From Gekko japonicus (taxonomy: Eukaryota): a DNA stretch of 64,000 bases. The stretch is from the NCBI RefSeq assembly GCF_001447785.1, contig NW_015174274.1:1501440-1565439 (forward strand), written 5' to 3'. The notes beneath the pieces were generated by a model that saw only the letters and a program-made list of their open reading frames with translations, was not told where the DNA came from and ran no database searches. Positions 1 through 64,000 of this stretch are shown piece by piece (position 1 is the first letter of the stretch; each line of letters starts with the position of its first letter). Position numbers and translations under genes: made by a program.

Positions 1-1492
1 TGGAATAGATTGTTATGTAAAATTGTTATGTCATATAGGACTAGATCCAAAGATTCTCTTCCACTGCTATTAATTAACTACATTTTATTCCGCCTATCCA
101 GTTATCTGCATGATAGCTGGATCACAGAGAGCTTATAATATGGCAATTACCAACCATGTTAATTATGTCTAGCAATATGATAAACTTGGGGAAGCAGCCA
201 CTACTATTTTTAGACTGTAAGGTCTAACACGGGGGACATATGGAATTGACTGCTGACCTACTGACACTTATCTGTTGCACATTACACACTAACATAATTA
301 GGGTGGACATAAAATGGAAAAACACAGTTCAGCTCATGGTTTGTGGCATTCGTGGTTCATGAATCATGGACCGTCGTGAACTTTGTGATGCTAAATGAAC
401 CAGTTCGATTTATGAGGTTTATGATGTGGTAGACTGCCCCCTGGCATGCATTAAATGAGACTGCCAAAAATAAAAACAAAAGGGGTAAACACAGATATTG
501 ATAATGATATCTATTTGTCCAATGATATTTATTTGTTTGCTAATGATATTTGTCTAAGAAAGAGAGAGGGAGAGTAGATGGGGAGGGAGGGGGAGGGAAG
601 ATGGAAGGAAGGAAGAGAGAAAGGTTGAAATAATGAAAGAGGTGGAAAGAAAGAAGGAGAGAGAGAGAGAAAGAAAGGGAGAAACAGAAACAAAGAAAGC
701 AAATAGATGGAGGAGGGGAGGAAGACTTGGTTTATGCCAAATGCACACCCCTAGTTGTGGGTCAGCTAGTTAAGAAATAATACCACAATTGTTTAGATAA
801 GGACCACAACCCATTTTTCCTGACAGAATCCAGGAGAGAAACTGTCACATGATTTAAATACTATTAATACAGCTCCTGTGTTGGGAGATTTAATGAAGAC
901 TCACTTGGTGCATTTCTTGGATCTCAGCTGAGAAATAAGCATGTATTGTTGGCAGAGTGATTGCACAACAAAGGCACACAAGCTGATTAAAGTATAGAGA
1001 AAGCTTTATTCAGAAACTAACATATTTGGTACTAAAGAGTAAAGATAGATTCCTAGCTACATCCCTGAGAGAGAGCTGTGTTGTGTGGAACTTACGAGAA
1101 GGAGGAGGATATTGCTTTAAGAGTAGCAATTTGGAGACAGACAAGGAATCACACATACTGGGAAAGAAAGGTGCTGACCCGACTATCCTAACTAGTCTTG
1201 CTCTGTCCCCTGTTGGATTCTTCTCTTTTTTTTGTACCTTTTTGTATCCTTTTGTACACCAGCCATATTTATTTATTTGTGCAATTTTTTAAATCCCACC
1301 CTACCCCACAAGCAGGCTCATCACTTATTCCATGTATGTCATTTCATGTCCTACATGTATATCCAACAGACATCACTTACTCCAACATGTATGTCATTTC
1401 AGGATAGTGGTTTTAGTCTGCACAACTTATCTTTCATTTTCTTTGTTCTTGTCATAATGAACAGTGAAAATGTTTCTTGGTTCTCCCTCCAG

Positions 1493-1657
1493 CTAATGTC
1501 ATTGACCGCTTGTGGGATACAGACCCTTTGTCTGGGGTACAGTACCAGATAAATTCAGAATCTGCTCTTACTTGGTACCAAGCAAGGAAAAGTTGTCAGC
1601 AACAAAGTGCAGAGTTGTTGTGCATCACAGAATTACATGAGCAAATGTATTTGGCAG
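1493..1657 (+). CDS. MRC1: MRC1 exon 4 (start of CTLD1)
   Basis: ctccag|...TTGGCAG|gtaagt; 165 nt; NVIDRLWDTDPLSGVQYQINSESALTWYQARKSCQQQSAELLCITELHEQMYLA. Confidence 0.93.
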
Positions 1658-4600
1658 GTAAGTTACCAATGTGTAAAGATTTTAGTTGTTGTAGATTTTT
1701 CAGGATGTATGGCCGTGGTCTTGGCATTCTAGGACCTGACATTTCGCCAGCAGCTGTGACTGGCATCCTCAGAGGTATAACACAGAAAGATGTCAAGGTG
1801 AGAAGAAAAATGGTAGGTAGGTAATGTACATCTTCTCAGGAAGGTTGAGTAGGGCTGAGTCATTATCTTGAAGGAGTCCCCCAGGCTGTGACATGCTAAT
1901 AGAGGAGCTTTCCTGAGGAGGTTCTTTCGCATATGGATTGGTTGTTGAAATTCTAATCTTATCTGTAGTGCTATTGTAAGATGTAGAGCATTTTGTGTTT
2001 ATTTTTAAGATCTCTTCTTTCATGTTGAAATTGTGTTTATGTTTATGAATTTCAGTGGCTTCTCTGTGTAATCTGACATGGTAATTGGATGTGTTGTCCA
2101 GCCTTTCAGTGTCTTGGAATAAGATACTGTATCCTGTTTGAGTTAGGCTATGTTCAGCCACTGCTGGTTTTTCAGGTTGGCCCAGTCTGCAGTGTCTTTC
2201 ATGTTCTTTTGTTCTTGTCTGAATGCTATGCTGTGTGGTCCCAATGTAAACCTGTCCACAACTGCATGGTATGTGGTATACTTCTGCAGAAGTGAGGGGG
2301 TCTCTTCTGTCTTTTGCCGATCGTAGCATCTGTTGTATTTTTCTGGTGGGTCTGAATACTGTTTGTAAGTTGTGTTTTTTCACATGTTTTCCCATCTGAT
2401 CAGTGATTCCTTTGATATATGGCAAAAATACTTTTCCTGTGAGAGACTGTTTTTCCTCAGTTGTTTGTTTTGCCTTTGGTTTAATTGCTCTTATGATTTC
2501 ATTCTTGGAGTAGCCATTTGCTTGAAGTGAAGGCTGGACTATACATCTTTTATTGGAAACTGCTTTAAAACTCATTGGAAAAGTGGTATAAAATAGAAAT
2601 TCTCACATGCTAATCACATCATAGCATATGTATATAACCTTTGTTGCTATTGCTATCCTACCCAAGCTTGTTCCCATTTCTCGCCCTTGTTCTGTTTTCA
2701 AGTGTTTCCCCATGTTGGATGTCAAAAACAGAAGCAATACCAGAAAAAAACCCTGTGTAAAATAAATAAATCAAAAACAGCCCATGAAAATGAGAATATA
2801 GAAGGAAAAAATTCTCTCCTCATACAATAAGAACTCTGTAACCTGGATGCTTTCATGCTAAGGAGGAGCATGCAAAACTGAACAGGCAGGTCTGGAAGTT
2901 GCTGTACAGGATTAAATAGCAACACAGACCTCCTATGACAGCAGTGGATGCTCCAAAAGGAAATTTTGTACTGCTGTTGACAGGCAGTCATTTTGACAGG
3001 TTCAGATTCAGGAGTGTATAGAATGGATTCTGTTAAAACTAGAGACACCAAACTTGCAGTGGTCTATTTGTCCTCCAAGTTTGGTGAGGATTGGATTTAC
3101 AGAGCCCAAGTTATGTCCCCCCAAAGAAGGTGCCCCCAGGAAAGTGCTTTCTGGGGGAAATGACTGGTGGTTGGACCCTGTAAATCTAGTCCTCGCCAAA
3201 CTTGGAGGGCAGGTAAAGGAGAGTCAGCTAAAGTTCCCCTGCAAGTTTGGTGTCTCCAGCATGCCAGGGGGCAGTTCTACTGGGTCACGAACCTCATGAA
3301 CCAAACCAGTTTGTTTGGCCCCTAAAAGTTTGTGACAGTTCATGATTTGTGAATGGGGCATGCTACAAACTATGGGTGTGCAAAAAACCCAAAACAATTC
3401 AGCCTGATTTGGATTCGGCCGAATTGGGCAGGATCAATCTCAGCTGGCAGAAAGACTCCTGCATGTCAATTTCCCACCATAGAAAACAATGGAGAGGATG
3501 GGGCAACCTGTTTGGGGGCTCGTAGAATTGTACCCCCTTATTCAATGTTCTTGAAACATGGTGGGTATCTTGGGGAGAGGCTCCAGCAGCTACCCTGTGA
3601 GTTTGGAGCCTCTCCCTCAAACCCCCCAAAATATACCCTATGTTTTTGCCATTGACTTCAATGGCCCATAGGATGTAGCGGGGCCGAATTGCTGGCAATT
3701 TGGCGGCAAGCCGATTCAGATCAAAGAATCTGAATCGGCCTGCAGCAGCCCGAAAGGGGCCTGAATGGGCCATTTTCGGGGGTGCATTCGGTTCAAATGA
3801 ACCAAATGCACATCCCTACCATGAACCATGAACCGAACCACAGTTTCCCAGTTTGTGTTCATCCCTATGCATCATAGTGTTGTAGCAATGGGAAACATTT
3901 TCAATGAATATTCTCTTCCACTCCTATGTTTTTGTTTACTTAGCCCTGTCCAGTATTCTGTAATTGTTGCAGCTCTCTGTGGAGTCTATTCCTGGAAATG
4001 ACCACTTGCTGCGCTTTGTATTCTTACCTAGGGTTGACATCAAAGTTGACTACTGAACTCTGGTTTGGTCTCAACAGTTTGGACTTTGATAGTGGGTGGC
4101 AATGGAGTGGTGGCCATGCTTTCAGATACTTAAATTGGGCCCCAGGTAAGTACTAATATAGCTGTTTTGCCTGTAGTAGATTGCTCTCATGTGCTTGGGT
4201 ACATGATGTCTTTCTCTTTTTGTTAATTTATTCTAAATATTATATCTATAGTCCAAAAAAGTCTTTCAAAATAATTTTCTCCACTGATAGCGCAACTTGT
4301 AATGCTTTCTTTCAACATACTCTTCTTGAAATTCTGGTTTTGTTTTGATATTCTTGGCTCTCCGGAGCACAAAATTATTTGGAAATTTCATTTCCTCTAA
4401 GGCATGTCTATACAACATTTGACCCACTGGTCCAGATGCACATCTTCTTGCAGCCATGTTCTTTGCATCTGCACCTGCCCAAAGCCGGGGCCACAAACAG
4501 ATTGCTTACATCCAAGCCAGAAATTACATTGGAGTTACATTGGACTGTACCCAAAATTATATTGGACAAAAATTACATTGGACTGTACTCAAAATTCAAG

Positions 4601-7600
4601 ACATGTAAAAAGCAGCAGTAATTGGGGGACCTGTATGGGTTGCTTCCCTTAGCCCCAAGTTGCTTTAAGCCCTGGTAGAGTTGAAAGGCAGAGAATATGG
4701 ATATTTCCATTTTTCCTTAATGGGCTTAAAGCTGCTGGGAATGGGGAGTTCCATTTTTGACAGCATGGAAAGGAGCATTAAGTCCCCCCCTTCCCCCAGC
4801 ACTCTGTGGTCCCCATCCATATTATACTGTTCACCACGGCTTCTTTTCAGGGCCAAAACCACTTCTGAAGTTCTAGAATTCTAGCACCATTTATAGTTTG
4901 GATGATAACAAATCACCAGAAAGCCACTCCATGTGGCTGGCAGGTTGTCTTTGATTTAGTGGATTACAAATTGTGCAGCCCTGCTTGGGTAGTAGAAATA
5001 TTTTATTCTTTCATCACCTTTGGTGGGAATGCTGCAGAGATACATTTGGTTATGCATGCCAGGCATCACATTTAAATTAAGCAATATGTAGTCCCTCTGC
5101 TTGTGATGACCCACTGCTCATGTGCTCATCATAAAATTAAGGACCTGATATCTTCCAGTTAGTGATTGTAGGATTGTAGGTAATATGCTTAGCTGATTAT
5201 TTTGCCATAAATAAAATGGCCCCTTGGGTCATTTTGCTGGTGTGATGAATGAATTGAAATTTTATAGCAAATACCCTGAATGTGTTCATTGGCTAAAAGT
5301 AGTTCTTCAGTGAAGGCTGTTATTTGACAATAAGGGTATGTGAATATTCTTCCTTGTTTCCATTCCTTGAAGGAAGCCCTTCCCCAGAGCCAGGAAAATC
5401 CTGTGGAACACTTAATCCTTCAAAAGCTGCCAAATGGGAAAGCCTAGAATGTAACAAGAAACTTGGCTATATTTGTAAAAAAGGAAATGCCACTCTGAAT
5501 TCATTCACTATTCCTTCAGGTAAACAAGTGAATACAATTTAAAAACTTGTTGGAGGGGGGGAGAGAAGAATAAAAGGATTCTTACTTAAGCTCAGGTGCA
5601 TTTCTGAGGCCTTTCAAAACAATTGGTACAGATCTGGGCACAGATTTGGGGGGGGGTTGTTGTTGTTGTTCAGTCGCACAGTCGAGTCCGACTCTTCGTG
5701 ACCCCATGGACCAGATCACGCCAGGCCTTCCGGTCTTCCGCTGTCCTCTGAAGTTTGCTCAATTTCATGTTCATTGTATCGATGACACTGTCTAACCATC
5801 TCATCCTTTGCTGTCCCCGTCTTCTTTGACCTTCAATCTTTCCCAGCATCAGGGTCTTCTCCAGTGAGTGCTCCCTTCTCATTTGGTGGCCAAAGTATTT
5901 GAGCTTCAGTTTCATTTTCTGGCCTTCCAGGGAACAGTCAGGGTTGATTTCTTTTAGGATTGACTGATTTGATCTCCTTGCAGTCCAAGGCACTCTCAAG
6001 AGTCTTCTCCAGCAACATAGTTCAAAAGAATCTATTCTTCGACACTCGGCCTTCCTTACAGTCCAACTCTCGCAGCCATACATGACCACTGAGAATACCA
6101 TTGCTTTGACCATGCGGACTTTTGTTGGCAGGGTCATGTCTCTAGTTTTTATCATGCTGTTTAGGTTCACCATCGCTTTCCTCCCAAGGAGCAGGCGTCT
6201 TTTAATTGCACGGCTGATCACCATCTGCAGTGATCTTGGATCCCAGGAATGTGAAGTCTGTCACTAGAGGCTCTTGACGTCTTCTTCACTTTCTGCCATT
6301 AGAGTGGTATCGTCTGCATATCTGAGGTTGTTGATCTTTTCCCCAGCAATCTTAATTCCCGCATGTGCTTCATCCAGGCCAGCATTTCGCATGATGTACT
6401 CTGCATATATATTAAATAGGCAAGGTGACAATATACATCCTTGTTGTACTCCTTTTCCTATGCGAAACCAATCAGTTGTTCCATATCCGGTTCTAACTGT
6501 CGCTTCTTGATCCTTATACAGGTTTCTCAAGAGACATGTGAGGTGGTTTGGTACTTCCATCTCTTTAAGGACCTGCCATAGTTTGTTGTGATCCACACAG
6601 TCAAAGGCTTTAGCATAGTCAATGAAGCAGAAGTAGATGTTTTTCTGGTACTCTCTTGCTTTCTCCATAATCCAGCGAATGTTGGCAATTTGATCTCTAG
6701 TTCCTCTACCTCTTCGAAACCCAGCTTGTACTTCTGGCAGTTCTCTATCCACGTACTGAAGCCTAGCTTGTAGGATCCTGAGCATGACCTTGCTAGCATG
6801 TGATATGTGTGCAATTGTGCGATAGTTTGAACATTCCTTGGCATTGCCCTTCTTTGGGATTGGAATGTATACTGACCTTTTCCAATCCTGTGGCCACTGT
6901 TGCATTTTCCAAATTTCTGCTGTGGCCTGTCCATCTTGGGTGGCCCTCCACGGCATAGCCCACAGCCTCATCGAACCATGCAAGCCCCCTCGCCACGACA
7001 AGGCAGTGATCCATGGGGGGGGAAGGATAGACAATTCAGTTGCAAATGATGGCTATAGATAGTGCATTGAGAGCTGCTGATGTCTGGAAAACTGATACAG
7101 CAGTGCCTCAGGTATTAGAGATCATGGGGAATGTAGTCTTCCCAGGGGCATGTGATATTCCAGGGTACATGGTACTTGCTATGCTGCTGTGGCACCATTC
7201 CAGATGCTAAAGGCTTCATGTCTCTGGTCTTTTCTGCATGAACTTTTTTCCAGAGTTGCTGATGTCTTCTCTGGCAGTATGTGCCATTTTTTTGCCTCAT
7301 GGCACTATTGCTATCAACTGTAGCAGGTGTTTACAAAATTAGGGGTTGGGAGGGGTCTTCCTAGAGTTGCAAAGCAAGGTGGTGGCTTTGGTCTGACTGA
7401 TTCCTTAGCAGAAGGAAGACTGCTCACCAGTTTGTCGGTGGCCCCAGTATTCCTTTCGAGAATGGTTTCTGAAATGCTGAAATTCATTTCAGCTGAAGGG
7501 GAGCCCAAAGCACGTCAGCTGGCATATTGTCGGTAAGATGACTCTGCCTTTGTGCTGGTCTTTAATACCCTATTTCACTTTGAAAAGGAAACACTTGTAT

Positions 7601-10600
7601 TGCAGAGAAATATGGCAGCAAATGTTGCATTAGTAATGGGTGGCATACCCTGACCTGGATACCCCAGGCTAACCCAATCTCATCAGCTCTCAGAAGCTAA
7701 GCAAGGTCAGCCCTGATCAAAATTTGGATGTGTGACCACCACCAAAGAATACCAGGATCGTGACACAGAGGCAGGCAATGACAAGCACCTCTGTTAGTTT
7801 CTTGCCTTGGAAACCCTATGGGGTCACCAGAAGTCAGCTGTGACTTGACATCCAAAAAAAGGGGGGGTGGCACAGGAAAAGCCACTTCACTTTAAGAGTA
7901 TATTTTGGTAAATATCCCTCTCTGTCATGCTTTGTCAGTTTCCTGTCATGATTTCCAACTACCTTTGCAAATATGCCCAGGTGTTTCCTAAATCCATTTA
8001 CAGAATGTTTTTATGCATTTTCCTTTTGTGACATGACCAATACATTTGCAATTTACTAAGCATGGTCTGTGCAGCAGTTTCATGCTGATGCACCGGACTT
8101 CTGATCATTGCATTAAATGCAACCACACTGTGCCATGGTTGCAATCCTGCATACAGTAAAGTTGGCTCACTAACATCCCCACTGAAGAATCAGACTAACT
8201 TATACATAAATGAGCAATGGATTCTCAGCAGGTAGTACAAAGCATATGCCTGTGTTGAACTAACATGTTCAAACCCAAGCTAGGTGGTGGTTATTTTTAA
8301 CCCTTGATTGCTTGCAACACATGAATAATTTGCAATGCATCTTTAAAAAGTTCCCCTTTAACCTGTATTCTTTGTCCCTAAGTGATCAGTTTATGTACCA
8401 GCATGGTGCAGTGGTCAGAGTGATAGATTGGGATCTGAGAGACCTTTGTTCACCTCCCCATTTTGCCACAGAAACTCAGTGGGTGACCTTTGGCCAGTCA
8501 CTCTTTCTCAACCTAACCTAGATCACATGTAGATCTAGGGCTCCCGAATCTCACCAAATCGCGGCGGGGGATCCGCATGTCTTTGCAGAATCTATGCCGT
8601 GGGGACAGCGAGACGCGTTGCACCGCCGTCGCCAGGACATGACGCTACGCGTCGCTCTGGCAACGGGGCTGTTTGGAGCCCCGTTGCCAGAGTGACGCGT
8701 TGCGTCAAATCCTGGCGACAGCGGGTGCAACGCATCTCGCCGTCCCTGCAGCACGGATTCTGCGAAGACATACGATCCCCTGCCGCGACTTGGCAACCCT
8801 ATGTAGATCACGTGAGGAAAGGAGCGCTATAGAGGCATTCTTAGCTTCATGAAGAAAGGGCACAATAAACAGTGTACCATGTTATGGTGATCTCACCCTC
8901 TTCCCTCCCTCATGCACAGGATTTCCCCTTGGGTTCTTCTTTCTTTCCTGCTGAAATGAGCAGCCCCTACATCTATTTTCTTCTTATTTGTTGGTCTATG
9001 GCTGTCCCACCCTGTCACATTATCATATTTTTTTTATGCTGGCCCAGCCCAGGGTCTTGAGGGAAGAGACAAAAGGAAGGAAGGCTGGCCTGGATGGTCA
9101 ACTGGGAATAATTTGAAAACCATACTGAGATCTTTGGATGAAGAGCTGCATGCAGGTGTCATGACAAGCTGCAATTAAACTTCATTTGAGTGCAACCACA
9201 GTATGTGGCTGTGTTTATGTCTGCACATTGTTCCACCCACCTCAACACACTAGAGGCTGGGATACAAGCTGGGGCTGTAAACTGGAATCTCACAAAGAAG
9301 AAGAAGTTGGATTTACAGAGGAGTTTACAATCTCCTTCCCTTCCTCTCCCCACAACAGACACCCTGTGAAGTAGGTGGAGCTGAGAGAGCTCTGAGAGAA
9401 TTGCTCTTGAGAGAACAGCTCTGAGAGCATTGTGACTGACCCAAGGTCACCCAGCTGGCTGCATGTAGAGGACTGGGGAATCAAACCTGGTTCTCCAGAT
9501 TTGAGTTCACTGCTCTTAACCACTGCACCAAACTGGCTACCAAGGATGGTAATCTGGCTTTTGGAGGGGAACTCCAGCTTGCTGAATTGCTTGCATTCAA
9601 ATGTCAGGGTAAATAGGAGCCAGATCAAACTTTGGGGTGTTCACTTGTGTTCTGAGAGGTAGAGGAAGGAAGAACAAAGAGGTGCACACGAGCACAGCCA
9701 CATTCTCTTTGTGCTCAAACAAAGCTTAATTGTACCTTGTTGTGACATGTGAACATAATGATGGTATGATAAATAAACAAGAACAGAGAGCCACTACCAG
9801 GAATGAGGAGTATGTATCTATGCACATGTGCATCAGTACAACATTTTGTGTACTCCCAATGATTCTACAATTATTATTGTCTTCCCCTCAGAATCAAATG
9901 TGCCAATTCAGTGTCCTGATGGATGGATATCATATGCAGGCTTCTGTTATAAGATTAACAGAGAAATCAACTTTTGGAATGATGCTTTAGCGTTCTGTAG
10001 AAAGGAAGGAGGAGATCTGGCAAGTGTCCACAATGTAGAAGAGTACAGCTTTATAATTTCTCAGCTTGGTTATCGTGAGTATTTGTGAAGGTTTTTTAAT
10101 TAATATCCAGTTCTAACAATTAGTGTGTGTTTTTTGTTATTTACAATAGTAGATTTCATTAAAAGCATGAAGATGATAGATTTGATGCAAACGTCAGCAT
10201 TTTTTAATTTGGTATTTTCAGCTCTGTCCCATCATGTCCTTAAAGATCAGCACATCAGGATATCTAATTCTCAATATGGCCCCATCTGTGGATACTTAAA
10301 TCCAGAGACTGGACACCCATGAATGGACAAGGAAGATCTTTCTACCAACCTGAAAAAAAGCCCCAAGTTTGCAGAAAACCCTGAAATCTAAATACAAATA
10401 CTTTGGGGACTTTAAAAACTCCCAAATAATAGAAGCAATAGCTGTTCCTTTAAGTAATGAATGCATGCTCAGGGGCTAATGTGAGGGTTGCCGACCTTCA
10501 AACCTTGGTTTTCTGTAGGTAAAAGGCACGGCGGAGGGGACAGGGCTGTTTACGGAGGGAAGGAGGGAAAACTGAAGACAGTGGGGCAAATAAAAGTAGA

Positions 10601-13600
10601 TTGGCTGATGGACAGAAAGGAGAGAAAGAAGTCAGAAAAGTTTTTCAAGAGAAGGGAAAGTAGAATTATTAGAGGAGGGGAAATGTGATGCTCCCTGCAT
10701 AATCTCATGAGTCTTGTGCTTGTGGTATTATATTTATTGCAAGTATGGGGATTATGTTATAGACTGAGAGTGAGTGAGTTATGCAGTGGAGGTAGTTGTA
10801 CATAATTAAGGAACTGAAGGAAATGTGGAAGATGAGAGGTAGTGAGGCAGAATCTTAAAAGTCTGAATGTGATCTACAGGGTACCTGTGGATAGATTTAG
10901 TAAGGCTGTGCATGCAGTGAAATTCTATACAGGTGTAGAAAAGACATGGAATGCAGTAGTATAGAAATCAGCTTATCCAGAATCTCCTTTTCATTAAGAT
11001 ACATTTTTTTTGTCTCTTACCACAGCAAATACATGGTGGCAAAGTGTGTAGATAGTGTAGAGATGGGTACATTAATACAGATTTGTTCTGAAAGTGTGTC
11101 TCCTTAGGCCTTACAAGATGTGGCACATGTTTCTTTATAACCATGAGGTCCAAACACATGTTTTTATTTTAATGCAACTTGAGGCTCAGAGGATTTTGTA
11201 TTAGGCTGTATAATGTTCTGTCCTAGATGGCTAGATTCTGTTCTTTGCAGTGTATGTACTGCCGTGGATATTTATAACATGACAAAAAGGAGGGAGTAGA
11301 CAAAACATTCCTTTGAGACCAAACAGAAAAGCACTGTGTAAGGTACAGGAATGCAAGAGCAATGGAAAAAAACATTAAAAAGCAATATCTCTGTCATGAG
11401 GCGAATACTATAATGACAAATAGGTGCTTGATGCCAACTGATAGACGTTTTGCCTGAATTTTGAATTAGTCAGAGGAAGTGCTGAGTACAAGTCTTGGCA
11501 GTAGCCTCTCATCCTTAGTAAATCAGGTCACTGGAAACACCTGCTACCTTTTGGCATGTGTTTAGTAACTCAGCATCAATTGCCATTTTTGCAAGATGGG
11601 ATAAGGCAGTTAAGCACTGCCAAGCTGTTAACAACACAGTTCCTTTCTTTTACTATGTCAACATCCAGATATTGTACAAGGCTTTTGCTGTTGTTGTTGA
11701 AATCAGAAAACTACCAGTAGAAGACACTCCTTTGATATTGTAATGCTATGAACTAGGAATATAATGCAAACCACCCAAAATGCAGGGCCTACATACAGAG
11801 GATTTTCATAACCTCAGTGTAATCCCATTTCCCTGCCTGTCTTTCTCTACATGTAAGATATATGCTATTGAACATGTTAGCTCAGTAAAACTCACACAAG
11901 GCTGAATCCCTGATGAAGCATAAGTTAACAAACACAGTAAGTAAAACTAGTAGATGCCACCAATGTTCCCTCTAAGCTGTAAAGTTTTGTGAGCAAAAAT
12001 CCTACTTTGTGAGCTACTGGTATGAAAGTTGTGAGCGAGCAATTTGGCTACTGGAGTTAGGGGAAGGCTGGCTTTGGGTGGGGGAGGGACATCGGTGGGG
12101 TATAATACCATAGGCTCCACCCTTCAAAGCAGCCATTTTCTTCAGAGGAACTGATCTTTGTAGTCTGGAGACCAGTTTTAACTGCGAGAGATCTCCAGCC
12201 CTGCCTGCAGGTTGGCAGCCCAAGGAGCAATTGCTTAACGATCCTGCACATGCATAGAATATAGTCATAACCCAAGGAGCAATTGCTTGATCCTGCACAT
12301 GCATAGAATATAGTCATATTCTTTTCTATGTCCAATGGATAATAATTTTTCATGTCTTTTCATGCTAGAACCAAGTGATGAGTTGTGGATTGGATTGAAT
12401 GACCTCAGGATTCAAATGTACTTTGAATGGAGTGATGGGACCCCTGTCCTGTATACCAAATGGCTGCCCGGTGAGCCAACACATGATAGCAACAGGCAAG
12501 AAGACTGTGTAGTTATGAAAGGAAAGGTAAAATACTCTAGTTGCTTACCTCTAACTCTTTCTCCTGTAACAGGATATATTACTCAATGGCCATGACTGCT
12601 GTTTGGAAGTAGATTTCCGGTGATATCTTGCGAAAGATGGTATTCAACGGAAATGTTCTGCTGCTGTTGTGGTTCTCACATTATAAGATGTACTCTATAA
12701 ATTCAACGGAAACGTTCTGCTGTTTGTTGTGGTTCTCACATTATAAGATGTACTTGGGTTAGATCCAGACTAAATTTCCCAAAGGCAGAATGGAAAATTT
12801 CTCCCTCCCTATCCCAATGCAGTCCACTGAATTCTACAAAGTGCTGCTCCTGGAAGATAGGAATGACATGAGGGGGCTCTTCAGCAGAAAGGGGGAATCA
12901 CCAGAAATTCCCAATTAGCCTGGATCCAACCCCTTGAGTACAAACCCTCAGACAAGCCTAATCCTAGGTCCCCACCAAAATATCTACTTGTACTTTTGTG
13001 ATAGGCCCAGTTAGGCCCCCCCCCGAAATATTCAACAAAGTTCATAGCAACTGCACAGCAATTTACCAGTCAATACATTGCAAGTAGAACACCAATTGGC
13101 AGATAGCAGTGTAATGACTTGCCTGATAAACTCATCTAATCCACTGAGATGACCTCACAGGTCTCAAGAACTCATAGTATTCCCAGTCAGAGGAAACTGC
13201 ACTTCTTACCTCTTAGATTCTGAAGCTGTAGCCCAGCAGTTAGAAGCACTCCATGATGAACCAGGATACATGAAGTTAAGCTCCACTGAGGGATGGGTTC
13301 AAATCCCCCTAGCTAATATTATTTTCTGTACAATGAACAGTCAGCATGCAGTGACACCCATTCCCCTGGGCATATCTGCAGGGAAATACAAGCAGTTCAA
13401 CAGCATGATCCAAACAAATAGCTTTTATTTATTTTATTTTATTTATTTATATTTACATTTATATCCTGCCCTACCCCGCAGGCTCAGGGCGGCTAACGAG
13501 GGCACTGAGTGCCGGGTTAAAGCAATAACATATGATTTAAAAACAATAAATTACAATAAAATATCATAACAAATTACAACAAAATTTAAGCAAGAAGGGG

Positions 13601-16600
13601 AGATCTTAACCTCACATAGCTACGTCCTACGATCTTGTCCTCAGAGGCGTGTCCAAGCACCTCGCTCCACCCTGGGGCCAGGCAATCAGATGTTAGTATG
13701 CCAGGGCATAGGGGGTACAGGTGGAATAGCGGTGGCGGCGGCTTCTACTCAAAAGCCTGGCAGAAGAGCTTCGTCTTACAGGCCCTGCGGAACTGAGAAA
13801 GGTCCCGCAGGGCCCGGATCTCCTCCGGGAGCTCCTTCCACCAGGTAGGACCCGCCACCGAAAATGCCCTAGTCCTGGTCGCTGCCAATTTAACTTCTCT
13901 CGGGCCTGGAGTTTCCAGGAGATGACACCCTCACGACCGAAGTGCCCTTGGGGGAACATATGGAGAAAGGCGGTCCCTCAGGTAGGCTGGACCCTGGCCA
14001 TTGCTCTGATTCAGTAACCCTGTAAGCAAGAGGGCTGTGTTAGGAAACACATGTGTTTCCTATCCCCACTCTAACCTGGCCATATCTGATGCATCCCATA
14101 TTAATCCATAGTTATTGTACGGATATTCACCGGATCAATATGTCTGTTTTGACAGAAAAAACCCCCAAAGGAAACAAGAGAAAGATCAAATCAACATGCT
14201 GTAGATCCTGATCCCAGCTTTCAGTTTCATACAGGGGGGGGGGAAATCACATTTATTTCAAACTAATATGCTGTCCTTTTGACTAAACGACACATCAGGT
14301 GGCTTACAATAAAAGACAAGTTATAATGAAACGACAAATTAAAAGAGCAGTTTACATAACCCCCCCAGGAAATAAAGTAAAAGCAGGAACTGAACCATAT
14401 AGATATTAAAACAAATGAACAAAACAGAGCAATGGAATGAGGAGGAAAACTCAGTTACCAAGACTTGGACATTTAGACAGGTTTTGCCTGGTGAGTAAAC
14501 AATGACAGCAATTTGAACATGTTTCAGAAAGGAGTTCAGCTAATGACCTGCAAGTGTAGAAATAGCCATCTCTCTTCAGTATAATCTGCTCACTTCAGAA
14601 GAAATAAGAAACCAGAGAGGGGCTTCTAATGATGCTCTCAGATATTGGGCAGGTTTATATGGGAGACGCCGAATCTTTAGGTAAGCTGGTGTACATGGTA
14701 TGCAGGGAGAGGATTATAGATGACAGGGTCAGCAGTGAATTCCAGCTCTTTGAATTGTGCTTGAAAACAAACTGGAAGCCAATGCAGGTCTTTGAGTGCC
14801 ACTGGCAAAATGTACTCTTTATGACAAATCCATCCGGTTAATAGTTTGGCCTCTGCATTTTGGACCAGTGAAGCTTCAGATAACTTTTCAAAGGCAGCTT
14901 TAGGTACAAGAAATCTTATCTGAACATTACCAAGATATAGATGACTGAGTCAAGATTCATGAGGAAAACCATGAAAACCTGTAACAATGAAATCATCGTG
15001 GGACTGTTGTCTAATAAACTTCCTTCTTGTGTTCTATGCAGAATGGGTATTGGGCAGATCAACCTTGTGATGTCAAACTTGGATCCATTTGCAAAAGGAA
15101 ACCATTGAAAGAATCTCCAGGGGAACAAGAAATAGTTGAAGAAGGCTGCCGGAGAGTAAGTATTAGATTGGTAATATGAAGATCCCAGTTCCAGATGAAT
15201 ACACCAGAATCTAAACGATAACAGAAAAATGTACATATTTACTATATTCTTTGATACTCCAGCATTTCTACAAAGCCTGCCAGCTCTTATTAACCAAGAA
15301 ATTAAATCTTTTTGATGATCATCACTAGATCAGAGCAAAATTAACACAGGCGAATAAAGTCTAGATTAGCCATACCCATCTCTCATTGTCAACAGGCCTT
15401 CAAAGCCCTATTATATAATAGGGTTGCCAACTTCTTGTTGGGAAATTCCTGGATATCTGAGGATGGAACCTGGGTAAGGTTAGGGTTTAAAGGGGGGAGG
15501 GACCTCCGTGGGGTATAATGCCGTTGAGTCCACCTTCCAAAGCACCATTCCTCCAAGGGAACTGATCTGTATAGTTTGGAGATCAGTTGTAATTCCATGA
15601 GATCTCTGGGCTCCACCTGGAGGCTGACAATCCTGCTATACCATGAATGGAAACCTATACAAACTATATTTGTTTTAACAATAGAATTCAAGCTGACAGT
15701 GAAGAAAAATGAGGTGGCAGTTTAATTGGCTGGATAAGAAAGCAGAGGAGGGGCTTTAATACATCCTGCGTGTTTAGATCCTTATAAAATTATACCCTTA
15801 ATGTAACAGATATTCCTGCAGGAAAGTGCCTCTTTACAAATTTGGCATATTTTATTTAATTTTTATTTTTTAATTATTTTTATTTTATTTTTCAGATTTC
15901 TACCCCACCCTCCCAGCCAAGGCCAGCTTGGCTTACACAAACAGCACATAAGTAGCCTTACCTAGTGGTTGCAGGCAATGCCTTCTCTAAGCTGTGGAGA
16001 ATCACGAACAAAAATTCTACTTTGTGAGCTTCTGGCCTTAAAGCTGTGAGTGAGCGATTTGGCTGCTGCATAAAATTAGTTTGCTCTGGAGCCCTCCTTC
16101 CTGAGCTAAGATGAAAATGTGTGAGCCAGGTGCTAAAAAACTGTGAGCTGGCTCACACTGACTCAGCTTAGCGGGAACACTGGTTGCAGGGCATGTAGCC
16201 CCCTCCCCATACACACACCTCTGGCAAAACCCCATTCTTTTTTTTTTATAGAATTTATTTATGTTTTTTCCAACAAAAAAGAAATCAAAATACTTTCCGT
16301 TTATACATATCGTTTTTCGGAGTGATCATTATACATTTTTTTCAAACCACTTATATACTTTAAACCATCTTTTCTTAAAAACATTATCGTCTCTTCCTGC
16401 TAGTATCATATTTAATCTGTCCATTTCTGCTATTTCGAATATTTTTTCCATTATTTCTTCTTTTTTGGGTAGTATGTCTGATTTCCATTTTTTTGCTATG
16501 AGAATTCTGCTTATCGTGAGAATATATAACATAATACATCTATCAACTCTATTTGTTTTATCTGGAAGCATATTAAGCAGGTAACTTTCAGGGATAAGCT

Positions 16601-19600
16601 GCAGCTCTATTTCTGTGATATCTTTTATCAATTTTTTTTACCATTTTCCAAAAATTCGTTATTTTATCACACCTCCACCATATATGGTAAAACGTTGAAG
16701 ACAGCATATAGCTGAATTTCTTTCTGTGTCTGCCCAGGCTGTGTTCCTTTCATTGTTAATCTATTATGTTTGTGATTCTTTTATTAATATTTATGTGCCT
16801 TAAAACATTTTCTTTATATGGTATAGCTCTTACTAATTTTGCCGTTTCCCACATTTTTTTCCATTCTTGATTTTTTATTGTATAGCTTTATATAGCTTTT
16901 GTATTTGTTTATCTGCCGAGGATACCAGATCTTGTCTATTTCTGACATTGAGTCTTTAAATTTTGTTTTTTTGTCCTTAGCGAATCTTGACTGTAATATA
17001 GTTCAAAGACATGGCTTTTACTGTTACATGGTTGGAAATGTATTTGCAACATTTGCTGAAGCAAATGAAACATGCCAAAAGAATGGAGCTCATCTAACTG
17101 CAGTTAAGGATAGGTAGGAACACCCATCCCCAAATGTGTTTTTTCCCATTCCCAGGGTAAGAACTCTTGTTACATTGTTTTTGTTTGTCCCCCCCCCCAA
17201 GATCTGGTGGAAAGACGGAAGTACCTCATGAGTACTGCTCTGGGCCAATTGCAGAGTTTCATTTCTGCTTTGAATATTTGGTTTCAAAAGCTTGGCTAGC
17301 AACAAGTAACTATTAAACAGGGCCACTGGTGACATAAACCTTAAGTATTGTTAATACCAATGGTGGAGGTAGAATTTATAGAAGAAGGGGATTGATGGGA
17401 GGAGGGGCATGTGACGGGAGTATTATATGAGTGCCAGTTCCAAATAATTGTTTTAAATTGTATACAGAGCCTTCATACACACAACTTGTACAGATTTTAA
17501 CTTCGAGTGCACAACCTATTATCCTGCATTTTTCAGAGTACCAAATCATGTATATTTTTCAGGGTACTAGGTAACCAGTGCTGCCGGATTCCTAAGCCTA
17601 CTGACTTTAATGCTACTAGAAGGGTGTAACTCTGTATAGGATGGAAAAGCCTACATAGGGACAATGTGATGATGTGCAGATGCACCCATGCATTGATTTT
17701 AACAATAGGCTTTTCTGAATTTTGTGTAGTTCTGTCAGAGCTGTCCTTGAAAGGGCAGCTCTGGAAAGACCTCTCTCAGCCCTACCTACCTCATAGGGTG
17801 TCTGTTGTGGGGAGGGAAAGGGAAAGGAGTTTGTAAGCTGCTCTGAGACTCCAAGTGAAGGGCAGGGTATAAATCCAATCTCCTTCTCCTCCTCTTCTTC
17901 TCCTCATTTTACTCCCGTTACTTCCTGTTTCTTTGGGATTTTTTCCTGTTCCACATGTGTTTTGCTCCCTCACGTGGGCAATTCGATATCATGCAGATTT
18001 ATTTCCAGCATAAAAACCTGCAGTTAAATCTGCGGGGAGATATGCTTCAAAAAAAGCTGTGTAGTATTGAATCAACCACTTGAGGGAGCAAACACATGTG
18101 AAACAGGAAAAAAGCCCTGAAGAAACAGGAACTTAGCAGAGAACAATTCCACAAAAGCAGTTGTTCTGCCCTCAGTCTCCCATTTTTTCCAGTTGTACTG
18201 CTTAATTTCCCACTATTTGCTGTGCGGCCGCATTTTGACCCGCATCCCCCACCCCATCCCCCCCCCCCGATTTCCTCCACGTCTTCTTGATCCTAAAAAA
18301 TAAGGATCAAGAAGACAGGGAGGAAATGGGGGGGGAGATGCGGGTAAAAATGCGGCAGCACAGCAAATAGTGGGAAATTAAGCAGTTCAACCGGGGGAGA
18401 CCGAGGGTGGAACAACTGCTTTTGTGGAATCGGTCAGAGAGTAAAATGAGAACGTGGAAAAGCCCAGTTTTAAGAGCTCTGAAAAGACCTCATGCTGCTT
18501 CAATTTCCAAGCCTTTTAGAGCACTAGAACATGGAAAATGAATACGTGCATTGTCTCAGCAACATCACCTTCCTTTTGTTGAAGATGGGTTTATTTACTG
18601 TTTATCCATATACAATTTATGAGTTTATGCTGCTGCCTCAATAGCTTTTTTTGATATTTTTCTTACAAAATTAGTCCTAGAAATTACATATGGTGAAATT
18701 TCAGTCCTGCCATTTATTCTTATTTTCCTGCAGATATGAACAAGCCTATCTGACCAGCTTGATTGGGCTTAAGCCTGAAAGCCATTTCTGGATTGGTCTT
18801 ACAGACATAGAAGAAAAAGGAACATTCAAATGGACCAGTGGAGAAGCTGTCGAATTCACTCACTGGAATTCTGAAATGCCTGGCATGTTCAAATACTAAA
18901 CTCATCGGGGTAGGAAAATTACACAGGAGTAAAGTAGCACCTTCAAGATGCCAACATTTATTTCTGCATGGAAGTACACTTGGACTTGCAAAAACCTATG
19001 TTGAAATAAATTTCATCAGTCATTATGGTGCTGCTTTATTTCTGTGTAAATCATTTCTAAGGAAATGATTATGCAGTAAAATGCTTGGATTTGGGAATGA
19101 ATGGCAAAAGAAAAAAATCATTACAATATTTAGCACTCAGTGAATTCTAAAAAGCTCCCTTTTTTAACAGAAAAAAGAAAAACTAATTTCAGGCAGACAC
19201 CACCCCCCCCCCTTGGAAAATAATGCTGAGGAATGATTTTTCCAAAGTGATTTGGCTAAATTGTCAGTTTCTGTGGCTAGCAAATTGCTTTCTTGGATTT
19301 CTGGAAATGCTCATTCTAGTGCTTTTGAAAACCTCTTGCTCTAGAGAGAGACAGTTTGGTGTAGTGGTTAAGAGCGTGGACACCGAACCCTGAGCCTGCT
19401 GAAATATAAATTTCCCATGAAGTCATATTTTCTCTAGAAACTTTTAAACACAATAATAAAAATGGCCTTAGTGTTCATAAATGTTTCAGAGAGGTCCAAG
19501 GTCACTAGCAAACTTCCAAGGGAGAGTTGGGTTAGACCCTTGGCCTCTCAGATCTTAGTCTCATCCTCCAACCATGCTCACATAGTGTTTCACCTGGTTA

Positions 19601-22600
19601 AATTTGTTTTACTTTAAAATTAAAAGTATGACACCATTCTATTTGTTGCTGGAAAAAATATTAAATTATTTTTAAACTACAGACAACAGCTTGTACTAAA
19701 TATCACAGGAACTTGCCTAGATTTAAAATTGTATGTCACCATTCTATTTGTTGCTGGAAAAAAAATTAAATTATTTTAAAAATACAGACAACAGCTTGTA
19801 CTAAATAATCCATATCACAGGAACTTGCCTAGATTTAAAATCCCCCAAAACAATGCAACAAAGGACAAGACTGGTGTCTGCAGTGGGCATCTCAGGCACT
19901 TCCTGATGCCCACAGCTGCTATTTCCTCTAGGGGAACAGATCGTTCGTAATTCCTGGAGATTGTCAGGTTTTACCTGGAAGTTGGGAATGCTAGGTTTAT
20001 CTGTTCCCCTCTATCACAGTCTTCCGCCAGCGGGTTAAGACTTTTTCGTTTTGTTTGGCATTCCCTTTGTCTTCCGCCAGCAGATTAAGACTTTTTTGTT
20101 TTGTTTGGCATTCCCTTCCTGACCCTCCTTCCTGTTTATGTTTCAATTGTTTTTTGGGTATATCTGTTGTTTGTAAAGTTGGTTTTTAATGTCTTTTTAA
20201 CTGTTCACTGCCTTGAACTGAGTGGGAAGGCAGAATAAAAATGTTTTAAATTAATAGTAGACTAACATAACTACCCATGGAAATGATTGCTATGATGCCT
20301 GGCAGTTGCTGGAAAAAGTTATGGATTTCTTACCACATTTAATGTCTGCCTACTATGCAACATACATGTAATTGATTTGAATAGGGAAGATCTTGTTTTG
20401 ACCATATAGCTGTAGTTGGACATGAATGGCGGGTATATACAGTGTGAACGAAGTAAAAGAGTGGCTGTATTGACAAAAGAATATATTAGTTTTATTCCAC
20501 CACAAATGAAATAGATCTGGGTAAAACTGCACAAGTGCACAAGGAGCTAATCCATAAATATAAAGAATTTCAGGGATCATCTGGCTGTTTTTTGGAAACG
20601 GTGCTTGTATCTTTCTGGCATTTTTAAACTGAAAGGAAATGCTATGTTTGTTTGATGCCACCATCAGTTTTGGGGGAGAAAAGCTGTCTTCTGCTTTTTT
20701 CCAATAAAAGTTTAGAATTACTACACCCATGACTAGAGATTTGGTTGGCATCATTTGTGAAAAATGTATAAGGTGTATTCAGAAATAATCCTGGTGGTTA
20801 TGCTGGTAATCATAACAACAGTTTGAAAGTAGCAGGATGATATGTCTGTCCCTTTAGATGATGCAGTTTTGTCTATGTTTGTCATGTGTTCCAAAGGAAG
20901 TAAGCCAGGCTGTGTGGCCATGAGAACTGGAATTGCAGGTGGATTGTGGGACCTTTTGAAATGTGAGACCAAGGCAAAGTTTCTCTGCAAAAAGTGGGCT
21001 GAAGGAGTGACTCCTCCACCTCCTCCAGTGACGACTCCTGCTCCCAAATGCCCCGATGACTGGCATTCAAGTTATCAGAGTAACATCTGCCACAAAGTAC
21101 GTCTTCTGATTTTGGAATCTGCGCAAGCTTTGTTGAATAGTTGTTTTATGTACATACGTTGATTTTTATAATCTGCCCCATCAGAAAGAGTTGGGGTGGA
21201 TTATGTATACAAAGACACATTTTAAAAATGCTCCACTAACATGATGGGGAAAAACTCTACCTATTTTCAGAGTAATAAAACATGACAAAGTGTCCTTTCT
21301 CTCCCCAACTCCCAACAACCTTCTGAAAAACAATCAGAATCACAGGCTTGTTGCCATCAGTGGACATTGCAAAGTTATATACGGGCAGCCATTGACCAAG
21401 TCAATTGCCAAGCCAAGAATATTTGATGAACACTCTCCCTACTAAAGGAATGCCTTTAATGCTATATTTCAGTGTTGAATACCTGATTTGTTGCATTTGA
21501 GTTTCAGAGGGAACCTGCTTTGGCTCTATATTCCCCTTTCTCCATTTGTATTTCCCGTCTTCCTGTCTCTACTAGGGAATTCTGTTTTGATAGAACATTT
21601 TTATTGCTAGGGTCTCATTGCTTTTCCCTAAAGGTGCCCTCTTTTCAGGACAGTCCTCAAATGCAATCTTTCCAATGCAAGTGCTTAGATAAAGATAGGG
21701 ATAGAAAATATCAGCAAGACTTTGTGGGGAGTCCAGATTGTGTGACTACAATCTGTAGTCTTATCTACTGTTTATGGAAGTTGCCTATCTTCAGGCCAGG
21801 AAACCTTTCAGGGTGCTGGGAGTGTCATTTCCTCATCCTGAAGCCCTGACAGTGTGTGTCTTTCCTCTTGCAAGCCTGCATCCTTGGGTTTTGTTGCTAC
21901 CATTTCTTGATGCTTCTGCAAGTGGATCCTTCATAGATGGCCCTGATCCTTTCTTGTACTTTATTGCTTACATTTGTCTGTGATTTGTTAAGCTTTAAGG
22001 AGTCATTCCTGCTCAGTCAAGTTCTGAAGCAGAACCTGTATCTTCGTAAATGTACTCTCAAGAACAAAAACTGACCATCCATAAAACAGCTGGCTCACAA
22101 TTTCTTGCAGAGCAGCGTGCTTTCAGCTGAACATTCGGTAATGTCTTCTTGAGGGCACCCAGGGACCTTCAAATTTGGTGGCATGGATTGCTGCATACCC
22201 ACAATAGAATGGGAATCACTTCTTCCAGTGTGATCCCACATCACTTTGAGAACATGAGTAAGCTGCAACCATGTGGCTTGTGCCAATGATTTGGTTTCAT
22301 CCTGCACAACCACCATTCTTCCTGTCTATGGGCAGACCAACTAATTAGTATAGCATTCCTCATTATTAACTCCAGGTAGAACTCTCACCTCTTTAATCCT
22401 GCTGTTGATATGATTGGCCTGTGCTTTTTTGATAAATCTGTAGATTAAGGTGGTGCCAATGAGAGGCAGCCACTGAGAATGCCTTTCTATACTCCCTTTC
22501 TATAGACCCTTTCTATCAGTATTTTGAGGACAAAGGTAAGCACAAGAGGAAACGCTGGGAAAGTTTTAGTGAAGCATGAAGGTCCCATGATGCTTCAGAA

Positions 22601-25600
22601 ATGATAGGGTTCATCTCATCTGTCCAAGAAATGCTATATTTGCAGTTCCAGCAGTGAATGGGTGCCAGACAGAACAACTGAGACAATGCCATGTGTGGGA
22701 TAACAGACCACAACTTTATTGCTTACAGCTTTAGAGGTTTGGTTTAACACAGGGCAATGAAACCAAAGGCATTGGGCAACCTGTATGCTGCCTGATGTAA
22801 AACCCCATCACTCAGCCCACTTGCAAAGGAGAAGAACCTGGGATGGCAGTGTTATGGGAACACTTGGGTGCAGGCCACTGTGTGATTCCCCTGCCACCTG
22901 GGGGTGAGGAGAGGCCAGCAGCCCCTGAGCTAGGCATGCTTCCTTAACCCATGCCCCCATCCTCACCTAGGGNNNNNNNNNNNNNNNNNNNNNNNNNNNN
23001 NNNNNNNNNNNNNNNNNNNNNNNNNNNNNNNNNNNNNNNNNNNNNNNNNNNNNNNNNNNNNNNNNNNNNNNNNNNNNNNNNNNNNNNNNNNNNNNNNNNN
23101 NNNNNNNNNNNNNNNNNNNNNNNNNNNNNNNNNNNNNNNNNNNNNNNNNNNNNNNNNCATCAGTTGAAGATTGCTTCTGGCCCTGCAAACCATCCGCCAT
23201 GGGTCACAAATGCCCCCCCCCCGGTAAGTCGGGGACTTATTCTTCTCATAGCTTTCCCGCATTGCTGCAATAATGGATAATATACTGGATAACTCAGCCC
23301 ATTTTAAACAATAACTATTGATTTCTAACATTTATACTCTACATAGAGTTGTCATCAAATTGTACCCAATATGACATTTTAAGCATAATGTGGAGGTTGC
23401 TGCTTAGGTGAAAAATTTGAAGAATTTTGAGTGAAGCTTTAATCAGACTAGCAAAACTTTTCTTGGAGGCTTTGTACATTCCTGAATCCTGCTTTCTAAC
23501 TCAGCTGAACCTGGTTTGCCTGCAGTACTTTCCCTATTGAACCAATTTAGGAACAGGATAATCTCTAAACTGTGCCATGCTTACTTTGTCCCAGCCATCT
23601 TTTATTGCATAACCTTGCTGTGGAGTAATATTTCTCCACTTTATTCTGTGTACGGTTTATAAAGTCTAATTGTCAAACTCTGTATTGTCATTAGGCTTAT
23701 GCAAGGCGAGACAAGAAATCATGGGCTGAGGCCCAGAGTTTCTGTAGAGTCATTGGAGGTGATTTGGTCACCATCGGTAGTGCAAGAGAACAGACCGGGC
23801 TGTGGACCTACTTGTCGTGAGTACATGGTACTATCATAAGTGTTTCAAAGCCTCCAAAGGAAAAGAAACTTGCTACTTAGCACCACAGGAAGAGGCTGGT
23901 TTTGTTGAAACCATATGTTAGCTGTAGCAAAGTTACTATATCTTGTGGCCCAGCAGGGGCAGAATGTCAACTTACAAGGAAATTTCCTGGTGGGTTGCTG
24001 TCCTAGCAGGCCACAGGTGGCCAGGAGAAAGCAGAGCCAAACCTTAGTAACTTTGCCCGGCGCCCAGGAAGCACTTGGGTTCTTCACCTGCAGTGATGAT
24101 GCATCAACTCACTGAGTGCTTCCTCCTACACTGCTGCAATTTTGTGGGAGAAAGCTATGGATGAGTCAGTGGCCACTGTTGGTATTGCTGATTATGGAAC
24201 ATAATGGTTGAATCTACATTTCAATTTTTAAATCAGTTTCGTGCTGCATTTGCATTTTTAAATCAGTTTTGTGCTGCTGTGACACTGTCTTTCTCTATGT
24301 TTGACGGTGTCACAGCAGCACGAAACTGATTTTAAAATGCAAATTTAGATTCGACCAATGTGTGCAGCTCTGGCTTGTAGTATCACAAGGGCCAATCAGG
24401 TTGGCTTGCTCCACGGCCATTTTAACTTCTTGCTCTACCCCTGTGCCTGGGCTAATGTTGGACAGCATGTGACGTTGTTGGAAACTAATTAGGTTTGTGT
24501 CTGGTCAGTGCCTGGAAAGTAGACTTCCTGGGAATCCTAAGTAAGCTGCCTTGAGTTCCATGGTGAAAGAAAGGGGCAGATCTAAGTGTAATAAACTGCA
24601 TTGATTCACACAGCACTGGTTGATTCTAGCAACTGAGATATGAAATCAGTCTAAAAGAAAAACTAGATACTGGTGAAAACTCATATAGTTCTTGGGCTTT
24701 GAGGAAACGGCTACAGGGAGGGACGTAACTTAGCAATGTTCCCTCTAAGTTGTGGAGTCTTCTGAGCAAAAATTCTACTTTGTGAGCTACTGGCATTAAA
24801 ATTGTGAGTGAGCGATTTAGCTACTGCATAAATCAGTTTGCTCTGGAGCCATCATTCCTGAGCTAAGACAAAAATGTGTGAGCTGGGGGCTAAAAAAACT
24901 GTGCGCTAGCTCACACTAACTCAGCTTAGAGGGAACTCTGGATGGAAGCCTCATTTCTAAGATAAAAGCCATCAGGCTTATGTCACAGACAATGGCAATA
25001 TGAGAGCAAGGTTTGAGTAGGATTGCGCCTTTGAGACCAAGAAGATCTCCAGGGCATAAGCTGTTTGAGAACCAAGGTTCTCCTATCTGACCAAGAGGAC
25101 TTGGCTGTGTTAGTCTGTTGCTGCAAAATAGTAAAAAGCCCAGTAACAACTTTAAGACTAATAAACTTTATTGTAGCATTGTAGTAATGATTTTATATGG
25201 TTTTAACTTGTTTTATGTGTTGGCTTATGCCTACCTGTGAGCCGCTCTGAGCCCGCGTTGCGGGGAGGGTGGGCTATAAATTGAATTTATAAATAAATAA
25301 ATAAATAAATAAGCTTTCAAGAAACACAGCTCTCTTTGTCAGATGCATGGAGGGTATGAAGAAACTGGCCAGAGATATATAGGTGGTAAGGGGAGGGGGG
25401 GGAGGATGCAGAAAGTGCCATGTAAATGCAAACCAGTTGCAAAAGTCATGAAGAAGGTATAATACTTTATATTAAATGTAAATATTAAAGACGCTCCCCA
25501 TGGATATACAAGAATGTATTCATACAGACAAACCCCAGGAACCATGGCTAGGAATATTCTTCCTACTACCCCAAATCCACAAACCAGTAACCCAGGATAC

Positions 25601-28600
25601 CCCATTGTTTCAAGAACTGGCACAATCACGGTAGGAGCCTCAGGATATATGGACTCTATTCTCAGGCCCTATGCCATCAGCACACCCAGCTATCTATGAA
25701 ACACTACAGACTTTTTCAGGAAAGTACAGTCCATTGACAACCGCCTGGACAATACCATCCTAGCAACTTTGGATGTTGAGGCTCTGTATACCAACATCCC
25801 ACATGCAGATGGTCTGCAAGCCATCAGGAATATCATCCGAGACAAAACCATAGCACACATTGCCTCTGAACTTTGCCACTTCATGCTTACTCACAATTAC
25901 TTCAAATTTGGTGACAATCTATATCTACAGGTAAATGGCACAGCTATGGGCACATGCATGGCACCACAGTATGCAAACATATTCATGGCAAAGCAACGCT
26001 TCCTCAGCTTCCATCCACTAAAACCATTCCTGTACTTAAGGTTTTTGGATGACATCTTCAACATTTGGACCCATGGGAAGTAAGCCCTTGAGAGATTTCA
26101 CCAGGACTTCAACAACTTTCACCCACCATCAACCTGAGCCTGGACCACTCTACACAATAGGTACACTTTCTGGACAACACTGTACAACTACATGGTGGAA
26201 AGAGATAAACACCACCTTATATTGGAAACCCACCAACTGATATGAGTACATGCCTCAACATACTCTCTACATGCCTCAAGTTACCACCCAAAACATACCA
26301 CTCGGTCGATTGTCTATAGCCAAGCTTTATGTTACAATTTTATCTGCTCCAATGCTCTTGATCAGGACTCTCACTTAAGGCATTTGCAACAAACATTTTT
26401 GGGACTACAGTATCCACCAAATGAGGGGAGGAAACAAATTGATACGGCTAGACTAGTACCCAGAAACATCCTACTCCAGGCCAAACCAAAAAGAGCCAAG
26501 AACAGAACACCACTGGTTGTCCCCTATAGTGGTCCAGCTCAAACCAGTCCAACGTATCATCAGTGATCTACAGCCCATCCTAGAAAATGATGCCTCTCTC
26601 TCACAAGCCCTGGGTGGAAGACCTCTCCTTGCCTACAGACAGCCCCCCCCAACCTCAAATGACTTTTCACTATCATGAACCATCTAACAGATTCACCAAC
26701 ACAGGAACCAGACCATGCAACATACCCAGATGCCAACTCTGCCCACATATCTACTCAGAAAGTATGATTACAGGACCCAATGGAATCTACTACACAATCT
26801 CTGGCTCTTACAGCTGCTCATCCTCCAATGTGATATATGCTCTCATGTGCCAACAATGCCTCTCTGCTCTGTACATAGGACAAACCAGCCAACCTCTATG
26901 CAAAAGAATAAATGGACACAAATCTGACATAAAAAATGGCAATATCCAGAAACCAGTGGGAGAACACTTCAATCTACCAGGACATTCTGTCAAGGACTTA
27001 AAGGTCACCATAGTTCAACAGAAACATTTCAAAACCAAAATCCAACCGGAAGCTGCTGAACTGGAATTTATATGTAAGACTTGGATTGAATAGAGACTTT
27101 GGATGGTTATCTCCAGGGGTCATTTCCTGTAGGAGCGCACAGGAGCAGAGCTCCAGCAGTAAAGAGCCCAGGGGGCAAGCACATGCAACAAGCCCCACCC
27201 CCTGCTCCCAGTAGCCCTCAGTCAGAGCAAGAAGCAGCCAGGTAAGCTGCAGAGCCCCCCCAGCCCCCCCAGTCCAAAACAGTCCAATAAAGTTTGTTAG
27301 TCTTAAAGGTGCCACTGGGCCTTTTACCATATTTGACCAAGGGAGCTTTGACTCTTGATGATACCCTGGAAATCCTGTTGGTCTCTAAGGTGCTATTGGA
27401 CTTGCATCTAGCTCTTTTGCTGCAGGCCAGCACAGCTGCCCACCTGAAACTAAAGGCAGTATGGGCTTATTAATATCCTATTTATATTCCATTCATATTG
27501 TGACAATATTTATCAGTCAGATAAAAGTATTTAAAGGCTATTTTCTTGTGCAGAGTTTTAAGGTTGAGAGGTGAAATTTAACTTTATAGAAAGACTTGTG
27601 TGTTTACCTGCTGTTTGGTTTGTGTGATATTTTAGGGACAGTGGATACAGTGGTACACATTTCTGGATAGGCTTAAATTACCTCAGCCCAGATGATGGAT
27701 TTGCATGGAGCGATGGATCTCCAGTAAGTACAGCTACTTCCCCCCCCTCCCTGAATTCTTGTTCTTTTCTCTTGATTACTTGCATGCCTGGGTCTAGTGG
27801 GTGAGGGAGCTAAACTGAAAAATAAGGTGTCTCCCCCACAACAAAATCTTGCCTTTTGAAAAAGACTGAATGTCTTGTTCAGTACAGAATCAGCAGCATC
27901 AACATAATTTTTAAAAAAGATGAACACGTCAGAATTCCCATTTTGTGACTGGAATAACTTGTATCAGTCCATTAGCCCTCATCTAGTCTGTTGTGATGCC
28001 TGTGGATATTAATAGCCACCAGGAAATTATCCTGTTGAAGCCCCATTAAAATATATGAACGCTGTTTAGGAGCACAGTAGTAACCGATGCAGCTACAATG
28101 ATGGCTACTTTTGTTCTAGAACTGTTGCTCAGAGAGTAGACCCCAGGAGCTGTGGAAGGGAACAACTTGTCACATTGCACAAATGGCTTGGATACTGAGC
28201 CTAGCTTCTACTGTTCTCTGTTGCAAAAGTGGTCCTCTTGGGCTAGGTGCTTCTGTTTAGTGCAATACCAATAACTTTCAATGAGCCCCAAACACCTGGT
28301 GCTGGACCATCTCCACAAAGGACAAAGAGCTTTACAAGCAGAAGGAAGGCATAGGATCCAGCAGTGTTATGGTCTTTATGATGAGTTGCTGGTTTTGTGC
28401 AATGGCTCACAGGACTGGATTGAAAGGTTGCAGATTGCTTTCATTGTGATTTTTTACAGGCTTATGTCTCACGTAAACTTGATTTAATTTACCAAATGGA
28501 CTGGCTTGTGTACAACAAAAGCAATGCTTTTCTTTATAAATAAATGATTTACTAACTTTATTTGTATGTTAGCTCGGGTATATAAACTGGGGATATGGAG

Positions 28601-31600
28601 AGCCCAATAATTATAATGGAGTAGAACACTGTGTAGAGGTAGCTGCAGGTTACCGAATGCATTGGAACGACATGCATTGTGAAGAACTATTTTCCTGGAT
28701 CTGTCAAGTTAAGAAAGGTAAGATTTCCTGTTACATCAAATGAAAACATAATTGTTTGTAAGCAGAGTCAAGCCAACTCCAAATCCTACCACAAGACCCA
28801 GCACTGAATATGAGCCTAGTATCCCAAATTCAATCTTTTGTAACTCCCTTTTGTAACAGGCCTGAAAAAGACCCCGTAAGTACCTGGACAGCCATATTAC
28901 TGAGAGTTTGGCTAGACTGGACTAGTAGTCTAACTCAGTAGAAGGCATTTTTGTATGTTCAAATTAGGTAATTAATACATTTATATTGACAGGAAATCTG
29001 TAATTTTGATGTATAGGCTATTGATTCATGTGGTGTACTCATGTAGTAAGGCATACTCAGCTGAGCCAGCTCCAAGATTTCTTCCTATAATCCTATTGAT
29101 TTTTACAGGGAAACTGAATCTTGCATTTTAAACCAAACAAACTCAACACAGGATTGGTCAGATTTTAGCAAAATTTCATTATAGGATTTGTTTCTTTTAT
29201 TATTTCATTATAGCACTTGTTCCATGCAACCCTTAAAAGTTATATCTATTATAATTTGGTTTTGATAGTGTATTGAAATTCTGTCAGACTACTCATCCAG
29301 CAGATTCATTAATTTATTTGTGGATTGACCACAGCCCTCCAAGGTCTCAAGGAATCTTTCCAGGCATTTATTCCCTGTGATTCTTTAACTGGAGATTCCA
29401 GAGATTAAACCTGGTCCCAGATATACAAATTCTGCTAGGAGAAACTGCCAAAATATAAACTGTATTTAACAAATATAAAGTTGGTGGTGTCACAACAACA
29501 AAATTAATAAGGCATAAGATACAATGTTTCCTCCTTAGAAGATAAGACGTAAAGTCCATATAATCAGTAGAACTTGATAGGAGGAGTCCACATAGTCATA
29601 ACATTTTCCAAACAGCCTTTGCAAAGATGCCCATTCTAGGCCCCGGTCACACGGAACATTAGCCACGCTACAGAGACGGAAGATAGGTGGATTTTCCGGG
29701 CGCGATCACAGCGCCACATCTGGGAAGCGTAGAGCTCCCGTGGCTCACCCGAGGCTTCCTGCCAAAGATGTGGGGTAAAAAACTAGTACCTCCGAGGTAC
29801 TAGTTTCCAGAAACCGCGGGGCAAGGGCGGGCATCTGATTGGGTTTCTGGTGGCCTCCGGCGCCCGCCCATGTCCCCTCACAAAAAGGTTTTTTTCCCCA
29901 AGTCTCCATGGGATGCGCACAAGCACCCAACGGAGCATGCGCACATTTCAGTTTTTTTAAAAAAACACAACCCTGTTTGCTGCCCCGCCCCGCTTCTTTG
30001 CCACGTCGTGTGATCGGCACTTCTCCCCTACCCACGGGACCTCGACGGGACCTCAACCGGACCTCAACCGGACGCCTGATCGTGCAGTTGCGCGTTATTT
30101 TGCTCCGGGGCAAACAGCCACGCTTCCCCCCCCGCATTTTCCGGCCCGTATGACCGGGGCCCTAGATACTTAAAAGATGCATTTCCTTCAACTTCTTCAG
30201 TTTGCCAGCTGTGTAGATGGAACCTGATTTCAACAGACCACAAGGTTCATAGTGTAAAGAGCAAATCATAGGTTCTCCAACTTTATATTTGTTGAATACA
30301 GTTTATATTTTGGCAATTTCTGATGGTATTTCTCCTAGCGGAATTTGTATATCTGGGACCTCTGTGATGCTAGGTTTCCCCTTGTTTTTAGAGATTAAAC
30401 CTGGGCCCTTTTGCATGTAAACCAAGTGCTTGACTTTTGGCCTACTCCTAGAAGCCAGTCTTGAGAATCCATATACAAACATGTCATTCTGGAAAACTGG
30501 CAAAAGTCATGTGTTGATAAAGACCAGTGACAGAAGTCTCTATGTTTTCCATGATGTAAGCCTAAATTTCACTTCAGTTTTCTAAAACATCGATGCAAAA
30601 TAGAGGAGTTTCAGTTACTTTGTAGTATGAGTATGATTAACTTGGTGCTTGGTTTTAATAATACTAGGTACATGTAAATTGTCTTTATGTTCTGTTTTTC
30701 TGCCCTCCAGGAGTACAAGTAAAATCTGAACCAACAGATCCACCTCCCCCAAGTAAGCCTCTATTGCCTTCTTTGAGGATATATTAAAATGAGGAGAAAG
30801 TTGTGGAGCTGTTTTAAAAACTACACGGCAGTGATAATGTCGAAGCAAAAGCCATCTAGTGGCACTTTAAAGGGAGACAGCATCTGATGATGTGGGCTGT
30901 AGTCACAAAAGCTAATGCTGTATTTAAAGTATTGATGTTTAAAGCATCACTAGACTGGGGCAGACAGCCTTTGGGGGCAAAATGTACACCCACAAGCATG
31001 CAGCCTCTACCTATGAAAACTGGTGTACAGGCAAACAGAGGAATGGTTAAAGGTTGTAATTGCAGACTTGCTGGAGGCCAACTAAGCACTGGAACTAAGC
31101 AGCACCTCAGGGGCTTGCTGTAGTTACTTGGGCAGAGAACCACCCCTGCATACCAGCCAAAATGGTCTGGAGTGCCACTGCTTGGGAATTTTTTACTCTT
31201 GCCTTAGACTCTGTTGTTTTTGTTGTTTGTCAACAAAAGATCTGGCCATCTAGATCAGATTATTGCCATGTGCTCTGTAGGGAATTGCCCTTGAAAAGTT
31301 TTTGGAAACTTCAGTTGGTGCAGAATGCTGCAGCCAGGATGTTGACTGGAGTGGGTTGTAGGGACCGTATCACTCCAGTCTTTGCCTATCTACACAGGCT
31401 CCCAATCTGTTTCAAAGCACAAGTCAAGATGCTGATGTTGAACTTTAAAGCCCTACATAGTTTGGGATTGACATATCTGAAGGACCACTTATTTCCTTAG
31501 GAACCTACCCAACCAATATGGTCATCTTCCAAAGCCAGGTGTCCCACTTTCCAAGATTAAGCAAGTGGCAACCAGAGATGGGGCCTTCTTGGTCATGGCA

Positions 31601-34600
31601 CCAAAACTCTGGAATTATGTCTCCAGAAAGACTCACCTTTCCCTGTTTGTTGCTGTCTCCTGCCTAGAGGGTGAAGACTTTAGACCCTATGTTTTAATTG
31701 TTGTTGCTATACTTTGTATGTGTGTTTTTGCTTAGTTTTAATGCTGTGTTTTGATTTAAATGAATTTATGATGTACATTTTATGATGTATGCTTTTAATC
31801 AACTAGCTGTTTTGGTGGCCTTCATAAGGCCAGAAATGCAGGGTATATATTTTTTAAATAAACAACTCTTCTCGGGACCTGACTACTCACATAGCACCAC
31901 TTTGCATTTTTCACCATCCTTTAGCATTTCAGAGCCAAAGTCCATATGCACCAGTAGCACACCCATCATCCTTAAAATTCCTTTTAATTACCAGATTATG
32001 AGTTTTAACAGTTATGAAGTTATATGGAAGGAAAAGCTAAATCTGTTGGATTTTTTTGCATTTTTTTTAAAGCATCTTGGCTTATACAGATAATAAAATG
32101 TTTATAAATTTGCACCACGTAGTCAGATAATATAGACTGGCTTTTCAGCGTATAGCATTTGATTTAATATAGTGCTGATTTTGTTATGGTTCAGATGAGT
32201 ACTGCTAACCCTGTCTATAGGCAGTTAAGTATCCATCTGTGCTTGTTCCAGAATTTGAGATGACCAGTGATGGGTGGATCCTCTTTAAAAACAAACAATA
32301 TTATGTCAGCACTGATAAAGCTCCTATGGAAAATGCACGCGAGTTTTGCAAGAAGAACTTTGGAGATCTGGCTGTTATTGATGGCAACACTGAAAGAAAG
32401 TTCCTGTTGAGTTATGTAAGGCGCTCATTTGTTATCTTTGACATATATCATTCAGAAGAGTCAGCATACTTTTACAGTAAGAAACTGTACACCTCTGAAG
32501 CCTGGAAATTGTTGATAGCAACTAGTTTTACCCAGTGGAAACAGTGAAATAACTGTTGAAAACTCTGATTACAATATAACTATGTACAATATTATTCAGA
32601 TGGCTGTCGCCATAATGAAAGCCACTGTAGTATAAAGGATGGCTCTGGACTTTTTTTGCCATCAAGTTGCAATCGATTTATAATGACCCCCCATAGGGTT
32701 TTCAAGGCAAGAGATATGCAGAAGTGGTTTGCCATTGCCTCCATGTAGTGACCCTGAACATCCCTGGTATTCTCCCATCCAAATACTAACCAGTGTCAAC
32801 CCTGCTTAGCTTCTGAGATCTGATGAAATAGGGCTATCCTGGGATATCCAGAGGGCTTTGAACTAAGGAGACTTAGGTTCAAGTCTTTGTTCAGCCAAGA
32901 AGCTAACAAAAAGATGTTGATGCAGTCACTGTTTCTCATGGGGAAGGACTATGGCTTTGCCCGTGGATGCTCCCAAGTTCACTCCCTAGCATCTCTAAGT
33001 TTAAAAAAAGTCTCAAATAACAGGTTGGCTTCCCTGACCTGCCTTCTCCTCTTCTGTAAACCAAAACCAAAACAGACACCTCCTTGCAAACTTTGACGAT
33101 CTCTGAAAAGGAAGAAAGACAAATTCACATTTCAGTGTTTCCATGACCTGCTATGCCTGCTATACAAAAGACAATTTCAGTTCTTATACAACAGGGATTC
33201 TTTCTCTCGTCTGGCCACAATTTGGCAAGGGTGACAATCACAATCCCTGAGAATTTTATCCCAGTTTGTAGGGAGGGGAGAGTTAGACCCAGAAATGTGT
33301 TTCCTATCAAAACCCATGGAAACAAATACCCAATTGATTAGCCAATAGCTTTTATCCTGATTGTAAAGAAAATTAATCAAATTCTTTTAAAAGAAAAAGA
33401 ACCAAACCCAAAATATTTTTGCGCTATTCTCTATTTAAATCTACTGAACTATTTCCCTTATTAATTGGATGCTTAATACTTATTAGAAGAAGGACTTTAG
33501 TAAGAGATTTTTGATTTAAGGACCTTTCTGAATTAATTTCTCAGACATAATTTCCAGAATGTGCCAAAGCATGTGAATATATTTTCATCTCCATGTTTTA
33601 GATCAATCAAGATAAAGAGAGGAATGCTTACTTCATTGGTTTAAGACTGAGTCTTGATAAGCAGGTTAGGTAAGTAAACAGAAAACAGTACAGCATGTTT
33701 TTTCTTTATTATTTATTTATTGAAACATTTATATCCTGCATTGGGCAAGTGATTCACTGTATTCGTGGTGCTTGGGGGGGCAATAGTGGGAGGATTTCTA
33801 GTATCCTGGCCCCACTGATGGACCCCCTGATGGCACCTGGTATTTTTGGCCACTGTGTGACAGAGTGCTGGACTAGATGGGCCATTGGCCTGATCCAAGA
33901 TTGGCTTCTCTTATGTTCTTATGTTCATTTCCTTGTGGTTCAAGGTGGCTTATAATAATAGTTAAAAACAATTTCTTCTAAAACCAAAAATGACATAGCC
34001 AACCTCAAATCTGTCCCTCTCTTAAAAGATGCCTAGCATTCAAACCCCATTGATATCCTTGACAAACAGTTAGGCCTTGCAGCACCCTCTGAAGATTGTC
34101 AAGAATGATCCACCCTCACCTCTTCAAGGAGCCCATTCCGCAGAGCCATGATGGAAAAGGCCCAGACTCTGGTCAATACCAGATGGGTCACCCTAATTAT
34201 TGGTATAGTCAATAGATGGCTGCCTGACAACCATAGTTTATGTATAATGCCATTCTATATAACATTGTGCGCATTATAACTTTTACATACAGAACTTCAC
34301 TTATGTAATTATTATGGATCTTCACCATTTTCACCTCCCTTCCAGTAGTACCTTCCAACCCAAAGAAAGTTGATTAATGGGGTGACAGGTCCAGGAGAGT
34401 CAGTGGCCTGCAGTGAGGAGGAGGAGGGAAGTTGCACCCTCCTCCTATCAGTACAGGAAGAAGAAGAAGAGTCTTAGAGTCTCAGAGTGGCTTACAAACT
34501 CCTTTCCCTTCCCCTCCCCACAACAGACACCCAGTGAGGTAGGTGGGGCTGAGAGAGCTCTTTCAAGAACTGCCCTTTCAAGGACATCTGTGCCAGAACT

Positions 34601-37600
34601 ATGGCTTGCCCAAGATCATCCAGCAGCTGCAAGTGGAGGAGTGGGGAATCAAACCTGGTTCTCCCAGATTAGAGTCCGCACACTTAACCACTACACCAAA
34701 CTGGCAAGAAGGATGATTGTGTTGCTTCCCCCTCTTCACTGCAGCCCCTTTGTTCCATGTGGCTATTTCTCCATACAGGTCCCATACAGGGGTAAACTTT
34801 CCTAGAGTCAGAAGAGGCTGCTGGGGAAAGGGAGAATATCAGGAACAACTAAAGCACAGTGTATAATCTAATTCAAAAAGCTGGTCATTTTACACAGACA
34901 CTTATCAACGATAAAGGATGTTAGTACTTTCAGAAACTGAAATGGTGTATTATTTAAACAAGATAATTAACAAACTCAATCTTAGGCTTAAACAAAGGCT
35001 GTAAGAGCCTAATACACTTTGCACAAAATAACTGGTTGCAAGGGACACAATATACAACATATGTGCAAGCCCAGCTCATGGGCTATACCAGTTCATATGT
35101 TAAAGTACACACAATTCCAACAAATCTAAGCCAGCTGTGAATTTCTGTAGGTTTAGTACCACATACACATGCTTGATTGGTGATTTCCTCAGCATTGCAG
35201 TTGATGTTAGCTTCATAACATTTGTTGGAATTGAATTAGAAAAACTGTACATCTTTCTGTAATAGTTCAAAGATTTGTCTTCCACATTTGAAAATTTTGA
35301 TGTCTGTAGCTGTAAGACCAGAAAAAGTCATGTGAAATGGGATTTTTTTCTACCGGTCCCTGTAGTCTTTCAAGCCTCAGTTCATCTCAGCATCTTGTGA
35401 AGTCCTGTGTACTGTAACATATGAACTGGTATAGCCCATTCATATGTATATATGTTGTATATTGTGTTCCTCGCACATCAGTTACATTGTGCAAAGTGTA
35501 TTAGGCTCTTACAGCTTTTGTTTTAAGCCTAAAATTGGGTTTGTTAATTATTTTGGTTAAATAATACACCATTTCAGTTTCTGGAAGTACTAACATCCTT
35601 TATTGTTGATAAGTGTCTGTATACAATTACATGATTTCTGAATTAGATTATACATGGTGCTTTAGTTCTTCCTAATATCCTTACACACCGTGGTCCCTTG
35701 GAGAAAGGGAGAAGGCAGGGAAGATCTACAACAATCAGCAATTTCTGTTAATTCATTGCTAGATCCAACTCAGTCCGTTGGCCCCTAAGTCAAATCCTCT
35801 GATTCCCTTTCACAAGGTCTTCCTCCAGCAGTGAAAATCTTCCTGCAACGGAAGAATTTTTTTCATTGGAGCTTGTATTTCTCCATCTGATCAAATCTTT
35901 CTCCATTAAAAGAAGATTTGGCAGAGTTGAAATGTATGATCCAACATAGTAGAAGGGAATGGTAGGATCCAATCCAGTATATTCTGAATCTTTTGTCTCA
36001 GCATTTAAAACAGGACAAGTAAAGAGACTCAGGCTGATGTTTGAACTTCAAACAACAAATCATGTCATAAATGTGCATGCCAGGGTTCACTAAGGTATCT
36101 GAGTGCACAAGGATAATATTACATTACATGCTGTAGCTTTTGTGGCCTCTTTGTAAATGGGTGCAGAAAATGTGGTAGAGTTTAGTCTCAGAACATGCAG
36201 TTGTATCTTGTTTATGCATGCCAGCTATCTGATCTCTCTGTCCAAGATAGATATTTATTTTTAATTTTCATCCCACTTTTGAAAACAAATGTGAGATTCA
36301 AGCTGGTATCTGAACTGGAACAGTAAAATTCAGTCCTGAACATGCACGTCAAATTTAATTCCAATGTCTCAAGGTTCAAAGGTGACCTTATGTCACAAAC
36401 CAGTACTCCCACAAAGAGAAGATGTCTACATGCAGCAAAAGCCATTCAGGGAATAAATAGCATCTTAGTATGCAGTATGCAAAGTACATGGTACTCTTTT
36501 TATTTTCTAATGGTTTGCCTTAGACAGTCACTTTAAAATTTGCCAGATGAAGCAATAACGATTGAGATGTGGTGGAGTCATGAGAGATATGTCAAAACTA
36601 GGGTTGCCAGGCTCCAGCTGGGGCCTGGAGATCTCCCACTTTTACAACAGATCTCCAGCAGACAGAGATCAGCTTCCCTGGAGAAAATGGCTGTTTGAAG
36701 GGTGGACTCTATGGCATTGGACCATGCTGAGGTCCCTCCCCTCAGCAAACCCTGCCATCACCTGGATCCACCCCCAAAGGTATTTTCCAACCCATACCTG
36801 GCAACCCTAGTCAGAACCATGGTTTGGGCCTGGCAGTTATTTTTTTTTTTTACATTTTTCTCCTGCTGTCTCTCTGAATGATGGTGAGAAAGAGGAGCTG
36901 GGGTGGGGGGATTCTTTGTCCCCACTGCGGGGCTGGCAACCCTAAAACTGTCATGTAGGCCTCAAGGCCCCATCCTAAATTAAAACAATATTTACTGTTA
37001 AAACTAGAGACATAGTTAATGTAGTAACTGGGGGTGGGGCAGGATATGATAGGGCTCCCAACAACACCACTTGGGCAACGCTGGGACATTGGTCTAAAGC
37101 ATCACTTGGAACTGACATTACATCCACCCCAAACTTCACCCTCTGTAGGCACAGGCATTTGCCCAAGAAAATGCCAATGCCAAGGGAGGATGGAATTTGG
37201 AGTGGATGTAATGGTGATTCCAAGTGATGCTTTACACATTTCCCCTGATCTCTATGGAAAAGACCATAGAGACTTGGGGAAGATTCCTAGAACATCACTA
37301 TGGAAGCAATTTTTTCTCCTGCTCCTCAATTTCTTGAGAGCAGGATATTGGAGCTTGTGATAGGGCATTCCCTGCCAAGACCAGGCAATTGAGAAGCCTA
37401 GGATATGAACTTCCCTCAGTTCAGAAATTTGTGCTTCAATATGCGGCAGGCCCATAGCTCTTTGTAATTTGGACGAGGCTTGTATGGCATATCCCCCTCT
37501 CCAGCTGCTTCCAGACAGCTAGTCTATCAATCCTCATTTCCTTTCAAAGCAAATTTACCAGGGTTGCCAATCCTCAGGTGGGGATCTCCTGGAATTATAA

Positions 37601-40600
37601 CTGATCTCCAGACTACAGAGATCAGTTCCCTTGGAGAAAATGGCAGCTTCAAAGGGCAAACTCTACGGTATACCATAAAATCTAGGTGAAATCTCCCCCT
37701 CTCAATTCTCTCCTCCACTGGTGCTATTCCCAAACATCCAGGAATTTCCTAACTTGGAGTTGGCAACCATAAAATCTATTCCTGTCTATGTATGGTATTG
37801 GAAAGAGCTTGCAGTATACAATGCTCTTAATGAGATATTCCTGCTTAGTATTGTTGCTTCCTGTAAGGAAACATGAGATTTGCAGTTTCCTGTGTTTCCC
37901 GGCCCAATTCTTTGAAGCAATACCATAGGATTGCCTACTGTATGTCGAGAAATTCCTGGAGATTTGGGAGAGGAACCTGGGAAGGGTGGGTTTTAGGAAG
38001 AGGAATAAACTCAGTGGGGTATAATGCCATACATTCTATCCTCCAAAGCAGCCATTTCCTGAAATGGAACTGATCGCTGTAGTCAAATAATTCTGGGAGA
38101 TCTTCAGGCCCCACCTGGAGGCTGGGAACCTTAAGTAAGAAGCTTAGGCAACAACAGATCCATGCACCCTGGCAGAAAATTATCTTGAGTATGCTCATGA
38201 GCATCCCTGTCTTCCTGATAGAGGACTAGAAAGCCTCCGTTGCCTCCAGAGAGCCTTCCTTGCAACTATAATCCCCGCTCCATTGGCAAAGGCAGAGGCA
38301 TGGACCAGCAAAGATGGCTGAAGGCAAGCTTGGTTGAACTTTTTCTGGGAATTCTCTAAGAAACCTGGTATTTAAAAACACCATTGTAGTTTGAATGGAG
38401 GTGAGGGGAATCACTACTTTCAAAATAGAGTATTTTATCTGATATTTGTCTGAAAAGTGCTCCCCGCCCACCTTGAATAATATTAACCGTGTTGAAAGAA
38501 ACAATATAATATTTAATTTGTCTTTTAGTCGGATGGATGGAAGCCCCGTGGACTATTTAGCTTGGGCACCCCATGAACCAAACTTTGCAAACAATGATGA
38601 AAATTGTGTGGTCATGTACAGAAGAACAGGTAGGCAACTTGACAATCACCAATACTTTCTGCTTTGTTGTTTGGTTAAAATAGGGTGAATTATTCCTGAA
38701 TATAATGCTTAGATTAACCATTTTAATATATATGAAATGCAGCAGTATTTTTTATGTCAAATGACTCACAGTGTATGACTTGTTTTCTCATGGTCAGGAC
38801 TATGGAATGATATAAACTGTGGTTACCCACAGCCTTACATATGTGAGAGACACAACAGTTCAATTAATGCAACGGCTGTTCCCACTACACCTTCCATTCC
38901 AGGAGGATGTCCAGAATCATGGCTTTTGTTTGAAAATCAGGTATAGTGGTAATTTTCTCTCCCCCACCCCCAAGCGGCTCTGGGAAGCCATGGCTGCAGT
39001 CCAAAATTCACTTGCTAGGAAGTCAATGGAGCTTACTGCTGAGTAAACATGCTTAGAATTGCATTACATGAGCCGTAAACATAATTGTGGTGTTGTGATG
39101 CTGGTCTTCTATTTGCCTTTCTGTATATATAACACATTTTAACATTAATTAAAGAAACATTTGTAAGTTTTGTTGCCTTCCATTTGCTCATAACCAACCT
39201 GACAATTAAACTTCAGGCCTTATAAGCTATGTAATGTCCTTTTCTTCTTCATCCAGTATGGAAAATTGTTGGGGGAAGCAGGGGAGTAAAATCCAAGTGG
39301 AGCACTAATAGCTGTCCTGTAGAGGAAAAATCAGACCGGAAAAAAATATATGATTTGTGGAGCCCAGGATGACTGGGTGATCCATGTTGGCTTGTGGGCT
39401 AAAAGCACATTCCGCACGCTTTCAGAGCCAAGGCACTGGTGAAGACGACTTCTCCCCACTCAGCCAAATGATCCCCTGTAGCTTGGAGCTGAAAGCATGC
39501 CACCAATCATATGGTTAGAGGAGGAGTGTGTAAGGTGTGCTTTCAACCTAGAGTTGCCAACTCTGGGTTGGGAAATACTTGGAGAATTTTTTGGGGGGGT
39601 GGAACTGAAGGAATGTGGGGTTTGGAGAGGAGAGGGACCTCAGCAGGTTTGAATACCATAAAGTTCACCCTCCAAAGCAGCCATTTTCTCCAGGGGAACT
39701 GATCTGTATCATCTGGAGTGCGGTTGTAATAGTGGGAGATCTCCAGGCCAATGTGTCTATTTCAGCCCCAAGCCACCACTGATTAGCTGGCCGGTGGCCT
39801 GCACAACATCAGACTATGGACCAGTGGGGGAAGGGGGAATGGTCACCTGCTTTTTAGTGTAATGTATGACAGAATCACAGTGGCAGGTTCACTGACTGGA
39901 TCTTGTAGTCAAAGGATATTATTTATATTCAGGCCTGTAAGAGAGTGTGTGTATCCATTAGGGCTGAGAGCTCTGGGTTAGGAATTGCCTGGAGATTTTG
40001 GGGGTGAAGCCCAAGGAGGGTTTGGGGAGGAGAGGAACTTCAACAGGGCATACTACCATAGAGTCCACCTTCCAAACTGGCCATTTTCTCCAGGCGAACT
40101 GATCTCTGTCACCTGGAGATCAGTTGTAATAGAGGGAGATCTCCAGCCACCACCTGGGGGCTGGCAACTCTAGTGTCCATCCTTGTGACAATCCCTTGGA
40201 GAAGTGAACTGCTCACAATAAGCAGGCCTACCAGTTTTCAGTCTGGTAACCGGACACATATTTTAAAATTTTATAATCTCCCAGTGAAGCAGGAATTCTC
40301 ATAGGTTTCCTCACACTCATTTCCCTTTGCGGGGCCTGGGTTGAAGAAGTATGTTGCCAAAAGGAAGGTGGAGTTACAATTAACCCATTTTCCATTTTAG
40401 TGGGAATTTAGCAGGTTGTGTTCAGATTGCAAGATGAGAAGGCTAACAATAGGCTTTGTTTAGTAACTCTTAATTTCAGTTCATTCTTTCTTTTTTATTT
40501 TCCCATGCCCTGCCCTCTATAATTTATCAGCATCCTTTCAGAGCCACACATTTAAATAAAATACTTTGTCCAGTATTTCTCTCTTTCCAGGGATAATCTT

Positions 40601-43600
40601 TTCTTTTCCAAACCTTTGCAAAGAATAGTCTGGTGTATTTATAATCTGAATTTCTAATGCTGTGGATATTACAATGTATATAATGCCATTACATGTGCAA
40701 AAAGGTAGCATTCTTATGACAAAATCAGCCATTCTCTTTTTGCCTAGGATAGATCCTTGCCAAACACTAAGCTGACAGAAGCAATTTGTACAACTGTGTG
40801 ATGGAGGGGTTAGAGTGTTGGGCTAGGTTCAGATTCCACTCTGCCATTGAAGGTTGCTGGGTGATAGGGCTGCCAAATCCCCCCGGGGGGCGGATTTCCC
40901 CCCGCTTTGGAGGCCCGATTTCTGCCGCCGCGGAATCGGGCCCCAGGGGAACCCCCTCCCCGGAGTGCACATCAGCTGGATGTGACGTGATGATGCCGGG
41001 CACGCTGAGGGCGGGGCCACAGCCATTTGAGGGGAAAACATAGTTTTCCCTTCAAATGGCTGTGCCCCGTCCCCAGCGTGCCCGGCGTCATGACGTCGCC
41101 GCAAGGAGAAACAGGTTTGGCAACCCTACTGGGTGATCCTGGCTGAGTCGCATACTCTCAGTCTAACCTACCTCACAGGGTTGTTGTGAGGATAAAATAG
41201 AGGCAAGGAGAATGATACAAGCTTCTCTGGGTCCTATTAGGAAGGAAACAAACACTAACCAGATTGTCATTAAATATCATACTAATTGGAAATGTTGAAA
41301 TGTTGAACCTTGCAATGCTATGCAATGCCACACCTGAGGATTTAGTAGATGGCCCAGAGGTTTAAACCATTTTTTGACAAAACTTTTATTGCCTTGGCAT
41401 TCTTTAGCCAGATGAATAGAATATGATTATGGAAAAAAATGTTATTTTCCTCCACTAACACCTTTTCCAAGTTAGTACATTGTTTCCATGTCCTCCCTTG
41501 TTGTGGACTGGAAAAAAAGTCCTGCAAAATTAGGAGAAGAATGATATATCTATGACTCCCAAGTGTTTCAAAGTTTATAACTTGGTTATTCTCTGCTAAA
41601 TCTAATATCTATCCAAACCACTATTCTCCCATATTTTAACCTGAGGCTGATATATTAGTTGGTAATTTAGTTCTCAGTTTCCTTACCACTGGAACTGGGG
41701 TTGTGGTGGTGGTAGGGAATGTTTACCACAAATTCTGTCCCAAATATCCCTCAGTTGCTCAACCACCAGATTATCAAGGGCATAAAAATGTTCTTTCTCC
41801 CCCTTTTAGCCACAGCCACAAACTAACTGGCATTTTTACCAAAAATGTGATTAGTTGTAGTTGAGGTCTGATCTGTGCTTTGATTAAGCCAGTTCATTAA
41901 CCAAGATAAAATAGCACCCAAGTAATAATCATGCAGTGGCTCAAGTGGTTAAGACGCTGAACTGCAGGCTGTGGAAGGTTGGTAGTTCAGCAGTTCGAGA
42001 TCCGAGTGTGCTGCATGACGGAGTGAGCTCCCGTTTCTAGTTCCAGCTCCTGCCAACCTAGCAGTTTGAAAGCAAGAAATTCTAAGTAGATAAATAGGTA
42101 CCACTTCAGTGGGAAGGTAACAGTGTTCCGTGAGCCTTAGTGTTTAGTCATGCTAGCCACATGACCACTGAAATGTCTTCGGACAGTGCTGGCTCTTCGG
42201 CTTTGAAATGGAGATGAGCACCGCAACCCTAGAGTCGGATTTGACTGGCTTTCGAGCAAGGGAACCTTTATCTTTACCTTAATAATCATGTAGGCTGGCT
42301 GGGAATTCCTAAACCACCATTTTTCTTTTGTCTTTTTTTCTAGTGCTACAGATTATTTGGATATGAGGAGAAAGACCAGAAAGATTGGCATGGTGCACGA
42401 AAAATTTGTATTAACTTTGGAGGAAACTTGGCCACCATCCTTAATGAACGTGTGCAAGGTGTGATACATTTATGGTGGTAGATAAAACTTATGAAACACT
42501 GCATTGCTTATTTTGTGATTTTCTTTGAAGGGGCATTAATAATACATCTTTCATGCATTTACTTGTACTCTTTGGTATACTTCTACAATATAAAAATGGA
42601 GGAGAGGAGAATGATGTAAGCCACTTGGGTCCCCATTGGGAAGAAAAGTGTGGTTTAAATGGAGTAAATAACTGGAATTCAAAAATTTAAATATAAGTTT
42701 GAAGCAATGGTACTCTGGCATACTGTTACATACCTGCCATTCATTAAATGTATTTTGCATAAAATCAATGTGAATTATGCAAATAAGTAAGATAACGCCT
42801 ATAGCATGTTACTAGCCAGAGGAACAGTAGGCAATACTCAAGTTTTGTTATAAAAGATCAAACAGCAAATCTAAACATACTTTTCCAGTTTTTATGACAT
42901 TTTCATTTCTCACATTGCCAATTCTTGTTCAAGTGTTAATGAGTTAAAGTTCAAGCTCATGCCAAACTTCAGCACTACAAGAGAACTTCTTTGAATAAAC
43001 AGTATCCCAAAATATTAGTCATGCCTGTGTTCCCCCCTTCCTTTTCTAGCCTTCCTCACTTTCCATTTAAATCATTTCTCAAATGATGCTTGGATTGGAT
43101 TAAATGATTTCAATGAAGAGAAAATGTACCTCTGGACCAGTGGAAGAGCAGTCCAATACACCAACTGGGCCTCAGAAATGACTGCATCTCAGTACGGTGT
43201 GTCGGTGGGTATTTGATTATACGTTGTTGCGAATCCTACAATATATTTGAGTACTGCTCTGCTACTTCAATTTTTACACCTCTTTTTGTGAGACTCTTCA
43301 ATATATAGGCCTGAAATTAGAGCCACATGCTTAAAAGAAAAGGTAATGTGAATAGACAAAATTATTTTAAAGGAATAGCACATTACCGGGGTGGGGAGAG
43401 AGAGATACACACACAGACATACATATATATGTATGTATGTTGTTCAGATAGGGGTGCCAACCTCCAAGTGGAGCCTGCCATTCTCTCAGAATTACAACTG
43501 ATCTTCAGACTACAGAGATTAGTTCCATTGGAGACAACAGCAACTTTGGAGGATGAACTCTATGGCATTATACTCCACTGAGTTTCCTTCACTCACCAAG

Positions 43601-46600
43601 CTCCACCCTCCTCAGGGTCTATCCCCATATCTCCAGGAATTTCCTAACCAAGAGTTAGCAACCATACTTGCAGATCCAAGTCTGGGTGTAGTGGTTAAAA
43701 GTGGTGGACTCTAATCTGGAGAACTGGATTTGATTTCCCACTCCTTCTTGGGTCAGTCACAGTTCTCCCAAAGCTGTTATCTCAAGAGCAGTTCTCTCAG
43801 AGCTCTCTCAGCCTCACCAACCTCACAGGGTGTCTTTTGTGGGGCGAGGAAGGGAAGGAGATTGTAAGCTGCTCTTGGACTCTGGGTGAAGGACAGGGTA
43901 TAAATCCAACTCTTCCTCCTTCTCTTCTTCCTCCTCCTCCTCTTCTTCTCCCTTCTTCCTTCTTCTTCTGGGCACTGAGCACAGTGGGGTGAGGGCAGAG
44001 TATGGAACAAGAAACACAAGTTTTTGGTTCCAGGCTCAGCAGACTGGGCCAGAGCGAGCAGACAAGAACTATACTGATTGTAGCACATGTAAAGGCCAAA
44101 CTTGATTTGGAAGCTTGACTTTTATTGTCCTATTGTATTAGGAGGATTGCCTGCCTTATTGAACAGAGTCATCTTTGAGTGTACAGGGACAGAACACTTG
44201 AGTCTGTAGCCCTGCATGGAACAACACAAGTTCTGAAGTTCCTGCTTCTATCTCTGACAGCTCTGGAGTTACTCCTGTATAGGTAAAAGGGAAGAGAGGG
44301 GTCTTCCCTAGCTATGTATGATTCTTGTTTTTTTTTTCTTTATAGGAAGATTGTATTGCAATGAAAACCAAACCTCTTAAAGCAGTGGGGACATGGGATG
44401 ATTTTAACTGTGGGTCTAAGAAAGGCTACATATGTCAAACAAGCACAGGTAAGTACTCCCACCAGTTGGATAACCACTTTCCATCCATTAAAAGAAAATT
44501 AATTTATCCAAAACTTGATTAAATTTCTACTATCTCCTGTATGCTTCCATTAAAGCAAGTGGTTTATGAGCATATAGAATATATTTAGAACAGTGGTTCT
44601 CCAATTTTGCCACAGCAGGTTTATATTTTTTTTATTTCCCCCAAAGTGTCATTTCCATTCACGTCCGTGTTATGTTGTAGGGGGGAAAAGGCAAATTTTG
44701 CTCTAGAGACCCAAATAATGGCAAAAAAGCTGTCCACCTGGTGATGAAATTGCCATAATCACTCTCTTCCAATGAACATTTATCTGGTAGAGCCTTTGTA
44801 TGCCTCCAACCTTGAATCTTTTTCTTTTCACTTGCAATTTATGAAATGAATTCATCTTTTTTGGCAAGAGCATTTCATTGAACTTAATTTCCACCTTCTC
44901 AACCCGAAAAGTAATAAACTTTAGGAAGTTGTGGTAGCTACAAGCAGAGAGAGCTTCAAGGAGGGATTTGATAAACATATGGAGCAGAGATTCATCAATG
45001 GCTATTAGCTACAACGTATAGATGGAACACTATGACGGAATCTGCATTTGTCTTTCCCACCGGTGTCCCAGCCTTCTGACTCGGTCTTCAAAAAAGTTGT
45101 CTACATTTGGTGTCATTTTCACACCTGAACAGTGCTCGCATACTTTCGCACATCCACATATGTTTATCATCCTTTGGGGCGGCTCCACTGTCATTGCACC
45201 TCTGCACTGCTTTAAAAGAATCTTCTCCAAACAACATTCAAACAAGCATAGAGAAAGATGGCGTCACAGCATCATGAAAATGATTTTAAAATGCAAATGC
45301 AGATACAGCCTATGTCTGGGGCAGTGATACTTGGTATTCTTGGTGCTTGGGGGGCAACAGTGGGAGGGCTTCTTGAATTCTGGCCCCACTAATGGACCAC
45401 CTGATGGCACCTGCATTTTGGCCACTATGTGACAGAGTGTTGGACTGGGTGGGCCATTGGCCTGGTCCAACATGGTTTCTCTTATGTTCTCTTATGTTTT
45501 GTAGACCCCAAATCCTCTGTTGTTCCATCATCCACACCAGTACATTTATTCCATTTCCGTAATAGTAGCTACTTCTTCAGTGAAACCAAAATGATGTGGA
45601 ATGATGCCCAGAAAAACTGTGAACAACAAGACTATGATCTTGCCAGTATTTTAGATCCTTTTATCAACTCAGTCCTTTGGCTACGGATGTTGAAATATGA
45701 TGGGCCTGTATGGATTGGTCTGAACAGCAATATGGTAAGTAGGCTGCACATCTGCCCATAAAGTAGCATATATAGAATTTTCTGTTTCTGTTTACACAAG
45801 TGTTTTTATATTCTTCACTAATCTCAGGCATTCAAGATAATGTGATTCAACTGGTGTAATGATTTTAATGTTTAGTTGCATTTAGATACATGGATAAAAG
45901 GAGACAGTAGTATACCTTTTAACTGACTAAATCTATTACATTGCCTTATTTCATGCTATGATGATAATGTCCACAAGGTATTTTAACTATGATCTGCTAC
46001 CTCCTAGTGGACAGCAGCAAAATCAGAATGAATCTGCTCGAACATACAGTTAAGTGTGAAGTTCCAGGGACATTACTGCAGGAAACATCTATTCATGATA
46101 GCACTTTCTCACAACCAAGATGACACAAGATATTGCTTTTTGGGATGGGCAACCGCTGGATATTCTGGTCTATAAACCTAGACCTGATGATTTGTAAACA
46201 GCCCGATAGTCTGAGGTATTCTTGCTAGGCTTGACCAGAATATTGGCCCATCTACCTGACTATTTTGACAAACAACAGCTGGCTAGCATAGAATAAAAAG
46301 GGCCTTTTCCAACACATGCTGCCTAAAGGTGGTTCAACAGGACATGCCCAGGATTGAACCAGGGGCCTTCTTTTTGCAAACAATGTACTCTTCTACTGAG
46401 CCTCCTAATTTTATGGAACTTTTTGTTAGGAAATCAGCCGCAGCACTAAAATGATCTATCATGTGAAAGATCTGTGTACATTTCAAGTTTCTGAAAGATT
46501 CATTGTCATTTGTTGTTGTTGTTCAGTTGCACAGTCGAGTCCGACGCTTCGCAGTCCCGTGGACCACATCACGCCAGGCCCTCCTGTCTTCCATCGTGCT

Positions 46601-49600
46601 CCGGAGTTTGCTTAATTTCATGTTTGTTGCATCAATAATACTGTCTAACCATCTCATCCTATGCCGTCCCCTTCTTCTTTTACTTTCAGTCTTTCCCAGC
46701 ATCAGGGTCTTCTCCAGTGAGTGCTTTTCATTTGGTGGCCAAAGTATTTGAGCTTCAGCTTCAGTATCTGGCCTTCCAGGGAACAGTCAGGGTTGATTTC
46801 TTTTAGAATCGACTGATTTGATCATCTTGCAGTCCAAGGGACTCTCAAGAGTCTTCTCCAGCACCATAGTTCAAAAGAATCTATTCTTCGGCGCTCGGCT
46901 TTCCTTATACTTCAACTCTCGCAGCCGTACATGACTACTGGGAATACCATTGCTTTGACTATGCAGACTTTTGTTGGCAGGGTGATGTCTCTACTTTTTA
47001 TTATGCTGTCAAGGTTTGCCATCACTTTCCTCCCAAGGAGCAGGCGTCTTTTAATTTCATGGCTGCAGTCACTGTCTGCAGTGATCTTGGATCCCAGGAA
47101 CGTGAAGTCTGTCACTGCTACCATGACTTCTCCTTCTATGGGGCCAGATGCCATGATCATAGTTCTTTTGATGTTGAGTTTCAAGAGGACTTTTGTGCTC
47201 TCCTCTTTTATCCTTAGCAAGAGGCTCTTGAGGTCCTCTTCACTTTCTGCCATTAGAGTGGTATTGTCTGCATATCTGAGGTTGTTGATGTTTTTCCTGG
47301 CAATCTTAATTTCATCTTGTGGTTCATTTTGCATGATGTACTCTGCACATAAATTAAATAAGCAGGGTGACAATATACATCCTTATAATACTCCTTTTTT
47401 TTTGCTAAACCAATTAGTTGTTCCATATCCGGTTCTGTCACTTCTTGACCCTTATACAGGTTTCTCAGGAGACATGTCTGATACTTCCATCTCTTTAAGG
47501 ACCTGCCATAGTTTGTTGCGATCCACACAATCAAAGGCTTTAGCATAGTCAATGAAGAAGTAGATTTTTTTTCTGGTACTCTTTTGCTTTCTCCATAATC
47601 TAGTAAATGTTGGCAGTTTGAGCTCTAGTTTCTCTACCTCTTCGGCCCTGTTCATACGAGCCCATTTGGTCCGGAAGCGGGACGGAACAGGGGCGGAGCA
47701 AACCGGCACGATCCCACCTCAACATCTGGGGAGCGTGCCGGATCCGTCCCGGTTCCGTCCCTTCCAGCGTTGCTCCGCGGCGAAAAAGAACCACCTCCCG
47801 AGGTGGTTCTTTCCGAAGGGCCGCAGCAACGCTGGCCGTGGGATCGCCGGCGCGTCCTTGCGCCGGCGCATCCCCGGCTCCTGGCCGAACTGCGCATGTG
47901 TGAGCATGCGCAGTTCGCCAGGCTCCCCTTCCCACCGCTGCGTTCTCCCCGGCATCTGATCGTGCCGGGGAGCGTTGCGACGCGGCTCGGGGGATCTGTG
48001 AGATCCCGCCGCGCCGTCCCAACTTTGCCGCGGCTCACTTTAGCCGCGGTACTAGCACCTAATTCCCTGCCGTGTGGCAGGGACCTTCGAAACGATATAC
48101 ATCCTTGTCGTACTCCTTTTCCTATGCTGAACCAATCAGTTGTTCCGTATCCGGTTCTAACTGTCGCTTCTTGGCCCTTATACAGGTTTCTCAAGAGACA
48201 TGTGAGGTGGTCTGGTACTCCCATCTCTTTAAGGACCTGCCATAGTTTGTTGTGATCCACACAGTCAAAGGCTTTAGCATAGTCAATGAAGCAGAAGTAG
48301 ATATTTTTCTGGTACTCTCTTGCTTTTTCCATAATCCAGCGAATGTTGGCAATATGATCTCTCGTTCCTCTACCTCTTCGAAACCCAGCTTGTACTTCTG
48401 GTAGTTCTCTATCCACGTACTGTTGAAGCCTAGCTTGTAGGATCTTGAGCATGACCTTGCTAGCGTGTGATATGAGTGCAATTGTGCGATAGTTTGAACA
48501 TTCCTTGGCGTTGCCCTTCTTTGGGATTGGAATGTATACTGATCTTTTCCAATCCTGTGGCCACTGTTGCGTTTTCCAAATTTGCTGGCAAATGGAGTGC
48601 AGAACTTTAACAGCATCCTCTTCTAAGACTTTGAATAGCTCAGCTGGGATACCATCACCTCCACTAGCTTTGTTGTTAGTAATGCTTTCTAAGGCCCATT
48701 TAACTTCACATTCCAGGATGTCTGGCTCGAGGTCAGTGATTATACCGTCGTGGTTGTCAAGGACATCGAGGTCTTTCTTGTATAGTTCTTCTGTGTATTC
48801 TTGCCATCTTTTCCTAATCTCTTCTGCTTCTGTTAGGTCCCTACCATTTTTGTCCTTTATCATGGCCAGCTTTGCATGGAACGGTCCCTTGATTTCTCCA
48901 ATTTCCTTGAAGAGGTCTCTAGTCCTTCCCATTCTATTGTTTTCCTCCGTTACTTTGCATTGTTCATTCAGGAAGGCCTCCTTATCTCTCTGTTCTCTGG
49001 AAATCTGCATTCAGTTGGGTAAATCTTTCCTTTTTCCCTTTGCCTTTCGCTTTCCTTCTTTCCTCTGCTATTTGTAAAGCCTCATCAGACAGCCACTTTG
49101 CTTTCTTGCTGTTCTTTTCTTTGGGATGGTGGTGATTGATGCCTCCTGTACAATGTCATGAACCTCTGTCCATAGTTCTTCAGGCACTCTGTCTACCAAA
49201 TCTAGTCCCTTACACCTATTCTTCACCTCCACTATACATTCATGAGAGATGTGTCGTACAATACTAGTTTTACCATTGAAAGGGAAGATTTTAGCTTCCA
49301 GAGCCAGATCATGCAATTAAAATCTTCCTGTAAGTAGATCCTGGCTGAGGAGCACACCTTTAAATGGTTGTGAGAATGTTTCACAACATACTCACTTCAA
49401 CCCATGTTTATTTATTTTGTGATCCAAGTGTTCTCTAAGAGAGCTGGTGACATGGCACAGACATGGGCTGAGTTCTGACATGGCACTCAGTGAGAAAGTC
49501 ACATTTATTTAGAAAATTTCTATGTCGCCTCTGCAGAGAATCTGCTCAGTACAGCTTACAAAATAAAGCATAATGAAAACAAAAAATGCAATGAAAGTTG

Positions 49601-52600
49601 TTAATGGTTAAAAATTCAGCATTAAAAACTCAGCCAGGATATAAAAACAGAATAAAACATGGAATAGTTTAAAATTAGTCTCATGAAACAGTTCTTGGGC
49701 TAAAAGCCAACTATTAAAATGTTGTTAAAAGTTAACCATTTAATTAAAAGCCTGAGGAAAAAGAAATGTTTGCCCTGGCACCAGTGGCATACTTTGCCTA
49801 TTTGGTGTCCAGGGTGCATAATTTTTTAACACCCCCCTTCTCTATTTTTTTAAGCAGAAGGGTGAGGTATAAACCTGATTAATAAATAAAAAGCTTCCCC
49901 CCCCAATGTTCTCATGATAATAAATTGATCACTAGTGCCTCTTATCCATTGTGTATTAATTTTTAGACCTCTGGACAATATACATGGATTGATAAGTTCC
50001 AAATGAAGTATACTAAATGGGCCCCAGGAGAACCAAAACAGAAATTGGGCTGTGTGTATTTGGCTCTTGATGGAATGTGGAAGACTGCATCATGTAATGA
50101 AAACCATTTCTCACTGTGCAAATGGTCTGATGGTAAGTAATGCAAGATATTTTTCATTTTACATTGAACTGTTTGTCATTTGGGTGGATTTAATATCTAA
50201 CAAGGTACCTGTTCAGATCCCTATGTAATAAACAGTAATTCCTTTCATATTTCACAAAATTCTGCACCTGGCAGAATATTAAACAAAGCCAATAATACTT
50301 AAAAAAAGAAAAGAAAACAATGTTTTGAAAGTTTTACAAAGAGCTAGAGATGCCCAGTTCTCCAGATACATGACTAGTTCTCCCTCTTTCTGGTTAGATC
50401 CCAGATGAGAGGGTGTTTTCCTATAATGGAGGGGATAGGAGAGAGTGGTGTTGTTTTTTTTACTGACAGGACCAAACTACTTGTGATTAGTCTCCCCAGT
50501 GCGAAGAGAAGGGGAAAATGGGGAAATACCAATTTCTGCCAGAAGAATGCTAGTTGGGTAAAACCCAGTAATACTTTACTGATTTCTATAAAATTATAGT
50601 AGTCACAGGAATACTGCTTTCTAAAAATTCACTCTATGGTGCTTTCAATATTCAAAGTGTTTCATATATATGATCACAATACATTTTAGTTTGTCATATA
50701 AGAAGACCCCTATCGGTTGAGACCAGTCATCCATCTACTCCAGCATCCTGTTTCACACAGTAGACAATTATTTGCCCTGAAGGGGCAACAAACAGGGCAT
50801 AGAGGCCAAGGCTTTCACTGATGTTCAGTGCAATCCTATGCAGAGTAACTCCAGTCTAAGGCCATTGGTTTCAGTTGGCTTAGACTGGAGTAACTCCTAC
50901 AACTGTCTCCTAACACTGAGTTTCAGGGGTTTACAGCCTCTGAATATGGAGGTTCTCTTCAGTTACCATGGCTAGTAGCCATCGATGGACCTCTAAACAG
51001 CCACTAAATAGTGAGTTTATGGCTGAAATTTGAATCAGCAGTACTCATGCTCTTGGCCACGATCCTACACCATTATGATGCAAGGGAATTCATTGTTAAG
51101 AGGAGTACCAAGTCTCAGTGAGAAATGAGATGTAAAGTACAGTAAAAAATAAGTAAATAAAGGAAATAATTAATTAGTCTCACTTCAGAAATAAGACCTG
51201 CTAATTCTGTGCTCCGTATCCAGGGGGAAAAATGGGTATGCAAAATCTCAGAAAGCATCCTAGTCACATCTAGTTTGACCCTTAGCTAGGGACAGAATCA
51301 AGATGAAGTACAAATTGCTTCAGCTAAGGCATCTTGATACCGGAACTCCTCCTAACGAGATGGTTCCGTGGCCCAACTCTGTCTTATGTATGGCAGTGGG
51401 CGTGCGTGAGTAATTTACCCGTGTATACAGAGGGCAGATTCAGAACGAACACTCCCATTTCCCAGGAATGGAGACAACACACTAGGGTTTAATTAATAAA
51501 TGTTGTCTTTACTAGGTGGTTCTCAAGCACATGAAAAACAGATACATTCACAGATTCACTCAAGTTCCTTTAGTACACAGGTACAGAAAACAAATAGTAA
51601 TGAAAATAATAACTCAAACCAACAATGGGGTAAGACACAGAAGGGTAGCGTTTATACTTATCTGAGTTCCAGTCGAGAAGGAATTCTTCTCAGCATGAGA
51701 ATGGGGACAAAAGTACTAACTTTAGGGACTCTATAAACACACGGGATGGTCCAGCCAAACACATGTGGGCTCTCTGGTCGCGACTCCAGAGAACTCCTTT
51801 AGAATCACCTGCAGTATACTTAAGTTGCAAAGGTGAAGGTATTAGGAAGGATGGGTTAACCAGAGAAACAAAGGCTGTGTTTCTCTTTTTAAAACCTAGT
51901 TTTGGGGGTTGGCATAAGGCCAATCTACACCTGAAATCCGTCCCCTTCTCTATACCTATAGGTTGACGGGTTATGACGCTTTACCTAGAGGGGAGTGGGG
52001 CGATATTCAAATTCTAAGCCTAACTTCAATGGGGAGCCATGTGGCAAGGTGTCAAAGTTGTATTCCCATAGCAACCTTTGACTTGCAGATGTCCAAGAAG
52101 GCAATAACAGGATGTTGTCCTTTTGTGATTCCAAACCAGATAGTGGGATTACGTGTTATTCCAGGAGATCTGTAATGGTGGGAGACCTGTTGTTTTCCAA
52201 GTCTCCAGGCTGAGCCTAATGGCGAAGGTCTTCTTTGTTCCAAGGCATGCTGGGAAGGTGTGGGTACGCACATGTCCATTAGCATAGGCAGCACAAGCCC
52301 TGCTCCTGGCAGCTTCCAGGTGCAAGCATGAGATGCAAAGCAAGCAAATCCAAGACACAGCATTTCCCACATTCCACATACACAAATGCAAAGACATTTT
52401 GCAGACATACAGCATCAGCACAGCACACATAATACATTTAAAGCACACATGGTAACAATCTCTCTGGAAGAACGATGTATGCACATATATGCCTTTTAGT
52501 GTTTCTTCCATCCTTGCTCAAGATTTCAGCATGTAAAATCATCTATCTTTTCAGAATATAATTTAAGCTATCCATAAAATAAACGTACAGTACTTTATGG

Positions 52601-55600
52601 AATGTAAATTGAGACACACTTTTAGCTGGCTCTGAAACTGGTGATTCATGGTGTCACAACATCATGAGTTGCTGAATTATTGTCCATTCTCTACTATGGG
52701 TATGCTAAGAGAACATTTGGTTTACATGTATTTGCCTGTATCTTGCCATTCAACTTGGAAAACTTTGAAATCTTCCTCCAGCCCAGAAGCCTTCCTTCTG
52801 CTTCAGTGGCTCTTTTTCCAACAGAAAAGGGACTTAAGTTAGAACAAGTCTCCTTAGACTGGAGGAAGGCTTCAAAAGCTTTCTAGTGATACAAGCTAAT
52901 AGCATGACCTCAGCTGTGGTTGCATGAATGTCTAGGCAGCACTGTCAGGTTTGTTAATGCTTTTCATGGAACTTCCGTTTTTTTACAGTGAAGGCACCTA
53001 CAGAACCTCCTCAACTTCCAGGAAAGTGTCCAGAATCAGAAGAGAAATCCTGGATTCCTTTCCGTGGCCACTGCTACTACTTTGAATCCTCATCAAAAAA
53101 GTCCTGGGCCAGAGCATCATTAGAGTGTTTAAAATTAGGCAAGTGGCACCACTCAGAGGAAAAATGTTAATAAGTGTATGTCTTATAATAACATTATGTT
53201 GGTTCATATCCCAGTTTTTAACTCAAGTAGTTTCCAAAGTAGCTTGTAATTAAAACTCATCACAATATACAATACAAGTAATGCTAACAGTTATTGGCAG
53301 AGTCAACTAACTGGGACGTGGTGTGTGAGAAATCCCAAGGGTCTATTTTATTCCCAGTGCTCTTTAATTTCTATGTGAAACTACGGGAGGAGATCATCAG
53401 GAGATTTAGACTGGGTTGCCACCACTGTTCTGATGACACTCAGCTTTACATCTCCTTATGCAAGCCTACAGAGGTTGCTGTGAAGATCGCGGGTCAGTTT
53501 CTTGAGGCTGTGGTTAAACATGTCAGAGTAAACAAACTAAAGCTTAACCCAGACAAGATGGAAGTGATGCTGGTTGGGAAGATAGAATATTTGGCTGATG
53601 TTGATCTACCTACCTGATTTAGGTGAAGTTAAGCTTTCCATAAGGTAATCCTGATCCTGGGCTTAGGTAGTCATTACCTCACATTGCATAAAGGTATTAT
53701 ATAGACAATGTTTTTGGCTTTTTGAATTTCCCTTGGGGTCACTGTGGAGATAAGAAAGAACAGCACAGGTGGTTGGATCCAGAGTAATATTTCTGCTCAT
53801 TTAAGGCACCTCTGTCAGTGGAACAGAATGTTCCTACATCTCCCCTCCCAGTGTAACCCTCTGATCTCCCTAAAATGCTGCTCTTGGGAGGCAAATCAAG
53901 GACCAGCATCAAGAAGAAAGAGTGATTTGCCAAAACAATTGATAAGGCCTTTTGACTCCATTTCATTGGAGAATGGGATGGAGTGGAATGAGGCTGGTAA
54001 AGAAATGGGCTGTACTGTAGATTCTGCCTATGGTCATGGACAAGGAAGAAGAACTAGGCAAGGGAACTGTGCCTGTTAATAGTGATTAAACATATATTCC
54101 CATTCAAAGATAAGAGGTTTTCAAAGTGTGGATCAAAAACATTCTCAAATGCATATACCTCTGTGGATAATACAAGGAGTGAAAAACTTAAAAATGTAAT
54201 GAAATAGTCCAGGGTGAAAACTCATAAACATCCCATCCAGACATATGATGCTTGAACTAATACATGACACCAGTGAAAAGGAAATAAGAACGTATACATT
54301 CTAAAGAAGATCAATGCTTTTGGTTTAATAGCTCACCTAAGTAATCTTCATTTGTTTTCTCACTGATATTTTGCAGATGCTTTTCTAGTTTCTGTAGCTG
54401 ATACAGCAGAAGCACGTTTTTTGGCAGAAAACACAGAACAACTTGAAAGTAAAACACGAACATTTTGGGTAGCAATGTTCAGGAATGTGAAAGGTACAGT
54501 TTTAAGAAATATTTTAGTATTTTCTTATATAAACAACAAATATTTATCTTAAACATTTTCTAACAGGCTAAGTACTGGCAAACAGGGATGGGCACAAACC
54601 AGTTCACAAACCGAAATTCGGCATGAATTTATGGTTTGTGCCCATCCCTGTTTGCCAGTACTTAGCCTGTTAGAAAATGTTTAAGATAAATATTTGTTAC
54701 AGCTCACCTGTTAGGTTTAAATGGCTGTGAACCATTTCATGGGTCAGTTTCGCTTCAAAGTGGGGGGGGAGTGAAATGGACCATTGAAATTGCTGCCTAA
54801 CAGTGAATTGGCACACCTAACAGCCATTTCAGCCTAACAGCGGATAGAAAAAGGGAACCGCCCCAAACCCCAAACTGAACCGGAATTTTTAGGTTCATGC
54901 CCATCCCTGCTGGCAAATACAAATGAATGTTTAAACTGTACCTTATGGTCTTGAAGTCTCCACTATGTCACCACTGTTTCACACATAATGAAAATAAATT
55001 TGAGGTTAAATACTTGGGCTCCAACAGGTCAAATAGGAGTTCTGCAGTTAAAGGTTGGGAATACAGCCCATGGGAGAGGGAAAGTTCATTGCCATCCCAT
55101 TGCACAATGTTCCTTGCAGCACAGGATCCTGCATGACTGGTATTTAGGAAGAAAAAATAGGGAACTTCAGTCATAAGCTTTGCTGACTAGAGAGGGAAAA
55201 ACACCATGTTCTTTTGGTGGTAAAAAGTACAAGCAAGTCAGTTGCACTTAAGGTGACCTCGTGGCATTTTCAGGGTAAGAGGTGGTTTGCCATTGCTTGT
55301 CTCTGCATAGCATTTCTGGTATTTCTTGGTGGTCTCCCATCCAAATACTGACCAAGGCTGACCCTGCTTAGCAGCAGGCATCTGACAAGATCAGGCAAGC
55401 CCAGGGCCATCCAGGTCAGGGCACCGTGTTCTTTTAGTAGAAGTTTAATGAGTGGATGTAGGTGATTGAACCTTTTCATGGCCTGAAGGTAAATAACATC
55501 ATCTGATCATTGTCACAGATCACACTGATATTAAAGGACAGCTCGAAGGACCAGTTTAAAAGTTGGCAACCCTACCAGCAACTCATCTAATTTGATCTTT

Positions 55601-58600
55601 ATCCTCAAATAAGCAATGCATAGTATTGATCAAATGTCTTTGTTTCAGAAATTTATTTATTTATTTAATTTTATTTATACCCCGCCCTCCCCGCGTTGCG
55701 GGCTCAGGGCGGCTTACAAAAGTATGGCACAAAGTGCAATAAAACAGCAATAAAACAATTTAAAACGCTTAATACATGGGCCAAGCCCAAGGATCCCACG
55801 CGACTAAAACCGTCTCTCCCTATTGCACAACCCTGTCATCCCAGGGGAGGTTGCTTTGGCCTCCTGATGTTATTTGCCACATTAGCTTCCGGCGGTGCTG
55901 TAACAGGTTCCATTGGTGGTAGTGGTAGCGGCGGCGGCTCCTATTCAAAAGCCTGGCGGAAGAGCTCCGTCTTGCAGGCCCTGCGGAACTGCAGCAGGTC
56001 CCGCAGGGCCCTGATCTCCTCTGGGAGCTCGTTCCACCAGATAGGAGCCGCCACCGAAAAGGACCTGGCCCTAGTGGCCACCAGCCTGGCCTCTTTCGGG
56101 CCCGGGATCACAAGACGGTGTAGCAACCCCGACCGAAGTGCTCTTTGGGATTTATGTGGGGCAAGGCGGTCCCTTAGGTATGCTGGACCCTGGCCATGTA
56201 TATTCTACCCTCTCAATAAATTATTTGTGAAGTGACTAGAATAAAATATAGAATAGGCTCATACGTTCTGCCTACCTTGCCCAGAAGAATGAGTCTTATA
56301 AGATGAAACAGCTGAATTTGCTCGAGACATTCAAATGTGCAAAATTTGTCAGCAAGTTCTGTCACATCTGATACTGGAATGGATCTAACCAGTTTTTGAG
56401 CTGGTAAAAAGGAAAGGGTGTGTGTGTTGTCCCCTTATGCTGGGAATCATGGGACCTACATGGACAAAAGCCCTGTGGGACTGGGGCTGTAGAAAGGAGT
56501 GGAATTGAGTGAGATAGTATGATAAAGCTGGTGGGAGCCAACTCATTCTCTAAGCACAAGTGTACACAAATTAGAAAAGCACCAATACATACACGTGACC
56601 TTGCGGTGTATTTGAAAATTATCCATGTTTAAATGGAATGCATTAAGAAGCTGGAGTTTAAATCTGGTTCTCAATCCACACATGGTTCTTGTCTATATTT
56701 TTAGTGCTGTATCCATGTTCAGAAACAATCATATATGAAGGGAGCCTCAAACAGCTTCCTGGAACTGCCGCTTGGTCCACTGGGGCAAACATACTGCCAA
56801 CTAGTGGGTTGTAGCCCGTCACTGTGCTCAACAGGGGAGACTTGTGCTGTCCCAGGAAGTTTCTTCCTGTAGATGAGGTTCTTCTGTCAAGAGTAGGGTT
56901 GTAAACTCTGTCTTGAGAATTTCCTGGAGATTAGGGGCAATATCCTAGAAGGGGAGAATTTTGGGGTGGGAAGGAGCTCTAAAGCTTCTGTTTCTGCCAA
57001 GAGATCTGAATTTGTAGTTTGGGGATGAGTTGTAATTTTAGGAGAGCTCCAGGCTCCAGTTTGAGCTAGAAACCCTACTTGAGAGGGGAAACCCCTTGCA
57101 CTAGAGAATGTTCCACAATTTACCGAGCAAAGTGGTATGCATGGTATGTTTTCCTCACTAAGGAAAATAGTTGTCTGACAAGATGCCGAATGGAAAATAA
57201 ATGCAACTTATAATTTGTCTACTTTAAATATTGCATTGATGAGAAACCTTTAAAAATATTATAAAAATGACAGGGATAATTAAATAGTTGAAATCCATAA
57301 CAGGCAATTAACCATCAAACAGTCCTGCTTATTAGAAGCCAGAAACTAGCAAGAGTCCTACTACAAACCACTCTCTCAGTATGTTTTCTAATTTAATATT
57401 AGGCAGTTGGTTATGGCTGGACAACAGTGTGGTGGACTTTGTTAACTGGAATGTAGGAGAGCCTTCACCTCAGAAAGAGGAGGACTGTGTGGAAATGTAT
57501 TCCTCATCAGGGGCCTGGAATAATGCTTATTGCAGTTCCTATGCTGGATATATTTGTAAAAAACCAAAAGGTAAGTGATAGCATTCATATTCTATTATGT
57601 TTACTAATTTCTGTGTGGCATTTCCTCTGCTGGAGTATCCATGCTTACTACAGTGTAAAAAGTGGTGTGTGCAAGTGAGCATTCAAAAACCCTCCCCAGC
57701 AGGGTCTTTCAAAGAAGTATTGAGTCTAATGGAAAAGAGGAACAAGATTGTTGCACAAAATAACCAAGCCTAGGAAAGAAGGCTTCCTCCACCATCTCTT
57801 GCTAGCTGCGGCAGGAACTGCTGACTTAACTACTGGCTAGAGAGGAATATGTCCAGAACTGGGTTTGGTCCAGCATGCACTATTTAAAGGATTGATTTTT
57901 TTTTTACAATGGGACATGGCTCCAATGCAAAGTTGGAATGATGACAGAAATAGGAATCCAGCAGAATAATCAGGAAAGGTTTATTAAGAGAAATCAAGGT
58001 ACCTGTATACAATCAGTGTAATATTCAGGTACTGGTCTACATGCAGCAACAAGAGCCCATGGATAGCTGTCCCAGTTCCAGCATCTGCACAGTATTTATC
58101 CACTGGGGCAATGTGGCAGTCAGAGAGGAAAAGATTATCAAGGGGGGGGAAATAAGAAGGTACAGCAAGAAGGGTGGAAGTATCTTTTTCTTATATATTG
58201 ATTTATTTAATTAGTTTATACCCTGCTTTTCTTCCCAATGGGGGTTGAAAGCAGCTTACATCATACTCCTCTCCTCCATTTTATCCTCACAACAACCCTG
58301 TGAAGTTGGTTAGGCTGCGAGAGTGTGACTGGCCCAAGGTCACCCAGCCAGCTCCCATGGCACAAGTAGGGATTCAAACCTTGGCCTTCCAGGTCTTAGT
58401 CCAGGACTCTGAACTACTACACTACACTGGCTCTGTGTTGGGATGTTGTCTGGGTAGCTTATAGCATTCTGGGATCTGAATATCCAGACATGAACCCTCT
58501 GATACAATATAATTTAAAAATATTATCATATAGCAACACGTTTTTGAACACATGTTAGATAAATGCCTGTCTTCCATTTTTGCAGTTGTAGAACCTGTGC

Positions 58601-59012
58601 CTACTGCTGTGAAGCTTCCAGAAAAGAAAGGTATGGTTTTTCTAACTAAGTAACTGAGGAATAATGTTTGTTTAAGCCATCTTTTGAGTTTCTTTTTACA
58701 TTAAATGAGATGTTGCCAACTTTGGCTTGGGAAATTGCTTCAGGGAGGGCAGAGTGCTTGGGGAGGGGAGGAAGCTCAACAGGGAGGTGATGCCATAGAG
58801 TTTGACCTCCAAAGCTGCCATTTCCTCCTGGAAAACTGGCCTCTGTAGTCTGGGGAACAGTTGTCATTCTTAGGGAGCCCACTGAGGTTGGTAGCTATCA
58901 TCACTAAATGTCGTATCTATTTCATGTACAACAAATCAATCTCATTCTACTCTCTTTTCATACTTTTTCTTGGTGGTTGGAATGTCCTTTAGATGATAAT
59001 TTGACACATGTT

Positions 59013-59061
<49 letters not shown>

Positions 59062-60654
59062 TCATTTAGGAATTTTATGCTACCTCTCCAGAAACCTGCC
59101 TGAGGCAGCTTACTAAATAAAAATAATGGAAACAAAGCATTAAAAGATATTAATTAAAATTCAGCATTAACTACTCATCCCAGAGTTATCAATATATCTA
59201 ATTCTCAACATGGCCAAATGTATGTGTACTTAAACCAGAGATTGGATCCATCTTTCTACAAGCCCAAGAAAAGCCCCAGGTCTGCAGAAAATATCAGGGG
59301 GGGGGAAATTTGTTGTTTTTCAGTCACACAGTCAAGTCCGACTCTTTGAGACCCCATGGACCATATCACGCCAGGCCCTCCTGTCTTCCATCGTCCTTCG
59401 GAGTTTGCTCAATTTCATGTTCGTTGCATCGATAACATGTCTAACCATCTCATTCTTTGCCATCCCCTTCTTCTTTTACCTTCAGTCTTTCCCAGTATCA
59501 TGGTCTTCTCCAGTGAGTGCTCCCTTCTCATTGGGTGGCCAAAGTATTTGAGGTTCAGCTTCAGTATCTGTCCTTCCAGGGAACAGTCAGGGTTGATTTT
59601 TTTTTGAGGATTGACTGATTTGATCTCCTTGCAGTCCAAGGGACTCTCAAGAGTCTTCTCCAGAAATATGGGGGGTTAACACCCCAATAATAGAAGCAGT
59701 GCCTGTAGTTTTGAGAAATAATTGCTTATTGTTAAACTTTTTAACGACAAGGCAGTTCAGTGGTAGAATTGGTTGCCCAGGGATGTTCTGGGTTCTCCCT
59801 CCTTGGAGGTATTTAAACAGAGATTTGATGATTATTTGTCAGTATTGCCAGTATTTAGTCTGTCAATTCTGGAATTCATAAGAATTTTATGTGGGTTCTC
59901 AAACATTCTGAAATTTCACTAAAAGCTTAATTGGTACGTGGTGTTCTGACTTGTTCAAAGTCTTCAGTCCCACATTTTAAATTGTAGATTACAGTTTATA
60001 TCTGAAATTGCTTTCCCACTAACTGTGGAGTCTTCTTTGGAGCAAGAATCTTTGTTCTGGTCAAAGTGGTATGTTCTGCTGGTAGAAGACTTTTTTTGCA
60101 CTGGCGTGCTTCACTTTGCAGAAAAGTCATTTGGCGACAACTCTATGTATTTTTAAACAGATGTGCAATAGTTCTGTTAAAATGTTTACTGAAAGAGAGA
60201 CTGTTTTAATTATAAGTATTTTTACGGCACCTTACTTGGAACTGCACTGCAGTCATGCCATTATTTAGACATAGCTAAATCTCTTTGACTCTTAGACAAA
60301 GTTTCATTAACGAGAAGGATAAAATTGGGAGAACCCTGATATTTCCAGTACCTGACTTCCATTTACATTAATCTTGTGTTGTTGTAACTACATTAATTTA
60401 CAGAACCAAGAAAGACAGAAGAGATTCCTAAACCATCCCACAGCAAAGCTACAGTGGTGGTTATAGTGGTGATCCTCATCCTGTCTGGAGCTGCTCTTGC
60501 AGTTTACTATTTCTATAAAAAGAGGAGTCGGAGGGCACTGCCAGATGACAACTTTGAGAACTCCCTCTATTTCAATAGTGATGAAGCTCCTGGAACTAGT
60601 GACACAAAGGACCTTGTGTTGAATATGGAACAGAATGAACATGCTGCCATTTAG
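1493..60654 (+). CDS. MRC1: Macrophage mannose receptor 1 (MRC1/CD206 or MRC1-like paralog), spliced and 5'-partial; 27 exons (equivalent to exons 4-30)
   Basis: Eight tandem C-type lectin domains, EPN+WND motifs in CTLD4 and CTLD5, TM helix, FENSLY tail ending NMEQNEHAAI*. Intron phases are compatible throughout except at the exon 10 acceptor. Confidence 0.93.
1685..2540 (-). mobile_element. Penelope-like retroelement (Poseidon type), 5'-truncated; GIY-YIG endonuclease region plus 3' terminal repeat
   Basis: ORF 1793..2575 contains VFLPYIKGITD...VYHIPCSCGQVYIGTT...RTKEH...AVAEH...REATEI; hammerhead motif at the 3' end. Confidence 0.88.
1735..1775 (-). ncRNA. Minimal type I hammerhead ribozyme motif in the Penelope terminal repeat
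   Basis: Minus strand reads CCT-CTGAGGA-TGCCAG tcacagctg CTGGC-GAAA-TGTC-AGG. Confidence 0.75.
2990..3868. mobile_element. Nested non-autonomous hAT-like DNA transposon remnants
   Basis: Termini ...gttcatccctA (about 3867) and tatgggtgtgca...tgcacatcccta (about 3371-3817); GAACC/CCGAAT subterminal repeats. Confidence 0.5.
4032..4145 (+). CDS. MRC1: MRC1 exon 5 (CTLD1)
   Basis: cctag|...CCCAG|gtaagt; 114 nt; LTSKLTTELWFGLNSLDFDSGWQWSGGHAFRYLNWAP (not in the ORF track). Confidence 0.93.
5373..5519 (+). CDS. MRC1: MRC1 exon 6 (end of CTLD1)
   Basis: gaag|...TTCAG|gtaaac; 147 nt; SPSPEPGKSCGTLNPSKAAKWESLECNKKLGYICKKGNATLNSFTIPS. Confidence 0.92.
5657..7014 (-). mobile_element. BovB (RTE) LINE, internally deleted but with both ends present
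   Basis: RT ORF fragments (FIDYAKAFDCVDH, NLRYADDTTL, VVMYGCESW); (CAA)n tail; 5' leader ATGGATCACTGCCTTGTCGTGGCGAGGGGGCTTGC; flanked by G9 and G8 runs. Confidence 0.92.
7648..7855 (+). mobile_element. 5S rRNA-derived SINE (related copies at about 32650-32850 and 55255-55420, both minus strand)
   Basis: ctcagaagctaagcaagg...tttggatg...gacc matches the 5S internal promoter region; followed by an RTE-like tail. Confidence 0.7.
8536..8801. mobile_element. hAT-type foldback MITE
   Basis: TAGGG...TGGCAACCCTA termini; 8-bp TSD TGTAGATC; palindromic along nearly its whole length. Confidence 0.85.
9297..9540 (-). mobile_element. tRNA-derived squamate SINE with (CTT)n tail (related copies at about 17720-17900, 34455-34705, 43685-43965, 58195-58430)
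   Basis: Head GTTTGGTGCAGTGGTTAAG...GGTTTGATTCCCC with A and B boxes; body shared among the copies. Confidence 0.8.
9892..10074 (+). CDS. MRC1: MRC1 exon 7 (CTLD2)
   Basis: cctcag|...TATC|gtgagt; 183 nt; SNVPIQCPDGWISYAGFCYKINREINFWNDALAFCRKEGGDLASVHNVEEYSFIISQLGY. Confidence 0.93.
12369..12526 (+). CDS. MRC1: MRC1 exon 8 (CTLD2)
   Basis: gctag|...GGAAAG|gtaaaa; 158 nt; PSDELWIGLNDLRIQMYFEWSDGTPVLYTKWLPGEPTHDSNRQEDCVVMKGK. Confidence 0.93.
12756..12932. mobile_element. MITE with GGGTTGGATCCAG-type TIRs and a 3-bp TSD (CTT)
   Basis: ctt|gggttagatccagactaaatt...aattagcctggatccaaccc|ctt. Confidence 0.7.
13423..14000 (-). mobile_element. L2 LINE 3' fragment
   Basis: ORF2 C-terminus (GQGPAYLRDRL...CKTKLFCQAFE) and (TAAA)n tail. 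Confidence 0.8.
15042..15155 (+). CDS. MRC1: MRC1 exon 9 (end of CTLD2)
   Basis: tgcag|...CGGAGA|gtaagt; 114 nt; NGYWADQPCDVKLGSICKRKPLKESPGEQEIVEEGCRR. Confidence 0.92.
15976..16182. mobile_element. hAT MITE (CAATGTTCCCTCTAA family; other copies at about 11961 and 24734-24940)
   Basis: TIRs caatgccttctctaag / ttagcgggaacactg; 8-bp TSD GTTGCAGG. Confidence 0.8.
16238..17003 (-). mobile_element. L1-clade LINE 3' fragment in two pieces (16238-16697 and 16800-17003), abutting exon 10
   Basis: ORF2 C-terminal motifs ILQSRFAKDKK...QEWKKMW...YKENVL // TFYHIWWRC...RILIAKKWK...IAEMDRL; AATAAA and poly(A) on the minus strand. Confidence 0.85.
17004..17113 (+). CDS. MRC1: MRC1 exon 10 (CTLD3); 5' boundary uncertain because the acceptor is replaced by L1 sequence
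   Basis: QRHGFYCYMVGNVFATFAEANETCQKNGAHLTAVKDR|gtagga. There is no in-frame AG at the expected position (16996-16997), and the expected GW dipeptide is absent. Confidence 0.8.
17900..18465. repeat. Nested palindromic MITEs
   Basis: Long imperfect inverted repeat about 18142-18434 centred near 18298; second element about 17936-18118 with roughly 37-bp TIRs. Confidence 0.7.
18734..18882 (+). CDS. MRC1: MRC1 exon 11 (CTLD3), GC donor
   Basis: tgcag|...CCTG|gcatgt; 149 nt; YEQAYLTSLIGLKPESHFWIGLTDIEEKGTFKWTSGEAVEFTHWNSEMP. Confidence 0.85.
19630..19840. repeat. Tandem duplication with a unit of about 105 bp
   Basis: caccattctatttgttgctggaaaaaa...tatcacaggaacttgcctagatttaaaat occurs twice. Confidence 0.9.
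20897..21096 (+). CDS. MRC1: MRC1 exon 12 (end of CTLD3, Pro/Thr linker, start of CTLD4)
   Basis: caaag|...CACAAA|gtacgt; 200 nt; SKPGCVAMRTGIAGGLWDLLKCETKAKFLCKKWAEGVTPPPPPVTTPAPKCPDDWHSSYQSNICHK. Confidence 0.92.
22973..23157. other. Assembly gap
   Basis: Run of N. Confidence 0.99.
23695..23816 (+). CDS. MRC1: MRC1 exon 13 (CTLD4)
   Basis: attag|...TTGTC|gtgagt; 122 nt; AYARRDKKSWAEAQSFCRVIGGDLVTIGSAREQTGLWTYL. Confidence 0.9.
24206..24356. mobile_element. Short hairpin MITE with a 3-bp TSD (AAT)
   Basis: Inverted arms of about 55 bp around a 12-14 nt loop; about 30-bp tandem duplication in the left arm. Confidence 0.7.
25101..27452 (+). mobile_element. Penelope-like retroelement (Neptune type), degenerate RT + GIY-YIG, with an inverted 5' terminal repeat
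   Basis: MDVEALYTNIPH, GTAMGTCMAPQYANIFM, LRFLDDIF, NVIYALMCQQC...YIGQT; stops and frameshifts; tttaagactaataaactttattg (about 25150) is inverted relative to caataaagtttgttagtcttaaa (about 27285). Confidence 0.9.
27636..27723 (+). CDS. MRC1: MRC1 exon 14 (CTLD4)
   Basis: tttag|...TCTCCA|gtaagt; 88 nt; DSGYSGTHFWIGLNYLSPDDGFAWSDGSP. Confidence 0.92.
28573..28717 (+). CDS. MRC1: MRC1 exon 15 (CTLD4 sugar-binding site)
   Basis: gttag|...AAGAAAG|gtaaga; 145 nt; LGYINWGYGEPNNYNGVEHCVEVAAGYRMHWNDMHCEELFSWICQVKK, with EPN and WND. Confidence 0.94.
29639..30161. mobile_element. GC/CpG-rich Harbinger-like MITE
   Basis: TIRs GGCCCCGGTCACACGG / CCGTATGACCGGGGCC; 3-bp TSD CTA. Confidence 0.8.
30711..30752 (+). 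CDS. MRC1: MRC1 exon 16 (linker mini-exon)
   Basis: ctccag|...CCCAA|gtaagc; 42 nt, phase 1-1; VQVKSEPTDPPPP. Confidence 0.88.
31250..31862 (+). mobile_element. L2 LINE 3' fragment (old)
   Basis: KLQLVQNAAARMLTG...ITPVFAYLHRLPI...FKALHSLG. Confidence 0.85.
32252..32415 (+). CDS. MRC1: MRC1 exon 17 (CTLD5)
   Basis: tccag|...AGTTAT|gtaagg; 164 nt; FEMTSDGWILFKNKQYYVSTDKAPMENAREFCKKNFGDLAVIDGNTERKFLLSY. Confidence 0.93.
33602..33669 (+). CDS. MRC1: MRC1 exon 18 (CTLD5)
   Basis: tttag|...GTTAG|gtaagt; 68 nt; INQDKERNAYFIGLRLSLDKQV. Confidence 0.9.
34842..35672. mobile_element. Long-TIR non-autonomous DNA transposon (Merlin-like candidate)
   Basis: Imperfect TIRs of about 270 bp starting GGAACAACTAAAGCAC / GGAAGAACTAAAGCAC; flanks gaatatca / taatatcc. 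Confidence 0.7.
38529..38629 (+). CDS. MRC1: MRC1 exon 19 (CTLD5)
   Basis: tttag|...AACAG|gtaggc; 101 nt; RMDGSPVDYLAWAPHEPNFANNDENCVVMYRRT. Confidence 0.92.
38798..38940 (+). CDS. MRC1: MRC1 exon 20 (end of CTLD5, start of CTLD6)
   Basis: gtcag|...AATCAG|gtatag; 143 nt; LWNDINCGYPQPYICERHNSSINATAVPTTPSIPGGCPESWLLFENQ. Confidence 0.92.
40865..41128. mobile_element. hAT MITE (TAGGGTTGCC family) nested in a SINE; many older relatives elsewhere (e.g. 15419, 36599, 37560, 39549, 39958, 43449, 56894, 58710)
   Basis: tagggctgccaaa...tttggcaacccta; 8-bp TSD CTGGGTGA. Confidence 0.85.
41934..42280 (+). mobile_element. Sauria SINE
   Basis: tRNA-like head; core ctcctgccaacctagcagtttgaaagc...gtagataaataggtacc; (ACCTTT)n-like tail; TSD AATAATCATG. 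Confidence 0.88.
42344..42458 (+). CDS. MRC1: MRC1 exon 21 (CTLD6)
   Basis: tctag|...GCAAG|gtgtga; 115 nt; CYRLFGYEEKDQKDWHGARKICINFGGNLATILNERVQ. Confidence 0.92.
43050..43204 (+). CDS. MRC1: MRC1 exon 22 (CTLD6)
   Basis: tctag|...GTGTCG|gtgggt (best phase-0 donor); 155 nt; FLTFHLNHFSNDAWIGLNDFNEEKMYLWTSGRAVQYTNWASEMTASQYGVS. Confidence 0.85.
44346..44448 (+). CDS. MRC1: MRC1 exon 23 (end of CTLD6)
   Basis: tatag|...CACAG|gtaagt; 103 nt; EDCIAMKTKPLKAVGTWDDFNCGSKKGYICQTST. Confidence 0.92.
44870..45498 (+). mobile_element. CR1 LINE 3' fragment interrupted by a small TIR element (about 45035-45309); related 3' end at about 33747-33926
   Basis: FKEGFDKHME-like ORF2 end; CR1-type 3' UTR; (CTTATGTT)n tail. 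Confidence 0.7.
45505..45734 (+). CDS. MRC1: MRC1 exon 24 (CTLD7)
   Basis: tgtag|...AATATG|gtaagt; 230 nt; PKSSVVPSSTP...KMMWNDAQKNCEQQDYDLASILDPF...PVWIGLNSNM. Confidence 0.92.
46510..49240 (-). mobile_element. BovB (RTE) LINE, 5'-truncated composite with a nested MITE
   Basis: RT ORF fragments 46912..47373 and 48093..49010; (CAA)n tail at about 46510. Confidence 0.93.
47644..48085. mobile_element. GC/CpG-rich Harbinger-like MITE inserted in BovB
   Basis: TIRs ggccctgttcatacg / cgtgtggcagggacc, related to the 29639 element; 3-bp TSD TTC. Confidence 0.75.
49967..50132 (+). CDS. MRC1: MRC1 exon 25 (end of CTLD7)
   Basis: tttag|...GATG|gtaagt; 166 nt; TSGQYTWIDKFQMKYTKWAPGEPKQKLGCVYLALDGMWKTASCNENHFSLCKWSD. 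Confidence 0.93.
51335..52457 (-). mobile_element. Solo LTR (ERV1 or Gypsy class)
   Basis: TG...CA boundaries with a 4-bp TSD ATCT (51331-51334 and 52458-52461); 1123 bp; no coding homology; strand is tentative. Confidence 0.7.
52989..53138 (+). CDS. MRC1: MRC1 exon 26 (CTLD8), GC donor
   Basis: tacag|...TTAG|gcaagt; 150 nt; KAPTEPPQLPGKCPESEEKSWIPFRGHCYYFESSSKKSWARASLECLKL. Confidence 0.92.
53290..53620 (+). mobile_element. L2 LINE RT fragment
   Basis: QGSILFPVLFNFYVK...CHHCSDDTQLYISL...NKLKLNPDKME. Confidence 0.8.
54377..54493 (+). CDS. MRC1: MRC1 exon 27 (CTLD8)
   Basis: tgcag|...GAAAG|gtacag; 117 nt; AFLVSVADTAEARFLAENTEQLESKTRTFWVAMFRNVK. Confidence 0.9.
54583..54909. mobile_element. 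hAT MITE containing an inverted copy of its own left flank
   Basis: TIRs CAGGGATGGGCA / TGCCCATCCCTG; 8-bp TSD CTGGCAAA. Confidence 0.85.
55650..56200 (-). mobile_element. L2 LINE 3' fragment (young)
   Basis: ARSFSVAAPIWWNELPEEIR...FRRACKTELFRQAFE*; (TAAA)n tail; CpGs retained. Confidence 0.85.
57403..57570 (+). CDS. MRC1: MRC1 exon 28 (end of CTLD8)
   Basis: attag|...AAAAG|gtaagt; 168 nt; SWLWLDNSVVDFVNWNVGEPSPQKEEDCVEMYSSSGAWNNAYCSSYAGYICKKPK. Confidence 0.92.
58586..58630 (+). CDS. MRC1: MRC1 exon 29 (stalk mini-exon)
   Basis: tttttgcag|...AAGAAAG|gtatgg; 45 nt, phase 1-1; VEPVPTAVKLPEKK. Confidence 0.85.
59014..59060. repeat. (CT)n(GT)n microsatellite
   Basis: Read directly from the sequence. 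Confidence 0.95.
59310..59663 (-). mobile_element. BovB 3' fragment
   Basis: INPDCSLEGQILKLNLKYFGH...LEKTMILGKTEGKRRRG; matches the 3' ends of the other two copies. Confidence 0.9.
60404..60654 (+). CDS. MRC1: MRC1 exon 30, coding part (TM helix and cytoplasmic tail)
   Basis: tacag|; TM VVVIVVILILSGAALAVYYFY; KKR stop-transfer; FENSLYF endocytosis motif; TAG at 60652-60654. Confidence 0.95.
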
Positions 60655-60684
60655 TCTGATGAAATATAAACTGTGCCTTGTTTT

Positions 60685-60690
60685 AATAAA
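60685..60690 (+). promoter_or_regulatory. Candidate proximal polyadenylation signal (further AATAAA at 61430 and 61556)
   Basis: AATAAA 30 nt after the stop codon; which signal is used cannot be determined from sequence. Confidence 0.4.
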
Positions 60691-62528
60691 CAGATGGGTT
60701 TCCTGAAGCACTGTGCCAAGAATTAAGTTTTCATATACAAAATAGTTACAGTGACCACCTTTTATTTCAGTGTTTCCATGAATAATTACAGCAATAACTG
60801 CATTTTGTTCTCCTTGCAGTTTCATCAATGAAGCTATTATTTCTCAATGGCCAAAGAAAACTGAGTGGTTGGATAATAGAGGGTAGTTGACAAGACCTAA
60901 CAGTTTATTCATTCTAAAATTCAGGGCCAACATTAGGGGATCGACATTATTGGGAATGATACCAAGGTGCATCCTCCATGAAGTGGTCCTGGATCTCCCT
61001 GGCTTTGTATATGCTCTTTCTGCTGTCATTGCTATCTCACTTGGAAGGAACAGCTTCTGCCAGTCACCGTTCTCTCTAGTTGGCAGAGTGGATTGTGCAT
61101 CAGGGCTTCTCAAAACCTGGAGTCAACATAGAGGTGCAATTTGCCTATTTTCTGCAGGCAGCACTCCACTGAAGCACCCCTATTACCCACCAGTTCTCAA
61201 ATAAGTGTGTGTGGGGGGCGAAATGGGGGGAGGAGGTCATTGAGGATGTCACTTCCAGCTGAGGCTCAGTAATGATGTTAATGGCACTCCAGGATTTTTC
61301 ATCAGTGATACTAATTCCGGGTTTTAGCAGGAAGTGACATTACCTTTTCCCTATGGGTCCCCCCCCCCAGTCTTCTGGTGGTTCCAACCAAGAAACTGTA
61401 GAAACCATACCAAAATGATGCTGTACGTTAATAAAGATTGTCTTTTTAAAAGAAAGCCTAAAGTATATTGTTTTCATTCAGGTTTTAACACACTATTATA
61501 CAATACAAATGGGGACCCACAACAAAATGTTGTGTCATGTGTTGTTGTTTATAAAAATAAAATGCAATTTAAAAAATGCAACTACACCTTAAAACAAAGG
61601 ACAACACTTGGCACAACTCTACTCCCCTCTGATAATCTATCCCTCTATTTCCCCCCTTTCTCCCATTCCCTTTATCGGGCAACCTAACCCAATTCCACTC
61701 TTTTCTATCATTCCCCTTAGGTGTCAGACTACCCCCATCTCCCCCACACACCTTTTCTCCATCAGTCTACGCAGCCCTTGCTGCTATCCCCACCTACCAC
61801 CCACCCCTGCCACTTCACTCACCCCACTTTTGCCCCCCCCCTTGGCATTCCACTCACTCTCCACAATTGCTGGTCTCCCCACCTTCCTCCCACCCTTGGC
61901 ACTCCCCCCTCACTGTGGCATTCACTCACCCCCACCCTTGCTTTCTTCCCAACTGTTCCCACCCTTGGCTTGGGGGGCAAAGGGCGTCACAGGAGGGGAT
62001 GCTCGCGGGGGTTCCTTTCCCCATCACTGCTAATTTCCCACATGACTCAGTGGGGGGAGAGACTTGTGAGGGAGAGACTTGCATGGAGGAATCCTATATC
62101 CCCCCAAGTCCAAAGCCAGGTGCTGCCAGTCTCCTACTTTTGCTGCCAGGCGAGGGGTGGCTGCTTGCATTCTCTGCTGCTGCTGCAGAGCCTGGTGTGG
62201 GTGCCAACATCTTCCACTTCTAACAGCCAAGTGCAGTGTGGGGGCGCAGGCAAGGAGGGAGCTGTGGGCAGGACGGGCCTGCCAGGTAGGTAAGGGGGTG
62301 GTGGTAGAAGAGGCTGGCAGGTTGGCATAGAGAAGTTAAGTGCGGGGAGCTGGGGGGGTCCTAAGGAGATTTCGTCTGGCTGGGGGCAGCTGCAGCTCGA
62401 CTTCCCTTCCTCCCTCCTTCCTGGCTGGCCTGGGCTCCACTCCGCTGGATCCCTCCTGGCTCATCCTCATGCTCAACCAGCCCCAGAGCCTCCAGTGTTT
62501 TCCTAAGGTGGTGGTGGAGGAAGTAGAG

Positions 62529-62964
62529 NNNNNNNNNNNNNNNNNNNNNNNNNNNNNNNNNNNNNNNNNNNNNNNNNNNNNNNNNNNNNNNNNNNNNNNN
62601 NNNNNNNNNNNNNNNNNNNNNNNNNNNNNNNNNNNNNNNNNNNNNNNNNNNNNNNNNNNNNNNNNNNNNNNNNNNNNNNNNNNNNNNNNNNNNNNNNNNN
62701 NNNNNNNNNNNNNNNNNNNNNNNNNNNNNNNNNNNNNNNNNNNNNNNNNNNNNNNNNNNNNNNNNNNNNNNNNNNNNNNNNNNNNNNNNNNNNNNNNNNN
62801 NNNNNNNNNNNNNNNNNNNNNNNNNNNNNNNNNNNNNNNNNNNNNNNNNNNNNNNNNNNNNNNNNNNNNNNNNNNNNNNNNNNNNNNNNNNNNNNNNNNN
62901 NNNNNNNNNNNNNNNNNNNNNNNNNNNNNNNNNNNNNNNNNNNNNNNNNNNNNNNNNNNNNNNN
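62529..62964. other. Assembly gap within a GC-rich repetitive region
   Basis: Run of N. Confidence 0.99.
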
Positions 62965-64000
62965 CCCCCTTCCCTTCCCCCCCGGCTTCGAAGCGAGGCC
63001 CAAGCGGCAAGCCACTCAGGCCTTGCTGCCCTTCCCGCCTCCCGCTGCTCAGGCCTCGCTGCCCTTCCCGCCCCCTGCCTCTGGCACAGGCGCAGGGGAT
63101 GCTCTGTTACTTTTGGGGGGATTTAAGTATCCCCCCGATATTTTTTTCAGGTTTTAAGATTTTTGTGCACACCTGGGGACCGTACCAAGTATGCACAAAA
63201 CTCTCCTTCCCCCCCAGGTGCCCCCGATGCGTGGATTTAGGTATCCGCACACAGGGGGCATCTTTGGAATTAGATATATAGATATACTATCAGAGAAACA
63301 CTCTAATCACAATATTATATCCAAGAATGTCCTGACTGACATGTCTAACCAGGGTCTTATGTTTACAAGAGCATAATGAAACTGCCCCAAAGCCCTTCCC
63401 CCTGACAGGACAAATTGTTTAAAGAGGAGGCAAGCCAAAAACACAGCAGCAGCCTGTCCCTCCTCTCAGCTTCACTGCCTGGGTGTGGAGGTGTGGTTAT
63501 GCACACATCGCTAACTAGTTTTTAAAAATGGCAGCCGGGAAAACAAGAGGATGGTCAGACCTACCTGACAGCTTGGGTTCACAACAGAGGGATTAGGCCT
63601 TAGGAAATCCGGTTTGAAACCAGATCAGCCCAAAAGGACTGGATTTTCACAGGTATCAAAAAAACATGCAGTAAAGGGGGGGGGGGACGGGATGCAGATA
63701 ACTGGAGCATGACAAACAGATGCATTTTAAATCTGGAAGGGAACAGCTATGGCACCAGATCAAACTGCACATCTGATAGCAGCCAGTGAGTGTCTTCTCC
63801 CGTACAAACCTCCCAATGGTTTTGGAGAGATTCTGAATTAAGTTCCATCCCACAGGAAGTTCTGATTGGCTTCCATGTGCAGCTGGGCTTTCTTAGTAAT
63901 GCCCCCAGAACTCTAGAATGCCCTGGCCCATGAAATGTCTTTGGCCCATTAATATAAGCTTTTCAAAGGAGATTGATGCTTACATTAGCCTTTTATAAAG

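Follow-up and report, generated by a model that had tools for sequence, protein, structure and literature searches.

An antisense L1 fragment abuts a shortened exon 10 of MRC1 in Gekko japonicus sequence and is predicted to disrupt splicing of the mannose receptor

MRC1 and its copy in the window

The mannose receptor MRC1/CD206 is used as a macrophage marker, and CTLD4-5 are its main sugar-binding domains. The vertebrate receptor has a CysR-FNII-8 CTLD-TM layout (human 5XTS) and is encoded by a series of 30 exons (PMC4229073, available part). The same part of that source reports three MRC1-like genes in lizards and an intact frame in every MRC1-like gene surveyed, and the paralogues could thus buffer a loss of MRC1. 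A true orthologue (MRC1L-A), as opposed to an MRC1L-B paralogue, would be expected between SLC39A12 and STAM, and the flanking genes fall beyond the ends of the window described next.

The domain layout and the exon series are both shared by the gene described here, which occupies a stretch of 64,000 nucleotides of Gekko japonicus DNA (hereafter the window) with its exons 4-30 on the + strand. The 27 exons match the G. japonicus RefSeq protein XP_015279238.1 at 1234 of 1239 residues, and the five mismatches are codons split by introns. Pfam finds CysR, fn2 (FNII) and eight Lectin_C stretches (the CTLDs) in that protein, its best match is MRC1, and the closest solved structure in a PDB search is human MRC1 (E 4.7e-297). 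A search with exon 12 returned MRC1 proteins, led by that of Paroedura picta, in a cluster containing seven gecko proteins. An alignment with 58 other full-length MRC1 proteins was used for comparison. The claim of the preliminary description that all 26 exons besides exon 10 are open was borne out by translation and a splice-site check, exons 11-30 being open as far as the natural stop. Relative to vertebrate MRC1, the window gene is without the exon 10 acceptor and the GW dipeptide that follows it, and has Arg in place of Trp872 and Ser in place of Arg596.

The window contains N gaps at 22973-23157 (in intron 12, at a distance of 5.9 kb from where the L1 meets exon 10, see below) and at 62529-62964. 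There are none between 17004 and 22973, and none anywhere upstream. Two-copy tandem repeats with a 93-94% match lie at 12219-12318 (49 bp), 12642-12754 (60 bp) and 20019-20117 (50 bp), and may be natural duplications or traces of gap closing. Broken ORF pieces at 25591-27090 in intron 13 resemble a Penelope-type retroelement, an assignment presumed from an RT-like YMG/RFLDD stretch and a GIY-YIG-like end. Several related antisense LINE-like fragments in introns (5968-6264, 46467-49132 and 59234-59548) are taken to be of RTE/BovB type.

The junction of exon 9, L1 sequence and exon 10

Exon 9 ends in phase 0 (GCRR|GTAAGT), and homology to exon 10 resumes at about 17004-17005, directly against antisense L1 ORF2 sequence, both as previously described (Table 1). 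Human MRC1 reads GCRK-GWKKHHFYCY at this junction. The alignment agreed that the GW dipeptide is missing: the W is present in 54/58 other full-length proteins (the rest being three gaps and one I, in a protein model without most of exons 9-10), the preceding G in 53/58 and the following K in 50/58, homologues continuing GWKRH. Among related species, the W is kept in 6/6 other geckos, including the congeneric G. kuhli. The restart of exon 10 had been read as QRHGFYCY; its position holds, but the Q is probably a hybrid codon because K stands there in 50/58 homologues, and about seven exon bases, rather than six, would then have been lost.

Table 1. Features of the MRC1 locus, in window coordinates
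Feature	Position	Strand	Remarks
MRC1 exon 9	15042..15155	+	phase 0 end; main donor AGA|GTAAGT, donor score 4.7, above 4/25 other donors
GTNNGT tandem donor, second GT splicing after 15159 (+4 nt)	15156..15165	+	score -0.4, below all 25 other donors
5'-truncated L1 fragment, decayed (C-terminal part of ORF2 and a short 3' UTR)	16238..17004	-	relatives, polyA end, collinear pieces
A10 tail	16238-16247	-	sequence
AATAAA	16254-16259	-	sequence
Open 102-codon L1 ORF2 C-terminus	16332..16637	-	87 relatives, best E 7.5e-14
Damaged ORF2 part	16633..16996	-	collinear pieces with 3 frame changes, a gap of ~22 codons near 16884 and two stops within 16699-16797
L1-derived AGs ending at 16895, 16928 and 16952, all three weak and in frame with donor 15155	16894..16952	+	scores 4.0, 1.4, 2.0
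Strong L1-derived acceptor (AG ending at 16980) with its pyrimidine tract and CTGAC branch point (A at 16945), also L1-derived	16942..16980	+	score 10.0
Premature stop TAG of predicted 15155->16980 product	16999..17001	+	112 nt before next junction; its AG is the RefSeq model's acceptor
Exon 10 remnant (start of CTLD3)	17005..17113	+	donor TAG|GTAGGA intact
Exon 11	18734..18882	+	donor GC (CTG|GCATGT); private changes T561S, S568T
Exon 12 (CTLD3 end, linker and first CTLD4 strands)	20897..21096	+	private changes R596S, Y660H
CGG codon, Arg872 (CTLD5)	38530..38532	+	Trp in 58/58 homologues

No AG|G(G/C)NTGG motif is found in intron 9 on either strand, and no second exon 10 in the window. Two genomic ORFs of a relative (P0097 and P0100) have an intact intron end followed by GWK, and the P0097 intron end reaches a best score of 28 in the window against a self-score of 105, which rejects displacement of the lost intron end elsewhere in the window. 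The unmatched intron end and the empty intron 9 together imply that the acceptor and about seven exon bases are absent rather than displaced. Two MRC1 models of Varanus komodoensis (P0091 and P0028) are likewise broken around exons 9-10, perhaps through a fault of annotation or assembly in the corresponding region.

The sequence upstream of exon 10 had been identified as antisense L1 ORF2, and a full HMMER scan agreed, finding the 87 relatives of the 102-aa piece at E<=0.001; a word-index search had recovered no L1 relatives among 63 candidates. RVT_1 was present in three of eight scanned relatives, in two of the three above the Pfam cut-off, and collinear pieces homologous to the ORF2 C-terminus of RT-bearing proteins run from 16996 to 16335. 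The element is taken to be an L1 from its ORF2-end motif and polyA end, no Pfam family naming the clade. It has a polyA signal and tail at its 3' end and is truncated at its 5' end, its homology ending near 16996-17004; on the + strand it is T-rich (46% T). Taken one by one, several of the short ORF2 pieces do not score above shuffled sequence (95% of shuffle maxima = 23.4), and the case for the damaged part is carried by the order of the pieces. A scrambled arrangement was ruled out by that collinear order, and no piece in a displaced position scored better than shuffled sequence. No target-site duplication of 7-20 bp was found, the longest word common to 16171-16250 and 16986-17070 being 6 nt and lying away from the ends, and the window holds no second copy of this L1 for comparison. 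The fragment therefore lacks both the target-site duplication and the undecayed ORF2 of a canonical fresh L1 insertion. Its decay (three frameshifts and two stops) and the missing duplication are better fitted by a deletion that joined an older intronic L1 to exon 10.

Predicted splicing and the origin of the lesion

Splice sites were scored with a matrix built from only 25 introns, all the other introns of the same gene, and on this scale the L1-derived AG at 16980 is the best within 150 nt of exon 10, as the preliminary description had proposed, and scores above 20/25 true acceptors. It lies in the top 0.5% of AGs in the window and has 15/17 pyrimidines, and a branch point (CTGAC) precedes it by 35 nt. 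Splicing from 15155 to 16980 gives RILTVI followed by the stop at 16999-17001, and splicing from 15155 to the AG at 17001 shifts the frame, both as claimed earlier. The predicted 15155->16980 product comprises 512 aa of 1451 residues. The rule for nonsense-mediated decay (NMD) applies where the stop of the main transcript is followed by a junction over 50-55 nt downstream; in this predicted transcript the distance is 112 nt, beyond that limit.

In-frame AGs had been reported only at 16928 and 16952; both are indeed weak, but a third, at 16895, had been overlooked. The AGs at 16895, 16928 and 16952 would add 36, 25 and 17 foreign residues, respectively, in place of GW. Also overlooked was the +4 tandem donor, which restores the frame: it is in frame with acceptors 16920, 16980 and 17001 and with the exon 12 acceptor at 20896. 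The tandem pattern recurs in 12/25 other donors of the gene. Fifteen donor-acceptor routes with an acceptor score above 1 are open, including that from the +4 donor to 16980. If the main donor skips exon 10, or exons 10-11, the reading frame likewise runs into a stop. Skipping of exons 10-12 (exon 9->13) is in frame yet removes the first strands of CTLD4, and is not favoured as a clean deletion of CTLD3. The near-invariant Trp at the start of CTLD3 would be lost in every in-frame route.

The RefSeq model XP_015279238.1 uses the +4 donor with 17001 and so reads VIQ for GWK. At exon 11 it picks a very weak donor (score -3.1, giving GIK) instead of the GC donor, which suggests that its junctions around exons 9-11 were fitted to homologues and not read from RNA. 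The G. japonicus form of the junction was absent from the 36 matches among 92 candidates, shorter proteins over residues 460-600, and the window exon 10 ORF was absent from the protein collection searched; both are weak blanks. The model hides the break behind a weak junction and is not to be trusted there.

Further odd changes had gone unremarked, namely W872R, R596S (Arg in 56/58 homologues) and the GC donor of exon 11. W872R may represent another lesion, a polymorphism or an erroneous base. The exon 11 donor (18880-18888) matches the consensus worse than the exon 26 donor (53136-53144, GC at 53138), whose consensus-like TAG|GCAAGT makes a GC-AG intron likely there; a GC-AG junction at exon 11 gives GSK, homologues having GRK. 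Conversion of GT donors to GC is common in mammals (PMC2490688, available part). W872R and R596S suggest relaxed selection. With junction residues 507-509 and 596 left out, G. japonicus has 8 changes downstream of the lesion, versus 6 in G. kuhli, at sites unchanged across five outgroup geckos (p=0.79), and 19 versus 23 majority-polarised changes. Private changes do cluster weakly in exons 10-12, which hold 5/11 of them in 113/928 invariant sites (one-sided p=0.0065; p=0.17-0.87 for the same test in six other geckos), but this block was chosen partly after seeing the changes, and a scan over any window gives p=0.17, the majority-polarised test p=0.12 and a Fisher test against G. kuhli p=0.26. 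A long-dead unitary pseudogene is ruled out by the open exons 11-30 and the lack of a rate excess over G. kuhli, and any loss is for these reasons recent or partial. If neutral change is assumed to run at 1-3e-9 per site per year, the intact 3.7-kb coding region bounds full loss at ~2-6 million years.

The best explanation for these observations, in which about even confidence is placed, is that the lesion is real and makes a null or strongly hypomorphic allele. The join, the lost GW, the identity and decay of the L1, the ranking of the splice sites and the stop can be read directly in the sequence. The history and consequences would be as follows. A decayed antisense L1 piece came to be joined directly to exon 10, which lacks its acceptor and its two opening codons; the 5' part of the L1, the intron end and about seven exon bases were probably removed by a deletion, either when the L1 inserted or afterwards. 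Exon definition would then select the L1-derived acceptor at 16980, splicing from 15155 would stop the protein at ~512/1451 residues, most messages would likely enter NMD, and a small in-frame leak might pass through the +4 donor. The event would be recent, a few million years at most, or the allele would be carried by only some animals. Truncation with NMD is favoured because 16980 far outscores the in-frame AGs (1.4-4.0) and the +4 donor scores below every other donor. Of the earlier proposal of a recent transposon-induced null or truncating allele, the truncating reading is thus the best supported part, while a fresh L1 insertion that replaced the acceptor is less likely. Counting against a null are the 26 intact exons and their splice sites, the lack of any excess over G. 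kuhli and the open, full-length RefSeq model; the L1 also looks old where the gene looks freshly hit, so that two events are needed. The null remains a prediction from one sequence.

The need for two events would disappear if a single fresh L1 insertion from a defective source copy, accompanied by a target-site deletion, had made the lesion in one step. The splicing outcome would be the same and only the history would differ, and the probability of this history, which is quite unlikely, forms part of that given to the null. In its favour are the pure A10 tail with AATAAA and the open 102-codon ORF2 end, and target-site deletion at L1 insertion leaves no duplication, as observed; however, the source would have had to carry three frameshifts, a 22-codon gap and two stops and yet be mobilised. 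The missing duplication also speaks for an assembly error, in which a repeat-associated mis-join or collapse would have lost the start of the exon, the end of the intron and the 5' end of the L1, the animal itself having a normal MRC1. L1 copies are typical assembly break points, the scaffold is gapped, and within 5 kb on either side of the join lie three tandem repeats (49-60 bp, two copies each) of the sort that gap closing can leave behind; the W kept in all other geckos also agrees with such an error. An error is nevertheless somewhat unlikely, as no gap lies near the join and an error at exon 10 would leave W872R, R596S and the cluster in exons 10-12 unexplained. G. japonicus has been assembled both as a draft from short reads (contig N50 ~30 kb) and from long reads (PMC10776941 and PMC4673495, available parts).

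The lesion could also be real but tolerated. Splicing in frame, either into a weak L1 acceptor or from the +4 donor to one of 16980, 17001 and exon 12, would then yield a membrane-bound receptor that contains residues from the L1 and whose CTLD3 is crippled or missing, the rest remaining under selection. In its favour are the fifteen open routes, including that into the strong 16980 acceptor, the VIQ of the RefSeq model, and the private changes in exons 10-12 with the GC donor in the same block; an old L1 within an otherwise intact gene fits long-term tolerance. It is nonetheless judged unlikely: the clustering is weak in the further tests given above, the +4 donor is very weak, the RefSeq junctions are seemingly homologue-fitted, the exon 9->13 skip costs the first CTLD4 strands, and W872R falls outside the block. 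More doubtful still is a specific form, in which G. japonicus as a species lost the start of exon 10 and the normally noisy +4 donor with the L1-derived acceptor became the working junction of a receptor carrying L1-encoded residues and a decaying CTLD3. Were it true, splicing noise would have rescued an innate-immune receptor broken by a transposable element, with exons 10-12 drifting and the rest conserved.

Comparison with known splice disruptions and soluble receptors

The lesion would work like known L1-linked splice disruptions. A literature search returned nothing on an MRC1 lesion in G. japonicus, the papers listed on loss of MRC1 did not concern geckos, and the main text of the 2023 genome paper contains neither 'mannose' nor 'MRC1'. 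Should the lesion prove real and fixed, a gecko studied for tail regeneration, in which MRC1/CD206 would be read as a macrophage marker, would naturally have lost or remodelled its main macrophage mannose receptor. Such a lesion would also tell if the receptor can do without CTLD3 and if a gene can be rescued by a weak tandem donor; an artefact would call for no more than a corrected annotation.

The exon 9 donor belongs with the GYNNGY tandem 5' splice sites, having GTAAGT and a second GT at +5. Minor forms of such sites, where unregulated, mostly stay under 5% in human and mouse (PMC4267661, available part). The +4 form is normally frameshifting noise in that account, whereas in gecko exon 9 it restores the frame. 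As in antisense exonisation of transposable elements generally, the T-rich antisense strand supplies a branch point, a pyrimidine tract and an AG. A comparable case is that of L1 insertions at MET exon 14, which alter splicing (PMC12934576, available part), as is predicted in the gecko. Unlike that case, as far as it is described there, the gecko lesion is found in a reptile reference sequence, involves a decayed L1 and is accompanied by loss of host DNA; its predicted result is a frameshift rather than in-frame skipping.

Soluble mannose receptor is made by proteolytic shedding (PMC4229073, available part), and the predicted 512-aa gecko product would likewise be without a membrane anchor. 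In contrast to the shed receptor, it would comprise only CysR-FNII-CTLD1-2, would therefore be without CTLD4-5, and would come from a message predicted to be a target of NMD.
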